A DNA stretch of 64,000 nucleotides, taken from positions 1,378,819 to 1,442,818 of the forward strand of contig NW_018408783.1 of the NCBI RefSeq assembly GCF_002113885.1. Direction: 5' to 3'. Shown here piece after piece: positions 1 through 64,000 of this stretch. Both the position numbers and the translations under genes were made by a program. This DNA is from Mizuhopecten yessoensis (lineage: Eukaryota). A model generated the notes under the pieces. That model ran no database searches. It saw only the letters and a program-made list of their open reading frames with translations, and was not told where the DNA came from. Each line of letters begins with the position of its first letter. Within the stretch, counting starts at the first letter, position 1.

Positions 1-1985
1 GACGATTTCATTATTTTTTGTTTTACATTACCCATACATACGATTTCATGTTTTCTGTTGTGCATTACTCATACGTTTGTCGAGTTCTTTTTTTCTGTTT
101 TAAATTACTCATACGTTAGCCGAGTTCTTGTTTTCTGTTTTACATTCCCCATACGTAAGATGAGTTCCTGTTTTCTGTATCTCATCACTCATACGTCAGA
201 CGATTTCCTGTTTTCTGTTGTACATTACTTATACGTCAGACGATTTCTTTTTTCTGTTTTACATTATTACCCATACATACGATTTCATGTTTTCTGATTT
301 ATATCAATCTCATACGTTAGACGAATTAATTATTTTCTGTTGTACATTACTCCTACGTCAGACGAGCTCATGTTTTCTGTTTACCTTACTCATACGTTAG
401 CCGAGTTCTTGTTTTCTGTTTTAAATTACTCATACGTCAGACCAGTTCATGTTTTCTGTTGCACATCAGCCATACGTTAGACGATTTTATTATTTTCTGT
501 TGTACATTACCGATACGTTAGATGATTCATGTATTCTGTTGTTCATTACTCATACGTCAGACCAGTTCATGTTTTCTGTTACACATCAGTCATACGGTAG
601 ACGATTTCAAGTTTGGGTTGTACATTTACCATACGTCAGACGATCTCATGTTGTCTGTTGTACGTTACTCATACGTTAGACGAATTAATTATTTTCTGTT
701 GTACATCAATTTTACGTTAGACGAGTTCTTGTTTTCTGTTTTACCTTACTCATACATCAGACGATTTCTTGTTTTCTGATCTATATCAATCATACATAAA
801 ATAATTTCATGTTTTGTTTCATGTATTCTGTTGTGCATTCCCCATACATACGATTTCATGTTTTCTGTTACACATCAGTCATACGTTATACGATTTAATG
901 TTTTCTGTTATATTTTATCCATACGTTAGACGGTTTCATTTTTTTTTTTTTTTTACATTACCCACACGTTAGATGGTTTCACGTTTTCTGTTTTACCTAA
1001 CTCATACATTAGACGATTTCATTATTCCCTGTTTTACATTACCCATACGGGAGACGCTTTCATGTTGATTGTTATACTTTACCCGTACTTTAGACGATTT
1101 AATGGTTTCTGTTATACATTCCCCATACGTAAGATGAGGTACTGTTTCTTCTGTATCTCATTACCCATACGTTAGACGATGTCATGTATTCTGCTGTACA
1201 TTACTCATACCTCAGTCGAGTTCATGTTTTCTGTTACACATCAGTCATACGGTAGACGATTTCAAGTTTGTGTTCTACATTTACCATACGTCAGACGAGG
1301 TCATGTTTTCTGTTGCGCATCAGTCATACGTTATACGATTTAATGTTTTATGTTATACATTACCCATAGGGTAGACGCTTTCATGTTTAGTTTTACATTA
1401 CCCATACGCAAGATGAGGTACTGTTTTTTCTGCATCTCATTACTCATACGACAGACGATTTCATGTTTTCTGTCGCACATTACTCAAACGTTATATGAGT
1501 TACTATTTTCTGTTTTTCATTACTCATACGTCAGACCAGTTCATGTTTTCTGTTTTTCCTTACTCATACATTAGACGATTTCATTTTTTTTTTTTTTTCA
1601 TTTCCCACAAATTAGATGGCTTCATGTTTTCTGTTTTACCTAACTCATACATTAGACGATTTCATTTTTTTTTTTTTTTTTTTCCTCTTTGTTAGGAGGT
1701 TTTTTTTTTTTTTTCCTCTTTGTTAGGAGGTTTTTTTTTTTTCTGTTTTAAATTACTCATACGTTAGACGATTTAATGTTTTCTGTTATACATTACCCAT
1801 ACGGTAGACGATTTCAAGTTTGTGTTGTACATTTACCATACGTCAGACGAGTTCATGTTTTCTGTTGCACATCAGTCATACGTTAGACGATTTAATGTTT
1901 TCTGTTATACATTACCCATACGGTAGACGCTTTCATGTTTATTGTTATACTTTACCCATATGTTAGACGTTTTCATGTTTTCTAT
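1..1985. repeat. Degenerate ~40-bp tandem satellite (consensus ~CATACGTTAGACGATTTCATGTTTTCTGTTGTACATTACT), running off the left edge
   Basis: CATACG(T/G)(T/C)AGACGA...TTTTCTGTT recurs about every 40 nt, interrupted by poly-T runs near 940 and 1580-1745. The ORFs called here are repeat translations. Confidence 0.93.
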
Positions 1986-3000
1986 TTCGCTTTAGGCAAC
2001 TCTTAGTCAGGTTACAATATTGTCTTGTATTCAGTTATCATTGTTATTATTAAAACTATCTATCTTACGAGAGACAGACACGAGGACCAATCAAAATAAA
2101 CCCCGTCTCTCATTTTGTTTGGTAAGAAGAAACTTATTTACAAATTATTTCTCCAGCACGAGGAAAATCATGGGCAGAAATATTACGTGATAATAACTAT
2201 GTTATTATTAGAACGTCATAAAACAGTGTGACGTTGCATTTTGGTACGTACAAAGTGCAGGTGAAGACCACGAGCTTTACATTAACCAATAAGCCACTTC
2301 CGTATAGACAACGTTGATCTTCAACGCTATAAGACTGAAAGTTGGAAAACTGATAGTAATGATGAAAACTTGTATCTCAATCAATATGTTGATGAAAATA
2401 ACAGGCCATGTGATTCCGTAGGTTCAAAGACCTTCCTTGTAGCATTTGACTTTTGTTTGTTACACCATATTATAATAAAGAAATCAAAATTAATAACATA
2501 CACGTAGGCCCATCAGAAGCTTACACTGAAATACAAAATGTACTTTATTCAAACAAAAGGCTTTAATTATCAAGTGGAAACACAGCTTACCATATCTGAC
2601 AAAGAACATGGGCTGTAATAACGAACCGGAAACTAAAGCAAATTGAAAATATGCAAATATGTTCAAAGTACGTATATTAATAAAGAGTTGTTGGCATGTT
2701 TTGGACATTAATCCAAATAGCATCAAGGTTTGGTACAACATATACAGCAAGGTTACACTTGTTAATTTTAAATTTGCATTTTAATATATAACGTAGAAAA
2801 AAATATCAATGCGGTAAACATTGTATTCAGTGGTTTTCTTTAATTAAACAATGCTTTGTAAATAAATGCAAGAGAAAATTAACCTTATATATCACGTATT
2901 TCGTATCTTCATTTCAGCACATTTACAAATATTAATAAAGACGCTTACGTAAATGTAGGCAAGCATTCTTACTGTGTCTGTATACTTTATTTGTATACAG

Positions 3001-6000
3001 GCCCAACCCAGTGGAGACAAAACGCTGACTGGAGCTGGCGAGACGGGATCGGGGGCTAAACGTAAAGGATCAAAGATGAGTAAGGCAGAAGTTACAAATT
3101 ATATCGGGGTCTTAAAGAAAAAGTTCGAGGTTTTAGGAATATCGTTAGATAATTATTTCACGAATAATAATGATATACCGACGATTCCGCCGACGGATGA
3201 AGACGACTGCCTGACAACTGAACCAGAAAAGGTTGAGAAACCCGCATCAAACATCCAAGCCATACTTGCACGACTCAGGGAGTTTATAACTATCGACAGT
3301 CCGTTAGCCCACCCAATGAGCGCAGGTGAGAATCTGTGAATCTACACATTTGTGCACCAATATGTTTTGTACATCAATATAGTATTGATGCTTTGGTATT
3401 CCTACACCAATTTTGAATATGCAGCACACGTCTCAGTGTAAATAGTATAACAGCACGAAACAAAAGCATTTTTTTCTGTTGGCAACAATCTGCATTACTA
3501 ATGTTTTTGTTTAGCATGGTCTGTTGACGTAAGTTTTAAGAAATTACATCGGATGTGTAGATTCAACGATTCTTATCAAACTGCATATACATTGCAATCT
3601 TTTATATATGAGTAATACGATTAATTCCCAATTAAAAAAGTTGTCAGGCAGCACAATTGAAAATATCATCAATGTTAACACCATATGCATGATCTAAGGT
3701 GTATACTCTATGCGACTGTTATTTATTGCAGATATTCCACAAGCTAGTGACCAGGCCGCTGCAGACAATCTATCAGAAATGGATAAATTAAAACTTGAAG
3801 TACTCAAGTTCTTCCAGAACAACCCGTCGGTAGAAGACATGTTCAAGGAAGACGGTACATATTAAAATTTTCTTTATCTGAAATTTCATGAAGATACAGT
3901 TTATGTGAAATAAAAACGCCTTTTCAATTTATTTTGAAAGAAAATGATCAACGAATATTGCCATTGCGTGCATGGCCCTTTTCAGATCTTGCAGCTATAT
4001 TACAAATACTGAGGTAGCACTATAAAGTCGGAAATGACCATAGCTGTTGATAGGAAGTTAAACAATACTAAACCAAATCAAACGTTACAAATACCCTCAG
4101 AATATAGGTTCAAATATTTCCAGGTTCAAACTAACACAGCTATAACGAAAAGAAAGTGTTCTATACATTAAATTGATTTATCATTTTCTTTTAGAGTCTG
4201 CTGCTAAGGTTGATGCTACATTAGCAGGTAAATATTACACGCGTTGAATTAAGATATAACATAACAAACATATTGTTTTGCACTGTTAACTGTTTTGAGG
4301 AGAGTTCAGCTACTTCGGGATGCATGAAGTGCACCAATATTTTAGAAAATATTTACTTATCGCACCATCTTTAACGCTGATCTGAACTTATTTGAGTACC
4401 TGCCTCCGTTATTCCATTCCGCAGCGCTTTGGGAGATTGCTTATCTTGATCTGGCCCGCTGTATTTTGCCACGCCTGTTGTGTGCATACATGTTGCTACC
4501 TGTGACACAATTAGTAAATCTATCTCCTCCAAATTCTCAGGTCAGGAAACAGAAAGTAAGGACAATGCCGACAGCATGTCTACCCCTACACCAGATATCG
4601 TAATGTCCAGCTTGGCAGGTGAGACAGGTGAGACAGGTGAGACAGGTTATGAGATACGTGCTGCCAACCCAAACGAGGTCGCACAAGATTACGCTTACTT
4701 TGAAGCTCCATCTCGATATAGGCACAAAAGAAGACGGTACAAAGCAAGGCGTCGAAAATCCAGAGCAAGGTCAACCGTGGTCTACAAGTCAAGGTCGAAA
4801 ACTGTGTACAAAGTCAACAAGTCCTCAAGGCCTCGTCAACAGGAGAGGCCGTCACCTAGGTCTAGGAAACGTAATTCCAGCAGACGAAGGATAAGAAAGA
4901 ATAGGTTGAGTGAGTGCTTTATATACGTTAAATAGTTTAGAGATATGGCATATACATCCAATGTTTGAACATGTATTCTCCTGTGGTGTCATGTTAATAT
5001 GCAAGTCTAATTATGAATAGTTAAACATAATGAAATACTTAACATATATTTGATAGTCATTTTATCGTCTTTATGATATCAATATTGATCACGAAAATCA
5101 ATATATTGACCAAACTATTAAACAATTACTATAAATTTAACCCATTTTAATTTCATTTTCAACATATTCTATTGACTTTGTATATGTCAATTTGATTGGA
5201 CATCAGGCTAGGCCCGTTTAAGTCCTAGTTTAACCCATATAAAATAGATATTCATTTTAAATTGATGATAAACCTGATATGTTAGCATTTAAATCTTGAA
5301 CATTTTTTTTCCGGTTTTAACGTAGGGACAAATAGAAGAATTAAAGGTAAGAGAAACAAACCTAAAGGGAAAACGAAGGAAAAAGAAACGAAAGAAAAGG
5401 AAACGAAGGAAAAAGAAACGAAAGAAAAGGAAACGAAAGAAAATGAAACTAAGAAGAAGCAATGCCTAACCAAGAAAGAAAAGGCTAAGGCCAAGGACAG
5501 TTCAAATAGCGACGAGAGCAAGGACGAAGAGACCAATGACAGTAACAAGAACAATGTAAAGACTGACAGTAGCAGAAGTGAGAGTATTAGTATAAGCAGT
5601 GAAGATAGTAGTAGTAGTAGCAGTAGTGAAGAAGACGATAAAGCTGCCAGTCAAAGAAGACCTCCTCCTAAGTTTCGTCGACAATATCGATACTATGAAA
5701 AATATTTGCAATATCACGAGAAATATCTCAAATACAAACTGAAATACATACAATGTTATAGATCCTCAAAACGAAACAAGAATAAGTCACCAAAATTAGA
5801 TGACGATGGCGAGGACGATGACGACGAAGATGTAAATGGAAAAGGAAATGACGACACTGACATTAGAAAGTGGCGGGCCTCTAAATCAAGTAATAATAAA
5901 AAGGACAGTACCAAGGATGATGATGAGGGTAATAGTAACAAGACGGGTAGTAGGAAAGATGACACCGACGACGACAACAAAGACTTGTACGACTATTCCG

Positions 6001-6287
6001 ACGAGAACGATATGGGGTATGATGATTACCTATTCCATACCGATTATGGTGGCATGGACTTTGACTATGGCGATGAAAGCGGATATTCGGATGAAAGTAG
6101 CCAGGACTATAGTAGCAGTGAAGAAGAGGAAAGCGGCGCCGACGTAAGTAAGGAATCTGATTCAGGAGAAGAATTGTCATCGAAAAGTGAGGAGAATATT
6201 AGTAAAGAGGATGATGATGATGATATTGATGATGATGACGCTTCCAGTAAAAGTACAGATGAGGAGTCGGATCACAGTGACGTTTAA
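3001..6287 (+). CDS. Multi-exon gene (5' end not found) for a >=603-aa low-complexity charged protein: R/K/S-rich block, KEKET repeats, Ser/Asp/Glu-rich C-terminus
   Basis: GT-AG exons join in frame without stops: 3001-3325, 3732-3854, 4195-4227, 4541-4909, 5326-6287 (TAA). All four internal introns are phase 1. A further phase-compatible exon is possible at 2308-2417. No start codon identified; function unknown. Confidence 0.8.
4010..4083 (+). mobile_element. 3' remnant of a probable SINE
   Basis: GAGGTAGCACTATAAA...AAATGACCATAGCTGTTGATAGG...AAACCAAATCAAAC tail. A related sequence occurs in reverse orientation at ~15580-15770, ~29560-29710 and ~56860-57040. Confidence 0.45.
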
Positions 6288-7299
6288 GATTCCGGAAACT
6301 GTCGATATTTTCTTAAATTTTAGATCACCAAAATCTTAGCGTGTTTTCAAAGTTACACTCTGTCATCGACCCACTGCGTTCAGTTTCTATAGCATGAAGG
6401 AAAGAAGAGAGAACACCCTGGACGGCAAATACAAGCGTTAAGGTTACACGTCTCAGTTGTCCACAGTTACACTCTGAAATGATTCAATGTACTGTATTTG
6501 CTTTAAAATATTTTGACTACGTAAAATGTTATATCAACATTTCCCAAGCTAAATCTAGGCTATGTATCTTCGTGTTTTAGCCAGGGTACGCATTGTTCCA
6601 TTGGTCCGCAGTCGGGAGGTCATTTGCGACGCTCTAGTAGCCCTTTCGCTTAACCGATACTTAGATCGGTTTGACATTTATTAAAATCTTGAAGTAACTG
6701 ATAGTGATCTTTTCTTATTCATCGACATTATCTCATAAGCGGCATGCATTGTACTATTATCGACAACTTAAAAAAAAATGTTGTTTTTATCAAAAGGAGA
6801 GGCATGATATGGTTTACAGCTTTGTAGTATTCAAGAGGTATGGCACTTTGAATGAACAATTGTAAATAAACACGTATAACATATAGATCATATACCTGTA
6901 TACACACCCAGGTTAAAATGATATATAATATAACTTAGTTATTGGCAGTTTCTGATAATATTCTTACACCCCAAGATGTAAACGCATGTAAGTACGATGT
7001 ATTGCGTTATAAACTCGTTAAATGATTAACGGTAACGTTGTAAATTGTTTGTTTCTCATCTAGTCTAAAACTAAATTTGACCTCAAAACGCCGCAGATTC
7101 CTCTTGGCAGCTTAATGACACTGAAGGACACCCTAACCGTCTATGATATCCTGGAGGCGAAAACAGATTATCCTTAACAAATATCAGTACATATACGACA
7201 TGGAATTAGGAATGGTGAATAAGAAGGACAATTGAATTTGTTTATTTTGTTTCTTGGTTTTTGTATCGCTTAACGGCCTATCACAAATATGAGTCATTT

Positions 7300-7850
7300 A
7301 GGGCGAATTAACACCGTGGAAATAGACATTCACAAAAACGAACATATCAAACTAAAACAAAATAGGTGAGATCATGAAAAGGCAATTAAAATACACCAGT
7401 GGCCAACGAATTGGTTATACAATACATAATATGTTATCGTAAAATTTAATGGAATGTAAATAGTCATATATATTAATTGCACAGAAATTGTATCACTTTT
7501 CAAAGACGGTACATTATAGGATATGTCACATGCGTGTTGGAAATCAGCTCATTCAATCATAAAACGTGTTTTTTCTGTAAATTTTGATAACATGCATGGC
7601 AATAAAGCTGGTCTCCAATACGTATAATCTAACTATGTGTGATGTATGCATAGTCTCCAGAGGAATTTCCTCCATGCGATCAGCTCTACTTGTTGCACAT
7701 GAGCCCACATAAGGTTGAATTTTTATATATTTCTTAAGGTTTATTTCTTCAGACCATTTATTTTGCCAAATCGTTTTAATTAAATTTACTGTGGTAGCTT
7801 TAAATTTCGAAAAAGGCAATTTGTCTATATTTCGGTTCTGGGGCAGTTGA
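7300..7850 (-). mobile_element. Degenerate 3' end of an I/Nimb-group LINE ORF2 (post-RNase H region); paralog at ~37030-37540
   Basis: The translation IKTIWQNKWSEEINLKKYIKIQPYVG..SRADRMEE resembles the WQxxW...K(L)xxIKP...RRxE region of I-group LINEs. Broken by frameshifts. Confidence 0.45.
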
Positions 7851-8820
7851 ATACGTGCCTGTAGCGTGATATACAAAGCATATAATCATAACCGATTCGC
7901 TGTCAAAGACAGACAACTGCATACAGAGTCTGTCGTCCATACCCCATTTAGTTATTTCATTTACTAAATGAAAGTAATATCAATCGAGTAAAGTAAAAGT
8001 ATAAGATACGGTTCACGTACTATCAGTAACAATTCGCAAATTCATCTTATTTTCACCGTTGAATACCATATAATTAATAATCTGACATTAATAATTTAGA
8101 AAAAAATGTATTGAACAAACTAAAGGTACTAATTGCAATTTTCCATTTGAGTGTTACATGCTTAACAATTAAATAATGGAGTGTTTCATAAGTAAATCAA
8201 CTTAAGTCACAAGTTGTTTATATGTAACAACTTTCAATTAACATCTGTTTTTCATTTTATGTGGTCATTTCAAACAAGAAATCGAAATCTCTTAACAATG
8301 TTGAATTGAACAATTGTAGATATGAATGCCGCGTCAATTAGATACATTGTACGATTAACATGACCCTTAGAGAGTTTGTTTAAACAATAAGGTCATAGGT
8401 CATAACTTGGTATTTATGGTACATGATTTGACACAAATACAGTACAGGGTTATAAGTCGAAGCCATACTTGTCGCCAACAGTTTAACGATAAATAATATC
8501 CCAGTTTGTATTAGGGTCACCATTCAGAGCCGCGCTGCATCAAAAGGAGGTATCCCTCTCAATTGTTATTATATGTCTGTCTGTTAATGTGTATAGGGTT
8601 TGACAATAACGTCCTCGCCACAGCTAAGGTGATTTGAAGACAGGTGCCAAGTGAGACATTGCCGAAAGGAGAGGGTAGGTAAGATAGAAAACAACAAATG
8701 TTGATCCCGAGTGTTTAAATTGGCGCAACAGGTCGATTTTGGTGTCTTCAAGGTACTGTTAGTAACCGGTACAGAAGACATACCATGTTGTCAGTTCGTG
8801 TTTGTGTATGTGACACAATA

Positions 8821-9150
8821 TTCTCCCATCCTTCACATGTGTGTCTCACGTTTTTAGCCGGTAAAGATCAGTTTGTCACCCATCTAGAGGGATATAGCCT
8901 CGTGCTGATTATCACATGTCCAATGGTGACGTCATTAAAATGCATCATCTGTAATTGTGACGGCATCAAAAGTGAATGACGATATACATACCCCACATGT
9001 GTTTTTTGTTTACAACGTGGCAGACTAGTGTCGGGGTGGTTCATTTGGTTGTCTAACCCTCGGCAGAACCTCGGGTTAGATAATCAAAAAACATCACCCC
9101 TCGGGTTGGTGATTTCTCTGTCACACCCTCAAGGCAGGGGAAGTTTATAT
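8821..9150. mobile_element. ~330-bp non-autonomous insertion with an internal hairpin, specific to copy A
   Basis: Copies B (~22541-22553) and C (~38618-38630) read GACACAATAGTCTC contiguously; copy A is interrupted here. Hairpin TTGTCTAACCCTCGGCAGAACCTCGGGTTAGATAA at ~9049-9083. Confidence 0.6.
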
Positions 9151-11951
9151 TAGTCTCCTCGTTTGGCATGAAGTAAGATACAGCAGGTCTTTTCGTTACC
9201 TTATCGAGGAAGCGTCTCTGTTACCTTGGTTATTAACGATTAACGGAGGAATAATTATTGTATTATATTATATAATGCATACCATATATATTTACGGCAA
9301 CAGCAGCAAGAGCAGTTGAACGTTCTAAAATGACATTTCCATCTAACAGAGCTTTTGTTAAAAATGTATTCTATTGTCGTTTATATATTTAATTTGTGTT
9401 GTCACTTATAAAGTCCAAATAACATTACATTCATTAACAACTACATATTTGTTTTTAATATACAGCAACAGTTTAGGTTAGTCGGCAACATTGTATTATC
9501 TCCTTTAGCTAAATAGTAAGAAAAGCATTCATATTAATTGCAGAACAATATCATCAAACGAATAGATAAGGAAAACCTATAGAAAACCATCATTTATATA
9601 ATAGTCAGTAACGTGCTAGTAAAGCATTCTCTCTCCTAAACGGATGAGGCAAGGTATGTACATGTACCTTTACGATGTTACAGTCAGAAAATTGACAAAA
9701 ACTAATTTTTATGCGATGTTTATTTACTTTAGATGATTTCAGTTTGCGCTTGTATTTTAAGAGTTGCCTATTTTCTCGCAGACGTTAAAATGACACATAA
9801 CGACGTTATGTTTACTATCTTAGCCATTACGGAACTCAATATTTTGAAATCAAACCATTTGCTTATTTAGTCCCTAGTCGGGCATTAAAAAACCAAAAAG
9901 GCAGTTCCTATACGGAGATCACCAGATGCATCTACAGTACGTATATGAGATTAACATAAACTAACTCTCTTACTCTATTGAATCTATCATATGTAAAGCG
10001 GAATGTTGGAGAGGCTTCAAGCAAAAGACCGTTTTAGATGTAAACAACTGATATTTTGATTTTGCATTACTGGGTTAAAGCTAGTTCCAAGAAAAAGGCA
10101 GACGTAATTTTACAAGATGTATTTTGCTCAAACACACAACCACAAATCGTTGTCGACGGGATCCAGTATCCTTCTCAGGTAAATAGAATATTCAGTGAAA
10201 TACTGACATATAAAACTACAAAGTGATTCCCCGATATATACTCTGTATTTATTGAAACGTTATCATCCCCATCTGCTGTCAACTCGTCCTCATACAGTCC
10301 ATAGTGGTGAGTCTATAGGTGAGTAATAAACGGCTTTTTATTTTATTATATTTTATGTTCGGTAGATTTTAAGACAGCATGAATTATTAAATAATCTTTA
10401 CGATCTAACGAAATATCATTTAAAACTAATAACGTAAGGTAGTTAATTTTCTCTCATTCCCCTGTGTGTAAAATAGAGCTGTCCAGGGTAAGAAAAGGAA
10501 AACGTGCCGTGCCGTTATAATGGATCAACAATGACGAGACGTCACCACTTTGTAAAGGCGACGTGATGAAATTAAAACATTTTACAATATATTTAACGCA
10601 CAAATTACAACGATGAGTTTGACTTTTCAGTGCAAACACAGCAAATATGGGGTATGCTTAATCTGGCTGACTGATTCGTTTTCGTTCATGGGAAAATTGA
10701 TATTTTCAAAATGGTAGCCAGTCCAAACGCATTTTCAGTTTTTGGGCTTTTTCTGGTAGTTGGAATGAGAGAAAAAAAAGCGCGTGCCCAACGTTGTAAG
10801 ATCGTTAAATTCCACCCTCGGGATTTTTCAAATTTGGAAAGCCTCGGGTTTGAAAACCCCTTCAGTGGGAGTGAAAGAGTCTTATAACATTACTTACCGT
10901 AGTGAGGGATAATCATCCCGTGAAATATGAACAATTTCTGTGTAGTAACGTGTTCTTAAAAAACCTTAAGATCGTTCCAGCGTAAAATGTTCATGTAAAG
11001 ATAAACTGTTTTATTAAATTGTTGATATTTTGTTATATATGGATTGAAAGGTTGTTTTCAATTTTCATGCCGGTATGAACACAAATCTGTTACATACATA
11101 TTGCTTGAAGCGTGCTAGTAACCGATTTGCGTTCATACTGGCATGATAATTAAAACAATGCCGTTCAATGCATATCTAAACACTTTTTTTCTATAGAAAA
11201 TATTGTTTACTTTTGTTTATTTATTCTTAAATTATTTACTGTATTTTGTTTATGCGTCGTGCTTTAAACGACAATGGCGCAACAGCCCGATTAAACTGAA
11301 ATTGGGGCCAATAATTAACCGTAGTCATTTTAGTGTTTGACGCAGGGGCATTCTCCATGTTACTAGAAGCGAAAGGACAAGACTCTCACTGAACAAGGTT
11401 AATCTATAGCTTCATAAGTAAACCACGTGTCACGTCACGATAGTTTTTGCTTTCAAACTCAAATGATATGCATTTCTAGTGGTAATGTTCATATAGAAGG
11501 TTTCAGCGCAAATGTAAATATAAATATATAATGTCCAGATTGAGTTGTGCACATTTTCTCCCATGCTTCGCATTCCCGAAATACATGTCTTACTGGACTC
11601 TTAAGACGACTTCCCTCCACACTTTTGAAAACTTCCCATTGCGTTAACTTTGTATGTAGTAGAACTAGCGCATCGTCATGCGCTCTTGGTGATGAACCGC
11701 AGCGTTGGGTTCACCATTGCAACACTAATCAATCACTTCTTTTTAAATCAGACAGATACATCTCAACTCTTGGGCTAAGATTAACACATGGTTAAACATC
11801 ACGTTTTGCTTGAAACATTCTTACCCGTGTTTCTGATTACTTTTTCTACATCATAAACGTTCGATATTTTCTATTACATTGTACATGCAATGTGAAACCG
11901 GCTTGGGCTAATGAAATATTGTTTCCTTAAACAGTGTCACACAACGGGGAA

Positions 11952-14080
11952 ATGGTGAAAAACATAGACGATTACAAAGTCAACGGTTCTGAGTGCGAGT
12001 CAGTTCCATTTAATGAAAGTGCTAACGAGGATGGAAAAGAGGAATGCCAGACGAAGGCCCCTATCACAGAATATCGATCATTTCTACACGAGATTCTTCA
12101 TAACGATGCCACTAGATTTAAGACACTCCTGAGTGTATGCGCCGCTTCAGGTTTCTGCATACTGGTTTGTTATATTGTCTTTGTTTGTATTAAATATGAG
12201 GATTTCATGTCTTCCATAGTGATTAAAATTTCCCGTTTCGTATTCCGGTCAACACTGGCCCATATCTTTTCGAGTTTTTCTGTGGGCAACAGCAGATATT
12301 CATAAATAAGTATATTTCATGATAGCCGTACCAGATTGAATTGTAGCTACAGTAGGTTAAGTGATATATATCTTCATGAATGTGTTTGATTCATATTCTA
12401 CGAAACTGAGTTTGATACAAAAAAAACATGTTTTTAAATGACAACGTCTATATATTTCCAGGGATGGACAAAAGACCAATTCGGACCTGCATTCTTAGAT
12501 ATTCTGCTCATCTGTGGTACAACCCTTGAAGAAGGGTCTATGTTCATGACGTCATATTTTATAGGAGGGTGCTGGGTTCTATTCTTGGAGGAGCTATTTA
12601 TTCCAGACTTAACAGATACCTTATTCTTGTAGTCGCCCTGACCTCTAATAGTGTCATGTTTGCCGTCATACCATGGTGTGCAGTATATGAAATGATGGTA
12701 CATGGTATTTCCGGTGGAGTGATGTCTGTTTGTATTTTACATTATCCTGGTTTATTGTACATTTGCTTTAAAAAAATGAAAAAGGGAGCAGTTCTTGTTT
12801 CTCTATTTATTAACATATACATAGTATTATCATCTCTAATGCATTTTTGAAGAACAGTGTGAATTTAAGCAAAAATATCCAAATGTAAAATCTGTATTAA
12901 GGATATTTTCTTTTCATATTGATTACAATATAATTTTACCGTAATCTGAATTACTGACCATTGAAATACTGTACGTCAAGGTTTCATCAGTTTCGTTGAT
13001 GCATGGATTTTTTATGTGCAGAAAAAAAAAATTTAATATGTATTTAAATAGGTTATTTATTCATGTCAATGGACTACTTTATGTATCATTTCAGCTTTAA
13101 TATCGATAGCAGCGTCAATCTGGGGAACTTCGGCGAGGGGTAGGGTGTATATGAACATCTTCTACGCTGCTTATGCTATCTTTGGATTCCTCTCGCCGAT
13201 TGTGACGTCACCGTTCTTGATTCCAACAACGACAGATGTCACGATATACAATGCATCTCTGAACGTATCTAACGAAATGTTCGATGACGTCAATGGAAAC
13301 GGCTCATACATCCGATCTATTCCGCAGTTAAATGCGACTCATACATAATCACCCGAGTCCAGATTTTAAATAGCTTTTTCAATTTCAGCTGGATTGGCAT
13401 TTTTGGTCACAATTTCATTCGTTGTGATATTTTTCAAATCACCACAACAATCAGAAAATAAAGTCAGGATCGACGAGCTACATTTCATTGGCGATCTTCC
13501 AATATTGATAAAGATACTTCAATTTGTAAATGTTGGAATAGTTTCAGCTGTGTTCGTTGCAATGAATTATTCATTTAGCGGCTTTCTGACAGTGTTTTGT
13601 GTTCAACATTTGCAATGGACAAAGACAGCCGGTTCCATGTTAACATCCGTGGCATTTTTTGCTTTGCTTTCCGGTAGGATCTTTGGAGCGGTACTGACAA
13701 ACTTCCTCAAACCAGTCCCTATGCTATTGCTTTCCATCATGTCGTGTACCGTAGGATTTGTTGGACTTTCAGTCAGCGCCATTTTTCTGGCTGATGTAGG
13801 AATATGGATATCTGTATGTGTTATAGGAACACCTTTGGGTGTCGTTTGGCCAAGTTTTCTGTGTTGGATCAACGATAATTTAATTCCACTTCGAGGTAAA
13901 GTGACTGCATATCTAATGATAACTGCCTTTGTTGGGGCGCTACTGAGTCCGATGTTGTTCGGATATATGATGGAAGAGGTATCGCCAATATGGTTCTGTT
14001 TTTTAAGCTTAGGAAAGGCTATAGTTACTATCATCAACGTGACATTTATTTCTCTGTACACGAGGTTCTCGCACAAATGA
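11952..14080 (+). pseudogene. MFS transporter (MFSD4/NaGLT1-like), copy A, pseudogene
   Basis: Exons 11952-12164, 12462-~12730, 13095-14080 match intact copy C. Lesions: 1-nt deletion near 12565 (ATAGGAGGGTG vs ATAGGAAGGGTG), loss of the IAAHVL codons near 12697, exon-2 donor GTAAGT>GTATTT, and in-frame TAA at 13346-13348 and ~13367-13369. Confidence 0.9.
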
Positions 14081-14292
14081 AAATAAAGCAGAACAGTAAA
14101 CATGTAGACAGATGAACATTTGAAAAGGAAAATAGACGAACATGAGACAGAGAGGTATTTTAAACGGGTAAATTAAATGCCCTTATACATCTTTAGAAGT
14201 GTTTAATGGATTCATAGGTTTCTGATTTACAATTTACTTTCCTTGGAGTAGATATATGTAATGAAATATACACGACAACTTTTTCTGTTGCT

Positions 14293-15535
14293 ACAAAATT
14301 AATACCTCGTATGTCCACCGTTAGCCAGAATGCAAGCCTGGCAACGTCGACGCTTTTAGCCTATCAAACGGTTCAAGAATGTTTGTGGGATGGCATTCAA
14401 GATCTGTACCAACGCTGCAGCCAAATCAGCCAACGTCATCGGTTAAGGTAATGCCCGTCATCTGCGCTTCATTTCATCCCAGACGTGTTCATTAGGCCAC
14501 AGATCGTGGGATACAGCAGGCCAGTGCAACACGTCAACGTTCTGCTGGGCCAGAAAGTCCATAGCGATACGAGCTGTGTGTGGCCTTGCGTTGTCCTGCT
14601 GTCGCGTAATGTGACGTTGCTGTCCTTGCACGAATGGAACGATGTGGGTCCGGAGGATTTCGTCACGGTAACGTAACGCGTTCAAATTCCCGTTAACAAC
14701 CACCAGAAGCGACGTTCTCTCGTTGGCTGTGATGCCGCCCCAAATCATAACGCTGCCTCCGCCGAAAGAACGTCGTTTTATCACACAAGCGTCACTAAAA
14801 CGTTCTCCAACGCGACGATACACTCTGCAACGGCAGTCACTTCTATCCAGATGGACTCGCGACTCGTTCGTAAACATAATGCCTGCCCAATCCCGTCGAG
14901 TAAATCGCAGATACCTTCTGCACCAGCCCAGACGTGATGCACGATGGCGTGGCAGAAGAACTGGGCGGATTGCAGCACGTCGCGGATGGATAGCTCGTTC
15001 ACGCAACCGGTTCCGTACAGTTCTCGGGCTTATTGGTAGCAACACAGGGATTGTCCGTGCAGTCAAAACTTGCCGTTTGGAAGCGATTTCTCAAATGGAC
15101 AAGCCGACTATGGTTGTCCTGTTGACTTGACGTCACACGTGGACGTCCCGCACGGGGTCGATCGCCTACGTGGCCAAACTGTTGATGTCGTCCACAAATC
15201 CCGGATTGTGTTTCGATGGACATGAAAACGTGAACGGCTTTGCACATACCAGCTTGAAGCATTCCAATAATCCGGAGGCGGTAATTTCATTGAGTCTGGC
15301 ATAGCATTAATCACAAATTAAAACGTTATAATGCTATTTTTACTGTTCACTGGTCTCAACCGAGTGACCCAATAGTTGAAAAATAAACTTTCATCGTCGA
15401 ATTGGATGGCTGGACGAGAAAAACGTGCAAACTGGTCAACGCCAATAGAGAGCAAACTGCGCGGGCAAAAACTGTCAATGACACACGGATAGTGTGTATG
15501 TGTCATACTCGGTAATGTGTGTTAATTTGCATGTA
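14293..15535 (-). mobile_element. Tc1/mariner (DD34E) transposase pseudogene lacking terminal inverted repeats
   Basis: Motifs R.GRPRVTS, FTNESR (catalytic D>N), GGGSVMIWGGI, QQDNARPH...34 aa...PNEHVW. Frameshifted. Highly similar to 34055-35197. Absent from the equivalent site of copy B (~29503). Confidence 0.9.
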
Positions 15536-16459
15536 CAACTCTTGATATAAAACTGATATGTGCCCCATTCAGACATCGAGTCGGTCAGTTTTGGTTCAGT
15601 TTGGTTTTGTTTGTTTAATTGAGTTTAGAGTCATATTAACAGCTAGTGTCAATCAAGTGAAGCGCTTCCATGTGTGAAATGTATGCGTTGTAATGGGGGT
15701 ATGTTGCTGGTGTAGATATCTCATTGTAATAGCGTGGATTGAATGCCGATTTTAGAGTGCTACCTTGTTAAAATACCATGCCTCAGGTACGTAGCACAAA
15801 CGTCAAAATAGTCGTATTCTACTAACAACGAGTACATCAGTCAATATCGCTATCAATGCAAAGCTAGCATCAAACGCAGACCAGTAAATGCCAATTGCAA
15901 AGACTTGCAAAGGTTTGGTTTGGCCAATTAAAGGAACCAATCACCCCCTCTCTTGGCCAAGTGTAGGGTTTTCAAGAAAGGCGTTAGGGATAAAACGGGA
16001 AATAGATAGAAAAGAAAATATATAAAAAAATACGATTCACACAGCAGTCTCATTATGGTCTCTGCTGTGTCATCAACGAGAAGGTTCAATTGCAGTATTA
16101 CTGAATATATTGATATTAAAACTTGCAAAAGTCTTAAAACGCAAATTAAAATATCAATGTACTCGTTAACTAATCATGTATTCACTGATAAATCACCTGA
16201 CTGTCAAACTTGAATTCTTCGAGCATATTCACTGAGAGGACTTTGCTCTATCAAAAGACTTATTCTTCTTTAATTTATTCGTCATTTATTCATACTTAAA
16301 TCTGTTATTAAAGCTAAAGAATTACTTTTATTATGTTATACAATGTATGTATTCATGTATATCAATTTAACAAACGTCAACGAAAAACTCGCATAAACAA
16401 ATGTCAATACAATTATTTCGAGTTTGTAAAACTCACTACTGTTACTTGCTGTTCACAGA

Positions 16460-16853
16460 AAGTTTGTTGTTGCAAGTATCATTTTACTTTTTATACTTTA
16501 GTAACTGATTTATGTTTTCTAACGCCTGTTTTGGGTGCCTGGTGTAGCGTATGTTGGTAGCCTTTTGAAGTTTGTTGTTGCGAGTATCATTTTACTTTTT
16601 ATACTTTAGTAACTGATTTATGTTTTCTAACGCCTGTTTTGGGTGCCTGGTGAAGCGTATGTTGGTAGCCTTTTGAAGTTTGTTGTTGCGAGTATCTTTT
16701 TACTTTCTATACTTTAGTAACTGATTTATGTTTTCTAACGCCTAATTTGGGTGCCTGGTGAAGCGTATGTTGGTAGCCTTTTGAAGTTTGTTGTTGCGAG
16801 TATCTTTTTACTTTTTTATAGTTTAGTAACTGATTTATGTTTTCTAACGCCTG
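16460..16853. repeat. 108-bp tandem repeat, ~3.6 copies
   Basis: GTTTGTTGTTGC starts at 16462, 16570, 16678 and 16786. Copy B has a single unit (~30850-30957). Confidence 0.92.
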
Positions 16854-18700
16854 CTTGGTCTCTGTAGCTTCTTTTGAAAGCCTCTTGTTCTCTGTAGCTT
16901 CTTTTTATAGCCTCTTAGTCTCTTTAGCTTCTTTTGATATCTGCTTGGTCTCTGTAGCTTCTTTTGATAGCCTCTTAGTCTCTCTGTAGTTTCTGTTGAT
17001 ATCCTCTTAGTCTCTGTAGCTTCTTTTGATAGCCTCTTGGCCTCTGTAGCTTCTTTTGATAGCCTGTTAGTCTCTGTAGCTTATTGTGATATTCTCTTAG
17101 TCTCTCTGTAGTTTCTTTTGATATCCTCTTAGTCTCTCTGTAGCTTCTTTTTATAGCCTCTTAGTCTCTTTAGCTTCTTTTGATATCTGCTTGGTCTCTG
17201 TAGCTTCTTTTGATAGCCTCTTAGTCTCTCTGTAGTTTCTGTTGATATCCTCTTAGTCTCTGTAGCTTCTTTTGATAGCCTCTTGGCCTCTGTAGCTTCT
17301 TTTGATAGCCTGTTAGTCTCGGTAGCTTATTGTGATATTCTCTTCGTCTCTCTTTAGTTTCTTTTGATAGCCCCTTAGTCTCTCTGAAGTTTCTTTTGAT
17401 AGCCTCTTAGTCTCTCTGTAGCTTCTGTTGATAACCTCTTAGTCTCTGTAGCTTCTTTTGATATCCTCTTGGTCTCTGTAGCTTCTTTTGATAGCCTCTT
17501 AGTCTCTGTAGCTTCTTTTGATATCCTATTGGTCTCTGTAGCTTCTTTTGATGGACTCTTAGCCTTTGTAGCTTCTTTTGATAGCCTCTTGGTCTCTCTG
17601 TAGTTTCGTTTGATTTTCTCTTAGTCTCTGTAGCTTCTTTTGATAGCCTCTTGGCCTCTGTAGCTTCTTTTGATAGCTTCTTAGTCTCTCTGTAGCTTCT
17701 GTTGATAACCTCTTAGTCTCTGTAGCTTATTGTGATATCCTCTTATTCTCTTTGTAGTTTCTTTTGATAGCCTCTTGGTCTCTCTGTAGCTTCTTTTGAT
17801 ATCCTCTTGGTCTCTGTAGCTTCTTTTGCTGGACTCTTAGCCTTTGTAGCTTCTTTTGATAGCCTCTTAGTCTCTCTGTAGTTTCGTTTGATTTTCTCTT
17901 AGTCTCTGTAGCTTCTTTTAATATCCTCTTGGCCTCTGTAGCTTCTTTTGATAGCTTCTTAGTCTTTCTGTAGCTTCTGTTGATAACCTTTTAGTCTCTG
18001 TAGTTTATTGTGATATCCTCTTATTCTCTCTGTAGTTTCTTTTGATAGCCCCTTAGTCTCACTGAAGTTTCTTTTGATAGCCTCTTAGTCTCTATGTAGC
18101 TTCTGTTGATAACCTCTTAGTCTCTGTAGCTTCTTTTGAAAGCCTCTTGGTCTCTCTGTAGCTTCTTTTGATATCCTCTTGGTCTCTGTAGCTTCTTTTG
18201 CTGGACTCTTAGCCTTTGTAGCTTCTTTTGATAGCCTCTTAGTCTCTCTGTAGCTTCTGTTGATAGCCTTTTAGTCTATGTAGCTTCTTTTGGTAGCCTC
18301 TTAGCCTCTGTAGCTTCTTTTGATGGCCTTTTAGTCTCTGTAGCTTATTGTGATATCCTCTTATTCTCTCTGTAGTTTCTTTTGATAACCCCTTAGTCTC
18401 ACTGAAGTTTCTTTTGATAGCCTCTTAATCTCTGTAGCTTCTTTTGGTAGCCCCTTAGTCTCTGTAGCTTGTTTTGATAGTCTCTTAGTCTCTGTAGCTT
18501 CTTTTGGTAGACTTTTAGTCTCGCTGTAGCTTATATTGATAGCCTTCTAGTCTCTGTAGCTTCTTTTTATAGCCTCTTAGTCTCTTTAGCTTCTTTTGAT
18601 ATCTGCTTGGTCTCTGTAGCTTCTTTTGATAGTCTCTTAGTCTCTGTAGATTCTTTCGATAGCCTCTTAGTCTCTGTAGCTTCTTTTGATAGGCTCCTTT
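16853..18700. repeat. 30/32-bp minisatellite (TAGCCTCTTAGTCTC[TC]TGTAGCTTCTTTTGA)
   Basis: Direct tandem repetition with variable CT insertions; paralogous array at 31070-32470. Confidence 0.95.
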
Positions 18701-19339
18701 AACTTTTGTTAGCATCCTCATGAAGCTTGCTTTCGTAACCTCTTGTGTCCTTGTTTGTATAAGCTCTGTATATATTCTTTGACATAGCTTGTTTTGATAG
18801 CCAATAGAGCTTGTTTTCCTAGCGTTATAGAGTTTTGTTTCGGTGTAGCTTTGTTCGATAACATAATGCAATTTTGTTTTATTAGCCAGTCATAGTTTTC
18901 TTTGGGTAGCCTCTGTGATGTGTTCTGGTCTTGATTTCAGCATACGTTTGTAATGATAATTCACATAAAAAAAGGAGTCAAAAATAGATCACTACCTGTT
19001 TTATGAACCATATTATGTACTCGTATCTTGCCGTTGTGGTAACTTATTAAATAATAATATGCATAATTTAAATAAGTTGAGGTTCGTTAATTCCCTGAAA
19101 GTGTTGTTGTCTCAGTAACCAGTGTTGTATATGGAGGACATGATTGCGTTTTTCCAGTTATATATTTTTTTGTAGGTGTCGCTGTCATACTTATATCATA
19201 CATTTTTTATAACGTTCGTAAAAATACATAAACTTGTTTATTGCAATGAAATATGGATTTTTTTCTATTTGGAATATTTTTGTAGAACTAGAGTATTTTT
19301 TTATGAGTGGTCTACCTTTTTAGACCACCAAGTTACCAG

Positions 19340-20495
19340 TTCTCTGTGCTACTAGATCCCAGGGGTCTGATTCAACATGTGGCTGAAGCTACACACACCC
19401 AAAGCTACACACTGGATGTGGTCATAACAAGGGACGATAACTCAGTCATTCTTGAAGTCATTTCAGGGATTGATCCATGTCTAAGTGATGTAAAGGGGAA
19501 CCAATCTGGTGATTATCTTGCTGTCCACGCAACACTGAATTGTAGTAAGCCAGATCATGCAAGGAAATAAGTTAGCTTCCGGAAATTCCGCGAAATGTCA
19601 TTACCAGATTTCAACAATGACATTGAGTCTTCTCCGCCCTTCAATCTACTAAAGGCGGGGTTGATGATCTCGTTGAAGCATACACATCTGGTATAGAAGC
19701 CTTTATAGAGGAACACGCACCACTTCAGAATAAGGTGATTACTGTTAGACCCAATGCCCCTCTGTATAATAAAAATCTCCGCGTAGAAAAACAATACCGT
19801 AGACAAGAAGAGAACCGTTGCGAAGGAACAAATTAAACGGTCACCACCAAATTTATGGGGAACAATGTCGGCTAGTTGGTTCTTCATTCAGTCAAAGAAG
19901 ACTTATAATTAAAAAAAAATCGAAGAATGTGGTAATGACCATAGACAGCTTTTTAGACTCACCAAAAACCCTATGGATCAGAAAGGTGAAATTATCTTAC
20001 CAAGCTGTAATTCTGAAAAAGACAAGGTCAGTGATTACTTTCTGAATAAAATCAGCTCGATCAAGAAAAAAATATTCCGAAGTGAACTCTACTGCTGACA
20101 ATGATATCTCTGTCATGACTGCCGACATTAAATTTGATGGGGAACCATTGACAAAGCTCTACTCCACAACCGCGGAAGAGTTGTGCAATATCATCATGAC
20201 AATCGAAATCCTGTGTGCTTGATCCACTGCCTTCAGACCTATTAAAGCAATTTCTTGAAGAACTGCTTCCTTTGATTACCTCAATCATGAACAAATCATT
20301 GGTTAAGTCAAAGGTTCCATTGTGTAGAAGGCACATGTAATGCCATTTTTGTAGAAGCCTGGAATAAACAAGGAGGCGTTGAAGAACTACCACCAAGTAT
20401 CAACTCTGCCTCTCTGTTTAGAGGTTCATCTCTATGAAAACAGTCTCCATGACAATCTGCATTCGGCCTACCGCATGGGACACTCTACTGAGTCC
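19340..20495 (+). mobile_element. Degenerate CR1/L2-group LINE fragment (end of APE endonuclease through N-terminal RT)
   Basis: QHVAEATHTQSYTLDVVIT (the TH..G.TLD.V endonuclease C-terminal motif), then LDPLPS.LLK, IMNKSL and KPG.NKEALKNY RT-proximal motifs, with stops and frameshifts. Confidence 0.75.
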
Positions 20496-21391
20496 ATCTA
20501 ATCACTTTAAACTGCTACCCGAATAATTAGAACAAGGTGTAATATATCGTCAATACACCAGACTTTATCTAAACTCGAAGACGACAATCGTTATTTCAAA
20601 TCTACACAACCTGTTGCTAGGTCTACGCAGAGTTTTTCATTAAAACTTCACACAATCAAATTGCATGTATTGCGCAGCTGTTACAGTAATGCTCTCGCGG
20701 ATATGAAAGATCATGTAAACAGTAAAATATCCACACTACAAAAAGAGGAGAGAGTATTTACTATTGGCTTTGAAACACAACTATAATTATAAGGTGAGTT
20801 TTATCGTTGATTTATGTTCATTTCTGTTGTATGCCTTGAGGCAAATAGTCTAAAATGCTAGAATCAAGCGGAATTAGGAAACCTGGAAATGTCGTTTTCA
20901 AATGTTAGGGTCATGATTATGGTTATCAAAAAAAAATCATTAACTGTTACCAATTAATTGTTAACCATTAATGAATGCAATGATATGAGAATTAAACAAT
21001 ATAATGTTCATGTAGTTAAAACATATGTAGAGAATCAGTATAATTTGGAGCCAAACCCTTTCTTGACAGCCTAACGGTCGCTGTAATACTGTGTAACACG
21101 CATTGTGAAATTGTATAATCTTGATTATTGTGATGAGAAATCACAGATATATACACAGTTTACATTATCGCATACAAGCCTTCCGTATTTTTGTCATTCC
21201 GTAATTTTGATCTACAAATGATACCAAATCGCACAGTTGTGCGGAGAAAAGCGCACAACGGGGCGAACGATTGCTAAATCGCACAGTTGTGCGCACCATG
21301 TGTGGACGATGTGCGGACGGTGTGTGAACGATGTATGCACGGTGTGCGCACGCTATTTTTGGTGCGTTGTGCGGTCCCACAACTGTATATC

Positions 21392-21587
21392 TTATTAATC
21401 TGACATTTACAATGTATAGCTTATTAATCTGACATTTACAATGTATAGCTTATTAATCTGACATTTAACATGTATAGCTTATTAATCTGACATTTAAAAT
21501 GTATAGCTTATTAAAAGTGACATTCAAAATGTATAGCTTATTAATCTGACATTTAAGGTGTATAGCTTATTAATCTGACATTTAAAA
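21392..21587. repeat. 29-bp tandem repeat (TTATTAATCTGACATTTAMAATGTATAGC), ~7 units
   Basis: Direct repetition; single unit at the paralogous position ~37766-37793. Confidence 0.92.
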
Positions 21588-24500
21588 TTTTGTAAAAAAT
21601 GTATTGAACAAACATGCGACTCACATGGCATTCTCCCAAAGTTATTTATAGCAATATTCCAGTTGCGAGTTAAATGCTATAATAGTGGAGAGCTCCATAA
21701 GTAAATCAACTTTAGTCAATCGTAGTTTATATGTAACAATTAAAATGGTCCAATTAAGATTTGTTTCCCCTTTTATGGGGTCATTTCAAACAAGAAATCT
21801 CTTTACAAGGTGGAATAAAACAATTATAGATATGAAAGCATGACATTTTACAGAGTTTGTTTAATCAATATGGTCATAGGTCATGACTCCTGGTGTTTAT
21901 GAAACATAAACTGACACAAATAAAGTACAGGGTTATAAGTCGAAGCCATACTTATCGCCAACAGTTTAACGATAGATATTATATCAGTTTGTAGTAGGTT
22001 CACCCTGAGTGGAACATACACGAATACGATCAATGCAAACAGCCCATACATATCTAAAGGGTTGATAATGTATATCAGGAGAAATCAAGAAACACTTACT
22101 ATCGGAAAGCATTGGTTTTGCTAAGAGGTGTTATAAATATTTTCACTTGGAGACAACGCTGAGGATGATATAGTATATGAGTGCTACTCCAAAAAGACCT
22201 TATAACTAAACAGCCACCATTCAGAGCCGAGCTGCGCCAAAAGGAGGTAGCTTTCTCAATTATCATTATATGTCTGTCTGGTATGTGTATGGGGTTTAAA
22301 AATAACGTCCTTGCAACAGCTAAGGTCATTTGAAGACATGTGCCAAGAGAGACAGGAGAGAGTAGGTAAGATAGAAAACAACATATGTTGATCCCCAGGA
22401 TTTTTATTGGCGCAACAGGTCGATTTCGGTGTTGTCAAGGTACTGTTAGTAACCGGTAGAGAAGAAACACCTTGTTGTCAGTTCCTGTTAGTAACCGGTA
22501 CAGAAGAAACACCTTGTTGTCAGTTCGTGTTTGTGTGTGTGACACAATAGTCTCGTCGTACGACATGAAGTGAGATACAGCAGGTGTTTTCGTTACCTTA
22601 TCGAGGAAGCGTCTCTGTTACCTTGGTTATTAACGATTAACGGATGAATAGCTATTTTATTATATATATCATAAAATGCATATCATTTTACTCATACTTT
22701 ATTTCGCAATAGCATATTTATTTACGTTACAAAGAAATCGGCAACAGCAGCAACATCAGTTGAACTTTCTAAAATGAAATTTCCATCTAATAGAACTTTT
22801 GTAGAAAAATGTATTCTATTGTCGTTTATATATTTAATTTTATTGTTACTAATAAAGTCCAAATATCATGTCATTAATTAAACATTTCAAACTGCACATT
22901 TGTTTTTAATATAAAGAAGCATTTTAGGTTAGTCGGCAACATTTGACTATTTCAATAATTTCAATTATATATATATTTAAAGTCCGCGTGCTAGTTATAT
23001 TTGAAATGCATACTATTTATGTTTGTTTATATATGTTTTATGAGAATAAGTGACAACAAGACCTAGTCGTATATCACACCATTAACACAATAACATATTG
23101 TAAACCAAAGACTACATTAGCAAAAAGTAAAAATGTTGTTCACTCCTTTTGCTAAATAGTGAGAAAATCATTCATAGTAATTGCAAAACAATATCAGAAA
23201 ACGAATAGATATGAGAAACCTGTAGAAAACCATCATTAATATAATAGTCAGTAACGATATACAAATGAGAGCTATCCTCTGTTTAGTAGAATCATTCAAT
23301 TCTTTTTCACTCTTTTTTCCTATCAGTAGGATAACACTGGCATTCCTTATTTTGTTACATAGCACAAGTGATTACCTACGTTATTACCACACGCAGGGTG
23401 TCAATGATATTTTCGTACGTGCCGTAAAGAATTGGATGATATATCTAATTTCTCGCTACCCCAATGGGTCCCTTTACATTAACAATCTTCCTGTTCAAAT
23501 TTTGACACGCTTCTCCTGTTTAACAGTAGTTAACACTACTTCATAGGTGAAGTGACGTTATAGATCTTGTTCAATTAAAAATGAAGTGACGTTATAGATC
23601 TTTTTCAATTAAAAATGAAAACACGTTAATTGTGTAAATGTTACCTCTGACCCGTCGAAAATATTGTTGCAGTAATTGTATGTTGTGTTGACTTCTGCTC
23701 TCATGACATCTTGTGAAATCGCTTATGCATGATGATAAAGTAAACATGGATTAAACTCTGCACCTTTTGAGATAAGAACCAGTCGTGAAAAAAGGCTTTG
23801 CACGATTATACTGGACACAAATATTAGTCAATGGAGTTTTATATCTTTTAATACCAATATGCATTTCATATTTATTTATTAACTTCAATTTTAGCAGTAT
23901 TTTTTTTCGGCAGTTAACGGAACGGTAACTTAAACAACATGTACTAGTCAAAAAATTTGAATTATTGCTAAAAGTTGTCAGTTACATATGTTAACTCTCT
24001 CACGAAAATACGGGGGAATAGGGAATGTATCCTTAGCTGAATTATACTGTCCAGCCAACCTGAAATGGGGTATATTCTTCGTTTTTAAATTGATAATAGG
24101 TATATGTTACATGCACCAGCGAGGGTAATAATTTGATCTTTCGTACGAAAGCACACTGCTAGTTATGCATTTCCTCTCCTAAACGGGTGTAGGCAGGGTA
24201 TGTTCCTTTACGATGTCACGGTCAGAAAATGGACAAAAACTAATGCTCATGCGATGTTTATTTCATTTAGATAATTTTAATTTGCGGTTGTATTTTAAGA
24301 GTTGCTTATTTTCTCGCAGGCGCTAACATTTAATGACGTTATATTTAACGTATAAGCCATTACGGAATCCAATATTTTGAAATTAAAGCATTTGCTTATT
24401 TAGTCCCTAGTCGGACATTAGAAAACAAAAATGCAGTTCCAAAACGGAGGTCACCAGATGCATCTACAGTATGTATGTGAGATTAACATAAACTTACTCT

Positions 24501-26953
24501 ATTACTCTGTTAAATCTATCATATATAAAGCGGAATGGTTAAGAGCCTTCAGACCGAAGACCGTTTTAGATGTAAACAGCTGACATTTCGATTTTGCGTT
24601 ACTGGGTTAAAGCTAGTTCCAAAAAAAGGCAGACGTAATTTTACAAGATGTTTCAAGTATTTTGCTGAAACACACAACCACAAATCGTTGTCGATGCGAT
24701 CCAGTATCCGTCTCAGGTAAATAGAATATTCAGTAAAATACTGACATATAAAACTAAAAAGTGATTCCCTGATATATACTCTGATAAGACTGTGTATTTA
24801 TTGTGACGAGATCATCACCATCTGCTGTCATCTCGTCCTCATACAGTCCATAGTGGTGAGTCTATAGGTGAGTAATAAACTGCTTTTTATTTTATTATAT
24901 TTTATATTCAGTAGATTTTAAGACAGCATGCATTTTTAAAAAGTTTTCACGATCTGACGAAACATCATTTAAAACTAATAACGTAAGGTAGATAATTTTC
25001 TCTCATTTCCCTGTGTGTAAAATAGAGCTGTCCAGGGTAAGAAAAAGGAAAACGTGACGTGATGTTATAATGGCTCAACAATAACGAGACGTCACGACGT
25101 GATGAAATTAAAACATTTTACAATATATTTACCGTACAAATTAGAACGATAAGATTAACTTTTCAGTACAAACAGAGGAAATATAGGGTATGCTTAATCT
25201 GGCTGACTGATTCGTTTTCGTTCAGGGGAAAATTGATATTTTCAAAATGGTAGTCAGTCCAAACGCATTTTCAGTTTTTTTGGCTTTTTAGTGTAGTTGG
25301 AATGAGAGAAAAAAAAAAAATCTCATGCCCAACGGTGTAAAATCGGTAAATTCCACCCTCGGGATTTTTCAAATTTGGCAAAACCCTCGGCAAAGCCTCG
25401 GGTTTGACCAGATTTGAAAACACCATCTGTGGAAGTTCCCTGTCATACACCCGTGGGAGTGTAGTAACGTGTGCTTAAAAAAACTGAAGATCGTTTCGGC
25501 GTAAAATGCTCATGTAAAGATAAAATGTTTTATTAAATTGTTGATATTTTGTTATATATGGATTGAACGTTTTTGTTTTCAATTTTCATGCCGGTATGAA
25601 CACAAATCAGTTACAAACATATTGCGTGAAGCCTGCTAGGGTTTCATGTTTGATATGGATATAACCGATTTGCGTTCATACCGGTATGAAAATTAAAACA
25701 ATGCCGTTCAATGTATATATTTAAAAAAAAATCTATAGAAAATATTGTTCCCTTTTATTTATTTATTCTTAAATCATTTATTTATTTACTGCGTTTCGTT
25801 TATGCGTCGTGCTTTAAACGACATTGGCGCAACAGCCCTATTAAACTAAATTGGGGCCAATAATTAACCGTAGTCATTTAAGTGTTTGACACAGGGGCAT
25901 TCTCCATGTTACCAGAAGCGAAGCGACAAGACTCTCACTGAATAAGATTAATCTATAGCGTCATAAGTAAACCACGTGTCACGTAACGAGAGTTTGTGCT
26001 TTCAAACTCAAATGAAATGCATTTCTACTGGTAATGTTCATATAGAGGGTTGCAGCGCAAATGCATATACAAATATATAATGTCCAGATTGAGGTGTGCA
26101 CATTTTCTCCCATGCTTCGCATTCCCGATAAACATGTCTTACTGGACTCTTAAGACGACTTAGGAACAAAGCTTCCCGTGTCTGTTACTACAACGCTTGA
26201 TAGAATACTGATATGTGCCCAATTCAAACATCGAGTCGGTCAGTTTTAGTTCAGTTTGGTTTTGTTTGTTTAATTGAATTTAGAGTCATATTAACAGCTA
26301 GGGTCAATTAAGTGAAGCGCTTCCATGTGTGAAATGTATGCGGTGTAATGGGGGTATGTTGCTGGTGTATTTATCTCCTTGTAATAGTGTGGATTGAAGG
26401 TTAATCTATAGCGTCATAAGTAAACCACGTGTCACGTCACGAGAGTTTTTGCTTTCAAACTCAAATGAAATGCATTTCTACTGGAAATGTTCATATAAAG
26501 GGTTGCAGCGCAAATGCAAATACAGATATATAATGTCCAGATTGAGGTGTGCACATTTGCTCCCATGCTTCGCATTCCCGATATACATGTCTTACTGGAC
26601 TCTTAGGACGACTTCCCTCCACACTTTTGAAAACTTTCCATTGCGTTAACTTTGTATGTAGCAGAACTAGCGCATCGTCATGCGCTCTTGGTGATGAACC
26701 GAAGCGTTGGGTTCACCATTGCAACACTTCTCAATCACTTCTTTTTAAAGCAGACAGATGAATCTCAACTCTTGGGCTAAGATAAACACATGGTAAAACA
26801 TCACGTTTTGCTTGAAACATTCTTACCCGTGTTTCTGATTACTTTTTCTACATCATAAACGCTCGATATATTCTATAACATTGTACATGCAATGTGAAAC
26901 CGGCTTGTGCTAATGAGATATGGTTTCCTTAAACAGTGTCACACAACGGGGAA

Positions 26954-29109
26954 ATGGCGAAAAACATAGAGGATTACAAAGTCAACGGATGTGATTGCGA
27001 ATCAGTTCCATTTAATGAAAGTGCTAACGAGGATGGAAAAGAGGAATGCCAGACGAAGGCCCCTATCAAAGAATATCGATCATTTCTACACGAGATTCTT
27101 CATAACGATGCCACTAGATTCAAGACCTTGCTGAGTGTATGCGCCGCTTCAGGTTTCTGCATACTGGTTTGTTATATTTTCTTTGTTTGTATGGTTGAAT
27201 TATATTAAAGATGATGATCTCATGTAGTGATTACAATTTCCCGTTTCGTATTCTGGTCAACACTGGCCCATATCTTTTCTAGTTTTCCTTTGGGCAACAG
27301 CAGATATTCTTAAATAAGTATATTTCATGATAGCCGTAACAGATTGAATTGCAGCTACAGTAGGTTTAGTGATATACATCTTTATGAATGTGTTTGATTC
27401 ATATTCTACGAAACTGAGTTTGATACACAAATAAAACATGTTTTTAAATGACAACGTCTATATATTGCCAGGGATGGACAAAAGGCCAGTTCGGACCTGC
27501 ATTCTTAGATATTCTGCTCATCTGTAGCACAAGCCTTGAAGAAGGATCTTTGTTCATGACGTCGTATTTTATAGGAAGGGTGATGGGTTCTATTCTAGGA
27601 GGAGCTATTTATTCCAGACTAAACAGATACCTTATTCTTGTAGTCGCCATGACTACCAACAGTCTCATGTTTGCCGTCATACCATGGTGTACAGTATATG
27701 AAATGATGATTGCTGCGCATGTTCTACATGGTATTTCCGGTGGAGTGATGTCTGTTTGTAAGTTACATTATCCTGGTTTATTGTACATTTGCTTTAAACA
27801 AAAATTAAAAAGGGAGCAGTCTCTTGTTTCTCTATTTATTCACATATACATAGTATTATCATCTCTAATGCATTATTGAAGAACAGTGTGAATTTAAGCA
27901 AATATACCCAATTGTTAAATATATTTAAGGATATTTTCTTTTCATGTTGATTACAATATAATTTTACTGTAATCTAAATTACTGACCATTGAAATACTGT
28001 ACGTCAAGGTTTCATCAGTATCGTTGATGCATGTATTTTTTATGTACAAAAAAATGTTCATTTAATATGTATCTAAATAGGTTATTTATTCATATCAATG
28101 GAACACTTTATGTATCATTTCAGCTTTAATATCGATAGCAGCGTCAATCTGGGGAACTTCGGCGAGGGGTAGGGTGTATATGAACATCTTCTACGCTGCT
28201 TATGCTATCTTTGGATTCCTCTCGCCCATTGTGACGTCACCGTTCTTGATTCCAACAACGACAGATGTCACGATATACAATGCATCTCTGAACGTATCTA
28301 ACGAAATGTTCGATGACGTCAATGGAAACGGCTCTTACATCCAATCTGTTCCGAAGTTAAATGCGACTCATACAGAATCACCCGAATCCAGACTTTATAT
28401 AGCTTTTTCAATTTCAGCTGGATTTGCATTTTTGGTCACAATTCCATTTGTTGTATTATTTTTCAAATCACCACAACAATCAGAGAATAAAGTCAGGATC
28501 GACGAGTTACGTTTCATTGGCGATCTTCCAATATTGATAAAGATACTTCAATTTGTAAATGTTGGAATATTTTCAGCTGTGTTCGTTGCAATGAATTATT
28601 CATTTAGCGGCTTTCTGACAGTGTTTTGTGTTCAACATTTGTAATGGACAAAGACAGCCGGTTCCATGTTAACATCCGTGGCGTTTTTTGCTTTACTTTC
28701 CGGTAGGATCTTTGGAGCGGTACTGACAAACTTCCTCAAACCAGTCCCTATGCTATTGCTATCCATCATATCGTGTACCGTAGGATTTGTTGGACTTTCA
28801 GTAAGCGCCGTTTTTCTGGCTGATGTAGGAATATGGATATCTGTATGTGTTATAGGAACACCTTTGGGTGTTGTTTGGCCAAGTTTTCTGAGTTGGATCA
28901 ACGAGAATTTAATTCCCCTTCGAGGTAAAGTGACTGCATACCTAATGATAACTGCCTTTGCTGGGGCGCTCCTGAGTCCGATGTTGTTCGGATATATGAT
29001 GGAAGAGGTATCGCCAATATGGTTCTGTTTTTTAAGCTTAGGGAAGGCTATAGTTACTATCATCAACGTGACATTGTTTTCTCTGTATACGAGGTTCTTT
29101 CACAAATGA
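26954..29109 (+). pseudogene. MFS transporter (MFSD4/NaGLT1-like), copy B, single nonsense mutation
   Basis: Exons 26954-27166, 27472-27757, 28124-29109 with intact splice sites. CAA>TAA at 28642-28644 (QHL*WTK vs QHLQWTK in A and C). Confidence 0.88.
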
Positions 29110-31069
29110 AATAAAAAGTAGAACAGTAAACATGTAGACACATGAACATTTTAAAAGAAAAATAGGCAAACATGAGACAGGGAGGTACTTTAAATGGGTA
29201 AAACAAATGCCCTCATGCATCTTTAGAAGTGTTTAATCCAATTACGACATCACTGCGAGACATCTATTCGAACCATTACCTGTCAGAATAAAGCTCATGC
29301 GCCAAATGTATGAGGATTGCTTCGATGATTATTTAACCATAATAGCTTTTTTTTTGGTTATTACTGACTATAACTACATGCAGTATATCAAAGCTGCCTG
29401 TGTCTGTTGATAAATGGATTGATAGGTTTCTGATTTACAATATATTTTCCTTGGGGTAGATATATGTAATGAAATATATACATGACAATCTTTTCTGTTG
29501 CTACGGTGCTTGATAGAATACTGATATGTACCCCATTCAGACATCGGGTCGGTCAGTTTGGTTCAGTTCAGTTTTGTTTGATGAATTGAGCTTAGAGTCA
29601 TATCAACAGCTATGGTCAATTAAGTGAAGCACTTCCATGTGTGAAATGTATGCGGTGTAATGGGGGCATGTTACTGGTGTATATGTGAATGCCGATTTAA
29701 GAGTACTACCTTGTAAAAATACCATGCCTCAGATACGTATCACAAGCGTCAAAATAGTCATATTCTACTAACAACGAGTACATTAGTCAATATCGCTTTC
29801 AATATAAAGCTTACTTCAATTAATCCAATTAACAGAACCAATCACCACCCTTTCTTGGCCAAGTGCAGGGTTTTTAAGAAAGGCGTTAGGGATAAAACAG
29901 GTAATAGATAGAAAAGGACATATAAAAAAAACTTTGAGATTCGCAAACCAGTTTTATTATGGCCTCTGCTGTGTCACCAACGAGAAGGTTCAATTGCGAA
30001 TACATAATACTACAAGGGGGTTACTTTATAAATCGTCTTTTACGAATCATTCAGAGAATAAAACATGTTCGGTTTTTGCTTTGCTTTCCGGTAAGATCTT
30101 TGGAGGGGTACTGACAAACTTTCTCAAACCAGTCCCTATGCTAGTCCTATCCTGTCGTGTATCGTAGGATTTGCGAATCATTCGGAGAATAAAACATGTT
30201 CGGTTTTTGCTTTATTTGTGGTTGTTTTTTAAACATTATTTTATAAACCATACTTATTCTATGGTTTATGTTTTTCTCATTTTTTTATCACCTCCTACCA
30301 ATACTTGTTTTCTGTATTTTTATATTCTTCATATGTTTTGTTATAAATATATATATAGAAATCTGCCTATATGTAGACATGGACTTCAAACGAAGAAATG
30401 CAATTTACCAATTTAAATGCAATATCCCATTTACTTTTGTATGTAAATGTCAATAACATAATACGATAACATATTTCTGCATTCTCCGTCAGTATTACTG
30501 AATGGGTAGATATTTAAACTTGCAAAAGTCTTCAAACACAAATTAAAATATCCATTTACTCGTTAAGTAATCATGTATTCACTGATAAATTCACCTGTGA
30601 GTCAAACTTGAATTCATCGAGCAAATTCACTGAGAGACTTTGCTCTATCAAAAGACGTATTCTTCTTTAATTTATTCGTCATTTATTTATGATTAAATCT
30701 GTTATTAAAGCTAAATAATTACTTTTTATGTTATATGAATGCATGTATATCAATTTAACAAACGTCAATGAAAAACTCGCATAAACAAATGTCAAAACAA
30801 TTATTTCCAGTTTGTAAAACTCACTACTGTTACTTGCTGTTCACAGACATTTTGTTGTTGCGAGTACCTTTTTACTTTCTATACTTAAGTAACTGATTTA
30901 TGTTTTCTAACGCCTGTTTTGGGTGCCTGGTGTAGCGTATGTTGGTAGCCTTTTGACGTTTGTCGTAGCCTCCTTCAACCCAATCAGTATAAGCATTCTG
31001 TATATTATTTTGGCAGACTCACACTGCTCACTTTGGTAGCAACGTGAAGCCTTGTTGTTTGCCTCTGTA

Positions 31070-32470
31070 ACTTCTTTTGGTAGCCTCTTAGTCTCTGTAG
31101 ATTCTTTTGATAGCCCCTTAGTCTCTGTAGCTTCTTTTGCTAGCTCCTTAGTCTCTGTAGCTTCTTTTTATAGCCTCTTAGTCTCTGTAGATTCTTTTGA
31201 TAGCCCCTTAGTCACTGTAGATTCTTTTGATAACCACATAGTCTCTGTAGCTTTTTGTGATAGCCTCTTAGTCTCTGTATCTTCTTTTGATAGCCTCTTA
31301 GTCTCTGTAGATTCTTTTGATAGCCCCTTAGTCTCTGTAGCTTCTTTTGATATACTCTTTGATTCTGTAGCTTCTTTGATAGACTCTTATTATCTGTAAC
31401 TTCTTTTGATAGCCTCTTAGTCTCTGTAGCTTCTTTTGGTAGCCACCTTATTCTCTTTAACTTCTTTTGATAGCCTCCTAGTCTCTGTATCTTCTTTTGA
31501 TAACTCCTTACTCTCTGTAGCTTCTTTTGATAGCCTCTTAGTCGCTGTAGCTTCTTTTGATAGCCTCTTAGTCTCTGTAGCTTCTTTTGATAGCCCGTTA
31601 GTCTCTGTAGCTTCTTTTGATATACTCTTAGTCTCTGTATCTTCTTTTGGTAGCCCCTTACCCTCTGTAGCTTCTTTTGATAGCCTCTTAGTCTCTGTAG
31701 CTTCTTTTGATAGCCCCTTAGTCTCTGTATCTTCTTTTGATAGACTCTTAGTCTCTGTATCTTCTTTTGGTAGCCCCTTAGTCTCTGTAGCTTCTTTTGA
31801 TAGCTTCTTAGTCTCTGTATCTTCTTTTGATAGCCCCTTAGTCTCTGTAGCTTCTTTTGGTAGACTCTTAGTCTCTGTATCTTCTTTTGATAGCCCCTTA
31901 GTCTCTGTAGCTTCTTTTGATAGACTCTTAGTCTCTGTAGCTTCTTTTGATAGCCTCTTAGTCTCTGTATCTTCCTTTGGTAGCCCCTTAGTCTCTGTAG
32001 CTTCTTTTGATAGCCTCTTAGTCTCTGTAGCTTCTTTTGATAGCCCCTTAGTCTTTGTAGCTTCTTTTGATAGACTCTTAGTCTCTGTAGCTTCTTTTGA
32101 TAGCCTCTTAGTCTCTGTAGCTTCTTTTGATAGCCCCTTAGTCTCTGTAGCTTCTTTTGATAGACTCTTAGTCTCTGTAGCTTCTTTTGATAGCCTCTTA
32201 GTCTCTGTATCTTCTTTTGATAGCCCCTTAGTCTCTGTAGCTTCTTTTGATAGCCTCTTAGTCTCTGTAGCTTCTTTTGATAGCCCCTTAGTCTCTGTAG
32301 CTTCTTTTGATAGACTCTTAGTCTCTGTAGCTTCTTTTGATAGCCCCTTAGTCTCTGTAGCTTCTTTTGATATACTCTTTGATTCTTTAGCTTCTTTTGA
32401 TAGCCACCTTATTATCTTTAACTTCTTTTGATAGCCCCCTTAATCTCTGTTGCTTCTGTTGATAGCCTCT
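31070..32470. repeat. Homogeneous 30-bp minisatellite (TAGCC(T/C)CTTAGTCTCTGTAGCTTCTTTTGA)
   Basis: Strict 30-nt phase over most of 31441-32400; paralog of 16853-18700. Confidence 0.96.
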
Positions 32471-32748
32471 TGTAACTTATGTTAGCAACCTCATGAAGTT
32501 TGTATAATATGTATTGAAACGAGTGATTTCAGTTATGCTCTACTAATTTGTAGCTTAATTTAAATAAGTTGAGGCTCATTAATAGAGTCCCTTCAAGTTT
32601 TGTTGTGTCCTTAACCATTGTTATATATGGACGGCATGATGTCGTTTTTCCAGTTCAATATGTAGCTCTCTTACCTATAACATGCTGATATTAGAACTCA
32701 GATGATCTTGTGTAACCATCCTGCCAGATCGGTATTTTTCACATATAT

Positions 32749-33630
32749 ATACTACTCACATTTTGCTAAGGATCACCTATATTTTGAAAACAAAATCAAA
32801 ATCAAAGAATGTAATATTTTCCTTCCGTACTGTTTTTGGCGAATATGTTAGTCTTCCGAATCGTCCTGTGTGGATGTGTTCAGTCAACCATAAAGGCGCT
32901 TGCACGCTTTTAAACGTGTACACCCCCTTCAAAAGCTAAGATAGGCTAGGAAAGGTGTTGTTCAAATTGTTAAGGAAATCAATTTGATGAATATTCTTTG
33001 CGTGTTTTTGTTTTAATATGGCACAAAGACGAACCAGACTACGGTTAAATGAATAGGGGCATCGGAATAATGCAAGCTAGCATGTCTCAACGTCAGGTTG
33101 CAGCTTGGAGTGTCTGTACGTGTTGTAGCAAGAATGTGGAATCGTTTCCAAACTAAAGGAAACCCTTCCAGGCGTCATGCTGGAGGTCGTTCAAGGGCTA
33201 CAATGCAGCGCCAATATCAACTAATGCTCATACAGGTTCCAGACTGCCACAGCTTTACTGAATGGCCACCTAAATGCTTCTGGTACCCGGGTTGCCACTC
33301 AGACAGTTAGAAACCTTCTTCATGATGCTGGTTTAAGTTCATGTAGACCAGAAATTCGAGTTCCCTTAACCGCCTGCCATGTTAGGGGCCGATTAGATTG
33401 GGCCACAGCTCATAGCACTTGGACTCTTTGGGAATGGCAACCGGTTCTTTTTACTGACGAGTCCAGACTCTGTTTCGACTTCATCGGCAGGCATGTAAGA
33501 GTAATGAGACAACCTGAGGAGAGGTTCCACGCTGGTAACGTTGTGGAACATAACCGATATGACGGAGGTTCAGTGATGGTGTGGGGAGGCATAAGCCTTA
33601 GTGGGAAAACCGAACTCCTATTAACGTACA
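32749..33630 (+). mobile_element. 3'-truncated Tc1/mariner element of a second family
   Basis: Decayed transposase from ~33018: AIGIMQASMSQRQVA, GGRSRAT, VLFTDESR, GGGSVMVWGGI-like. Ends before the second D. Probable left terminus (TA)TACTACTCACATTTTGCTAAGGATCAC. Confidence 0.75.
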
Positions 33631-34054
33631 CCAGCGGCGAGCTTTTGGTCAAGTATGCATATTATTAGTTATAATGAGCCAGAAGACCCATCCTACTACA
33701 GAGATAACGAATGTGTCACCCTGACATTTTTTTTATTCATTATTGTTCTGCAAAATTATAAGTCGCTTTGTGAGATTGAGTTGTACTTGACTGCTACAAA
33801 AATAGCCCCTACCGGTTACCTTTTCGGCAATATTTCGGACAAAACACTACCATCTTTGTAATTAGCACCCTAGAGGCCCCCTCATTGCCTGTTTCGTTGA
33901 ATTTGCTGTCAATAAAGTAGGCTATTTCATCATGAGAAGAATTGGCATCTTTGTTGTTCTAAAGACAGATTTTAGTTTGAGTTATCTCCCCTTGCACATG
34001 CTTCCCTGATATCCAATCAGAAAAAGTGCTACAAATTAGAAGGGTGACAATTTC

Positions 34055-35197
34055 TACTAGCGGAAAAAAGAAACTGTGCATGCCTAATATGTGTTATAAA
34101 AATAAATGTTTATCACGTAGAACAACAAGGTTTTCAGGGACAATTTATTTGTTATTTATTAACAGTTGCATTTCATTTTCCACGTTATGGAATCAATAAG
34201 TTCCGCTCAGGAGTGACGTAAACACAGCAGGGGTCAATACTGAGTTCACAAAATTAATACCTCGTATGTCCACCGTTCGCCTGAATGCAAGCCTGGCAAC
34301 GTCGACGCCTTTAGCCTATCAAACGGTTCAAGAATGCTTGTGGGATGGCATTCCAGATCTGTTCCAACGCTGCAGCCAAATCAGCCAACGTCACCGGTTG
34401 ATTAGGTAAGCCCGTCATCTGCGATGCGATGCCGCCCCAAATCATAACGCTGCCTCCGCCGAAAGAACGTCGTTGTACCACACAGTTGTCACTAAAACGT
34501 TCTCTTACGCGACGATACACTCTGGAATGGCCGTCACTACTATCCAGGTGGACTCGCGACTCGTTCGTAAACAAAATGTCTGCCCAATCCCGTCGAGTAA
34601 ATCGCAGATGCCTTCTGCACCAGCCCAGACGTGATGCACGATGACGTGGCAGAAGAACTGGGCGGATTGTAGAACGTGGCGGACGGATAGCTGGTTCACG
34701 CAATCGGTTCCGTACAGTTCTCGGACTTATTGGTATTAACACAAGGATTGCCCGTGTAGTCAAAACTTACCGTTTGGAAGCGATTTCTCAAATTGACAAG
34801 CCGAATATGGTTGTCCTATTGACGTGACGTTACACGTGGACGTCCCGCACGAGGTCGACCGCCGACGTGGCCAAACTTTTTATGTCGTCTCCACAAATGC
34901 CGGATTGTGTTGCGATGGACATGAAAACGTGAACGGCTTGGCACATACCAGCTTGAAGCATTCCAATAATGCGGAGGCGGTAATTTTATTGAGCCTTGGC
35001 ATAGCATTAATCACAAATTAAAATGTTATAATGCTATTTTTACTGAGAGCAAACTGCGCGAGAAAAACCGTCAATGACACACGGATAGTGTGTATGTGTC
35101 ATACTCGGTCATGTGTGTTAATTTTCATGTATATACAATTGGTACTACATGTTCTATAACAATTCTCCGCAAAGCACAGTTTTTTTTCCCGCTAGTA
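34055..35197 (-). mobile_element. Internally deleted Tc1/mariner element with TIRs
   Basis: TIRs TACTAGCGGAAAAAAGAAACTGTGC / GCACAGTTTTTTTTCCCGCTAGTA with TA at both ends. The transposase is frameshifted and jumps from WGGI to the C-terminus, lacking the D34E region. Confidence 0.88.
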
Positions 35198-35897
35198 TAC
35201 AATGAAGGAAGAGTATCGGTACTTTTATAATAATTGTGTTTTAGGTAAAGATAGGAGTATTTGATAGAACACTAATGTTGTGTTTATATTTGATAAGACG
35301 CTATTACAATATGTGTATATATTGATTTTGTGTTTATATTTTGTAAGATGACAGTGCAATATGTGTATATATTGATTTTGTGTTTTATGTGTTGTAAGAT
35401 GACAGTGCTCCGGGTCTATAAAAACCAGACGGGGTCTATGAGCCTGTAGACCCCTCCTAACCCAGAGATATAACTAATATTGTATCTTATTAAATGACTG
35501 GTGCTAATTCCCAGCCCTGATTGGAGGAGCGACGTCACGTGACGAGTCTGTAAATATGTTACAGACCTCGTTCTATAAATAGAAAAGTGTTACAGACATC
35601 GACCTTTATATAGAAAAGTGTTACAGACCGCTACTAAAAATAGACCGAGGTAATTTCCCAGACAGTCTTTAAATCTGTTACCATTCACACTACTGAATTC
35701 AACTACAGTTCAAATAATTTTTCAAATAATATTTATTTGAAATTAAATATCACATGAATTGAATCTAAAATTCAATTTTTGTGTATGTTATTTTGTATTT
35801 AAAGTCCTTCACTCTGTGATTCTAAAATGGTCCATGCCATCCATGTGTTTATGACATGAAAAATTATTAATCTTATTGTAAAATGTCATATAATAAA

Positions 35898-36041
35898 ACA
35901 ATTGTGGACTTCAGTTTCGGTCTATCCCTGATTTACGGACCTGGTCTGAACAATATTCACCTCGGCCTTCGGCCTCTGTGAATATTGTTCAGACCAGGTC
36001 CGTAAATCAGGGATAGACCTCACCTGAAGTCCATAATTGTA
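35898..36041. repeat. Long palindrome: perfect 42-bp inverted repeat with 17-nt loop and imperfect outer arms
   Basis: 35919-35960 is the exact reverse complement of 35978-36019. Outer arms ACAATTGTGGACTTCAG / CTGAAGTCCATAATTGT. Confidence 0.95.
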
Positions 36042-39000
36042 TAATGTTCCATTCTTATATGTACATGTATGTTCAATTCATATGTCATTTATATCGCTGT
36101 AATACATTCTATGTTGGTGAATAGTTTCCTAAATATTTTGTATTGTTTGTCTTTTAGATGTCCACTGGCTGTTTATGTTATGATAAAAGCATAGACTACT
36201 TCTGCGTGTCTGGATGTATTCCACTCTACTACATAAAGGTAAGGTAGCATTCCAAAGGTTAAATAGCATGAATGAAAGTTACTGCTTTTGGCAGACGCCC
36301 CTTGTCATCACATTGACAATAGTGGTTTTTTAGGATTTTATCACTATTTTAGACAATTGCCTATTTATTTTCAAACTTCAAATAAAAGTGAATTATCAAA
36401 ATGCTTGAAATGAGTTTGCGCATCAAAATATTTCTGTCAAAATTGAGATCAATATTAGTATGTAATGGAAATCGCCACCTCTATCGGGACCTTCAAAAAT
36501 ATGAAAAACTACATTTAGGACCATACTTATGTTGATTAAGATAACTATACATATGGTCTCTACTACACGTTTTAATCTTATCGGACTGTAAGTCGTACAC
36601 AAACACTACACAATATACTCGTGTATAGGCTACTATGTCAAGCATGTAGCGTCAATGAAGAGTGCTGTAATAGTTGTGCTACTATCTGATCTACGATGGC
36701 GTTAACACACCAAACGGACAAGTTGTGTACGCATGTTAGTACATTGCATCACGTTATAAACTCGTTGAGCAATTAACGGAAACTTTGGAAGTTGTTTGTT
36801 TCTCATCTATTCAAAAACTTATTTGAACATAATACGCCATAGATTCCTCTTGGCAGCGAAATTAAACTAAAGGACATCCAAACCATCCATGATATATTGA
36901 AGGCAAAAATACATTCTCCTTAACAAATATAATTTCATATACGATATGGAACTAGGAATGGTGAATGAGAAGGACAATTGAATATGTTTGCTTTGCTTCT
37001 TGTATTGCTTACCGGCCCTTCCAAAATATGAGTAATCTAGGGCGAAATAACACTTTGAAATAGACATTTACAAAAATGATTACATCAAACTAAAACAAAA
37101 TAGGTGAGAATATGTTTAGGATGTTAAAATACACCAGTATCCAACAAATCGGTTATAAAATAAAAATGTTATCGTAAAGTTCAATGGAATGTAAATAGTC
37201 ATATATATTAATTGCACAGAAACTGTAGCAAATCATCTTTTCAAAGACGGTGCGTTATAGAATATGTCACATATTTATTTGAAATCAGCTCATTCTATCA
37301 TAAAATGTTTGACTATAAATTTTGATAACATTAATGGCAATAAAGCTGGTCTCCAATACGTACCTATACATAGTCCCTGCGATCTGCTCTACTTGTTGCA
37401 TATGGACCCTTATAAGTTGTATTTTTAATATCTCGCTGTTTATTTCTTCAGACCCTTTAGTTTGCCAAATAGTTTTAATACAGTTTGCTATAGTAGCTTT
37501 AAATTTAGAAAAAGACAATTTATCTACATTTCGGTTCTAGGACAGTTAAATACGTGTATGTAGCGTGATATACAAAGCATAACATTATAACTGATGTGCT
37601 GTCAAAGACAGACAACTGCATACAGAGTCTGTCCTCTGTTCTCCATTTAGTTATTTTATTTACTAAATGAAAGTTATTATTCAATATCAATCGTGTATAT
37701 TAAAGGTTACGGTTCACGTACTATCAGCAACAATTCATCTTATTACCTCCGTTGAATACCATATAAATGTATAGCTTATTAATCTGACATTTAAAAAAAG
37801 AAAAATGTATTGAACAAACCAAACATATTAATTGCATTTTTCCATTTGAGTGTTACATGCTATACAAATAAATTATGGAGAGTTTCATAAGTAAATCAAC
37901 TTAAGTCAAATGTTGTTTATATGTAACAATTTCCAATTGTTCAATTACGATTTGTTTCCTTTTATATGGTCATTTGAAACAGGAAGTATATTTACAAGGT
38001 TAAATAAAACAATTACACATATGAATGCCGCGTCGATTAAATACATTGTAGAATTAGCGTGACCTTTTTCAGAGTTTATTTAAACAATAAGGTCATTAGG
38101 CATGACTTGGTGATTATGGTACATAGACTGACTACAAATAAAGTAAATGGTTATTAGACGACACCAACAGTTTATCGATAAATAATATATCAGTTTGTGG
38201 TAGGTTCCCCCTGAGTGGGACAGACATGAATACGATCAATGAAAACAGCCCATAAATATTCAAAGGGATGCTAATGTATATCAGGAGAAATCAAGAAACA
38301 CTTATTATCGGAGAACAAAACTGGTTTTGCTGACAGGTGTTATTATAATTATTTCCACTAGGAAACAACGCTGAGGATAACACAGTATATGAATACGTAT
38401 GGGGTTTCAAAATAACTGCATACTGCTAAGGTCATTTGAAGACGGGTGCTAAGGGAGACACCGGCAAGGGGATAGGGTAAGTAAGATAGAAAACAACAGA
38501 TGTTGATCCCGAATGTTTTAGTTGGCGCAACAGGTCGATTTTGATGTCCTCGATAGTACTGTTAGTAGACGGTACAGGAGAAATATCCTGTTGCCGGTTT
38601 GTGTTTGTGTGTGTTTGACACAATAGTCTCCTGGTTTGGCATGAAGTGAGATACAGCAAGTCTTTTTGTTACCTTATCGAGGAAGCGTTTCTGTTACCTT
38701 GGCTAACGGCGATTAACGGAGGAATAGTTATTTTATTTGTTATAAAATGCATACCGTATTAGAGATACTTTTTTCGCAAAATCGTCATTTATTTACGTTA
38801 CAAAGAATTCGGCAACAGCACCAAGATCAGTCGAACGTTCTAAAATGACATTTCCATCTAATAGAGCTTTTGTTTAAAATATATTTGTTTTGGTTTATAT
38901 ATTTATTTTGTATTGTTACTACATGTAGTAAAGTCCGAATATCATGTCATTCATTAACAATTTAAAACCTGCATACTTGTTTTAGATATAAAGAAGTATT

Positions 39001-39303
39001 TTAGGTTGATCGGCAACATTTTACTGTTTTAATTATTCCAATAATATATATTTAAAGTCCGCGTGTTAGTTATATTTTAATTGCATAATATTTATGTTTG
39101 TTTATATATTTGTTGTGGGCATAAGTGACGATAAGACTTAGTCGTATAACACACCATTAACACAATAAAACATATTACAACCCAAACACTACGTTAAAAT
39201 GAAGTCAAAATGTTGTTTATCTCCTTTTGCTAAAAGGTGAAAATATAAAAACAAAAATACATTCATATTAATTGCGAAACAATATCATCAAACGAATAGA
39301 TAT

Positions 39304-39479
39304 TGTAATGCGGATTTACCTCCTCCGGAAATCGGGGTCCGGTCCCCGGATTTGATGTTAGACGCGGAAGCAGGTTATCCTGTGTTCGTTGAGTTTTACC
39401 GCCATTAAAAGGTTGCACTGAAAACTCGGACGATCTTTGTGTTGTTATTGAAGAACACAGCCAGCTATCCGGCATAACA
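39304..39479 (+). repeat. 5' LTR (176 bp)
   Basis: TGTAATGCGG...GGCATAACA, imperfect terminal inverted repeat, internal ATTAAA (candidate polyA signal). Confidence 0.97.
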
Positions 39480-39481
39480 AG

Positions 39482-39499
39482 TGGTGTCAGAAGTGGGAT
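39482..39499 (+). promoter_or_regulatory. Primer-binding site complementary to the 3' end of tRNA-Leu
   Basis: TGGTGTCAGAAGTGGGAT, 2 nt after the LTR, is the reverse complement of ...ATCCCACTTCTGACACCA, the 3' end of metazoan tRNA-Leu(CAA/CAG). Confidence 0.9.
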
Positions 39500-39756
39500 T
39501 TTGCTTATACGCCCTGCAGGGAGTCCAAAACCCGTTTCTTTTTGTGTAATGTATTGCAATTCGTACCTCAAAGTGGACAGAGGTCTGCTACAGGTAATCG
39601 CGCTGCATTTTGTGTTGTGGGTTGTTACTCGTCATTTAAATGATTATTTTGTAATTTGATTACTATAACTCATTTATAACTTTCACAAAGTAAGAGCACA
39701 ATAACTAATTTACTTGGTTTGGGTAATTTGCTGTTTTGTGTGCCTATATTTAGCCT

Positions 39757-40650
39757 TTGGTCTTGTACTTTCGTTTTACATGTATTTTCGTATTGGTGTT
39801 CACTGCGAACACTGGAATTGCTTCCAAACGAATCGTTCACTGCGAACGGTCAAACATTATCTTTCAGAGGTCGGAGAAGGATCTCGTAGACTACCTTAAA
39901 TCACACAACGTGACAATACCACCTCACGAGGCTGATTTGACCCCCCTGCTAGTATCCGACAGCAAAGGAAAGCGCCTTGCAGTGGTACACAGGGGCAGTA
40001 ATCCAAAACTTCCGATACAGTTCTCATGTAAAGGTGGTGCAAACTCATCAACCCTAGTATCCCTACTAAAAGAACAAATTCCCATCCTCAAGCAGAAATT
40101 TGGTAAACCTGTTTATGTTTATTTCTGGGCTGGTACATGCGACATAACCTCAAAGCAAGGCTGTTATATAAACATTTCTGGTACCTGTGTTAACACTATA
40201 CACAAAATTATCAACTGCTACAAAAGAGCGAGGGACTACACAATAAAACAGGGGTGCAAAATTCAATTTATTGGAGTACCTGTTTATTCGGTTAGCCTTT
40301 ACAATGATATCCAAGGTCACCATAATCCGAGCAAGTTTCTAGAAACAGATGCTGAAGTTGCCAGCCAGGTACACTTCTTGAACTCTCAAATTGAACTTCT
40401 CAACACAGAACTTGGTACCACAACACTTAAATTCAATGCTGATCTTCGTGATTGTCGAAAAAAGGGAAAAGAGCGATATTTCATAGAATTATTGGAGGAC
40501 GGTCTCCACCCTGGGGAACTCTTGGCGAGGAAGTGGTTTAGGCGACTTGAATTAAATATTGTGAAAACTTGTTTTGTGGACCAGGACATTTTGGAAGTCC
40601 ACGTCGACCAACAGGAACTGTTACAGTTAGCATTTGAACAAAATGTGTGA
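39757..40650 (+). CDS. SGNH/GDSL hydrolase (esterase-like) accessory ORF of the Gypsy element; probably translated from a spliced mRNA (39549-39593 + 39868-40650, 275 aa)
   Basis: Stop-free 297-codon frame with blocks in SGNH order: LLVSDS (block I, Ser at 39961-39963), CKGG (II), WAGTCD (III, GxND-like), EDGLHP (V, DxxH at 40498-40509). The frame has no ATG. Confidence 0.82.
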   Translation: MVLYFRFTCIFVLVFTANTGIASKRIVHCERSNIIFQRSEKDLVDYLKSHNVTIPPHEADLTPLLVSDSKGKRLAVVHRGSNPKLPIQFSCKGGANSSTLVSLLKEQIPILKQKFGKPVYVYFWAGTCDITSKQGCYINISGTCVNTIHKIINCYKRARDYTIKQGCKIQFIGVPVYSVSLYNDIQGHHNPSKFLETDAEVASQVHFLNSQIELLNTELGTTTLKFNADLRDCRKKGKERYFIELLEDGLHPGELLARKWFRRLELNIVKTCFVDQDILEVHVDQQELLQLAFEQNV

Positions 40651-43600
40651 TAAAGAACAAGAAGTCACACCAGGGGAAGGAGAGTCTTCAGTTGACACTG
40701 CGTCAGCTGCGGCATATGATATGCTTCAATTCGTAATGAAAAGTTTTGATGAGCAGCGTGATACACAAATGAAGATGTTTCGGCAAACTATGGTGGAGTT
40801 TGAAGACGAAAAGAAACGAAGCTTCGAGGCACAAAGTGAAATGATGAAGTCCTTCATGCAAGAGACACGTCATGATATTCAAAATGCCATAGGACATCAA
40901 GCACCGCTTGCACAGAGTACATTTTCATCTATGGGTCCACAACAGGAATTTGGAAGGTCGACAGACAGAGGATCGTTTGGTGGTTTTGACGAAGAACTCC
41001 GGGTGATCCAGGATAGAGAACGCTCATATTCAAGTCCAAACTTAAATGGACAGAACTCTGCACTATCCAGTACCCCCTCATTGGAAAGACAGGATATGGG
41101 ACGTATGCTGAACAGACATCAAGGAAAGGGTCCTCAAACAAAACTTCCAGTGTTTGAGGGAAAGGAGGATATAGAGGTTTTTATTGTTCCCTTTGAACGG
41201 TTAGCAGAGCGTTATAACTGGACAGACAATGAGAAAGTGGACAGACTCTACGAATGTCTAAAAGGAAGGGCCATGTGGTACATCTGCTCCTTACCAAGGG
41301 AGATGAGAAGAGATTACAGGAATCTAAAGGATAGTCTGATCAAGCGGTTCGGACGAAGAGACCCACCCACAACAGCGAGATCAAAATTACACGAAGTAAG
41401 GCAACGCAGCCTAAGTAATGACGAATTTGGGGAAGAGGTTTGGCGCCTAGTTACCCTTGCTTATCCTAATGTAGATCTCGACTTGCAAGATCAATTGGCT
41501 GCAGAGGCATTCCTCAAGGGGTACAAGAACCCCAAGGTATCTTATGATGTGTTGAACAAGAAACCAAAAACTATCAATGAGGCTATTGAAATGGTTACTT
41601 CACAAGAACATAACTTCAAAGCCACCATCGGTAGGGAGAAAGAGATACGAGACAAGGCTCGGCGCGTTTCATGGGCTGATGGGGCTGGTGTAAAAAATGT
41701 CTCCGATGACGAAGAAGCGTTGAATACACAGCGTGTTCAACTGCCAAACACTGCCTTAGAGTCGGACAACCTCAGTAAATTAGATGTTCGGATGAAACAG
41801 CTTGAGGATCTTGTTCGGAATAGCTCGCTAGAGTGTCGCGCAAGATTCGACCAGTTAGGGAACGAACGCCAAAGTGGGTTTAGCAAGGAAGGAAAGGAAT
41901 GTTACAGATGTGGTGGTAAGGGACACTTCCAAAGAGATTGCAGCTCTAGGAGATCAAGATCGCCCACACCACCGAACAGTCCCCGTTCTCGCTCACCACA
42001 GCATGATGTTAAGATCACCCGGACCAATAGGACAGAGAAAAGCATTATCGTCCCAGTAACGGTCAATGGAACAACAACTGAAGCGGTTATTGATACTGGG
42101 GCCGACGCCACAGTCATCTCTGAGAAATGGGCAAATGAAATAAATTTGCTGTATGCTAAGCCAAAGAAAGAAATTCGTCTAATGACAGCTGAGGATGGTG
42201 CAGAGATGACAGGATTAGGTGTAGTCACTGCGACTCTCCAAATTGGGGAAGAGGTGAGGGAATTACCAGTTGTGATAGCTCCTATCAGAGACAACATACT
42301 GGTGGGCATTGATCTACTCCAATCTGTACAGGCCATTATCCATACTGGAGAAAAGAACCTGGAAGTCAACGGAAAAGTAATCCCAGGACACTCTCAGTTG
42401 AACAGATCTGGGACTGCTATTGCCAGGAGTATAGTTAGAGTACATGCAGATGTTGTGGTGCCACCAGGAAGTGAGAAAATAATCATCGGAAGATTGGAGA
42501 CACCATCAGACACTTCTCAAGCAATACTGGAGGCATTCAATCATCAAAGCGGAATGCGAGTTGGGTCATGTCTTGTCTCTATGAATCAAACTATTCCTGT
42601 GAGAGTTCTCAACCTGAAGGATAGCGAGATTAAACTCACAAATGGCACATTTCTAGGAAAAGTTGAGGAAGCTGACCTAGCTTGGGACCCAAATATGAGC
42701 AGGGAGCCTTCCGTAAACACCAGTGTCGAGCCAGAACATTTACAAGAGGCCCCTGGGACAAACGGAGAGGTTCCGTTGCATGTACAGGATATTTTTGAAG
42801 AGTCCTCAAAAGGACTGTCATCAAATCAAAAAGAGGATCTCTGTATGCTGCTGAATGACTTTCCTGATATATTTGCTAAGGATGACTACGACCTAGGCAG
42901 ATTCAGCGGAGTCAGACATAAGATTGACACAGGTGAAAACAAACCTATACGTCAACCCGCAAGAAGGACACCATTGGGTTTTCAAGCTGAGGAGGACGCC
43001 CATCTACAAAAACTTCTTGACACTGGTGTTGTCATTCCATCTAGTTCTGAATGGGCATCACCGGTAGTACTTGTTCGCAAGAAAGATGGTGGTGTGCGTT
43101 GGTGCATAGACTATCGAAAGGTGAATGAGGTCAGTGTAAAAGATGCTTACCCACTTCCAAAAATTGAAGAGTGCCTTGATACGCTTAGTGGTGCGACTCT
43201 ATTTTCCACCGTAGACTTAATGAGTGGCTACCACCAAATTGAAGTTGATGAGATGGACAGATCAAAGACCGCCTTTGTCACCAAACAGGGGCTCTTTGAG
43301 TACACCAGAATGCCTTTTGGCTTATCCAACTCTCCCTCAACTTTCCAGCGTGCAATGGAGCTCGTACTTAGAGGGTTTCAGTGGGTCATACTTCTTATTT
43401 ATCTGGACGATGTGATAGTGGCATCCAGGTCTTTTGAAGAACATATGCAACATCTGCGTCAGGTTTTCTCCCGGATCCGTGAACACGGTCTGAAGCTGAA
43501 AGCCAAGAAGTGCCGTTTGTTTCGTGAGGAAGTCCTCTTCCTGGGACACATTATTAACGGTGATGGAATCTCCACCAATCCAAAGTTGGTAGATGACGTC

Positions 43601-46006
43601 CTGAATTGGCCTGTGCCAAGCAACTGTAGGGAGCTTCAGTCTTTTCTAGGACTTACCAACTACTACAGACGGTTCGTTCAAAATTATGCAGAGATCGCTC
43701 TGCCACTGCATGACCTCACACGGAAGGAGGTAAAATTTGTATGGGAAGACCGTCAGTGTGAGGCATTCGAGGCCCTGAAGAAGGCAATTACCACTGCTCC
43801 GATATTGTCATACCCGTTGGAGAATTGCAAATTTGTCATAGATACGGATGCTTCTAACAGGAGTATAGGCGCCGTTCTTTCGCAAGTCCAAGATGGGGAG
43901 GAGAAAGTTGTTGCATATGCAAGTAGAAGACTGACCCCTGCACAGGAGAAATATTGTGTGACACGACGCGAACTTCTTGCAGTTGTTGCTTTCTGCCAGC
44001 ATTTCAAACATTATCTTCTTGGCCGGAGGTTCTTATTACGCACAGACCATAGCAGTTTGTCATGGCTTTTCCGATTCAAGTCACCACAGGGACAGCTGGC
44101 GAGATGGCTAGAGGAGGTCAGTCAATACTCTTTTGACATCGAACACCGTGCTGGGAAGCTGCATGTGAACGCTGATGCCATGTCACGGATTCCGGATCAC
44201 GATTCGTGCCCTTGCTACTTCGCGGGTGCCACCGTTGAAACTCTACCCTGTGGAGGATGTATGTACTGTGCAAAACTACAGACTGCGTGGGAAAGATTCG
44301 AGGAGGATGTTGACGATATTGTGCCTATAGCTGTTCGTTCGGCGGAGGTAACTGCTGTCGAAAAACACTCTGAGACCGGAGAGGACTCTAATACGAAGGA
44401 CGATATTCCTCAATGTAACTGGCTACAGACCAAAAGTCCGATGGAACTTCACGAAGAACAGATGCAAGATGAGGATCTAAAACAACTGTATTCATGTGTG
44501 GCCAACAGCGAGACAGTTCCTCTGGGTGAGGCGCAAGCAAGAAGTCCTGCTCTGCGGAAGTATCTACTAACCCTTCAGCAGTTCAAACTGATACACGATG
44601 TTCTCTACTACCAGTGGGAGGCAAATGGACAGGAGTCACTGCGACTCCTGGTTCCATTCCAGATGAGAAAAGAGATCATGCAGGCATGTCATGAAGCTGT
44701 TTACTCCGGTCATCAAGGGGAGAAGAGAACTCTGGAACGAGTGAAGAAGGACTTTCACTGGCACAACATGTCGATGGATGTGAGCATATTTGTTCGGAAA
44801 TGTCATGTATGTGCCGCTGAAAAGAAGAGTAGTAGAACTATGAGAGCACCTCTTCAGACCTACATCTGCGGAGCGCCAATGGACAGGATACAATTGGATG
44901 TCGTGGGGCCTTTTCCTATTAGTGATGCTGGGAACAAATACATACTTGTCATCATCGACCAGTTCACGAAGTGGGTCGAGGCTTACCCAATCACACAACA
45001 GGACAGTAACACGACAGCAAAAAAACTGGTCCTGGAGTTCATCTCTAGATTTGGCGTACCCCTGGAGATCCACACGGATCAAGGACGAAACTTCCAAAGC
45101 GCCCTGTTCAAGGAAGTATGCCGGTTACTCGGAATCGCACAAACCAGGACTACGCCCTATCACCCTTCATCTAATGGTCAGGTTGAGCGGTTTAACCGCA
45201 CGCTGTTGCAGATGATCAGGTGTTATCTAGATCATGGCCAGGCGCATTGGGATGAGAACATTCCCCTTCTTCTGTCTGCTTATCGAAGTACGCCACACCC
45301 TGCGACAGGATTTACACCAAACCTGTTGATGCTGGGTAGGGAGGTCCATTCTCCTCCCGAGCTGATCTACATGGATCCGGATATTTCGCGTTCCTCTGAT
45401 GACGCACCCACCTACCTCGACCGGATGTTAGAGGGTATGCACATTACAGAGGAATTAGCTAGGAAAACATTGAGGGCTTCAAAGGTACATCAGAAAAAAG
45501 TATATGATCTACGGGCTAGGGGAAGAGAGTACCACGTCGGGGATCTTGTATACGTGAAGAACCAATCACGATCTGTTGGACAATCTCCGAAACTCCAATC
45601 TGTTTGGAATGGTCCTTTTGTGATCACCAAGAAATTTGGTCCGGTCGTGTATGAGGTCCGTGGCCGCAAGAAGGCTTCAGTTCTTCACCATGACCGGCTA
45701 AAACAATATTTGTCTGAGGTCATCCCGGCCTGGGTTACCAAGATAAAGCATGATCTTGGTACCTCCTCTCTCCCAACGATTGCTGAGGAAGACCATCTTC
45801 CAACCATGGATAAGAAGTTCGGGACAGAGGAAAACCACCACGAGTCGCAGAACAGCCAACAATCGCTGAAAGCCAGTTTACCAGAGGAAGAGCCAAAGAC
45901 ACCTGTGCCAACTGGGATGTGTTCACAGCGAACCATCTCAGATGAACCATCCCGGTCCTCGCGTTACGGCCGGGCATATAAGCAGCCTACCAAGCTTGAC
46001 CTTTAG
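40643..46006 (+). CDS. Gag-Pol polyprotein (1787 aa, single uninterrupted frame)
   Basis: Capsid-like LPVFEG..F...FE...W; CCHC knuckle CYRCGGKGHFQRDC; protease AVIDTGA; RT (SPVVLV.KK, MPFGL, YLDD); RNase H (DTDAS...ELLA...TDH); integrase HHCC + D,D,E (LDVVGP, TDQGRNF, GQVERFN); GPF motif. No chromodomain or env. Confidence 0.97.
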   Translation: MCDKEQEVTPGEGESSVDTASAAAYDMLQFVMKSFDEQRDTQMKMFRQTMVEFEDEKKRSFEAQSEMMKSFMQETRHDIQNAIGHQAPLAQSTFSSMGPQQEFGRSTDRGSFGGFDEELRVIQDRERSYSSPNLNGQNSALSSTPSLERQDMGRMLNRHQGKGPQTKLPVFEGKEDIEVFIVPFERLAERYNWTDNEKVDRLYECLKGRAMWYICSLPREMRRDYRNLKDSLIKRFGRRDPPTTARSKLHEVRQRSLSNDEFGEEVWRLVTLAYPNVDLDLQDQLAAEAFLKGYKNPKVSYDVLNKKPKTINEAIEMVTSQEHNFKATIGREKEIRDKARRVSWADGAGVKNVSDDEEALNTQRVQLPNTALESDNLSKLDVRMKQLEDLVRNSSLECRARFDQLGNERQSGFSKEGKECYRCGGKGHFQRDCSSRRSRSPTPPNSPRSRSPQHDVKITRTNRTEKSIIVPVTVNGTTTEAVIDTGADATVISEKWANEINLLYAKPKKEIRLMTAEDGAEMTGLGVVTATLQIGEEVRELPVVIAPIRDNILVGIDLLQSVQAIIHTGEKNLEVNGKVIPGHSQLNRSGTAIARSIVRVHADVVVPPGSEKIIIGRLETPSDTSQAILEAFNHQSGMRVGSCLVSMNQTIPVRVLNLKDSEIKLTNGTFLGKVEEADLAWDPNMSREPSVNTSVEPEHLQEAPGTNGEVPLHVQDIFEESSKGLSSNQKEDLCMLLNDFPDIFAKDDYDLGRFSGVRHKIDTGENKPIRQPARRTPLGFQAEEDAHLQKLLDTGVVIPSSSEWASPVVLVRKKDGGVRWCIDYRKVNEVSVKDAYPLPKIEECLDTLSGATLFSTVDLMSGYHQIEVDEMDRSKTAFVTKQGLFEYTRMPFGLSNSPSTFQRAMELVLRGFQWVILLIYLDDVIVASRSFEEHMQHLRQVFSRIREHGLKLKAKKCRLFREEVLFLGHIINGDGISTNPKLVDDVLNWPVPSNCRELQSFLGLTNYYRRFVQNYAEIALPLHDLTRKEVKFVWEDRQCEAFEALKKAITTAPILSYPLENCKFVIDTDASNRSIGAVLSQVQDGEEKVVAYASRRLTPAQEKYCVTRRELLAVVAFCQHFKHYLLGRRFLLRTDHSSLSWLFRFKSPQGQLARWLEEVSQYSFDIEHRAGKLHVNADAMSRIPDHDSCPCYFAGATVETLPCGGCMYCAKLQTAWERFEEDVDDIVPIAVRSAEVTAVEKHSETGEDSNTKDDIPQCNWLQTKSPMELHEEQMQDEDLKQLYSCVANSETVPLGEAQARSPALRKYLLTLQQFKLIHDVLYYQWEANGQESLRLLVPFQMRKEIMQACHEAVYSGHQGEKRTLERVKKDFHWHNMSMDVSIFVRKCHVCAAEKKSSRTMRAPLQTYICGAPMDRIQLDVVGPFPISDAGNKYILVIIDQFTKWVEAYPITQQDSNTTAKKLVLEFISRFGVPLEIHTDQGRNFQSALFKEVCRLLGIAQTRTTPYHPSSNGQVERFNRTLLQMIRCYLDHGQAHWDENIPLLLSAYRSTPHPATGFTPNLLMLGREVHSPPELIYMDPDISRSSDDAPTYLDRMLEGMHITEELARKTLRASKVHQKKVYDLRARGREYHVGDLVYVKNQSRSVGQSPKLQSVWNGPFVITKKFGPVVYEVRGRKKASVLHHDRLKQYLSEVIPAWVTKIKHDLGTSSLPTIAEEDHLPTMDKKFGTEENHHESQNSQQSLKASLPEEEPKTPVPTGMCSQRTISDEPSRSSRYGRAYKQPTKLDL

Positions 46007-46024
46007 CAGGAGCTAAAGGAGCCT

Positions 46025-46036
46025 GGAAGGGGGTGG
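46025..46036 (+). promoter_or_regulatory. Polypurine tract
   Basis: GGAAGGGGGTGG immediately 5' of the 3' LTR. Confidence 0.88.
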
Positions 46037-46212
46037 TGTAATGCGGATTTACCTCCTCCGGAAATCGGGGTCCGGTCCCCGGATTTGATGTTAGACGCGG
46101 AAGCAGGTTATCCGGTGTTCGTTGAGTTTTACCGCCATTAAAAGGTTGCACTGAAAACTCGGACGATCTTTGTGTTGTTATTGAAGAACACAGCCAGCCA
46201 TCCGGCATAACA
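46037..46212 (+). repeat. 3' LTR (176 bp)
   Basis: Identical to the 5' LTR except for two substitutions (TCCTGTG/TCCGGTG and GCTATCC/GCCATCC). Confidence 0.97.
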
Positions 46213-46795
46213 ATATGAGAAACCTGTAGAAAAACAAACATTTATATAATAGTCAGTAACGATATACAAATGAGAGCTATCCTCTGTTTAGTAGAATCAT
46301 TCAATTCTATTAAAGGTACGGTGTCGTTAACTATCGCTCTTTTCTCTTATCAGCAGGGTAAAACTGGCATTCCTTTTTTTTTGTTACACAGCACAAGTTA
46401 TTACCTTCGTGTATACCACACTCAGGGTGCCAATGATATAAAACACAAAGGACTTAAATTGTATTTTCTTACGTGCCGTAAAGAATTGGATGATATATCT
46501 TATTTCTCGCATACCCCAATGGGTCCCTTTACATTGACGAACTTCCTTGTCAACCTTTGACACGCTTCCTCTGTTTCACGATTACTTGTTTTAGTTAACA
46601 CTACTCATAACAAAATTGTCATTAGAGATCTTAATAATAATAATAAAAATACGTATATTGTGTAAACATTACCTCTGGTTGCTGCAGTTGTGTTAACGTA
46701 TGCTCTCATGACATCCTGTGAAACCGCTTATGCATCATATTAACGTAAACATAAGAAGCAGTCGGGAACAAGGCTTTGCACCATGACATGAATAT

Positions 46796-48198
46796 GTGTC
46801 TTATTTGTGAAACGTTCTTTTTACACAACCAATAAAATTTGCGACTTTTCGATGACTAGAACGTTATGTACGATGTCACCTTCATCAGACAAATGACCAG
46901 TGAAGCTTCGACAGTGTTATGGGAACATCTTGATCAAGATGCAATAGCCACGTCCCCCATAGAATACAAACCTAGCTTATGGAAACGATATGTTGACGAC
47001 ATACTTGAGATAATCAAAAAGGGGTCACAGAAGGATTTGACCACACATATCAACACCATAGATGCCACTAACAACATCAAAGTTATATGTGAGGAAGAAA
47101 CCAACGGCACAATGCCCTTCATAGATATTCTACTGGTAAAGAAAAAAGACAAAATCGTGATGGTATTGGTCTATGGAAAAAAGACCCATACCGACCAATA
47201 CATGAACCTCAAATCTCACCGTACCTTGCACCAGAGGTAAGGCGTCGTACGCACATTGCTCAAAAGATGTGATAAAATAGTCACAGAACAACAGGACAAA
47301 ACACAAGAGCAGAATCACATTGCTAGGGCAATGAGACGAATGTGCATATCCGGAATAGGCCCTAAAACGGGTTCAAAAACAGTGTTAAAGTAAGAAGAAG
47401 AAGAAGAAAAATGCCAATCACGGATAAGAAGAAACCTAAAGGTCAAGTGGTCATCCCGTATATAAAAGGTATATCCGAAACCATTCAGAGGATATATCGC
47501 GGTCATGGCATAGCAACAGACATGACGCCCCACAAGATGCTTCGCAATATCCTAGTTCGGCCTAAGGATAAAACACCTAAAGAAAACGTCGCAGAATGCG
47601 TATACAAAATCGGATGCAAAAACTGCGACGCGTCTAATATTGGAGAGACTGGAAGGCGATTTGGGGTCCGCCATGGTGAACACCGAAACGATACAGAAAC
47701 CCAAGAAGGTAGGAAAGTCATCAGATCAGAAAGGAAGCAGTCGGATTCCCAGATAAATCACAGACCATGCCACACAGAAATATCATGGGATTGACTGGTA
47801 TAGCTCCAAAGTTTTGGACAGAGAGAGCAATCTGTTTAAACGGCAGATAAAGGAAGCCATCGGGATACGCCACAGTGGGCCAGTTCTGATTCGAGACGAG
47901 AGGGCTCAAAGACTCTAGATTTATGACCAAGTATTCAACAAAGCGTACGCTGAATCGAGTCATTTTGGTACATATGTAACAACTATTGCACATTCGCTTA
48001 CAGCGTAGCCGAAATCGACATCGATTTTGTGGACAACTCGTTCACATTTTAAACCTTTGTGTGCATACGCTTCACTGGTCATTTGGCTGATGAAGGTAAC
48101 AGTGCTAGTCATCAAAACATCACATATAAAATTGTATCAGTTGTGTAAAAAGAACTTTTCATAATCCATACTTACCAGCCTGAAGAAAGTGTTTAGAA
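46796..48198 (+). mobile_element. 5'-truncated, degenerate Penelope-like retroelement (RT C-terminus + GIY-YIG endonuclease)
   Basis: WKRYVDDI, MPFIDI, VY.KKTHTDQY (RT/thumb); VVIPYIKG; CVYKIGCKNCDASNIGETGRRFGVRHGEH (GIY-YIG). Candidate TSD ATGAATAT at 46788-46795 and 48199-48206. Absent from copy B (~23820). Confidence 0.88.
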
Positions 48199-48908
48199 AT
48201 GAATATTAGTCATTGGAGTGTTATATCTTTTAATAGCAATATGCATTTCATATTTATTTATTAACTTTAACTTTAGCAGCGGTTTTTCGGCAGGTTGCGG
48301 AGCGGTAAATTTAACTACAGGTACTACATGTAGTCGAGACATTTGAATTATTGCTCAAAGTTGTCAGTTACATATGTTAATTCTCTCACGAAAATACCGG
48401 TGGAATAGGGAAGGTGTCATTAGCCAAATTATAATGTCCAACCAACCTAAAATGGAGTATATTCTTCGTTTTTAGATTGATAATAGATATACGTTACATG
48501 CACCAGCGAGGGTAATATTTTGATATTTCTTACGAAAGCACACTGCTAGTTATGCATTCCCTCTCCTAAACGGATTGAGGCAGTGTATGTTCCTTTACGA
48601 TGTCACGGTCAGAAAATGGACAAAAAACAGTTCTTATGCGATATTTGCTTCCGTTAGATGATTTCAATTTGTGGTTGTATTTTTAGAGTTGCATATTTTC
48701 TCGCAGGCGCTAACATTTAATGGCGTTATGTTTACATTCTTAGCCTTAACGGAACTCAATATTTTGCAATCAAAGCATTTGCTTAAACAAAAAAGTAGTT
48801 CCTAAACGGAGGTCACCAGATGCATATACAGTACGCATGTGAGATTAATATGAACTTACTCTCTTACTCTGTTGAACCTATCCAAAGTGGAATGTTGGAG
48901 AGCCTTTA

Positions 48909-49365
48909 GGGACCGCGGAACCAAATGATTTTCCATAGACGATAGTGTTAACGCTTACCACTGTCCTGGTTAAATGGGGTTATCCACACTGGTTTACCTG
49001 ACCTCATTTTGAAGAATAGCATCTCACACAACTGTAAAAAAAATATTTCAAAATTCTGCCAATTTGAACTTTTTTTATATGGGGGCTGCCATCTTGTATT
49101 GAATTCGGCACTAAAAATCGAACAAAATTTACAGCAAATTACACACTTAATAAACTCACCCAGACAAAACCAGACTTGAATTTTTTTTTTAATTTTTTTA
49201 TACATATTAAATCTATATATATTGCTCAACCCACACATAAAACTTTTGAAACTTCTGCCACCTTAATATCCAACCAGCAGGCCCCGAGGCATTCACCTTT
49301 CTATTAAATCTTCTGCCCAAAAGGGAAAAACCCACAATCTATTTTTGATTTGGTTCCGTGGTCCC
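48909..49365. repeat. Left long terminal direct repeat (457 bp) with its own 16-bp TIRs
   Basis: Near-identical to 52555-53010; differs by a handful of substitutions and a poly-T length change. Confidence 0.95.
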
Positions 49366-49841
49366 TATAGGATCCCACATATTTTTCAAATTTACCATTT
49401 TTGGAAACAGTCAGGACCATAGGGTATGAAACCAAAATGGGAAGTGGCTGGCTCCAAGGCTTGGGCTGCTAGGTCAAGTCTTCTACCGGTACTGAAGATG
49501 GAGATTCCTGCAAAAAAAGGCAGGAAAATTGAACCAGTTTCAAAATGTAAACTTGAATATCTTAATAAATATTATACTTAGACTTATGGTTTTGAGTTTT
49601 TATTAAAGTACAGGTACTGTTCTACCCAGAAATATAAACAACAAACATTTTGTCTGAAGATCAGGGGAGATAACTCAATTTTGAGACCCATACCCCCTTA
49701 ATTTTGGACTTTTTGTAAAAAATTGAAGACACCAGCAATTATTTAGAGAAAAGAGTCAAAAACAGACACAAAAGTAAAGACTAATAACTGTACAAACAGT
49801 ACAACACCACAATGATAGGATTACATAATGTTTACATAACA

Positions 49842-50419
49842 NNNNNNNNNNNNNNNNNNNNNNNNNNNNNNNNNNNNNNNNNNNNNNNNNNNNNNNNNNN
49901 NNNNNNNNNNNNNNNNNNNNNNNNNNNNNNNNNNNNNNNNNNNNNNNNNNNNNNNNNNNNNNNNNNNNNNNNNNNNNNNNNNNNNNNNNNNNNNNNNNNN
50001 NNNNNNNNNNNNNNNNNNNNNNNNNNNNNNNNNNNNNNNNNNNNNNNNNNNNNNNNNNNNNNNNNNNNNNNNNNNNNNNNNNNNNNNNNNNNNNNNNNNN
50101 NNNNNNNNNNNNNNNNNNNNNNNNNNNNNNNNNNNNNNNNNNNNNNNNNNNNNNNNNNNNNNNNNNNNNNNNNNNNNNNNNNNNNNNNNNNNNNNNNNNN
50201 NNNNNNNNNNNNNNNNNNNNNNNNNNNNNNNNNNNNNNNNNNNNNNNNNNNNNNNNNNNNNNNNNNNNNNNNNNNNNNNNNNNNNNNNNNNNNNNNNNNN
50301 NNNNNNNNNNNNNNNNNNNNNNNNNNNNNNNNNNNNNNNNNNNNNNNNNNNNNNNNNNNNNNNNNNNNNNNNNNNNNNNNNNNNNNNNNNNNNNNNNNNN
50401 NNNNNNNNNNNNNNNNNNN
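49842..50419. other. Assembly gap (578 N)
   Basis: Run of N; hides the 5' part of the transposase gene. Confidence 1.
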
Positions 50420-51628
50420 GCACCGAGGAAACCCGCCAAACAAAGTAGACCTGATGGTGGATGCCACCTACAACAACCCAATTTATTCTGGTGCGGGGAA
50501 GACTCCGTTCCAGCCAGCGACACAAGTTATGTTCAGCACTATAGAACACAACACCAAGGACCAGTATGTGGTGGACCTTGTCACCAAAAACAAACTATGC
50601 AATATATGGCCACCCTGTGAAAGTGAACATACCTCACACTGTAAAGGTAACTTACCTCTGGCCTCATCAATTGGTAATGAACAGGCGTACTGCTACGAAA
50701 GTCTGGAGAACCCCAAAAGAGACGGCCTGGAGGTGGACAAGCTTGTTACCGACTCAGATACAGGTGCATTCAAGGCTGCTGAAAAGAGATACAAAAGTGG
50801 TGCATCATGTACAAAGCCAACACATAACCTGGACCCTATTCATCTAACAAGGAATTTCAGAAAAACATTTCAAAGTGTGTGAAACTTGAGGAAATAATGC
50901 CGGGATCCACTAAGAAAGAGCGACAAACAATTAAAAAAAGATTTACTTGTGACCTAGCCGCTCGGTGTCAGGCAGAGCTGTATCACCTGTACGACAGACA
51001 TTGTGGGAGTCTCATTCCCTTACAACGTGCTGCTCATGGTGTAAAGGGGGCCATCGTGAAGTGTTACCAAGGTGTACACTGTGAGTGCAGGACCAAATCA
51101 CTAGTGTATGCAGGAAAGGAGAGAAATAACTGGCTAACAGACAACATATATTTACCAAGTGATTTCAAGGTCAGCGGTGGAGAGGCAACTGTGTCAAAAA
51201 TTCTGATGGAGAAAGTTGATGCCCGTCTCGGTGACTCCGTGTTGGAAAAGACCTTGTGGAACCTGACGACCCAAAAGGTAGAATCTGTGAACAGACGGCT
51301 GATGCGGTCTCTCCCATCAAGTGTGAACTTTACTCGTAACTTTTCAGGGAGAGCTCATAGGGCGGTGTATTCTGTGAACCATGGACCGGGAACTGCCATT
51401 AAAGAACTGTGCAGTGGGGTTGGGTCTCCAATCACTGCTGGAAGCTCTGTGTCCAAGGACCTAGATAAAGAACAAAAAAGACATTTGTACAATAAAGCAC
51501 GAAGTCAATCATTGCGGTGTAAAATTCAGAAGAGAAATAAGAGACACAAAATATTCAAATTACATGACTGTAAAATTGATGAAGAAATTTATGTGAAAGA
51601 CAGAGTTATGATTGAGAAAAAGAAATAA
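50420..51628 (+). pseudogene. Kolobok-type DDD/E transposase, C-terminal part, frameshifted
   Basis: Candidate catalytic residues in LMVDATYN, LVTDSDT and TQKVESVN; Cys/His clusters. The frame shifts at a TG run (AGTGTGTGAAA, ~50874-50884) between ORFs 50420-50882 and 50879-51628. Confidence 0.75.
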
Positions 51629-51688
51629 AACATTAAAATATTGAGAACTTAAGAAATAGTCTTTGTTATATTTCAATATATATCTTAC

Positions 51689-51720
<32 letters not shown>

Positions 51721-51732
51721 GAAAGAAAGAAA
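51689..51732. repeat. (GAAA)n microsatellite between the two convergent KolobokP genes
   Basis: AAGAAAGAAAGAAAG... run. Confidence 0.9.
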
Positions 51733-52083
51733 AATAAATAAATAGCTTCTCAATAAATTTGTTTATATAGATTCATTTCAAGACAAAAGCCGGCTGGCTG
51801 CCGGCTTATGGTAGGACGGATTCAGATCCGCTTTATACTGATACCAATGAAATACCCTTTCCATGGGTACTTCCATGGGTACCTTACATGACACTGACAC
51901 CCCACCATTTCATATTATAGACATCAAGTGGGCAAGTTCTTTAAAATCACTTTAAGAGAGTGATACAGCCCATTTTTGTTCAACCGTTTGGTTTGACTAT
52001 AATATAGGTGTCACATCCACAGTGGATGACCTTGACCATGACCTTGACCTAAATACAAAATTCATGTATTACTTACCTGCTGA

Positions 52084-52500
52084 TCACAGCAGACATCTTG
52101 GAACATGGCAACCGGAACACCTGTTTTGTTATTTGCAGTGATTCCTGGCCTGATTGGCTTCATGGGTTTCGATGACTATGTGCTGTATACTGAGGCACAG
52201 TTTGTTGTGGCAGAGATGAATGACCTCCAAAATCTTGCCGTCACAGTCCCTCCTCGGGAAATCCTCCTTCAGCCATCTATAATATACCATCAGTGACAGT
52301 CGGTGCACTCTCTCTGTCATTCTGTGTCCATTTGGCCATCTAACCACAATGCGCCCATATCCTCCCTGGTCTTTGGCCCCCCTCCACACTCTTCAAGGGT
52401 GTATATTGCCATCAAAGTATCCTCTTGCAGCTAATTTTCCCTCTAAATTCTGCCAAAACACATCCCTGGTTAGATTCACAAGCAGAAATATGATGGTGAA
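52084..52500 (-). pseudogene. His-Me finger (HNH, I-PpoI-like zinc-binding) endonuclease with premature stops
   Basis: One frame reads ...DVFWQNLEGKLAARGYFDGNIHP*RVWRGAKDQGGYG...RVHRL...EVIHLCHNKLCLSIQHIVIETHEANQARNHCK*QNRCSGCHVPRCLL*. This fits the W.G...GYG...HR...HLCHN..C...H...E....N..R..C pattern. Internal stops at ~52393-52395 and 52129-52131. Confidence 0.85.
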
Positions 52501-52554
52501 CCCAGCATCTGGTTTCCAGGGACGCTTGAATGGTGTAAAACGTCATATCCTATA

Positions 52555-53010
52555 GGGACCGCGGAACCAAATGATTTTCCATAGACGATAGTGTTAACGT
52601 TTACCACTGTCCTGGTTAAATGGGGTTATCCACACTGGTTTACCTGACCTCATTTTGAAGAATAGCATCTCACACAACTGTAAAAAAAATATTTCAAAAT
52701 TCTGCCAATTTGAACTTTTTTTATATGGGGGCTGCCATCTTGTATTGAATTCGGCACCAAAAATCGAACAAAATTTACAACAAATTACACACTTAATAAA
52801 CTCACCCAGACAAAACCAGGCTTGATTTTTTTTTTTTTTTTTTTTTACATATTACATCTATATATATTGCTCAACCCACACATAAAACTTTTGAAACTTC
52901 TGCCACCTTAATATCCAACCAGCAGGCCCCGAGGCATTCACCTTTCTATTAAATCTTCTGCCCAAAAGGGAAAAACCCACAATCTATTTTTGAATTGGTT
53001 CCGTGGTCCC
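52555..53010. repeat. Right long terminal direct repeat (456 bp)
   Basis: Direct repeat of 48909-49365; preceded by TATA and followed by TTTA. Confidence 0.95.
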
Positions 53011-54384
53011 TTTAGGCCAAAGACCGATTTAGATGTAAACAGCTGACATTTCGATTTTGCGTTACTGGATTAAAGCGCGTTACAAAAAAAAGGCAGACGT
53101 AATTTAACAGGATGTTTCAAGTAACTAGCTCAAAAACACGACCACAACTCTATCCTTCTCAGTTAGATACTGACTATTGGGTGAAATCTATCTGATTTTA
53201 TTACATAACAAACTAAAGGATGCCGCCCTAATATATACTCTGATAAGACTGTGTATGTAATGAAACGTTATCGTCCCTATCTGCTGTCTACTCGTCCACA
53301 CACAGTCCGTAGTGGTAAGTCTATAGGTGAGTAATAAACTACTTTTTATTTTACTACATTTTAGATTCAGTACATTTTTATACATCATGACTGTTTGAAT
53401 ATTCATAAAGATCTGACAAAATATCATTTAAAACTAATATCGTAAGGTAGATAATTTTCTCTTATTTCCCTGTGTATATGATAGAGCTGTCCATGGTAAG
53501 AAAATGTTATAGGACATTTCTTTCTCTCATTTCCCTGTGTGTAAGATAGAGCTGTCCATGGTAAGAAAGGGGCGTACGAAATTATTATCTTACACCCCAT
53601 TTCACGTGACTTGACGTCATCATGGCTCAACAATGACGTGACGTCACGAATTTGGAACTATCCGATGCCGCAATGTTGACGTGATGAAATTAAAACCTTT
53701 TACTATATATTTACCGTACACGTTATAAAGATGTGATTAATTTATTGTGCAAACATTGTTTGCAAATATGGGATATGCTTATTCTGGCTGGCTGATTCGT
53801 TTTCGTCTAAAAAGCTCAGGGGGAAATTGATATTTTCAAAATGGTAGCCAGTCCAAACACATTTTCATGGTTTCTTGGATTATTCTGGTAGTTGGAATGA
53901 GAGAAAAATAATCTCTCATGACCAAGGGTGTACTAGCGTGTGCTTAAAAATTAAAGATCGTTTTGGCGTAATATGTACCTGTAGAGATAAATTGTTTAAT
54001 TGAATTGTTGATAGTTTGTTATAAATATATAAAGTCGAGATTGAGGTGTGCGCAAGTTTTCTCCCACGCTTCAAATTTCCGATATACCCGACATAGGGAA
54101 TACAACTCCCTCCATCCTTTTTCGAAAACCTCTCCATTGTGTAAACTTTGTATGCAGTGGAACTAGCGCATCGTCATGCGCTTTTGGTGATGAACGGCAA
54201 CAATAATCAATCACTTCTTTTTAAAGCATGGTAAAACATCTTGCCATGCTTGAAACATTCTTACCCGTGTTTCAGATTGCTATTTCTACATCATAAACGC
54301 TCGATATATTCTATTACATGCAATTTGAAACCGGCTTTTGCTAATGAAATATTGTTTCCTTAAACAGTGTCACACAACGAGGAA

Positions 54385-56491
54385 ATGGCGAAAAGCAAAG
54401 ACGATTACAAAGTCAACGGATCTGAGTGCGAGTCAGTTCCATTTAATGAAAGTACTAATGAGGATGGAAAAGAAAAATGCCAGACGAAGGCCCCTATCAC
54501 AGAATATCGATCATTTCTACATGAGATTCTTAATAACGATGCCACTAGATTCAAGACCTTGCTGAGTGTATGCGCCGCTTCAGGTTTCTGCATACTGGTT
54601 TGTTATATTTTCTTTGTTTGTATGGTTGTATTATATTAAAGATGATGATTTCATGTAGTGATTACAATTTCCCGTTTCGTATTCTGGTCAACACTAGCCC
54701 ATATCTTTTCGAGTTTTCCTTTGGGCAACAGCAGATATTCTTAAATAAGTATATTTCATGATAGCCGTACCAGATTGAATGTCAGCTACGGTAGGTTTAG
54801 TGAGATACATCTTTATGAGTGTGTTTGATTCATATTCTACGAAACTGAGTTTTTAAATGACAACGTCTTTATATTTCCAGGGATGGACAAAAGGCCAGTT
54901 CGGACCTGCATTCTTAGATATTCTGCTCATCGGTGGCACAAGCCTTGAAGAAGGATCTATGTTCATGACGTCATATTTTATAGGAAGGGTGCTGGGTTCT
55001 ATTCTTGGAGGAGCTATTTATTCCAGACTTAACAGATACCTTATTCTTGTAGTCGCCATGACCACTAATAGTGTCATGTTTGCCGTCATACCATGGTGTA
55101 CAGTATATGAACTCATGATTGCTGCGCATGTTCTACATGGTATTTCCGGTGGAGTGATGTCTGTTTGTAAGTTACATTATCCTGGTTTTATTGTACATTT
55201 GCTTTAATTGTTTCTCTATTTATTTATTCACGTATACAGTATCATCTCTAATGCCTTTCTGCAGAACAGTGTGAATTTAAGCAAATATATCCAAATGTAA
55301 TATATATATTAAGGATATTTTCTTTTCATGTTGATTACAATATAATTTTACCGTAATCTGAATTACTGACCATTGAAATACTGTACGTCAAGGTTTCATC
55401 AGTATCGTTGATGCATGTATTTTTATGTACAGAAAAAGTTTATTTAATATGTATTTAAATAGGTTATTTATTCATGTCAATGGAACACTTTATGTATCAT
55501 TTCAGCTTTAATATCGATAGCAGCGTCAATCTGGGGAACTTCGGCGAGGGGTAGGGTGTATATGAACATCTTCTACGCTGCTTTTGCTATCTCTGGATTC
55601 CTCTCGCCGATTGTGACGTCACCGTTCTTGATTCCAACAACGACAGATGTCACTAGATACAATACATCTTGGAATATATCTAACAATATAGTCGATGAAG
55701 TCAATGGAAACGGCTCAAACATCCAATCTGTTCCGCAGTTAAATGCATTACATACAGAATCACCCAAATCCAGACTTTATATAGGTTTTTCAATTTCAGC
55801 TGGATTTGCATTCTTGGTCACAATTCCATTTGTTGTGATATTATTCAAATCGCCACAACAATCAGAAAATAAAGTCAGGATCGACGAGTTACATTTCATT
55901 GGCGATCTTCCAATATTTATAAAAATACTTCAATTTGTAAATGTTGGAATATTTTCAGCTGTGTTCGTTGCAATGGATTTTTCATTTAGCGGCTTTCTGA
56001 CAGTGTTTTGTGTTCAACATTTGCAATGGACAAAGACAGCCGGTTCCATGTTAACATCCGTGGCATTTTTTGCTTTGCTTTTCGGTAGGATCTTTGGAGC
56101 GGTACTGACAAACTTCCTCAAACCAGTCCCTATGCTATTGCTTTCCATCATATCGTGTACCGTAGGATTTGTTGGACTTTCAGTTAGCGCCATTTTTCTG
56201 GCTGATGTAGGAATATGGATATCTGTATGTGTTATAGGAACACCTTTGGGTGTTGTTTGGCCAAGTTTTCTGAGTTGGATCAACGATAATTTAATTCCAC
56301 TTCGAGGTAAAGTGACTGCATACCTAATGATAACTGCCTTTGTTGGGGCGCTCCTGAGTCCGATGTTGTTCGGATATATGATGGAAGAGGTATCGCCAAT
56401 ATGGTTCTGTTTTTTAAGCTTAGGGAAGGCTATAGTTACTATCATCAACGTGACATTGTTTTCTCTGTATACGAGGTTCTTGCACAAATGA
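54385..56491 (+). CDS. MFS transporter, MFSD4/NaGLT1 (sodium-dependent glucose transporter 1)-like, copy C, intact, 494 aa
   Basis: Exons 54385-54597, 54881-55166 and 55506-56491 splice GT-AG in frame without stops. About 12 hydrophobic segments; GQFGPAFLDI and GSILGGAIYSRLNR (motif-A-like). An acceptor at 54366-54367 implies an upstream exon. Family assignment from motif recognition; substrate unproven. Confidence 0.85.
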
Positions 56492-57994
56492 AATAAAAAG
56501 TAGAACAGTAAACATGTAGACAGATGAACATTTTAAAAGAAAAATAGGCAAACATGAGACAGAGAGGTACTTTAAATGGGTAAAACAAATGCCCTCATAC
56601 ATCTTTAGAAGTATTTAATCAAGTTACGACATCACTGCGAAACATCTATTCGAACCATTACCTGTCAGAATAAAGCTCATGCGCCAATTGTATGAGGATT
56701 GCTTCGATGATTATTTAACCATCGTAGCTTATTTTTGTTATTACTGACTATAACTACATGCAGTATAACAAAGCTGCCTGTGTCTGTTGATAAATGGATT
56801 GATAGGTTTCTGATTTACAATTTATTTTCCTTGGGGTAGATATATGTAATGAAATGTTTTGTTTGCTGAATTGAGTTTAGAGTCATATTAACAGCTAGTG
56901 TCAATTAAGTGAAGCCCTTCCATGTGTGAAATGTATGCGGTGTAATGGGGGCATGTTGCTGGTGTATATATCTCCTTGTAATAGCAAGGATTGAATGCTG
57001 GTGTATATGTGAATGCCGATTTAAGAGTGCTACCCCGTTAAAATACCATGCCTCAGGTACGTAGCACAAGCGTAAAAATAGTCGTATTGTACTAACAACG
57101 AGTACATCAGTCAATATCGCTATCAATGTAAAGCTAGCTTCAAGCGCAGACCAGTAAACTAATTCCAAAGTATTTGGTTTGGTTTGGTTTGGCCAATTAA
57201 CAGGACCCATAATCTTCCTCTTTTGGCTCAATGCAGGGTTTTCAAAAAAGCCGTTAGGAAAAATACCAGGTAATAGATGCATGTAGAAAAGAAAATTTAA
57301 AAAAAATAAACGTTACGATTGGTACAACAGATTCCGTGTGGTCTTTTCTCTGTCACCGACGAGAGGGAACAATTACAAATACTCATTACTACAGGGGGCT
57401 ACCATATTAATCTCCTCTTACGAATAATGCAGAGAATAAAAACATTTGGTCTGTTTATGTGTTTATATTTATATATACATTATAAACCATTATTACCTAA
57501 TGGTTTATGTTTTCCTTAGCACGTTCTACCAAACTCAGACATGTTTTCTGTATTTCAATATTTTATATTTTTTGGTTATAAATATATATAGAAGTCTGCC
57601 TATATGTAGGCATAGACTGCAAATGAAGAAATGACATCATCAGCATCCCATTTACTTTTATATGTAAATGTCAATAACATTATACGATAACATAATACTG
57701 AATTATCCATCAGTAATACTGAGTTTCTAAATGCTAAAACTAGCAAAAGTCTTAAAACACAAATTAAAATATCCATTTACTCGTTGACTAATCATTTATT
57801 CACCGATAAATTCACCTGTTTTTCAAACTTGAAGTCATCGAGCATATTCACCGCGAGAACTTAGTCATTTATTTAAACTTAAAGCTGCTAATAAAGCTAA
57901 AGCATTACTTTTTCATGTTATTAAATCTTCGTGTATGAAACCAGAACCATAGAAAAGCAGAGAGACAGTGGCGAAGGACCAAATTAACCGTAAA

Positions 57995-58600
57995 CGGCGA
58001 AGTACCAAACACCCATCGACTGATAGCCTGGTGGATTTACTGAGACTTGTCCTCACACTTAACAACTTTACATTCAATGAGGATAACTACATACAAGTTA
58101 GCGGTACAGCCATGAGTACTAAGATGGCCCCCTCACATGCCAATGTTTTTATGGGACATCTTGAAGCCAAACTTTTAGCATCTGCTCCAATTAAGCCATT
58201 TAGCTGGTTGAGATTTATCGATGACGTTAAAATCAAATGGACATCAATGAAAATTGAGATTTTTCACATTTACCGGGCCAGATTTCCACATGCATATGTT
58301 CCACGTTTTTTATATCTCTCGTTGACCCACTTCATGTGATAGTGCATCTTGCGCAAGAATACGTCCTCTACATCAGCGTTCCTTGTCCGCGATGCTCTCA
58401 GCTTAATTGCTGTCTTTAGCCGAGGGGACTATTGGTTTTATATAATAGCTATATTTTTAATTATAGTATATCAGTTCTTTCTTCTTGTAATATGATGTAT
58501 ATGTACATGTAAATGTTCTATTTCACTGTGTCTTGAAAAAGGAGCGGATCCCTCCGAAAATTTGACAACCTAAACTTGTCCACACTGTTGGAATTACTTC
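57995..58600 (+). mobile_element. Second Penelope-like fragment (RT core) with a probable pLTR remnant
   Basis: LVLTLNNFTFNEDNYIQVSGTAMSTKMAPSHANVFMG...WLRFIDD is typical PLE RT. CTTGAAAAAGGAG...CTCCGAAA at ~58532-58559 resembles a PLE hammerhead-like motif. Confidence 0.75.
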
Positions 58601-60489
58601 TTTGCCATATATATTATATATATACATGTATATTATAAACCATTATTACTTAACCCTTTGAGTGCCACAGCAATCTTCTTAGAGAGTGCCAAGCCAAATT
58701 TTGATCAACATGTGATTTGAAAATATATGACGTAGAACAATTGAGCAATGGGCCAGGCGATGACGTCACGTCATTGTGTAAACCTGAGGTCTCCAGGATG
58801 AAAAGTTAAACCGTCACAAAATGGATTTTTTTTTTCAACGGTGTTCGTTGGTAAATGTGTCAATGTACAACCAATGAAATATACATAACATGTATTGTCA
58901 TGTACTATTTGTCAAATCTGAGGTGTTATGACAAAAGCTTCCTCATTGAATGGTATTAATCCTGGAAATTATGATATTTTTGGCATAACATGTACCAATT
59001 TGTCAAAACAGAAAACCACAAAACATTCATAGAAATAATGAAATGTATATATTATTTAGTCTTTACGACGACATCTGTGTCTTGCAAGACATAGCGCATC
59101 CATGTACTCCACGGAAACACCCAGAGCATGGCGTACTCGCATGGCCCTTCCGTTGCCCCTGACACGCGAGCAGACACTTGTTACGGCACGATTTCTCACC
59201 CCAACTCCCTATCTCAATTAGGTATGGGTTTTGTCAGTGACGTCTTAAAATTTGTCTGAGGGTACATGTAATAGATGAGCTGACATGATTTCAAATGAGT
59301 AGAAGTTCAATGTACAACATGCCTAATATTCATTGATTGATTTATCTTTCAATCTATTTATTCATGTATTATTATATTATTTATTGGTTGTTGTTTTTAC
59401 TGAAAGTCTATCTAAACCCCTAAAACATGTAAAAATGACATTTTATGACTACTTGTTTCTATGCTATGACTATTGGACTAAATTTTCAAGGTTTTGTCCA
59501 TATAAATAAATGCACTTCTGGTCTTAATAGCATATATAAGTGTTTTTGTTATATAATATTGTTTGAAACGTTTAACATGTAAGACCACAGTTACCTTAAA
59601 AGTTAGTCAAGTGTTCCGCCACCGCTCAAGGTATCTGGTGGTCAAATAGTAAGCCTACTTGGCACAGGTACATACAAATAGTTGATAAACTGCTGACGTC
59701 CGATACCACAGCATAGCAATACTGACACGTCGAGGCAGGGGAGTAATTTATTTGATATGCAAAAAAAACAAAGTAACTTGAACTTAGTAAAAAGACTACA
59801 ACAGGATCCGAGAAGAGATGTATTAACAAACATGTGTTCAAAAATTACTGAGACAGTGATAGGTGATGCGGAAAGTTAAACGCATTTTACATCATATTAT
59901 GTAATACCTGCCGTAATGTCGGTCACCTTGTTGAAGGTCACCAGCTTTCTTAAATCCGGTGGAATGTTTTAAATTATTTATGCACTAGAATGCATATCAG
60001 ATGCAAGCAAAATCCGATACTCGTTGTTTTGATAAAGGGAACCTTATATTTTCATCATACCATATGTATTTTGTTCGCATAGATTCATTGAGGCGACAAC
60101 CCGGTAGACATTTACGGTGGCCCGTTAGAGCTATAATATGAAAAGTATTTATTAATGACTGCCACAAATTATCTGGAATTGCTTATCACACGAAAGTTTA
60201 TAAATCTAGAATTTACTCATTTACTTTTGAAATACGCAACAGAAGTCGAAACAATCTTCACAGATTAAACTAGACGATGAAAAAAAATGTTGCCCGATTC
60301 ATACACTGCACGTGCGCGCACCTACTTAAACACATTAAAACGCAATCCGGTTAACCTAAATTGACTTCAACACGGATTTCGACAACATCAGTATTGTACG
60401 AGAATCAACATGTCATCAAGCCAATAATAGCTGGTCATGATCACGGTAAGTCAGTTATTCCTTTGAATTTAGTGTCTTTAAACTCTCGC

Positions 60490-61530
60490 TCGGTGCCCAA
60501 ATGCCCCGTGGTAAAATGAAAACCTCCGCGTAGAAAAACAGAACCGTTGGAAAGCAGAGACAGTGGCGAAGGACCAAATTAACCGTTCAACAACAGATTT
60601 ATAGGGAACAATGTCGACTAGTTGATTTACTGCATACAGACCTATTAAACCAATGTCTTGAAGCACTGCTTCCTTTGAATACCTCAATCATGAACAAATC
60701 ATTGGCTGAATCAAAGGTTCCATTGTGTTTCAAGAAGGCACATGTTAGACCATTGTTGAAGAAGCCTGGAATGGACAAGGAGGAGTTGAAGAACTACCGT
60801 TTCCTGCCTTTACTGTTTAAGGTCTACTGCATAGGACACTCTACTAAGACGGCCCTCCTACTTTTACATAATGACATTGGATAACAAGTGCAGAGCAGTG
60901 ATTGTCGTGCTGGACGTGTCAGCTGCATTTGACGTCATCGACCATGGCATACTTTATAGACTTCTGGAGTATTAACAAACTTTAAAGTCAGTCTTTTCCA
61001 AAATGTCGGGCTTAGCCCTTCGTCAGGGATTAAATGTCACCGGACCTCTATGTAACATCCATCCATCTTGACAAACATGTGAATACTGGAGTATTTTTTT
61101 TGAGTGACCGATACCGCACTATACTGGATACAATCTTGTCTGAGTGGACGACGACGGTGTGTTGCCATCGGATCTACCACCTCACATGACAAAACACTAG
61201 GTTTCGGGGTTCCTCAAGGGTCGTTGTTATGGGACCAAGACAATATTGCCTATATTCCAAACCGATAGAAGAGATGTGTCGTCGCCATATTCTTCGCTAA
61301 TATTGCTTTGCTGATGACACACACATTTACTTTATCATCAAACCACAGGACAGTTGAGATACAATAGCAAAAAATCTTGAAGGTTGAACGTCAACATGCT
61401 ACAGCTTAATCAGGAAAGACGGTGCTTTGGAAGGGTTTCGGCCACGTTGTGGAATAGCTTACCATATGCTATTATAAAGTCAAATACACTGGCCAAATTC
61501 AAGAAAGACACCAACACTTACCTCTTCATG
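60490..61530 (+). mobile_element. Degenerate CR1/L2-group LINE RT fragments (same family as 19340-20495)
   Basis: IMNKSL..SKVP.CFKKAHVRPLLKKPGMDKEELKNYR, GHST.TALL, LDVSAAFDVIDH, GVPQGS, FADDT, with many indels. Confidence 0.8.
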
Positions 61531-63175
61531 TCTCTTTACAGACTCCATGTACATACCACCCTTTATTTATTCATTTATGTGCATATTGCGATGATTATCT
61601 TCTTGCATTGCTTTATGTATAATGGTGATTGTAAGCCATTTTTGTTTCTTAATTATAGCTAATACTATTATCCGTATGTTGTAAAGCGCTTTAGAGTATT
61701 TTTTACAAATTATATAGGTCGTTATATTAATGTTGCATATTATTATTATCACAAGCTAACCAAAACATAATATATATAATATTGTCCTTTTGATGCAACA
61801 GCAATTTAATTATAAAATGAAATCTAAAGGCAAACAGGGTTATGTCTTCCTTTGTTAGTTATGCGATTTTGCCATCAACAATAACCACAAAATTGTGTTT
61901 AAGTACTTTCGAATAGAAGTGTTAATCATAGTTGAAACATTAGTCGACATATCACAGTGATCAATTGTTGCCAGTTTCTCTCTTAACAGGACAAAGGCGT
62001 TCAAGGAATTAGAGAACGTACGCATTTAAGATTACTCAGTTATGGCATCTGTCGTCATCACTAGTGTGTGTTTACATTGCAGTGATCATCCGGTTTGTCC
62101 AAAATAACATATTTCCTTAACTCCTTGCTATCTTTTCTTGTTAATAAAAAGGAGATTGCTTTGATATTTAAGCAATGGTGATATAACATTTTCATTAAGT
62201 CATGCTAGACAGAAAAAAAGTCATCGAAGGCAAATAAATCTCTAATGATGGGCTCGACTAAAGGTTACATCAATTACTGTTTGTTTCTTCTTGCAAGGCA
62301 AGCCCATGTTTGATTGTAGGGTTGGAATCTCAAATTATTCATATACATAATAATAATGTATGTATTTCAATATTTTGAGTCTCGACTAAGTCCTAAGGGG
62401 CGAGACTGAATCCTGAACACACTTGTGGTAGCCTATGTGTATCCATATTTTTATACAGAAATAACGTGATAATACAGTGTATCATTGACTGTCTCTACCA
62501 TTTCCATTCGCATGGTATGACCAAGAGACTAAATCCTAAGTGATCAACAGTCACAGCCAAAGATTGAGATCTAAGCTTTTCCATGATTTGATCCAGACAC
62601 TGCATTATCCCAGAATGAGTAGTTCTAGCAATGTATTTGAACAAAGGTACGTAGCTCCATAAATTCGGGGCCAACTTTTTATATTTGAAAAAAAAAAAAA
62701 TATTCCCCTCAATGAAAGCATCATATGTTCCACGTATCTTTGAAATTGTTGAAGTTCATGCTCTTCAATTCAGATATTCTTTCTAATTCGTTTTGTCAAC
62801 AGACCGATGGGCAGATAGATGCATGGACAGACAGACAACCCAAATGCATTATAACACCTTACCTATATTATACATGTATTGGCTTTCAGGTAGGGAAACA
62901 CAATGCACAAGGGCCGAGGGAAAACAAAGAACCGCTCTTCCCTAATGCAAAATCAATAAATGGGTTTAACTAAACGTATATAGAACAATAACACAACTGT
63001 GATCCGGAGGATAACTAATATCCCCCGCAGTTACTGGAAGTTTATATTCATGTATTGACCTTGACCTTAGGGTCATCTTACTGAAATGGGAACTCATTCG
63101 AGATATTGTGGCTCTTTACATATAGGCAAAGTTTCATAACTTGCTTATGATCCATATTAATGTATTGTAAAATGT

Positions 63176-64000
63176 TACAAGAGACCCAATGGGTCTGTAT
63201 CTCTCACTTGGTGTTAATCTCCCACACATAAATCGGACTAAAATAAAGCTACTGGCAAAATATCAGTATCTTTGATTCAAAAGAACCCATTAAATGATTT
63301 CAACACATTTGACACCTGTGACCTTAAAAGTAAAACATGGCCATAAAATTGGACAAACTTGATAGCCCTTTACACTGTATCCCAGAATCCAACTTGCCAA
63401 ATATCCCCACCTTCGACCTTTTGTTAATTGAGAGCACGTCTTTTAAAGGTTCATTTCACCATTGGCTGCGTTTACATTACCGTAGTATACGTTACTTTAA
63501 ATAACTGTATTAGTTCCAAAGAAGAAGTCATTTCAACCTAAAGAGTAAGTAAGTAAACAGAACACTTTTTTCTCACATTTACACTTACTGAATATCACAT
63601 GCACATGTATCGTTTGAAATAAAATCATAGACAACTAACTATATGCAGTCAATGATTCCCATATACATATATATACAGTGATTGTCATTGTGATTGTCAA
63701 TGGGTTGATGAAGTTATTCCTTTTGCCCTGCCTCTTCAGCAATGTTGAGTGTCAGCCCCTGCATTTGTACTGATGTTTGAATCGCAATCACAGGAAAATT
63801 ATCCTTATATAACCATACATGGCTGATATCTATCTCATAGTTTTAGGAAAGATGCTATATGCAAAATTACCATTTTGTCCCCATCCCTCGGACCTGCTGT
63901 TTGTACAATTTTGAATTTCCCACATCCGCACAGTTCTTCCAAGCAAATGTGGATGATATCCTTCTCATAGTTTTAGAAAATTAAGTGTTTAAAAAATATG
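63176..64000 (+). mobile_element. Probable non-autonomous Helentron/MITE-like repeat typical of bivalves
   Basis: Starts ACAAGAGACCCAATGGGTCTGTATCTCTCACTTG (short hairpin); TGACC-type motifs; internal duplicated GATATC...CTCATAGTTTTAG. Recognition by resemblance only. Confidence 0.4.

What the first reader, a model, noticed from the sequence alone, without database searches (positions are those of the whole stretch)
39549..39868. The Met-less esterase ORF appears to be initiated by splicing from the first AUG after the LTR
Seen: the 297-codon frame has no ATG and is closed upstream by TAG (39751-39753). The first ATG after the 5' LTR (39549) opens MYCNSYLKVDRGLLQ, ending at CAG|GTAATC (donor 39594). 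An acceptor TTATCTTTCAG| ends at 39867 and joins in phase 0 to RSEKDLVDYL..., giving a 275-aa protein and removing a T-rich 274-nt intron. Inference: a subgenomic spliced mRNA makes the esterase while unspliced RNA is the genome, a retrovirus-like arrangement at the 5' end of the element.
Basis: partly seen in the sequence, partly recalled or inferred. Interest (0 to 1): 0.75.

Follow-up and report, generated by a model that had tools for sequence, protein, structure and literature searches.

The report
Retrotransposon esterase gets start by splicing
A scallop-type jumping gene carries an extra esterase-fold gene that, unlike most of its relatives, has no start codon, and it likely gets one by splicing in a short upstream exon, which would let one small intron decide whether the element's RNA is translated or packaged.

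Summary
Observation confirmed base for base. The element is an intact Ty3/gypsy LTR retrotransposon (39304-46212) with an SGNH/GDSL-fold ORF ahead of a single gag-pol ORF. The splice reading gains independent support. The acceptor (39867) falls exactly where 75 of 85 relatives have their initiator Met. The window and nine close relatives lack that Met and form one clade (100/98), so this is not a broken copy. The one other Met-less family with DNA also has an in-phase pyrimidine-CAG there, against 1 of 15 Met-type loci. Two RefSeq models use the same junction. No junction read was seen: the one certain RNA run gave 31 reads and none over the acceptor, and two runs only guessed to be RNA are unspliced. 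'Subgenomic' is doubtful: the intron removes only 4% of the element, and the gag AUG overlaps the esterase stop, so the spliced RNA is more likely a bicistronic mRNA for esterase and Gag-Pol. Splicing about 0.72 likely. New variant of a known kind; interest 0.5.

The parts
39304..39479 (+). 5' LTR, 176 bp, TG...CA; 2 mismatches to the 3' LTR; 4-bp target-site duplication ATAT; ATTAAA at 39404
39482..39499 (+). Primer binding site (TGG start, 2 nt after the LTR); lies upstream of the donor, so it stays in spliced RNA. Match to tRNA-Leu is recalled, not tested
39549..39593 (+). Predicted coding part of exon 1: first AUG after the LTR, 15 codons. Unspliced, it runs on as a 36-codon uORF
   Evidence: identical to residues 1-15 of RefSeq model P0001
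39594..39867 (+). Predicted 274-nt GT-AG intron, T-rich, stops in all three frames, two out-of-frame AUGs (39640, 39780), 112-nt AG-free zone before the acceptor
   Evidence: sister copies carry a 1-nt insertion after 39614
39794..39851 (+). Two copies of a conserved short stem-loop motif (TTC-ACWGC-GAA core) inside the intron; candidate packaging or Gag-binding signal (inferred). Each also contains a yUnAy branch-point-like pentamer (consensus recalled)
39868..40650 (+). Exon 2: SGNH/GDSL-fold hydrolase ORF, 260 codons, no in-frame ATG; S32, G57, D211, H214 conserved, block III Asn replaced by Cys
40643..46006 (+). Single gag-pol ORF (1787 aa from ATG: gag, zinc knuckle, protease, RT, RNase H, integrase in gypsy order); its ATG lies 5 nt before the first base of the esterase stop
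45917..45937 (+). Third copy of the stem-loop motif (loop variant) at the 3' end of pol, outside the intron
46017..46036 (+). Polypurine tract
46037..46212 (+). 3' LTR

Best explanation
This Ty3/gypsy retrotransposon has an SGNH-fold esterase ORF without a start codon ahead of gag-pol, and it likely starts that protein by splicing a 15-codon exon (AUG 39549, donor 39594) to the acceptor at 39867. Shown: the anatomy, the fold, the acceptor at the family's start position, and the loss of the Met as a clade-wide trait. Inferred: an ancestor of the clade replaced the esterase's own AUG by a 3' splice site, so the protein can be made only from spliced RNA. The spliced RNA is nearly full length and likely bicistronic: ribosomes ending the esterase would reinitiate at the overlapping gag AUG. 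Unspliced RNA, whose first AUG opens only a 36-codon uORF and which keeps two stem-loops in the intron, would be the packaged genome.
For: 75 of 85 aligned relatives have Met in the column of the first residue after the acceptor. The window and 9 relatives lacking it form one clade, 100/98 support, among 34 rows. L005 (Met-less clade, 43% identical) has an 11/12 pyrimidine tract plus CAG in phase 0, one codon before the same Arg, where the codon is not AUG-like. P0007 reads Phe-Gln just before that Arg, and the Pinctada model P0006 is 'partial' and begins at it. Only 1 of 15 distinct Met-type loci has a YAG within 6 nt of its ATG. RefSeq models XP_021349768.1 and XP_021350770.1 (the latter twice) join the same two exons. 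Sister copies show an indel inside the intron and none in the ORF. The gag AUG is within 17 nt of the esterase stop in 5 of 5 close elements with both ORFs intact (window -5, L001 +4, L005 +4, L007 -8, L006 -17). Nine AUGs lie between the LTR and the gag AUG. No intron-less DNA form is listed in X18 at about 650-fold depth.
Against: No junction read. X23 (RNA) laid only 31 reads, with zero depth over 39610-40299. X5 gives one 6498-nt contig running unspliced over both sites, and X6 contigs cross both sites unspliced; both runs are only guessed to be RNA. Both RefSeq models also contain implausible extra introns (one into an LTR), so they may be ab initio. No donor or exon 1 could be seen in any other Met-less element (the L005 contig starts 229 nt upstream). 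Met-type relatives have 586-933-nt leaders with 3-11 upstream AUGs and no clear acceptor at the ATG, so this lineage may initiate without ordinary scanning anyway. Stop-start coupling is looser in others (L011 +16, L020 +24, L024 +41, L029 +139, L022 +162, L014 +164), and a TURBS-like core (recalled) was found in only 1 of 5. For six of the ten Met-less rows only gene-caller starts further downstream are known, without DNA.
Confidence: 0.62

Rival explanations
1. Same splice, but classic subgenomic logic: the spliced RNA makes only the esterase (ending early or never reinitiating), and Gag-Pol is made from unspliced RNA by an IRES or shunt, or from a second splice to near 40630.
For: All splice evidence above. 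The TAG ending at 40630 would be a phase-0 acceptor into the gag-pol frame. Coupled splicing and early termination is known in plant Ty1/copia (PMC5580714, abstract).
Against: No A(A/T)TAAA in 40600-41200. The 40630 site is not among the ten best-scoring acceptors printed nor among the six YAG sites with 8 or more pyrimidines. Tight stop-start spacing in 5 of 5 close elements.
Confidence: 0.15
2. No splicing: the esterase starts at a near-cognate codon on unspliced RNA (TTG 39757 or one of 8 others before 39868, or AGG 39868 itself), perhaps helped by the hairpins or an IRES.
For: Ten near-cognate codons lie in frame from 39757 to 39868, and L005 has two. X5 and X6 contigs are unspliced. Met-type relatives cope with many upstream AUGs.
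Against: The 38 codons before 39868 are not conserved. L005 has a non-cognate codon at the family start. It does not explain the acceptor in two families, the AG-free zone or the phase-0 donor. The out-of-frame AUG 39780 overlaps the ORF start.
Confidence: 0.13
3. The acceptor is real but its partner is a different 5' exon (another donor in the LTR or leader, or a trans-spliced leader).
For: The donor matches only 7/9; phase-0 donors of 6/9 exist at 39690 and 39723. No exon 1 was seen in relatives.
Against: The 39549 uORF stops at 39657, before those donors. All three RefSeq junctions use 39594. An AUG-bearing spliced leader is not known to me in bivalves (recalled).
Confidence: 0.07
4. The esterase ORF is a silent relic whose start codon decayed.
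For: No expression evidence here.
Against: Open frames with catalytic residues are kept across a 10-member clade at 44-52% identity. The element is young (2 LTR mismatches in 176 bp) and multi-copy. Both sister-copy changes listed in the ORF are third-position.
Confidence: 0.03

Closest known systems
Bdelloid rotifer Vesta LTR retrotransposons with GDSL/SGNH ORF3 (PMC5408684; passages and section 3.3 read)
   Same: LTR retrotransposon with a separate SGNH esterase ORF; the paper says ORF3s are typically expressed from spliced messages
   Different: There it is ORF3 (the env-like slot after pol, recalled); here it lies between the PBS and gag, with Cys in place of the block III Asn. Kinship of the two esterases was not tested
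SGNH esterase in ORF1 of non-LTR elements CR1/L2/RTEX, ZfL2-1 (PMC3905857; passages read)
   Same: SGNH fold with Ser-Asp-His triad, upstream of the RT gene; a membrane or lipid role is proposed there
   Different: Non-LTR elements, where it is part of ORF1p; here a stand-alone ORF in an LTR element that has its own gag
Retroviral and gypsy env expression through a major 5' splice donor (PMC10309623 introduction; passages read)
   Same: Donor just downstream of the PBS, accessory ORF dependent on splicing, unspliced RNA as genome (inferred here)
   Different: The intron here removes 274 nt, not gag-pol; the accessory ORF is 5' of gag; Gag-Pol would come from the spliced RNA
C. elegans Cer1 CERV (PMC10309623; passages read)
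   Same: LTR retrotransposon accessory protein from a spliced mRNA with TTTCAG acceptors
   Different: CERV shares exons with gag and ends in an ORF after pol; it is an export factor, not an esterase
BARE1 and Arabidopsis EVD/Ty1-copia spliced gag RNAs (PMC3735527, PMC5580714; abstracts read)
   Same: Splicing divides RNA pools between translation and packaging
   Different: Copia elements whose spliced RNA is a short Gag-only message; no upstream ORF, no start codon supplied by an exon
Drosophila 412/mdg1 sORF1/sORF2 upstream of gag (10.1101/2025.03.14.642691; passages read)
   Same: Gypsy-type elements with accessory ORFs 5' of gag
   Different: Those transcripts showed no splicing; the ORFs are short and unrelated
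Termination-reinitiation in caliciviruses and SART1 (PMC10275272; passages read)
   Same: Downstream AUG within 20 nt of the upstream stop, out of frame
   Different: No TURBS core found in the window; the mechanism is untested here

Membership tests
Ty3/gypsy LTR retrotransposon | Paired LTRs TG...CA, TSD, PBS, PPT | tested here: met
Ty3/gypsy LTR retrotransposon | gag, then PR-RT-RH-IN order | tested here: met
   Pfam
Ty3/gypsy LTR retrotransposon | Placement in a named clade by RT phylogeny | not tested
   No named reference RTs were at hand; the three best RT matches in G001 are esterase-bearing elements
SGNH/GDSL hydrolase | SGNH alpha/beta fold | tested here: met
   Model pLDDT 95.9; top Foldseek hits are GDSL lipases/esterases, E 1e-7, TMq 0.55-0.57; weak Lipase_GDSL in 9 of 86 members; atlas score 0.94
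SGNH/GDSL hydrolase | Catalytic Ser (block I), Gly (II), Asp-x-x-His (V) | tested here: met
   S32 and H214 invariant, G57 and D211 at least 90% in 86 sequences
SGNH/GDSL hydrolase | Block III oxyanion-hole Asn | tested here: not met
   Gly-Thr-Cys-Asp; Cys91 in at least 90% of 86. Read as a variant; block assignment is by motif, not by superposition
SGNH/GDSL hydrolase | Ester hydrolysis | not testable with these tools
   needs an assay
GT-AG spliceosomal intron | Donor, acceptor, AG-free zone, in-phase join | tested here: met
   (tract modest)
GT-AG spliceosomal intron | Junction seen in RNA | tested here: inconclusive
   31 reads, none over the acceptor; two guessed-RNA runs unspliced
Retrovirus-like subgenomic mRNA | Splice removes gag-pol, or the RNA ends early, so it encodes only the accessory protein | tested here: not met
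   The intron is 4% of the element; no polyA hexamer in 40600-41200; RNA ends not seen
Retrovirus-like subgenomic mRNA | Packaging signal inside the intron | tested here: inconclusive
   Two of three stem-loop copies are intronic; no intron-less DNA form listed
TURBS-type termination-reinitiation | Stop and start within 20 nt, out of frame | tested here: met
   window -5; 5 of 5 close elements, with exceptions further out
TURBS-type termination-reinitiation | 18S-complementary motif upstream of the stop | tested here: not met
   Recalled core absent in the window and in 4 of 5; other reinitiation modes remain open

The most novel reading that the evidence does not exclude
A clade of invertebrate gypsy elements traded the start codon of its first gene for a splice acceptor, making one 274-nt leader intron the master switch. 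Spliced RNA is the only mRNA, for esterase and, by reinitiation, for all Gag-Pol. Unspliced RNA is untranslatable and keeps intronic stem-loops that mark it for packaging. This inverts retroviral logic, in which unspliced RNA is both genome and Gag-Pol message.
Probability: 0.3. Interest if true: 0.72.

Novelty: new variant of a known kind. Interest (0 to 1): 0.5.

Why it matters
How LTR elements divide one transcript between translation and packaging is an open question, with few worked cases (BARE, EVD, Cer1). This element gives a compact, testable case: one intron, one AUG, one stop-start overlap. It also shows a widespread invertebrate gypsy lineage with an SGNH esterase in front of gag, and a datable change in how that gene starts (own AUG to exon-supplied AUG). 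I found no description in ten paper searches, but repeat databases and most subscription journals were not searchable, so the esterase-gag-pol layout may be catalogued already.

Tried and rejected
No whole genome was held, so sister copies were seen only through read laying. No RNA holder listed among 20 holders. Of 23 listed runs, 4 were laid. Pfam gave no SGNH hit on the window protein and the PDB sequence search gave 0 hits; the fold settled it. The viral collection had no relative. The search for longer forms found none among 8000 candidates (weak). 380 genomes of G001's family gave only one more genome with host-type contigs and no new Met-less locus. The upstream part of L005 is not elsewhere in G001. 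L001-L003 are not held as genomes. The whole intron does not fold better than shuffles (z 0.07). Rfam gave 0 matches. The stem-loop's outer four pairs are mostly unpaired (70% of cells paired, 34 of 500 shuffles as high; the -1 slide has higher covariation); only the 4-bp core holds, with one G-C/A-U change in 4 of 15 copies, all from one family. Rejected: a frameshifted copy whose AUG 39780 was once in frame (no indel listed there in three runs); a recent point loss of the ATG (clade-wide). The three joints inside the element are not GT-AG and look like deletions. A third exon for P0001 was not found in the window. Row P0077 lacks Met in the column but has one two residues earlier and lies outside the clade. 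The tree used 34 rows chosen by me: the nearest 31 rows of A2 plus 3 locus proteins. Earlier scan notes held nothing on this element.

Full report
Observation. Every coordinate given is correct: ATG 39549, donor 39594, acceptor ending 39867, TAG 39751-53, a 15-codon first exon in phase 0, 260 codons after the acceptor, and a 274-nt intron with 113 T. The frame 39754-40650 has no ATG. The intron holds stops in all three frames and two out-of-frame ATGs, of which 39780 overlaps the ORF start. The donor is the best match to a recalled consensus in 39304-40700 (7/9). A first ATG reaches such a donor in phase before a stop in 68 of 5000 shuffles, and the 112 AG-free bases before the acceptor are the longest such run in the element (82 of 20000 shuffles). 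These thresholds were set after seeing the data. The pyrimidine tract is only 8/12, and 3 of 61 AGs score higher.

What the element is. It spans 39304-46212: 176-bp LTRs with two mismatches, ATAT duplication, PBS at 39482, PPT, and one gag-pol ORF in gypsy order. A DNA-like run covers it at about 650-fold, with several different flanks, so it is a young multi-copy family. A 99% identical RefSeq protein is labelled Mizuhopecten yessoensis, so the host is probably that scallop. The upstream ORF has no Pfam hit, but its model (pLDDT 95.9) matches GDSL/SGNH hydrolases (E 1e-7). Ser, Gly, Asp and His are conserved in 86 sequences, while the block III Asn is Cys. Activity is untested.

The comparative test. 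The profile finds 991 representatives at E up to 0.001. In an 86-row alignment, 75 of 85 relatives have Met in exactly the column of the first residue after the predicted acceptor. The window and nine relatives that lack it form one clade with 100/98 support in a 34-row tree. The missing AUG is therefore an old, inherited trait of intact ORFs, not damage to this copy. DNA was available for one other Met-less family (L005, with near-copy L003): it has an 11/12 pyrimidine tract and CAG in phase 0, one codon before the same Arg. P0007 reads Phe-Gln there, and the Pinctada model P0006 is partial and begins at that Arg. Only 1 of 15 distinct Met-type loci has a YAG within 6 nt of the ATG. Acceptor present and AUG absent thus go together, on two families with DNA. 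For six Met-less rows only gene-caller starts are known, and these could be ATG, GTG or TTG.

Annotation and sister copies. RefSeq XP_021349768.1 has the window's exon 1 as residues 1-15, followed by 231 residues identical to exon 2. XP_021350770.1 has the same junction twice. Both models also carry odd extra introns, one into an LTR, so I cannot say that RNA backs them. Contigs of three runs show a 1-nt insertion inside the intron, no indel that would bring an ATG into frame, and no listed change at the ATG, donor or acceptor; 59 difference rows were not shown.

RNA evidence, against or empty. The only certain RNA run (19% read) laid 31 reads, with zero depth over 39610-40299 and no joint at the intron. 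X5 has one 6498-nt contig unspliced over both sites, and X6 crosses both unspliced. Both are only guessed to be RNA, and both include hundreds of bases of host flank before an LTR, which fits DNA as well. If they are RNA, splicing is rare in those samples.

How it most likely works. The donor lies downstream of the PBS, so splicing removes 4% of the element and leaves the PBS, gag-pol and PPT; there is no polyA hexamer in 40600-41200. Nine AUGs separate the LTR from the gag AUG, which makes plain scanning to gag unlikely. The gag AUG lies 5 nt before the esterase stop, and within 17 nt in 5 of 5 close elements, the spacing described for termination-reinitiation (PMC10275272, passages). More distant elements are looser (+16, +24, +41, +139, +162, +164), and no TURBS core was found in the window. 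I infer a bicistronic spliced mRNA for esterase and Gag-Pol, and an unspliced RNA that is poorly translated and packaged. No intron-less DNA form is listed in X18, as expected if spliced RNA is not packaged, but also if it is never made. A short motif with a 4-bp stem and ACWGC loop occurs twice in the intron and once at the end of pol, and in three other element families, 17 copies in all, always in the element's sense orientation. Its core shows one compensatory change in one family; the flanks are not convincing. It is a candidate packaging signal, not a shown one. Splicing at this acceptor is about 0.8 likely, this exact junction about 0.72-0.77, and the full bicistronic and packaging model about 0.3.

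Comparison with known systems. SGNH ORFs are known as ORF3 in rotifer LTR elements (PMC5408684; passages and section 3.3) and in non-LTR ORF1 (PMC3905857; passages). Spliced messages are known for env, Cer1 CERV (PMC10309623; passages), BARE and EVD gag (PMC3735527, PMC5580714; abstracts). ORFs upstream of gag in 412/mdg1 are unspliced (10.1101/2025.03.14.642691; passages). PMC8220671 and PMC6431247 (passages) did not describe this layout. Ten searches found no account of an esterase ahead of gag or of this splice. Repeat databases were not searchable and no supplements were read.

Verdict. 'Subgenomic' should be replaced by 'near-full-length, probably bicistronic'. It is a new variant of a known kind, interest 0.5.

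Noticed in passing
window 39794-39851 and 45917-45937; L006, L007, L028: Conserved TTC-ACWGC-GAA stem-loop motif, 17 copies in four element families, always in sense orientation, clustered in the 5' leader and the 3' end of pol; the closing pair is G-C in three families and A-U in L028. No Rfam match.
   Followed up: partly
window 40643-40650; L001, L005, L006, L007: The gag AUG abuts or overlaps the esterase stop, suggesting translational coupling.
   Followed up: partly
L001 4708-5294, L006 6065-6998, L011 824-1501: Met-type relatives have 586-933-nt leaders with 3-11 upstream AUGs and no clear acceptor at the ATG; how they start the esterase is unexplained.
   Followed up: partly
window 45425 to 46021: Three RNA reads join 45425 to the PPT and LTR at a 3-nt microhomology: a transcribed copy lacking about 600 nt of the integrase end, not a GT-AG splice.
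   Followed up: partly
window 39414-39593: The frame of exon 1 is open for at least 45 codons upstream, back into the LTR; RefSeq model P0016 reads through it.
   Followed up: no
G001, G371 (L005-L031): Two bacterial genome bins hold many animal-type retrotransposon contigs (113 and 10 RT matches), evidently host contamination; the esterases are deposited as bacterial proteins.
   Followed up: no
L012, L013, L015-L019, L025-L027: Shorter (about 240 aa) esterases of the same family with no long ORF starting within 200 nt downstream; their element type was not determined. The C-terminal tail with the Asp-x-Gln-Glu motif seems limited to the gag-linked group.
   Followed up: no
window about 11400-14100, 26400-29100, 54300-56500: Three tandem copies (93-97% identical) of a transporter-like gene with many membrane helices; the copy at 28081-29109 has a stop at 28642-44 where the third is open. 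The retrotransposon sits between copies 2 and 3.
   Followed up: no
window 14458-15090 and 34311-34766: Two decayed ORFs on the minus strand resembling Tc1/mariner transposase (recognised by eye, not searched).
   Followed up: no
window 1-2030, 16770-18815, 30940-32440: Tandem arrays with 40-nt and 30/32-nt units; the 30-nt array is open in several frames.
   Followed up: no

Follow-up and report, generated by a model that had tools for sequence, protein, structure and literature searches.

The sequence analysed here, a 64,000-nt stretch of the Mizuhopecten yessoensis genome (contig NW_018408783.1; hereafter the window), harbours, at positions 39304-46212, an LTR retrotransposon of the Ty3/Gypsy type that is young and structurally intact. 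The first gene of this element, located ahead of gag, codes for a predicted SGNH-fold protein. It belongs to one retroelement-borne family, whose members precede gag in a whole Gypsy lineage and, in bivalve non-LTR elements, lie upstream of the PHD and APE-RT ORFs. Sequence comparisons support the view that the gene is a conserved and selected 5' accessory gene of the whole Gypsy lineage and not neutral cargo. Taken as a whole, the explanation that we prefer (an intact Gypsy element, an SGNH esterase of the shared family as its first cistron, splicing of the leader and a lipid- or membrane-directed accessory role) is considered probable, with some reserve.

Organisation of the element

All features are given in window coordinates and lie on the forward strand. 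The element is complete and is bounded by two LTRs of 176 nt with TG...CA ends (5' LTR 39304-39479, 3' LTR 46037-46212), which were located by repeat search and blastn and are flanked by the short target-site duplication ATAT (39300-39303 and 46213-46216). A blastn comparison of both LTRs yielded 2 mismatches over 176 nt, the value on which a young age of the element had originally been predicted. The primer-binding site (PBS, 39482-39499) starts with TGG 2 nt past the 5' LTR, and a polypurine tract is found at 46025-46036; both were read in the sequence, as was the target-site duplication. The PBS is shared by the window element (W) and the Gypsy elements L004, L006, L007 and L008, and its first 14 nt are present at the equivalent place in these four and in L010.

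The gag-pol ORF (40643-46006) comprises 1787 codons without interruption. Pfam domains occur in the order typical of Ty3/Gypsy elements. The gag region, from a capsid-like part to the CCHC zinc knuckle (41258-41944; Retrotrans_gag weak, zf-CCHC), is followed by the aspartic protease (42050-42322), the reverse transcriptase (RT) with RNase H (43073-44128, also matched in the PDB) and the integrase with zinc-binding, core and C-terminal SH3-like domains (44651-45703). The best PDB match of gag-pol is Ty3 Gag-Pol (E 3.5e-122; solved structures 7q5b and 4ol8). Ty3 of yeast (Metaviridae) has the same PR-RT-RH-IN order, but lacks a gene between PBS and gag. Within the 64-kb window, no second copy of the element was detected by blastn and no tRNA gene was found for comparison with the PBS. 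Rfam gave no match in 39200-46300.

The esterase reading frame

As originally predicted, a stop-free frame lies between PBS and gag; it extends from 39754 to the stop codon at 40648-40650, which the gag-pol ATG overlaps by 8 nt in the +1 frame. The start assigned to it in the prediction, a TTG at 39757, is an artefact of ORF listing, since the frame is devoid of Met codons. The main exon (39868-40650) consists of 260 codons plus the stop codon. Residues are numbered from the Arg at 39868, and homology searches and fold prediction were performed with the main exon alone, without joining the putative mini-exon described below.

The AlphaFold (AF2) model of the main exon (pLDDT 84, pTM 0.81) displays a three-layer alpha/beta/alpha fold with parallel strands. 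In a Foldseek search against the PDB, 129 hits reached E ≤ 1e-3, and all natural proteins in the part listed are SGNH/GDSL-type enzymes. Many GDSL lipases and acetylesterases were matched with a Foldseek probability of 1.00 and TM scores (target length) of up to 0.73, and the neighbours include O-acetylesterases, acetylhydrolases and sialate O-acetylesterases. The SGNH fold, for which a structure prediction had been suggested as a check, is thus borne out.

The four sequence blocks are present in the predicted order and were compared among 138 relatives, which are only 25-50% identical. Block I (S-D-S, residues 30-32, 39955-39963) follows the model strand 25-30 and contains the predicted nucleophile Ser32; Asp31, Ser32 and Lys33 are each at least 90% conserved. 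The glycine of block II (Gly57, 40036-40038) follows strand 51-54, and block V (D-G-L-H-P, 40498-40512) provides Asp211 and His214; all three residues are again conserved in at least 90% of the relatives. The Ser/Asp/His triad is apparently complete. Block III (40132-40143) reads G-T-C-D instead of the canonical G-x-N-D, with Cys91 at the place of the Asn; its Gly, Thr and Cys each reach a conservation of at least 90%. The Asn-to-Cys exchange, which according to the original prediction may alter activity, is not a local mutation: Cys is the normal state in at least 90% of the 138 relatives. Judged by these residues, the protein is best filed as an SGNH fold with an atypical S-G-C-H set and not as a canonical SGNH enzyme. 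Catalysis is uncertain, as the side chain that completes the canonical oxyanion hole is missing. Asn172 is invariant.

Sequence searches yielded weaker signals than the structural comparison. Pfam (Lipase_GDSL, Lipase_GDSL_2) gave no hit on the window protein apart from a sub-threshold chance match, and among the 138 relatives weak matches to Lipase_GDSL in 25 and to Lipase_GDSL_2 in 12 (best E 3.1e-5). Against PDB sequences, a profile of 15 sequences (A1) found nothing at E ≤ 10. A profile of 138 sequences (A3) found eight matches, all above E 0.03, the best being a weak one in which block V aligns with its counterpart in an SGNH-derived chain. Matches of A3 to ulilysin and a bacteriocin look like chance.

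The protein is basic (pI 8.5-9.6). Its main exon contains neither a hydrophobic span nor a signal peptide (maximum 19-residue hydropathy 0.79), and Pfam detects no PHD finger in it. The model has about 24 residues ahead of the first strand, too few for an N-terminal coiled-coil domain. The first cistron is predicted to encode a small (about 275 aa including the putative mini-exon), basic, soluble SGNH-fold protein.

Relatives in bivalve non-LTR elements

The esterase family comprises 977 cluster representatives at E ≤ 1e-3. PHD/APE-RT non-LTR elements of Mytilus carry members of the family at their 5' end, and one protein (P0063) is an esterase-PHD fusion. Comparison of the window esterase with the esterase ORFs that precede the PHD and APE-RT ORFs of bivalve LINEs revealed full-length homology (hhalign probability 100, E 4.5e-58, 234 columns). 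The gene is hence not a private capture of this Gypsy element, but part of a large retroelement-borne family that also occurs in LINEs. Esterase and PHD domains were reportedly found in CR1/L2-type non-LTR retrotransposons by Kapitonov and Jurka in 2003.

Compared to the esterases of CR1/L2-type LINEs, the window protein has the same SGNH fold and is likewise encoded 5'-terminally in a retroelement, before the polymerase gene. The host differs: it is an LTR/Gypsy element, which comes with a gag gene of its own. The ORF1p esterase of ZfL2-1 (PDB 4c1b) is hydrolytic and binds acidic phospholipids via its surface charge; its active-site residues are not needed for liposome binding, and an Asn (N195) is reported for it (PMC3905857). 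The window protein is basic like the ZfL2-1-type esterase, but stands alone, carries Cys in place of N195 and has no coiled coil. Neither profile A1 nor A3 matched 4c1b or any solved esterase among PDB sequences at E ≤ 10, and 4c1b is not among the 50 Foldseek matches listed of the 129. According to work cited in a preprint, L2 retrotransposition is independent of esterase activity (10.64898/2026.01.13.699120), so that the function is not settled even for the LINE precedent.

Distribution and constraint in the Gypsy lineage

The esterase ORF precedes gag in 11 diverged Gypsy elements from several bivalves (W, L001, L002/3, L004-L009, L014 and L015) and is open in all of them. L002 and L003 are 99.9% identical, hence uninformative as a pair, and were counted as one. 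All Gypsy loci that were read have the esterase upstream of gag. Apart from a single stand-alone copy (L011), the relatives with a readable neighbourhood reside in retroelements. A metagenome scan for relatives yielded one locus and a scan of IMG/VR none.

Between diverged elements, the identity of the esterase ORF (ORF1) tracks that of RT. Its dN values are 0.44-0.47, compared to 0.25-0.48 for gag and PR; synonymous sites are saturated, which precludes dN/dS, and dN and identity ranks were used instead. Two scallop copies of the element show 8 differences in ~450 non-coding sites (LTR, intron) versus 0 in 768 coding sites.

These values speak against a passenger gene, i.e. a host esterase that was captured once and is decaying neutrally. 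Such an origin has nothing in its favour except that extra genes 5' of gag are rare in general. It conflicts with the open ORFs of the 11 elements, the co-divergence with RT, the unchanged coding sites and the retroelement context of the readable relatives other than L011, and is considered highly improbable. The 5' accessory gene of a whole lineage put forward in the original prediction is instead what the data favour.

Leader splicing and translation

The first ATG downstream of the LTR opens a putative exon 1 (39549-39593), which consists of the ATG and 14 further codons and ends in phase 0 at a GT donor. It is followed by a putative leader intron of 274 nt (39594-39867, GT...AG) with a pyrimidine tract before the AG. 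The basis for the intron is a gene-prediction model and sequence comparison: P0001, an NCBI model of a second copy, starts with the same 15 residues and continues directly with those encoded from 39868 onwards, and the acceptor is common to W, L001, L002/L003 and L006. In these elements the AG directly precedes a conserved Arg codon, which varies synonymously (AGG, CGT, CGG, CGA), while the acceptor is kept and an in-frame start is absent. The AG belongs to an in-frame stop in L001 and L006. Pyrimidine tract and AG are thus found at the same codon boundary in four elements with ~50% protein identity, and a candidate scan detected an in-phase ATG-plus-GT mini-exon in each of these leaders. The mini-exon peptide is not conserved among the relatives, in which donor and mini-exon could not be aligned. 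Together, the model and the comparison indicate that the 45-nt ATG mini-exon would be spliced over the 274-nt intron to 39868. The segment 39757-39867, which the original prediction had included in the coding sequence, is most likely intron, and the ATG missing from the ORF apparently comes from the mini-exon. Two other gene structures were rejected. The C-terminal exon of P0001 is an artefact of an assembly gap, and a frameshift fusion of ORF1 with gag was dismissed, as the overlap is just 8 nt and stops and gaps separate both ORFs in relatives.

ATG triplets are depleted in ORF1 (49 observed versus 116 expected, 7.9 versus 22.6 per kb) and the Met content of the esterase family is 0.36%, although some out-of-frame ATGs persist. 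We propose that in the sub-lineage of the window element the ORF has lost its own ATG and would be translated from a leader-spliced RNA, in which 39549-39593 is joined to 39868. Unspliced RNA could then not give rise to the esterase and would serve gag-pol expression and as genome. The ATG-poor ORF and the overlap of its stop codon with the gag-pol ATG may give ribosomes access to gag, through leaky scanning or re-initiation.

A conserved stem-loop is present twice in the leader, at 39795-39813 (copy a, 7-bp stem, loop ACUGC) and 39832-39850 (copy b), and a third time at the 3' end of pol (45918-45936, loop ACAGC). Copies at this 3' end also occur in L006, L014 and L015, and the stem-loop of leader and 3' end covaries. 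Together, the intronic and 3'-terminal stem-loops would mark the unspliced RNA. In retroviruses, the major donor is located downstream of the PBS and the packaging signal lies in the intron. The arrangement in the window would be similar, with a predicted donor about 95 nt past the PBS, an acceptor just before the accessory ORF and conserved stem-loops confined to unspliced RNA. The parallel is one of analogy, and it would differ from retroviral leader splicing in that the intron is only 274 nt long and removes no gene, and that the spliced RNA retains gag-pol.

Alternatively, the NCBI intron could be a prediction artefact, and the ORF of this sub-lineage could be translated from unspliced RNA via a non-AUG start or not be expressed. 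The wrong 3' exon that P0001 owes to the assembly gap, the unconserved mini-exon peptide and an intron derived from prediction and comparison are compatible with this. However, in L001 and L006 the in-frame stop just before the Arg codon bars ribosomes that come from upstream on unspliced RNA. The exact placement of pyrimidine tract and AG in four such different elements, the intact and constrained ORF in all four and the mini-exon on offer in each leader further argue for splicing, and we regard its absence as unlikely.

A broader evolutionary scenario can be outlined, which we offer tentatively and rate slightly below an even chance. A bivalve Gypsy lineage and CR1-like LINEs of bivalves would have exchanged an esterase module, which the Gypsy lineage made its first cistron, ahead of gag. 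One sub-lineage would then have evolved leader splicing of a retrovirus-like kind, in which only the unspliced RNA contains the covarying stem-loops and the esterase mRNA is separated from the gag-pol/genomic RNA. The atypical Ser/His/Asp-plus-Cys site would define a retroelement-specific branch of SGNH proteins.

Comparison with the GDSL ORF of rotifer elements

Vesta LTR retrotransposons and Athena/Terminon elements of bdelloid rotifers carry a GDSL esterase/lipase ORF3 downstream of pol, with invariant S, G and N residues reported intact (PMC5408684). The idea of a GDSL ORF in an LTR element is therefore not new. As far as the literature searched shows, the 5' position, the splice and the LINE link are new. 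Like the window ORF, ORF3 of Vesta is an SGNH/GDSL accessory ORF of an LTR retrotransposon without membrane span, and in both cases one module is common to different retroelement classes. The published description sets ORF3 apart by its location 3' of pol, compared to a location 5' of gag and a Cys at the N position in the window ORF. The dependence of one sub-lineage on a putative spliced leader exon is a further difference.

Possible function

Our reading of the function of the window protein is drawn from its sequence, the model and the analogy to LINEs. The esterase would do for the Gypsy lineage what the ORF1 esterase is proposed to do for CR1/L2-type LINEs. It may act as a charge-driven lipid- or membrane-directed, possibly deacylating, factor for RNP assembly or trafficking.

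Among the alternatives, a pseudo-enzyme fares best, though we consider it unlikely. Here the SGNH fold would be kept as a lipid-, ligand- or protein-binding scaffold and the Cys in place of the oxyanion Asn would go along with a loss of ester hydrolysis. The replacement of Asn by Cys91 in at least 90% of the family fits this assumption, as do the liposome binding of ZfL2-1 without need of active-site residues (PMC3905857) and the esterase-independent transposition cited in the preprint mentioned above. On the other hand, the at least 90% conservation of Ser32, Gly57, Asp211 and His214 at 25-50% identity can hardly be accounted for unless the site performs chemistry. In addition, two of the three donors of the SGNH oxyanion hole are main-chain amides (PMC10792757), so that activity could survive the loss of the Asn side chain.

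Still less probable is a role in counter-defence or host manipulation, in which the esterase would not act on membranes but strip acyl or acetyl groups from a host molecule that restricts retroelements. The retention of the module by two mechanistically unrelated retroelement classes fits a host-directed better than a particle-directed role, the esterase was counted as an always separate small protein, and O-acetylesterases and acetylhydrolases are among its structural neighbours. However, no substrate can be inferred, and the basic surface charge agrees equally well with the lipid-binding precedent. A substitute for env, i.e. a secreted or surface receptor-destroying esterase enabling the spread between cells that the original prediction named as one possibility, has sialate O-acetylesterases among the structural neighbours in its favour, but is hardly credible for a protein whose main exon lacks a signal peptide and membrane span and whose 15-residue mini-exon peptide is not hydrophobic.

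Significance

The role of retroelement esterases has been open since their discovery in CR1/L2 LINEs. In the present case, the same esterase family serves two element classes that differ in their particle (Gag versus ORF1p) and in their integration mechanism. The occurrence in both classes narrows the possible role, which must be independent of RNA packaging or mode of insertion. The Gypsy context offers a natural comparison of related elements with an ATG-type and a splice-dependent esterase, and the invariant Cys at the oxyanion position poses a structural question that can be addressed with the isolated protein. Furthermore, about a thousand unnamed proteins of 240-270 aa from bivalves and metagenomes can be labelled as retroelement esterases, including those on contigs wrongly binned into symbiont genomes.

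Element structure

The esterase gene (ORF1) is part of a Ty3/Gypsy LTR retrotransposon at 39304-46212. Its LTRs (39304-39479 and 46037-46212, 176 nt each, TG..CA) form a single direct repeat pair that encloses a 6.9-kb unit, flanked by a 4-bp target duplication (ATAT). A TGG-initiated primer-binding site (PBS, 39482-39499) lies 2 bases past the 5' LTR and a purine tract (46025-46036) directly 5' of the 3' LTR. The gag-pol ORF runs without interruption from the ATG at 40643 to the stop at 46006 (1787 codons). Pfam domains follow the Ty3/Gypsy order: capsid-like region, CCHC knuckle, aspartic protease, reverse transcriptase (RT), RNase H and three-domain integrase. Among solved structures, gag-pol matches Ty3 Gag-Pol best (E 3.5e-122). 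Based on the LTRs, the PBS, the purine tract and the unbroken gag-pol, the element is therefore complete. The LTRs differ at 2 of 176 sites; judged by this identity the element is young, as the original prediction of a young Gypsy element had stated. No further copy was found within the window. The window holds 578 N bases, none of them inside the element.

Other features of the window include a satellite array with a 40-nt unit (1-1987) and two arrays of one common 30-nt unit (16849-18696 and 31063-32471), 12 kb apart. A 331-aa ORF (31436-32431) sits within the second of these arrays, and its Pfam matches look spurious. Two forward-strand ORFs (13394-14077 and 55556-56488), perhaps paralogous genes or exons, are similar to Major Facilitator Superfamily transporters over the C-terminal half of the latter. 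Also observed were a Tc1/mariner-type DDE_3 transposase remnant (14461-15066, reverse strand) and a Mutator-like transposase ORF (49812-50879, forward strand).

Fold and active-site residues

The open esterase frame spans 39754-40650. Searches and fold prediction used 39868-40647 alone, with the predicted exons unjoined; residues are numbered from the Arg codon at 39868. The ORF was not recognised by Pfam, and profile searches of the esterase family against PDB sequences were blank or marginal. A 99%-identical homologue is an NCBI protein of Mizuhopecten yessoensis, and homologues with 42-54% identity were found in Pinctada imbricata, sequencing-run assemblies and metagenomes. With the homologue profile, 977 cluster representatives were retrieved at E ≤ 1e-3, of which 415 also passed E ≤ 1e-10; almost all members of the set are 230-270 aa long.

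The AlphaFold model of the main exon, based on an input alignment of 15 sequences, was confident (pLDDT 84, pTM 0.81) and yielded 129 Foldseek matches at E ≤ 1e-3. Among the matches listed were GDSL lipases, sialate and xylan acetylesterases, PAF acetylhydrolase and thioesterase I. Apart from such SGNH/GDSL-type enzymes, only designed scaffolds of the same fold were listed. The motifs are placed in the model as the fold expects, with S-D-S past strand 1, Gly past strand 2, G-T-C-D past strand 3 and D-G-L-H-P preceding the last long helix. In an alignment of 138 sequences spanning 25-50% identity, Asp31, Ser32, Lys33, Gly57, Gly89, Thr90, Cys91, Asp211, Gly212, His214 and Pro215 are each at least 90% conserved and Asn172 is invariant. 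A weak Pfam Lipase_GDSL match was obtained for 25 of the 138. Taken together, fold matches, motif placement and residue conservation argue that the predicted SGNH fold and the Ser/Asp/His set are real, in agreement with the SGNH blocks and triad first read from the sequence.

Canonical SGNH enzymes use two main-chain amides as oxyanion-hole donors and the Asn side chain as the third (PMC10792757). The Cys that had been read as an Asn-to-Cys change in block III is present, but its conservation among the relatives indicates the normal state of the family rather than a mutation of the window copy. With a pI of 8.5 (relatives 7.7-9.6) the product is basic, and no hydrophobic span was found in it. 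Residues 240-260 (40585-40647) form a short acidic C-terminal helix past a low-confidence linker in the model. This helix, whose pattern D-x-Q-E-aromatic/L-L-x-F is conserved across the Gypsy-linked group nearest to the window element (15-sequence alignment), may be a docking motif; most relatives of about 240 aa, LINE-linked ones included, stop short of it.

Position and constraint in related elements

An esterase homologue was found directly 5' of gag or gag-pol in every readable LTR locus (L001, L002/L003, L004, L005 (=L013), L006, L007, L008, L009, L014 and L015), as expected from the original prediction. The PBS start is common to the window element, L004, L006, L007 and L008. Between the ORF1 stop and the gag ATG there is either an overlap of 8 to 26 nt or a gap of at most about 120 nt. 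Identities of ORF1 and RT to the window element drop in parallel (ORF1/RT 0.54/0.75, 0.52/0.75, 0.50/0.75, 0.44/0.71, 0.39/0.68 and 0.27/0.56). For the nearest three relatives, ORF1 dN is 0.44-0.47, near the values for gag and protease, with synonymous sites saturated. Between the two scallop copies, 4 LTR sites differ, the putative intron has 3 differing sites and 1 indel, and the 45 + 723 coding sites compared are all identical. This absence of coding changes and the parallel identities speak against a one-off, neutrally decaying ORF, and on sequence grounds the 5' esterase is a lineage trait under selection.

Gag-pol is unbroken in L001 and in the matched parts of L004, L005 and L008; one frame change each was found in L002 and L009, two in L006, and one together with two stops in L007. 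ORF1 is open in all loci except L009, where its match is split into two overlapping parts, suggestive of a frame change. L007 carries a 2.46-kb repeat of LTR, leader, ORF1 and gag start (1563-4019 and 8774-11229; 7.2 kb apart, 99.5% identity), indicating either tandem elements with a common LTR or a wrap-around assembly. L005/L013, L014, L015 and the protein P0168 come from retrotransposon contigs, evidently animal, that were deposited within bacterial symbiont genome bins (Sedimenticola sp.; Candidatus Thiodiazotropha), probably host contamination.

Start codon and putative leader intron

The listed esterase frame contains no Met codon. The TTG at 39757 was dropped as a start, being merely a convention of the ORF lister; the gene model starts at 39549. 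P0001, the NCBI gene-model protein of the second scallop copy, opens with 15 residues encoded at 39549-39593, followed by the residues encoded from 39868. The leader DNA accordingly has an ATG and 14 further codons up to a GT donor; the putative intron is 274 nt long and closes with a pyrimidine tract and AG. In the second copy (L010), ORF1 is cut off by an assembly gap a little short of its end. The odd C-terminus of its model (LOC110448060) was ruled out as true coding sequence because the predictor bridged this gap; the last three residues and the 6.3-kb span are artefacts, and the first intron is the informative part.

In the window element, L001, L002/L003 and L006 (Pinctada), whose esterase proteins are about 50% identical, coding conservation starts exactly at the Arg codon. 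This codon varies synonymously (AGG, CGG, CGA, CGT) and is directly preceded by pyrimidines and AG; in L001 and L006 an in-frame stop includes the acceptor AG. No in-frame ATG precedes the catalytic Ser in any of these members, whereas an ATG occupies the very position of the Arg codon in the more distant members L004, L007, L008, L014 and L015, as it does in most of the 138. From this distribution, the window sub-lineage seems to have given up its start codon and gained a splice acceptor instead. Scored with a generic 8-nt splice-donor consensus, an in-phase ATG-plus-GT mini-exon is available in each leader, the peptides being unlike one another. Leader splicing probably provides the esterase ATG.

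ATG depletion and stem-loop

Over eight loci, ORF1 contains 49 ATGs compared to 116 expected from position-specific shuffles. The density is 7.9 per kb, about one third of that in gag-pol (22.6 per kb), and the deficit falls in the reading frame and the +1 frame. In the esterase family Met accounts for 0.36% of residues, and half of the proteins lack an internal Met. The leaders are likewise ATG-poor, and the residual ATGs in the window ORF1 start ORFs of 1-39 codons. Such scarcity would be expected where ribosomes must traverse ORF1 to reach gag.

Copies of the 13-nt core GTTCACTGCGAAC lie in two stem-loops of the putative intron (39795-39813 and 39832-39850) and, differing by one base, in a third at the pol 3' end (45918-45936), giving 3 matches compared to 0.05 expected. 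The predicted fold is a 6-7-bp stem with a 5-nt loop (ACUGC or ACAGC). The stem-loop recurs in leaders and 3' ends of L001, L002, L004, L006, L014 and L015, one Gypsy sub-lineage; each leader has 1-3 copies, and the 3' end of pol or the 3' UTR carries the motif as well. Over 13 instances, 87.9% of cells are paired, compared to 71.5% in shuffles, and 5 of 7 stem pairs show changes on both sides, including three outer pairs outside the search pattern. It was missing from L005, L007, L008, L009 and the LINE loci, and Rfam gave no match. Since both leader copies sit inside the putative intron, they would tag unspliced RNA only; a role in packaging, export or dimerisation is conjectural.

Relationship to known esterases of retrotransposons

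Esterase relatives also occur in LINEs. In L012 (Mytilus coruscus) the order is esterase ORF, PHD-finger ORF, APE and RT; the protein P0063 (M. edulis) is an esterase-PHD fusion, and downstream of P0040 come a 1442-aa ORF, faintly matched by PHD, and an APE-RT ORF. Judged by profile comparison, the LINE esterases are homologous to the window esterase: LINE-group and Gypsy-group profiles aligned over 234 columns (probability 100, E 4.5e-58), with motifs matching one to one. Rough neighbour-joining placed the window's Gypsy group and the LINE-linked proteins in separate clusters, with the Gypsy protein of L008 standing apart. Esterase together with PHD has been described for ORF1 of CR1-like elements, according to the title of Kapitonov and Jurka 2003 (via PMC5408684).

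The novelty first proposed holds in part. GDSL esterase ORFs have already been published for LTR retrotransposons of bdelloid rotifers (PMC5408684; also PMC5718144, PMC6431247), but the placement 5' of gag was without description in the literature searched. The rotifer ORF is ORF3, 3' of pol, retains the S, G and N residues and is common to LTR and Penelope-like elements (PMC5408684), whereas the window esterase lies 5' of gag, has Cys at the N position and belongs to a family common to Gypsy elements and LINEs. Full-text literature searches yielded neither an esterase 5' of gag in Gypsy, nor the Cys variant, nor a splice-supplied start, nor a LINE-Gypsy shared esterase in molluscs; each may have been catalogued earlier in Repbase or Dfam. 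A survey of mollusc LTR elements contains no mention of esterases (PMC6238403).

Proposed function

L2 transposition is reportedly independent of esterase activity, according to work cited in a preprint (10.64898/2026.01.13.699120). The window esterase may therefore be a pseudo-enzyme, or its role may be host-directed. In the working proposed here, unspliced RNA might give gag-pol by scanning across the ATG-poor sequence, and spliced RNA, besides providing the esterase, might also yield gag via re-initiation at the overlapping ATG. The esterase itself could act in the manner of its LINE counterpart, for which hydrolysis of short esters and charge-driven surface binding to acidic phospholipids have been described (PMC3905857).

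What the first reader, a model, noticed from the sequence alone, without database searches (positions are those of the whole stretch)
48905..53014. Composite DNA transposon: two MITE-like direct repeats enclosing a transposase and an antisense homing-type nuclease
Seen: each ~457-bp terminal repeat has its own TIRs, so the element has four potential ends. The outer ends abut TTTA (the TSD) and the inner ends abut TATA (49366-49369, 52551-52554). Inside are convergent DDE-transposase and His-Me finger nuclease genes. Known: this matches the KolobokP group of the Kolobok superfamily, whose usual target is TTAA and whose nuclease function is unresolved. The TTTA target and CCTATAGG-like inner junctions (the host site reads CCTTTAGG) hint at a longer palindromic target preference (inference).
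Basis: partly seen in the sequence, partly recalled or inferred. Interest (0 to 1): 0.7.

Follow-up and report, generated by a model that had tools for sequence, protein, structure and literature searches.

The report
Decayed KolobokP transposon in scallop
This is a worn-out copy of a KolobokP DNA transposon, a composite-like kind described in 2022 and already reported from this scallop, so it is ordinary; the new details are that its family is not in that paper's lists and that it inserts mainly at TATA.

Summary
Two direct repeats (LTDRs, 48909-49365 and 52555-53010) differ at 10 aligned positions. Each has an 18-nt terminal inverted repeat (17/18). TTTA flanks the outside and TATA the inside. 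They enclose a DDE transposase (+) and a His-Me/His-Cys nuclease (-).

Two diverged paralogous host sites in the same window (24548-24551 and 10016-10019) carry the flanks joined over one tetranucleotide. So this is a single insertion with a true 4-bp duplication, not a mis-join across the N gap.

The genome is Mizuhopecten yessoensis ASM211388v2. The element fits KolobokP (Kojima & Bao 2022):
- Transposase: 28% identity, E 3e-34, to KolobokP-1_MiYe.
- Nuclease: 37% identity, E 4e-11, to KolobokP-1_MiYe's.
- Solo LTDRs, monomers and multimers are present.

The family is not among that paper's two scallop families.

This copy is dead. The transposase has a frameshift and the nuclease has two premature stops. 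In two other copies about 1.0 kb, not 578 bp, separates the gap's flanks.

From 142 host half-sites the target is TATA (51%) or TNNA (92%), and TTAA in only 2%.

The parts
48905..48908 (.). Left target-site duplication, TTTA
   Evidence: Paralogous empty sites carry a single tetranucleotide here.
48909..49365 (+). Left long terminal direct repeat (LTDR), 457 nt. Its own inverted repeats are at 48909-48926 and 49348-49365.
   Evidence: It differs at 1-3 positions from the LTDRs of the young non-autonomous derivative.
49366..49369 (.). Inner junction TATA (LTDR/INT)
   Evidence: It equals the family's modal target.
49370..49841 (+). Left part of the internal region. A possible transposase start is the ATG at 49498 (MEIPAKKGRK...), followed by an AT-rich stretch (inference only).
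   Evidence: It is 99.9% identical, together with the LTDR, to non-autonomous copies and 93.5% identical to C5470.
49842..50419 (.). Assembly gap of 578 N. It hides the N-terminal part of the transposase.
   Evidence: The distance between the homologous flanks is 997 bp in C5470 and about 1022 bp in C2762. The letters were not looked up.
50421..50879 (+). Transposase piece 1, with the first D (50460-50462), the TDSD motif (50751-50759) and DxxH (50832-50843).
   Evidence: Pfam PF20700 at E 2e-11. The motifs align with KolobokP-1_MiYe.
50861..50865 (+). A5 run that is one base shorter than the in-frame A6 of copy C5470. This is the frameshift.
50879..51628 (+). Transposase piece 2 in the other frame. 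It holds the zinc-finger region 51062-51109, whose last Cys is Tyr here, the catalytic E at 51281-51283, and the stop at 51626-51628.
52084..52542 (-). His-Me / His-Cys box nuclease pseudogene. It has TGA at 52393-52395, Ile in place of Ser at 52219-52221 next to the catalytic His at 52216-52218, and TAA at 52129-52131 ahead of the C-terminal Cys/His cluster.
   Evidence: PF05551 at E 1e-10. I-PpoI at E 0.002. Copy comparison.
52551..52554 (.). Inner junction TATA (INT/LTDR)
52555..53010 (+). Right LTDR, 456 nt
53011..53014 (.). Right target-site duplication, TTTA
24548..24551 (.). Paralogous empty site 1 (GAGCC TTCA GACC). The host flanks are contiguous here, at about 80% identity.
10016..10019 (.). 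Paralogous empty site 2 (GAGGC TTCA AGCA)

Best explanation
This is one insertion of a KolobokP-type DNA transposon, built as LTDR-TATA-INT-TATA-LTDR, in the Yesso scallop genome. It is now dead. The DDE transposase encoded in the internal region acts on the GG...CC inverted repeats. It uses the two outermost ends to move the whole unit, or the two ends of a single LTDR to move that repeat alone as a MITE-like element. Insertion duplicates 4 bp, preferably TATA. The inner TATAs are fixed copies of that preferred target and travel with the element. A deleted non-autonomous derivative with a 2084-bp period has spread recently and forms tandem multimers. The antisense I-PpoI-like nuclease is thought, following the 2022 paper, to cut within or at the ends of the repeats and so promote unequal crossover and multimer formation. 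That step is inferred and was not shown here. Shown here: the architecture, the single insertion, the 4-bp duplication, the target logo, homology of both proteins to a published KolobokP family, and the defects of this copy. Inferred: the catalytic roles and the nuclease's function.
For: The single insertion and real TSD come from paralogous empty sites in the same window. The genome was identified by matching the paper's Data S2 coordinates to TIR-bounded elements at the same contig coordinates. The transposase shows 28% identity over 366 aa, E 3e-34, to the KolobokP-1_MiYe transposase, with D, D, DxxH, zinc finger and E aligned. Both hit Pfam PF20700. The nuclease shows 37% identity, E 4e-11, to the KolobokP-1_MiYe nuclease, matches PF05551 and matches I-PpoI chains at E 0.002. 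Of 44 solo LTDRs with two host flanks, 34 have identical 4-mers on both sides. One monomer has TACA on both sides (C5522), multimers occur at C5132 and C1671, and a tandem LTDR-TATA-LTDR occurs at C3347. These behaviours are the ones described in PMC9587614.
Against: The N-terminal third or more of the transposase lies in the gap and was not examined. No tree with non-KolobokP Kolobok outgroups was built. The Pfam name of the matching model is 'Mutator-like'. The 389-aa ORF of copy C5470 gave no Pfam hit at E 0.01, although the nearly identical window piece did. No uninterrupted transposase of this family was seen among the scored copies; the best open frames were 447 and 575 aa. The source of the recent activity is therefore unknown.
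Confidence: 0.9

Rival explanations
1. Assembly artefact. The scaffold joins the left half of a non-autonomous element to the right half of an unrelated autonomous copy across the gap, so no such element exists at this locus.
For: There is a 578-N gap. The left contig (LTDR plus 472 nt of INT) is 99.9% identical to the high-copy non-autonomous family, while the right contig is of the autonomous type. The contig ends within 33 nt of the point where non-autonomous copies jump to the homologue of 51030.
Against: The two outer flanks are contiguous over one tetranucleotide in two paralogous host segments. TTTA is on both sides. Both LTDRs belong to the same sublineage: 10 differences from each other against 27-32 from the C5470 and C2762 LTDRs. 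C5470 shows the same order and strand.
Confidence: 0.04
2. Coincidental nesting. Two independent MITE insertions happen to flank an unrelated transposon, so this is not a unit that moves as a whole.
For: The LTDR is mobile on its own, with many solo copies bearing TSDs. The inner junctions carry the preferred target TATA, as two separate insertions would.
Against: The same LTDR-TATA-INT-TATA-LTDR arrangement recurs at many loci with different outer TSDs. Examples are TTTA here and TACA/TACA at C5522, and left ends with TATA, TGTA or TAAA at C5132, C1671, C3490, C76382 and C2086. The empty paralogous sites lack the whole unit.
Confidence: 0.03
3. The nuclease, not only the transposase, shapes integration and rearrangement. 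It would cut the 10-nt palindrome YCC-TATA-GGR shared by all junction types, leaving 4-nt TATA overhangs. Fragments would then be re-ligated into multimers and into matching genomic sites.
For: All junctions read CC-TATA-GG. An LTDR/LTDR junction is a perfect 16-nt palindrome and an INT/INT junction would be a perfect 12-nt one. Genomic targets are enriched for TATA and for C-rich/G-rich flanks. I-PpoI cuts a semi-palindrome with 4-nt overhangs (PMC9587614).
Against: About half of the TSDs are non-palindromic direct repeats (TACA, TTTA, TGTA, TAAA), including this copy's. Cohesive-end ligation cannot make these. All nuclease copies compared are defective in some way. No cleavage data exist.
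Confidence: 0.12

Closest known systems
KolobokP lineage of Kolobok DNA transposons (Kojima & Bao 2022, Mob DNA 13:24, PMC9587614), including KolobokP-1_MiYe and KolobokP-2_MiYe of the same scallop
   Same: It shares the ~450-nt LTDRs with their own TIRs and GG...CC termini, and the internal DDE transposase with a downstream antisense His-Cys box nuclease. It also shares the 4-bp TSD, the solo LTDRs, monomers and multimers, and the TATA at INT ends (as in KolobokP-1_MeMe).
   Different: The LTDR has no blastn similarity to either listed scallop family. Its termini are absent from the paper's consensus file. Five of its contigs were searched for in Data S2: four are absent and the fifth is listed only for a KolobokP-1_MiYe LTDR elsewhere on it. 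The transposase is only 28% identical to KolobokP-1_MiYe. The paper reports no strong target preference, whereas this family shows a clear TATA/TNNA core with a weak C/G-rich palindromic flank.
I-PpoI and other His-Cys box homing endonucleases of group I introns
   Same: It matches PF05551, has the SHLCHN-type catalytic motif, the downstream Asn and the Cys/His zinc ligands, and gives a direct phmmer hit to I-PpoI chains.
   Different: It is encoded in a DNA transposon, not an intron. Its target is unknown. In this copy the Ser before the catalytic His is Ile, and a stop removes the C-terminal zinc site.
Bacterial composite transposons (for example IS-flanked Tn elements)
   Same: Two individually mobile repeats bracket a central segment, giving four usable ends.
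   Different: Here the transposase sits in the central segment and the flanking repeats are non-coding. The repeats are always direct.

Membership tests
KolobokP | Long terminal direct repeats of about 450 or about 660 bp at both ends | tested here: met
   The repeats are 457 and 456 nt and differ at 10 aligned positions.
KolobokP | Each LTDR has short TIRs, with termini 5'-RR and YY-3' | tested here: met
   The TIR is 18 nt with 17/18 matches, and the termini are GG...CC.
KolobokP | The internal DDD/E transposase is homologous to KolobokP transposases, with a DxxH motif and a zinc finger before the last E | tested here: met
   E 3e-34 and 28% identity over 366 aa to the KolobokP-1_MiYe transposase, with the motifs aligned. 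The N-terminal part lies in the gap and is untested.
KolobokP | A small His-Me (His-Cys box) nuclease lies downstream on the complementary strand | tested here: met
   PF05551 at E 1e-10. E 4e-11 to the KolobokP-1_MiYe nuclease. It is a pseudogene here.
KolobokP | TSDs of 3-5 bp, with solo LTDRs and (LTDR-INT)n multimers in the genome | tested here: met
   The TSD is 4 bp: 34/44 solo copies have identical flanks and the empty sites agree. Multimers with a 2084-bp period occur at C5132 and C1671.
KolobokP | The transposase falls inside the KolobokP clade in a tree with other Kolobok lineages | not tested
   No referenced sequences of other Kolobok lineages were available.
Kolobok superfamily (classical definition) | TTAA-specific 4-bp TSD | tested here: not met
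   TTAA makes up 3 of 142 half-sites and TATA 72 of 142. The KolobokP paper also does not report TTAA specificity for this lineage.
His-Cys box homing endonucleases (I-PpoI group) | Catalytic His and Asn plus two Cys/His zinc sites | tested here: inconclusive
   Sister copies carry these residues in the family consensus state. In the window copy the catalytic His and the Asn are kept, the Ser is replaced by Ile, and the second zinc site is cut off by TAA at 52129-52131.
His-Cys box homing endonucleases (I-PpoI group) | Encoded within a group I intron and homing to an intron-less allele | tested here: not met
   The gene lies in the internal region of a DNA transposon.

The most novel reading that the evidence does not exclude
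The family's preferred target, (C-rich)3-TATA-(G-rich)3, mimics the sequence made when two of its own ends abut: GGTCCC-TATA-GGGACC, a perfect 16-nt palindrome. All four junction types in the element share the core CC-TATA-GG. This would mean that one protein reads both the element junctions and the genomic targets. That protein could be the transposase through the contacts that read its ends, or the I-PpoI-like nuclease cutting at TATA with 4-nt overhangs. If so, the long-unresolved site of the KolobokP nuclease becomes directly testable on a defined 10-16-nt palindrome.
Probability: 0.15. Interest if true: 0.55.

Novelty: new member of a known kind. Interest (0 to 1): 0.25.

Why it matters
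The kind of element is known, and the species is already on the list of its hosts. This finding therefore mainly adds an annotation: a third, unlisted KolobokP family in the Yesso scallop. At least 275 LTDR ends match, and a non-autonomous derivative has amplified recently.

The modest new information is quantitative. This family has a clear TATA/TNNA target, not TTAA, with a weak palindromic C/G-rich flank that resembles its own abutted ends. That gives a concrete candidate site for testing what the transposon's homing-type nuclease cuts. A 2026 review still lists that question as awaiting experiment (PMC13565253).

Tried and rejected
- I searched the paper's supplements for the LTDR and INT termini and found no occurrence. 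I also searched for five of this family's contigs in Data S2. Four are absent. The fifth, NEDP02005522, appears only for a KolobokP-1_MiYe LTDR at a different position.
- blastn of this LTDR and INT against KolobokP-1_MiYe and KolobokP-2_MiYe copies found no similarity. The element is therefore not one of the listed families.
I did not try another route.
- I rejected a 2-bp TA duplication with TA as part of the element. Variant tetranucleotides (TACA, TTTA, TAGA, CATA) recur as direct repeats, not inverted ones, on both sides of the same copy.
- I rejected the idea that the C enrichment comes from unrecognised INT ends or duplicated loci. Flanks were de-duplicated, INT-type and LTDR-type flanks were removed and the list was inspected. 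The enrichment stops at the fourth base outside the TSD.
- I did not run the large protein searches. The family scans and the comparison with a published family settled the proteins.
- One search printed locus L075. Its last 65 nt lie beyond the point where copy C2762 stops matching the window's left flank. I did not use those letters to fill or interpret the gap.
Full report
**1. What is in the sequence**

Reading 48700-53300 and the repeat search give this layout:
- TTTA at 48905-48908.
- Left direct repeat (LTDR) at 48909-49365.
- TATA at 49366-49369.
- Internal region (INT) at 49370-52550, which holds a run of 578 N at 49842-50419.
- TATA at 52551-52554.
- Right direct repeat at 52555-53010.
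- TTTA at 53011-53014.

The two repeats differ at 10 aligned positions. Each begins GGGACCGCGGAACCAAAT and ends with its reverse complement apart from one mismatch.

After the gap a transposase reads on the + strand. The stretch 50421-50879 matches Pfam PF20700 at E 2e-11. The frame then changes and continues through 50879-51628. On the - strand, 52129-52389 matches PF05551, the zinc-binding loop of His-Me homing endonucleases, at E 1e-10.

**2. The gap, tested first**

Four lines of evidence bear on it.

(a) The left host flank (48400-48908) and the right host flank (53011-53520) each match two further places in the same window at 76-82% identity. In both places the two matches abut over a single tetranucleotide. 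The alignment reads GAGCC-TTCA-GACC at 24548-24551 and GAGGC-TTCA-AGCA at 10016-10019. The filled site reads GAGCC-TTTA-[element]-TTTA-GGCC. These are paralogous empty sites. Everything between the two TTTAs is therefore one insertion, and the 4 bp are a true duplication.

(b) Both LTDRs belong to the same sublineage. They differ from each other at 10 positions, but from the LTDRs of the other autonomous-type copies at 27-32 positions.

(c) In copy C5470 the sequences that flank the gap here lie in the same order and on the same strand, 997 bp apart. In C2762 the corresponding distance is about 1022 bp. The N run of 578 is therefore probably about 0.4 kb too short, and the element is about 4.5 kb long, which is typical for autonomous KolobokP.

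(d) The left contig ends within 33 nt of the point where the abundant non-autonomous copies jump to the homologue of 51030. That is a natural place for a short-read assembly to break.

Whether the two sides are in frame cannot be told. I did not look up the missing letters.

**3. Which genome and which family**

The assembly has 987,588,634 bases in 82,659 contigs. Coordinates that Kojima & Bao list for KolobokP-1_MiYe (NEDP02005522:408847-409281 and NEDP02000107:320139-324643) fall exactly on TIR-bounded elements at the same coordinates of contigs C5522 and C107. The genome is therefore Mizuhopecten yessoensis ASM211388v2.

The paper (PMC9587614) defines KolobokP by these features:
- LTDRs of about 450 or about 660 bp, each with its own TIRs and RR/YY termini.
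- An internal DDD/E transposase.
- A downstream antisense His-Cys box nuclease.
- TSDs of 3-5 bp.
- Solo LTDRs and multimers in the genome.

All of these are met here.

The protein comparisons used a sister copy and the published family:
- The uninterrupted 389-aa frame of C5470 aligns with the KolobokP-1_MiYe transposase at 28% identity over 366 residues, E 3e-34. The two D, the DxxH, the zinc-finger cysteines and the E are in register.
- The published transposase hits the same Pfam model over its full length, at E 4.5e-91. The name 'Mutator-like' of that model is therefore not evidence against Kolobok.
- The nuclease aligns with that of KolobokP-1_MiYe at 37% identity, E 4e-11, and with I-PpoI chains at E 0.002.

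The family itself is not one of the two listed for this scallop:
- There is no blastn similarity to their LTDRs or INT.
- Its termini are absent from the consensus file.
- Of five of its contigs searched for in Data S2, four are absent. The fifth is listed only for a KolobokP-1_MiYe LTDR elsewhere on the contig.

I could not check Repbase. I did not test whether it is the same family.

**4. The family in the genome**

The first 30 nt of the LTDR occur 275 times with up to 3 mismatches, and 0 times in the reversed control. Among 109 fetched loci the following forms occur:
- Solo LTDRs.
- A monomer with TACA on both sides (C5522).
- Multimers (C5132 with at least three units, and C1671).
- A tandem LTDR-TATA-LTDR (C3347).

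A non-autonomous derivative with a 2084-bp period keeps three parts: the LTDR with the first 472 nt of INT (99.9% identical to the window), the 3' half of the transposase gene (81%), and the last 340 nt of INT (88-90%). Its copies at seven loci differ from the window's left LTDR at 1-8 positions, most at 1-3. They carry different TSDs, so they transposed recently.

No uninterrupted transposase of this family was seen among the scored copies. The longest open frames are 447 and 575 aa. By contrast, six KolobokP-1_MiYe copies have clean 675-aa frames.

**5. State of this copy**

Comparison with four to seven other copies shows these defects.

In the transposase:
- The A run at 50861-50865 is one base shorter than the in-frame state of C5470, which gives the frameshift.
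- The last Cys of the zinc finger is Tyr (51107-51109).

In the nuclease:
- TGA at 52393-52395, where four other copies have TGT.
- Ile instead of Ser (52219-52221) next to the catalytic His (52216-52218).
- TAA at 52129-52131, where all seven other copies have TTA. This cuts off the C-terminal CxxCHxxxC cluster.

Every compared copy has defects of its own. C5470 has a 7-bp deletion near the transposase C-terminus, Cys to Phe in the nuclease motif, and a right LTDR truncated after 31 nt. C2762 has a 16-bp deletion. No clean ATG-to-stop nuclease frame was found in any copy.

**6. Target site**

I used 142 non-redundant host half-sites: 84 left and 58 right. INT-type and LTDR-type flanks were removed.
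- The four duplicated positions read T 94%, A 77%, T 79%, A 98%.
- TATA makes up 51% of sites, TNNA 92% and TTAA 2%.
- 34 of 44 solo LTDRs have the same 4-mer on both sides. These include non-palindromic ones, which shows that all four bases belong to the target and not to the element.

The inner TATAs are therefore simply the modal target, and this copy's TTTA is a minority variant (about 16% of sites counting TTTA and TAAA together).

Outside the duplication, C is enriched at the first three positions. It reaches 32-35%, against 13-20% at 1,022 control TATA sites and 11,524 control TNNA sites of the same window. The odds ratios are 2.0-3.2 and p ranges from 5.5e-3 to 2e-6. There is no enrichment at the fourth position. 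A CC half-site occurs in 11% of cases against 3% in controls.

The preferred site, CCC-TATA-GGG, equals the sequence formed by two abutted ends of the element.

**7. How it most likely works**

Shown here: one insertion, a 4-bp duplication, four ends of which either the outer pair or the pair of a single LTDR have been used, and a target logo.

Inferred from established knowledge of DDE transposons and from the paper:
- The transposase cuts at the GG...CC ends and integrates with a 4-bp stagger.
- The LTDR behaves as a MITE.
- Multimers arise by unequal crossover or through circular LTDR-INT intermediates.
- The nuclease may promote this by cutting the repeats.

A 2026 review still calls the last step unconfirmed.

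My own speculation is that the nuclease site is the CC-TATA-GG junction palindrome. It is limited by the fact that half of the TSDs cannot arise by cohesive-end ligation.

**8. Verdict**

The element is an ordinary, decayed member of a kind already described from this species. What is new is minor: an unlisted family, its target logo, and the empty-site proof.

Noticed in passing
window 9614-10496, 24015-25045 and 48400-53520: The host sequence around the insertion is present three times in the window at 76-82% identity. This is a local segmental or tandem duplication with units about 14-24 kb apart. Only the third unit carries the transposon.
   Followed up: partly
window 53445-53585: A unit of about 65 nt is repeated twice in tandem (53456-53520 and 53521-53585, 82% identical). 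It also has more than 200 dispersed matches in the genome at 81-89% identity. It is probably a short interspersed or satellite-like repeat.
   Followed up: no
window 49527-49841; L075 (G000:C2762:2194414-2195034): Copy C2762 matches the window's INT only up to 49526 and then diverges. The AT-rich 315 nt at 49527-49841 are shared by the window, C5470 and the non-autonomous family. This stretch may be an intron or an insertion in the 5' part of the transposase gene. I did not pursue it, because that would mean reading letters equivalent to the gap.
   Followed up: no
window 51690-51740: An (AAAG)n microsatellite lies between the convergent transposase and nuclease genes. Its length varies between copies and it is deleted in C2762.
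   Followed up: partly
L103 (G000:C5470:127032-129160), residues of 2-1168:+: The 389-aa transposase frame of C5470 gave no Pfam hit at E 0.01, although the nearly identical 153-aa window piece hits PF20700 at E 2e-11. This is probably an effect of HMMER's filters.
   Followed up: no
G000:C4073:5502-5792 (-): A transposase fragment of this family (80% identity) lies inside a reported open frame of 1810 aa without stops. This could be an N run read as X, or a fusion with a host gene.
   Followed up: no
G000:C5138:1195702-1196787 and G000:C2015:1939141-1940226: Further KolobokP-like transposase genes at about 30% identity have open frames of 643 and 448 aa without stops. They may be KolobokP-2_MiYe or additional families.
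   Followed up: no
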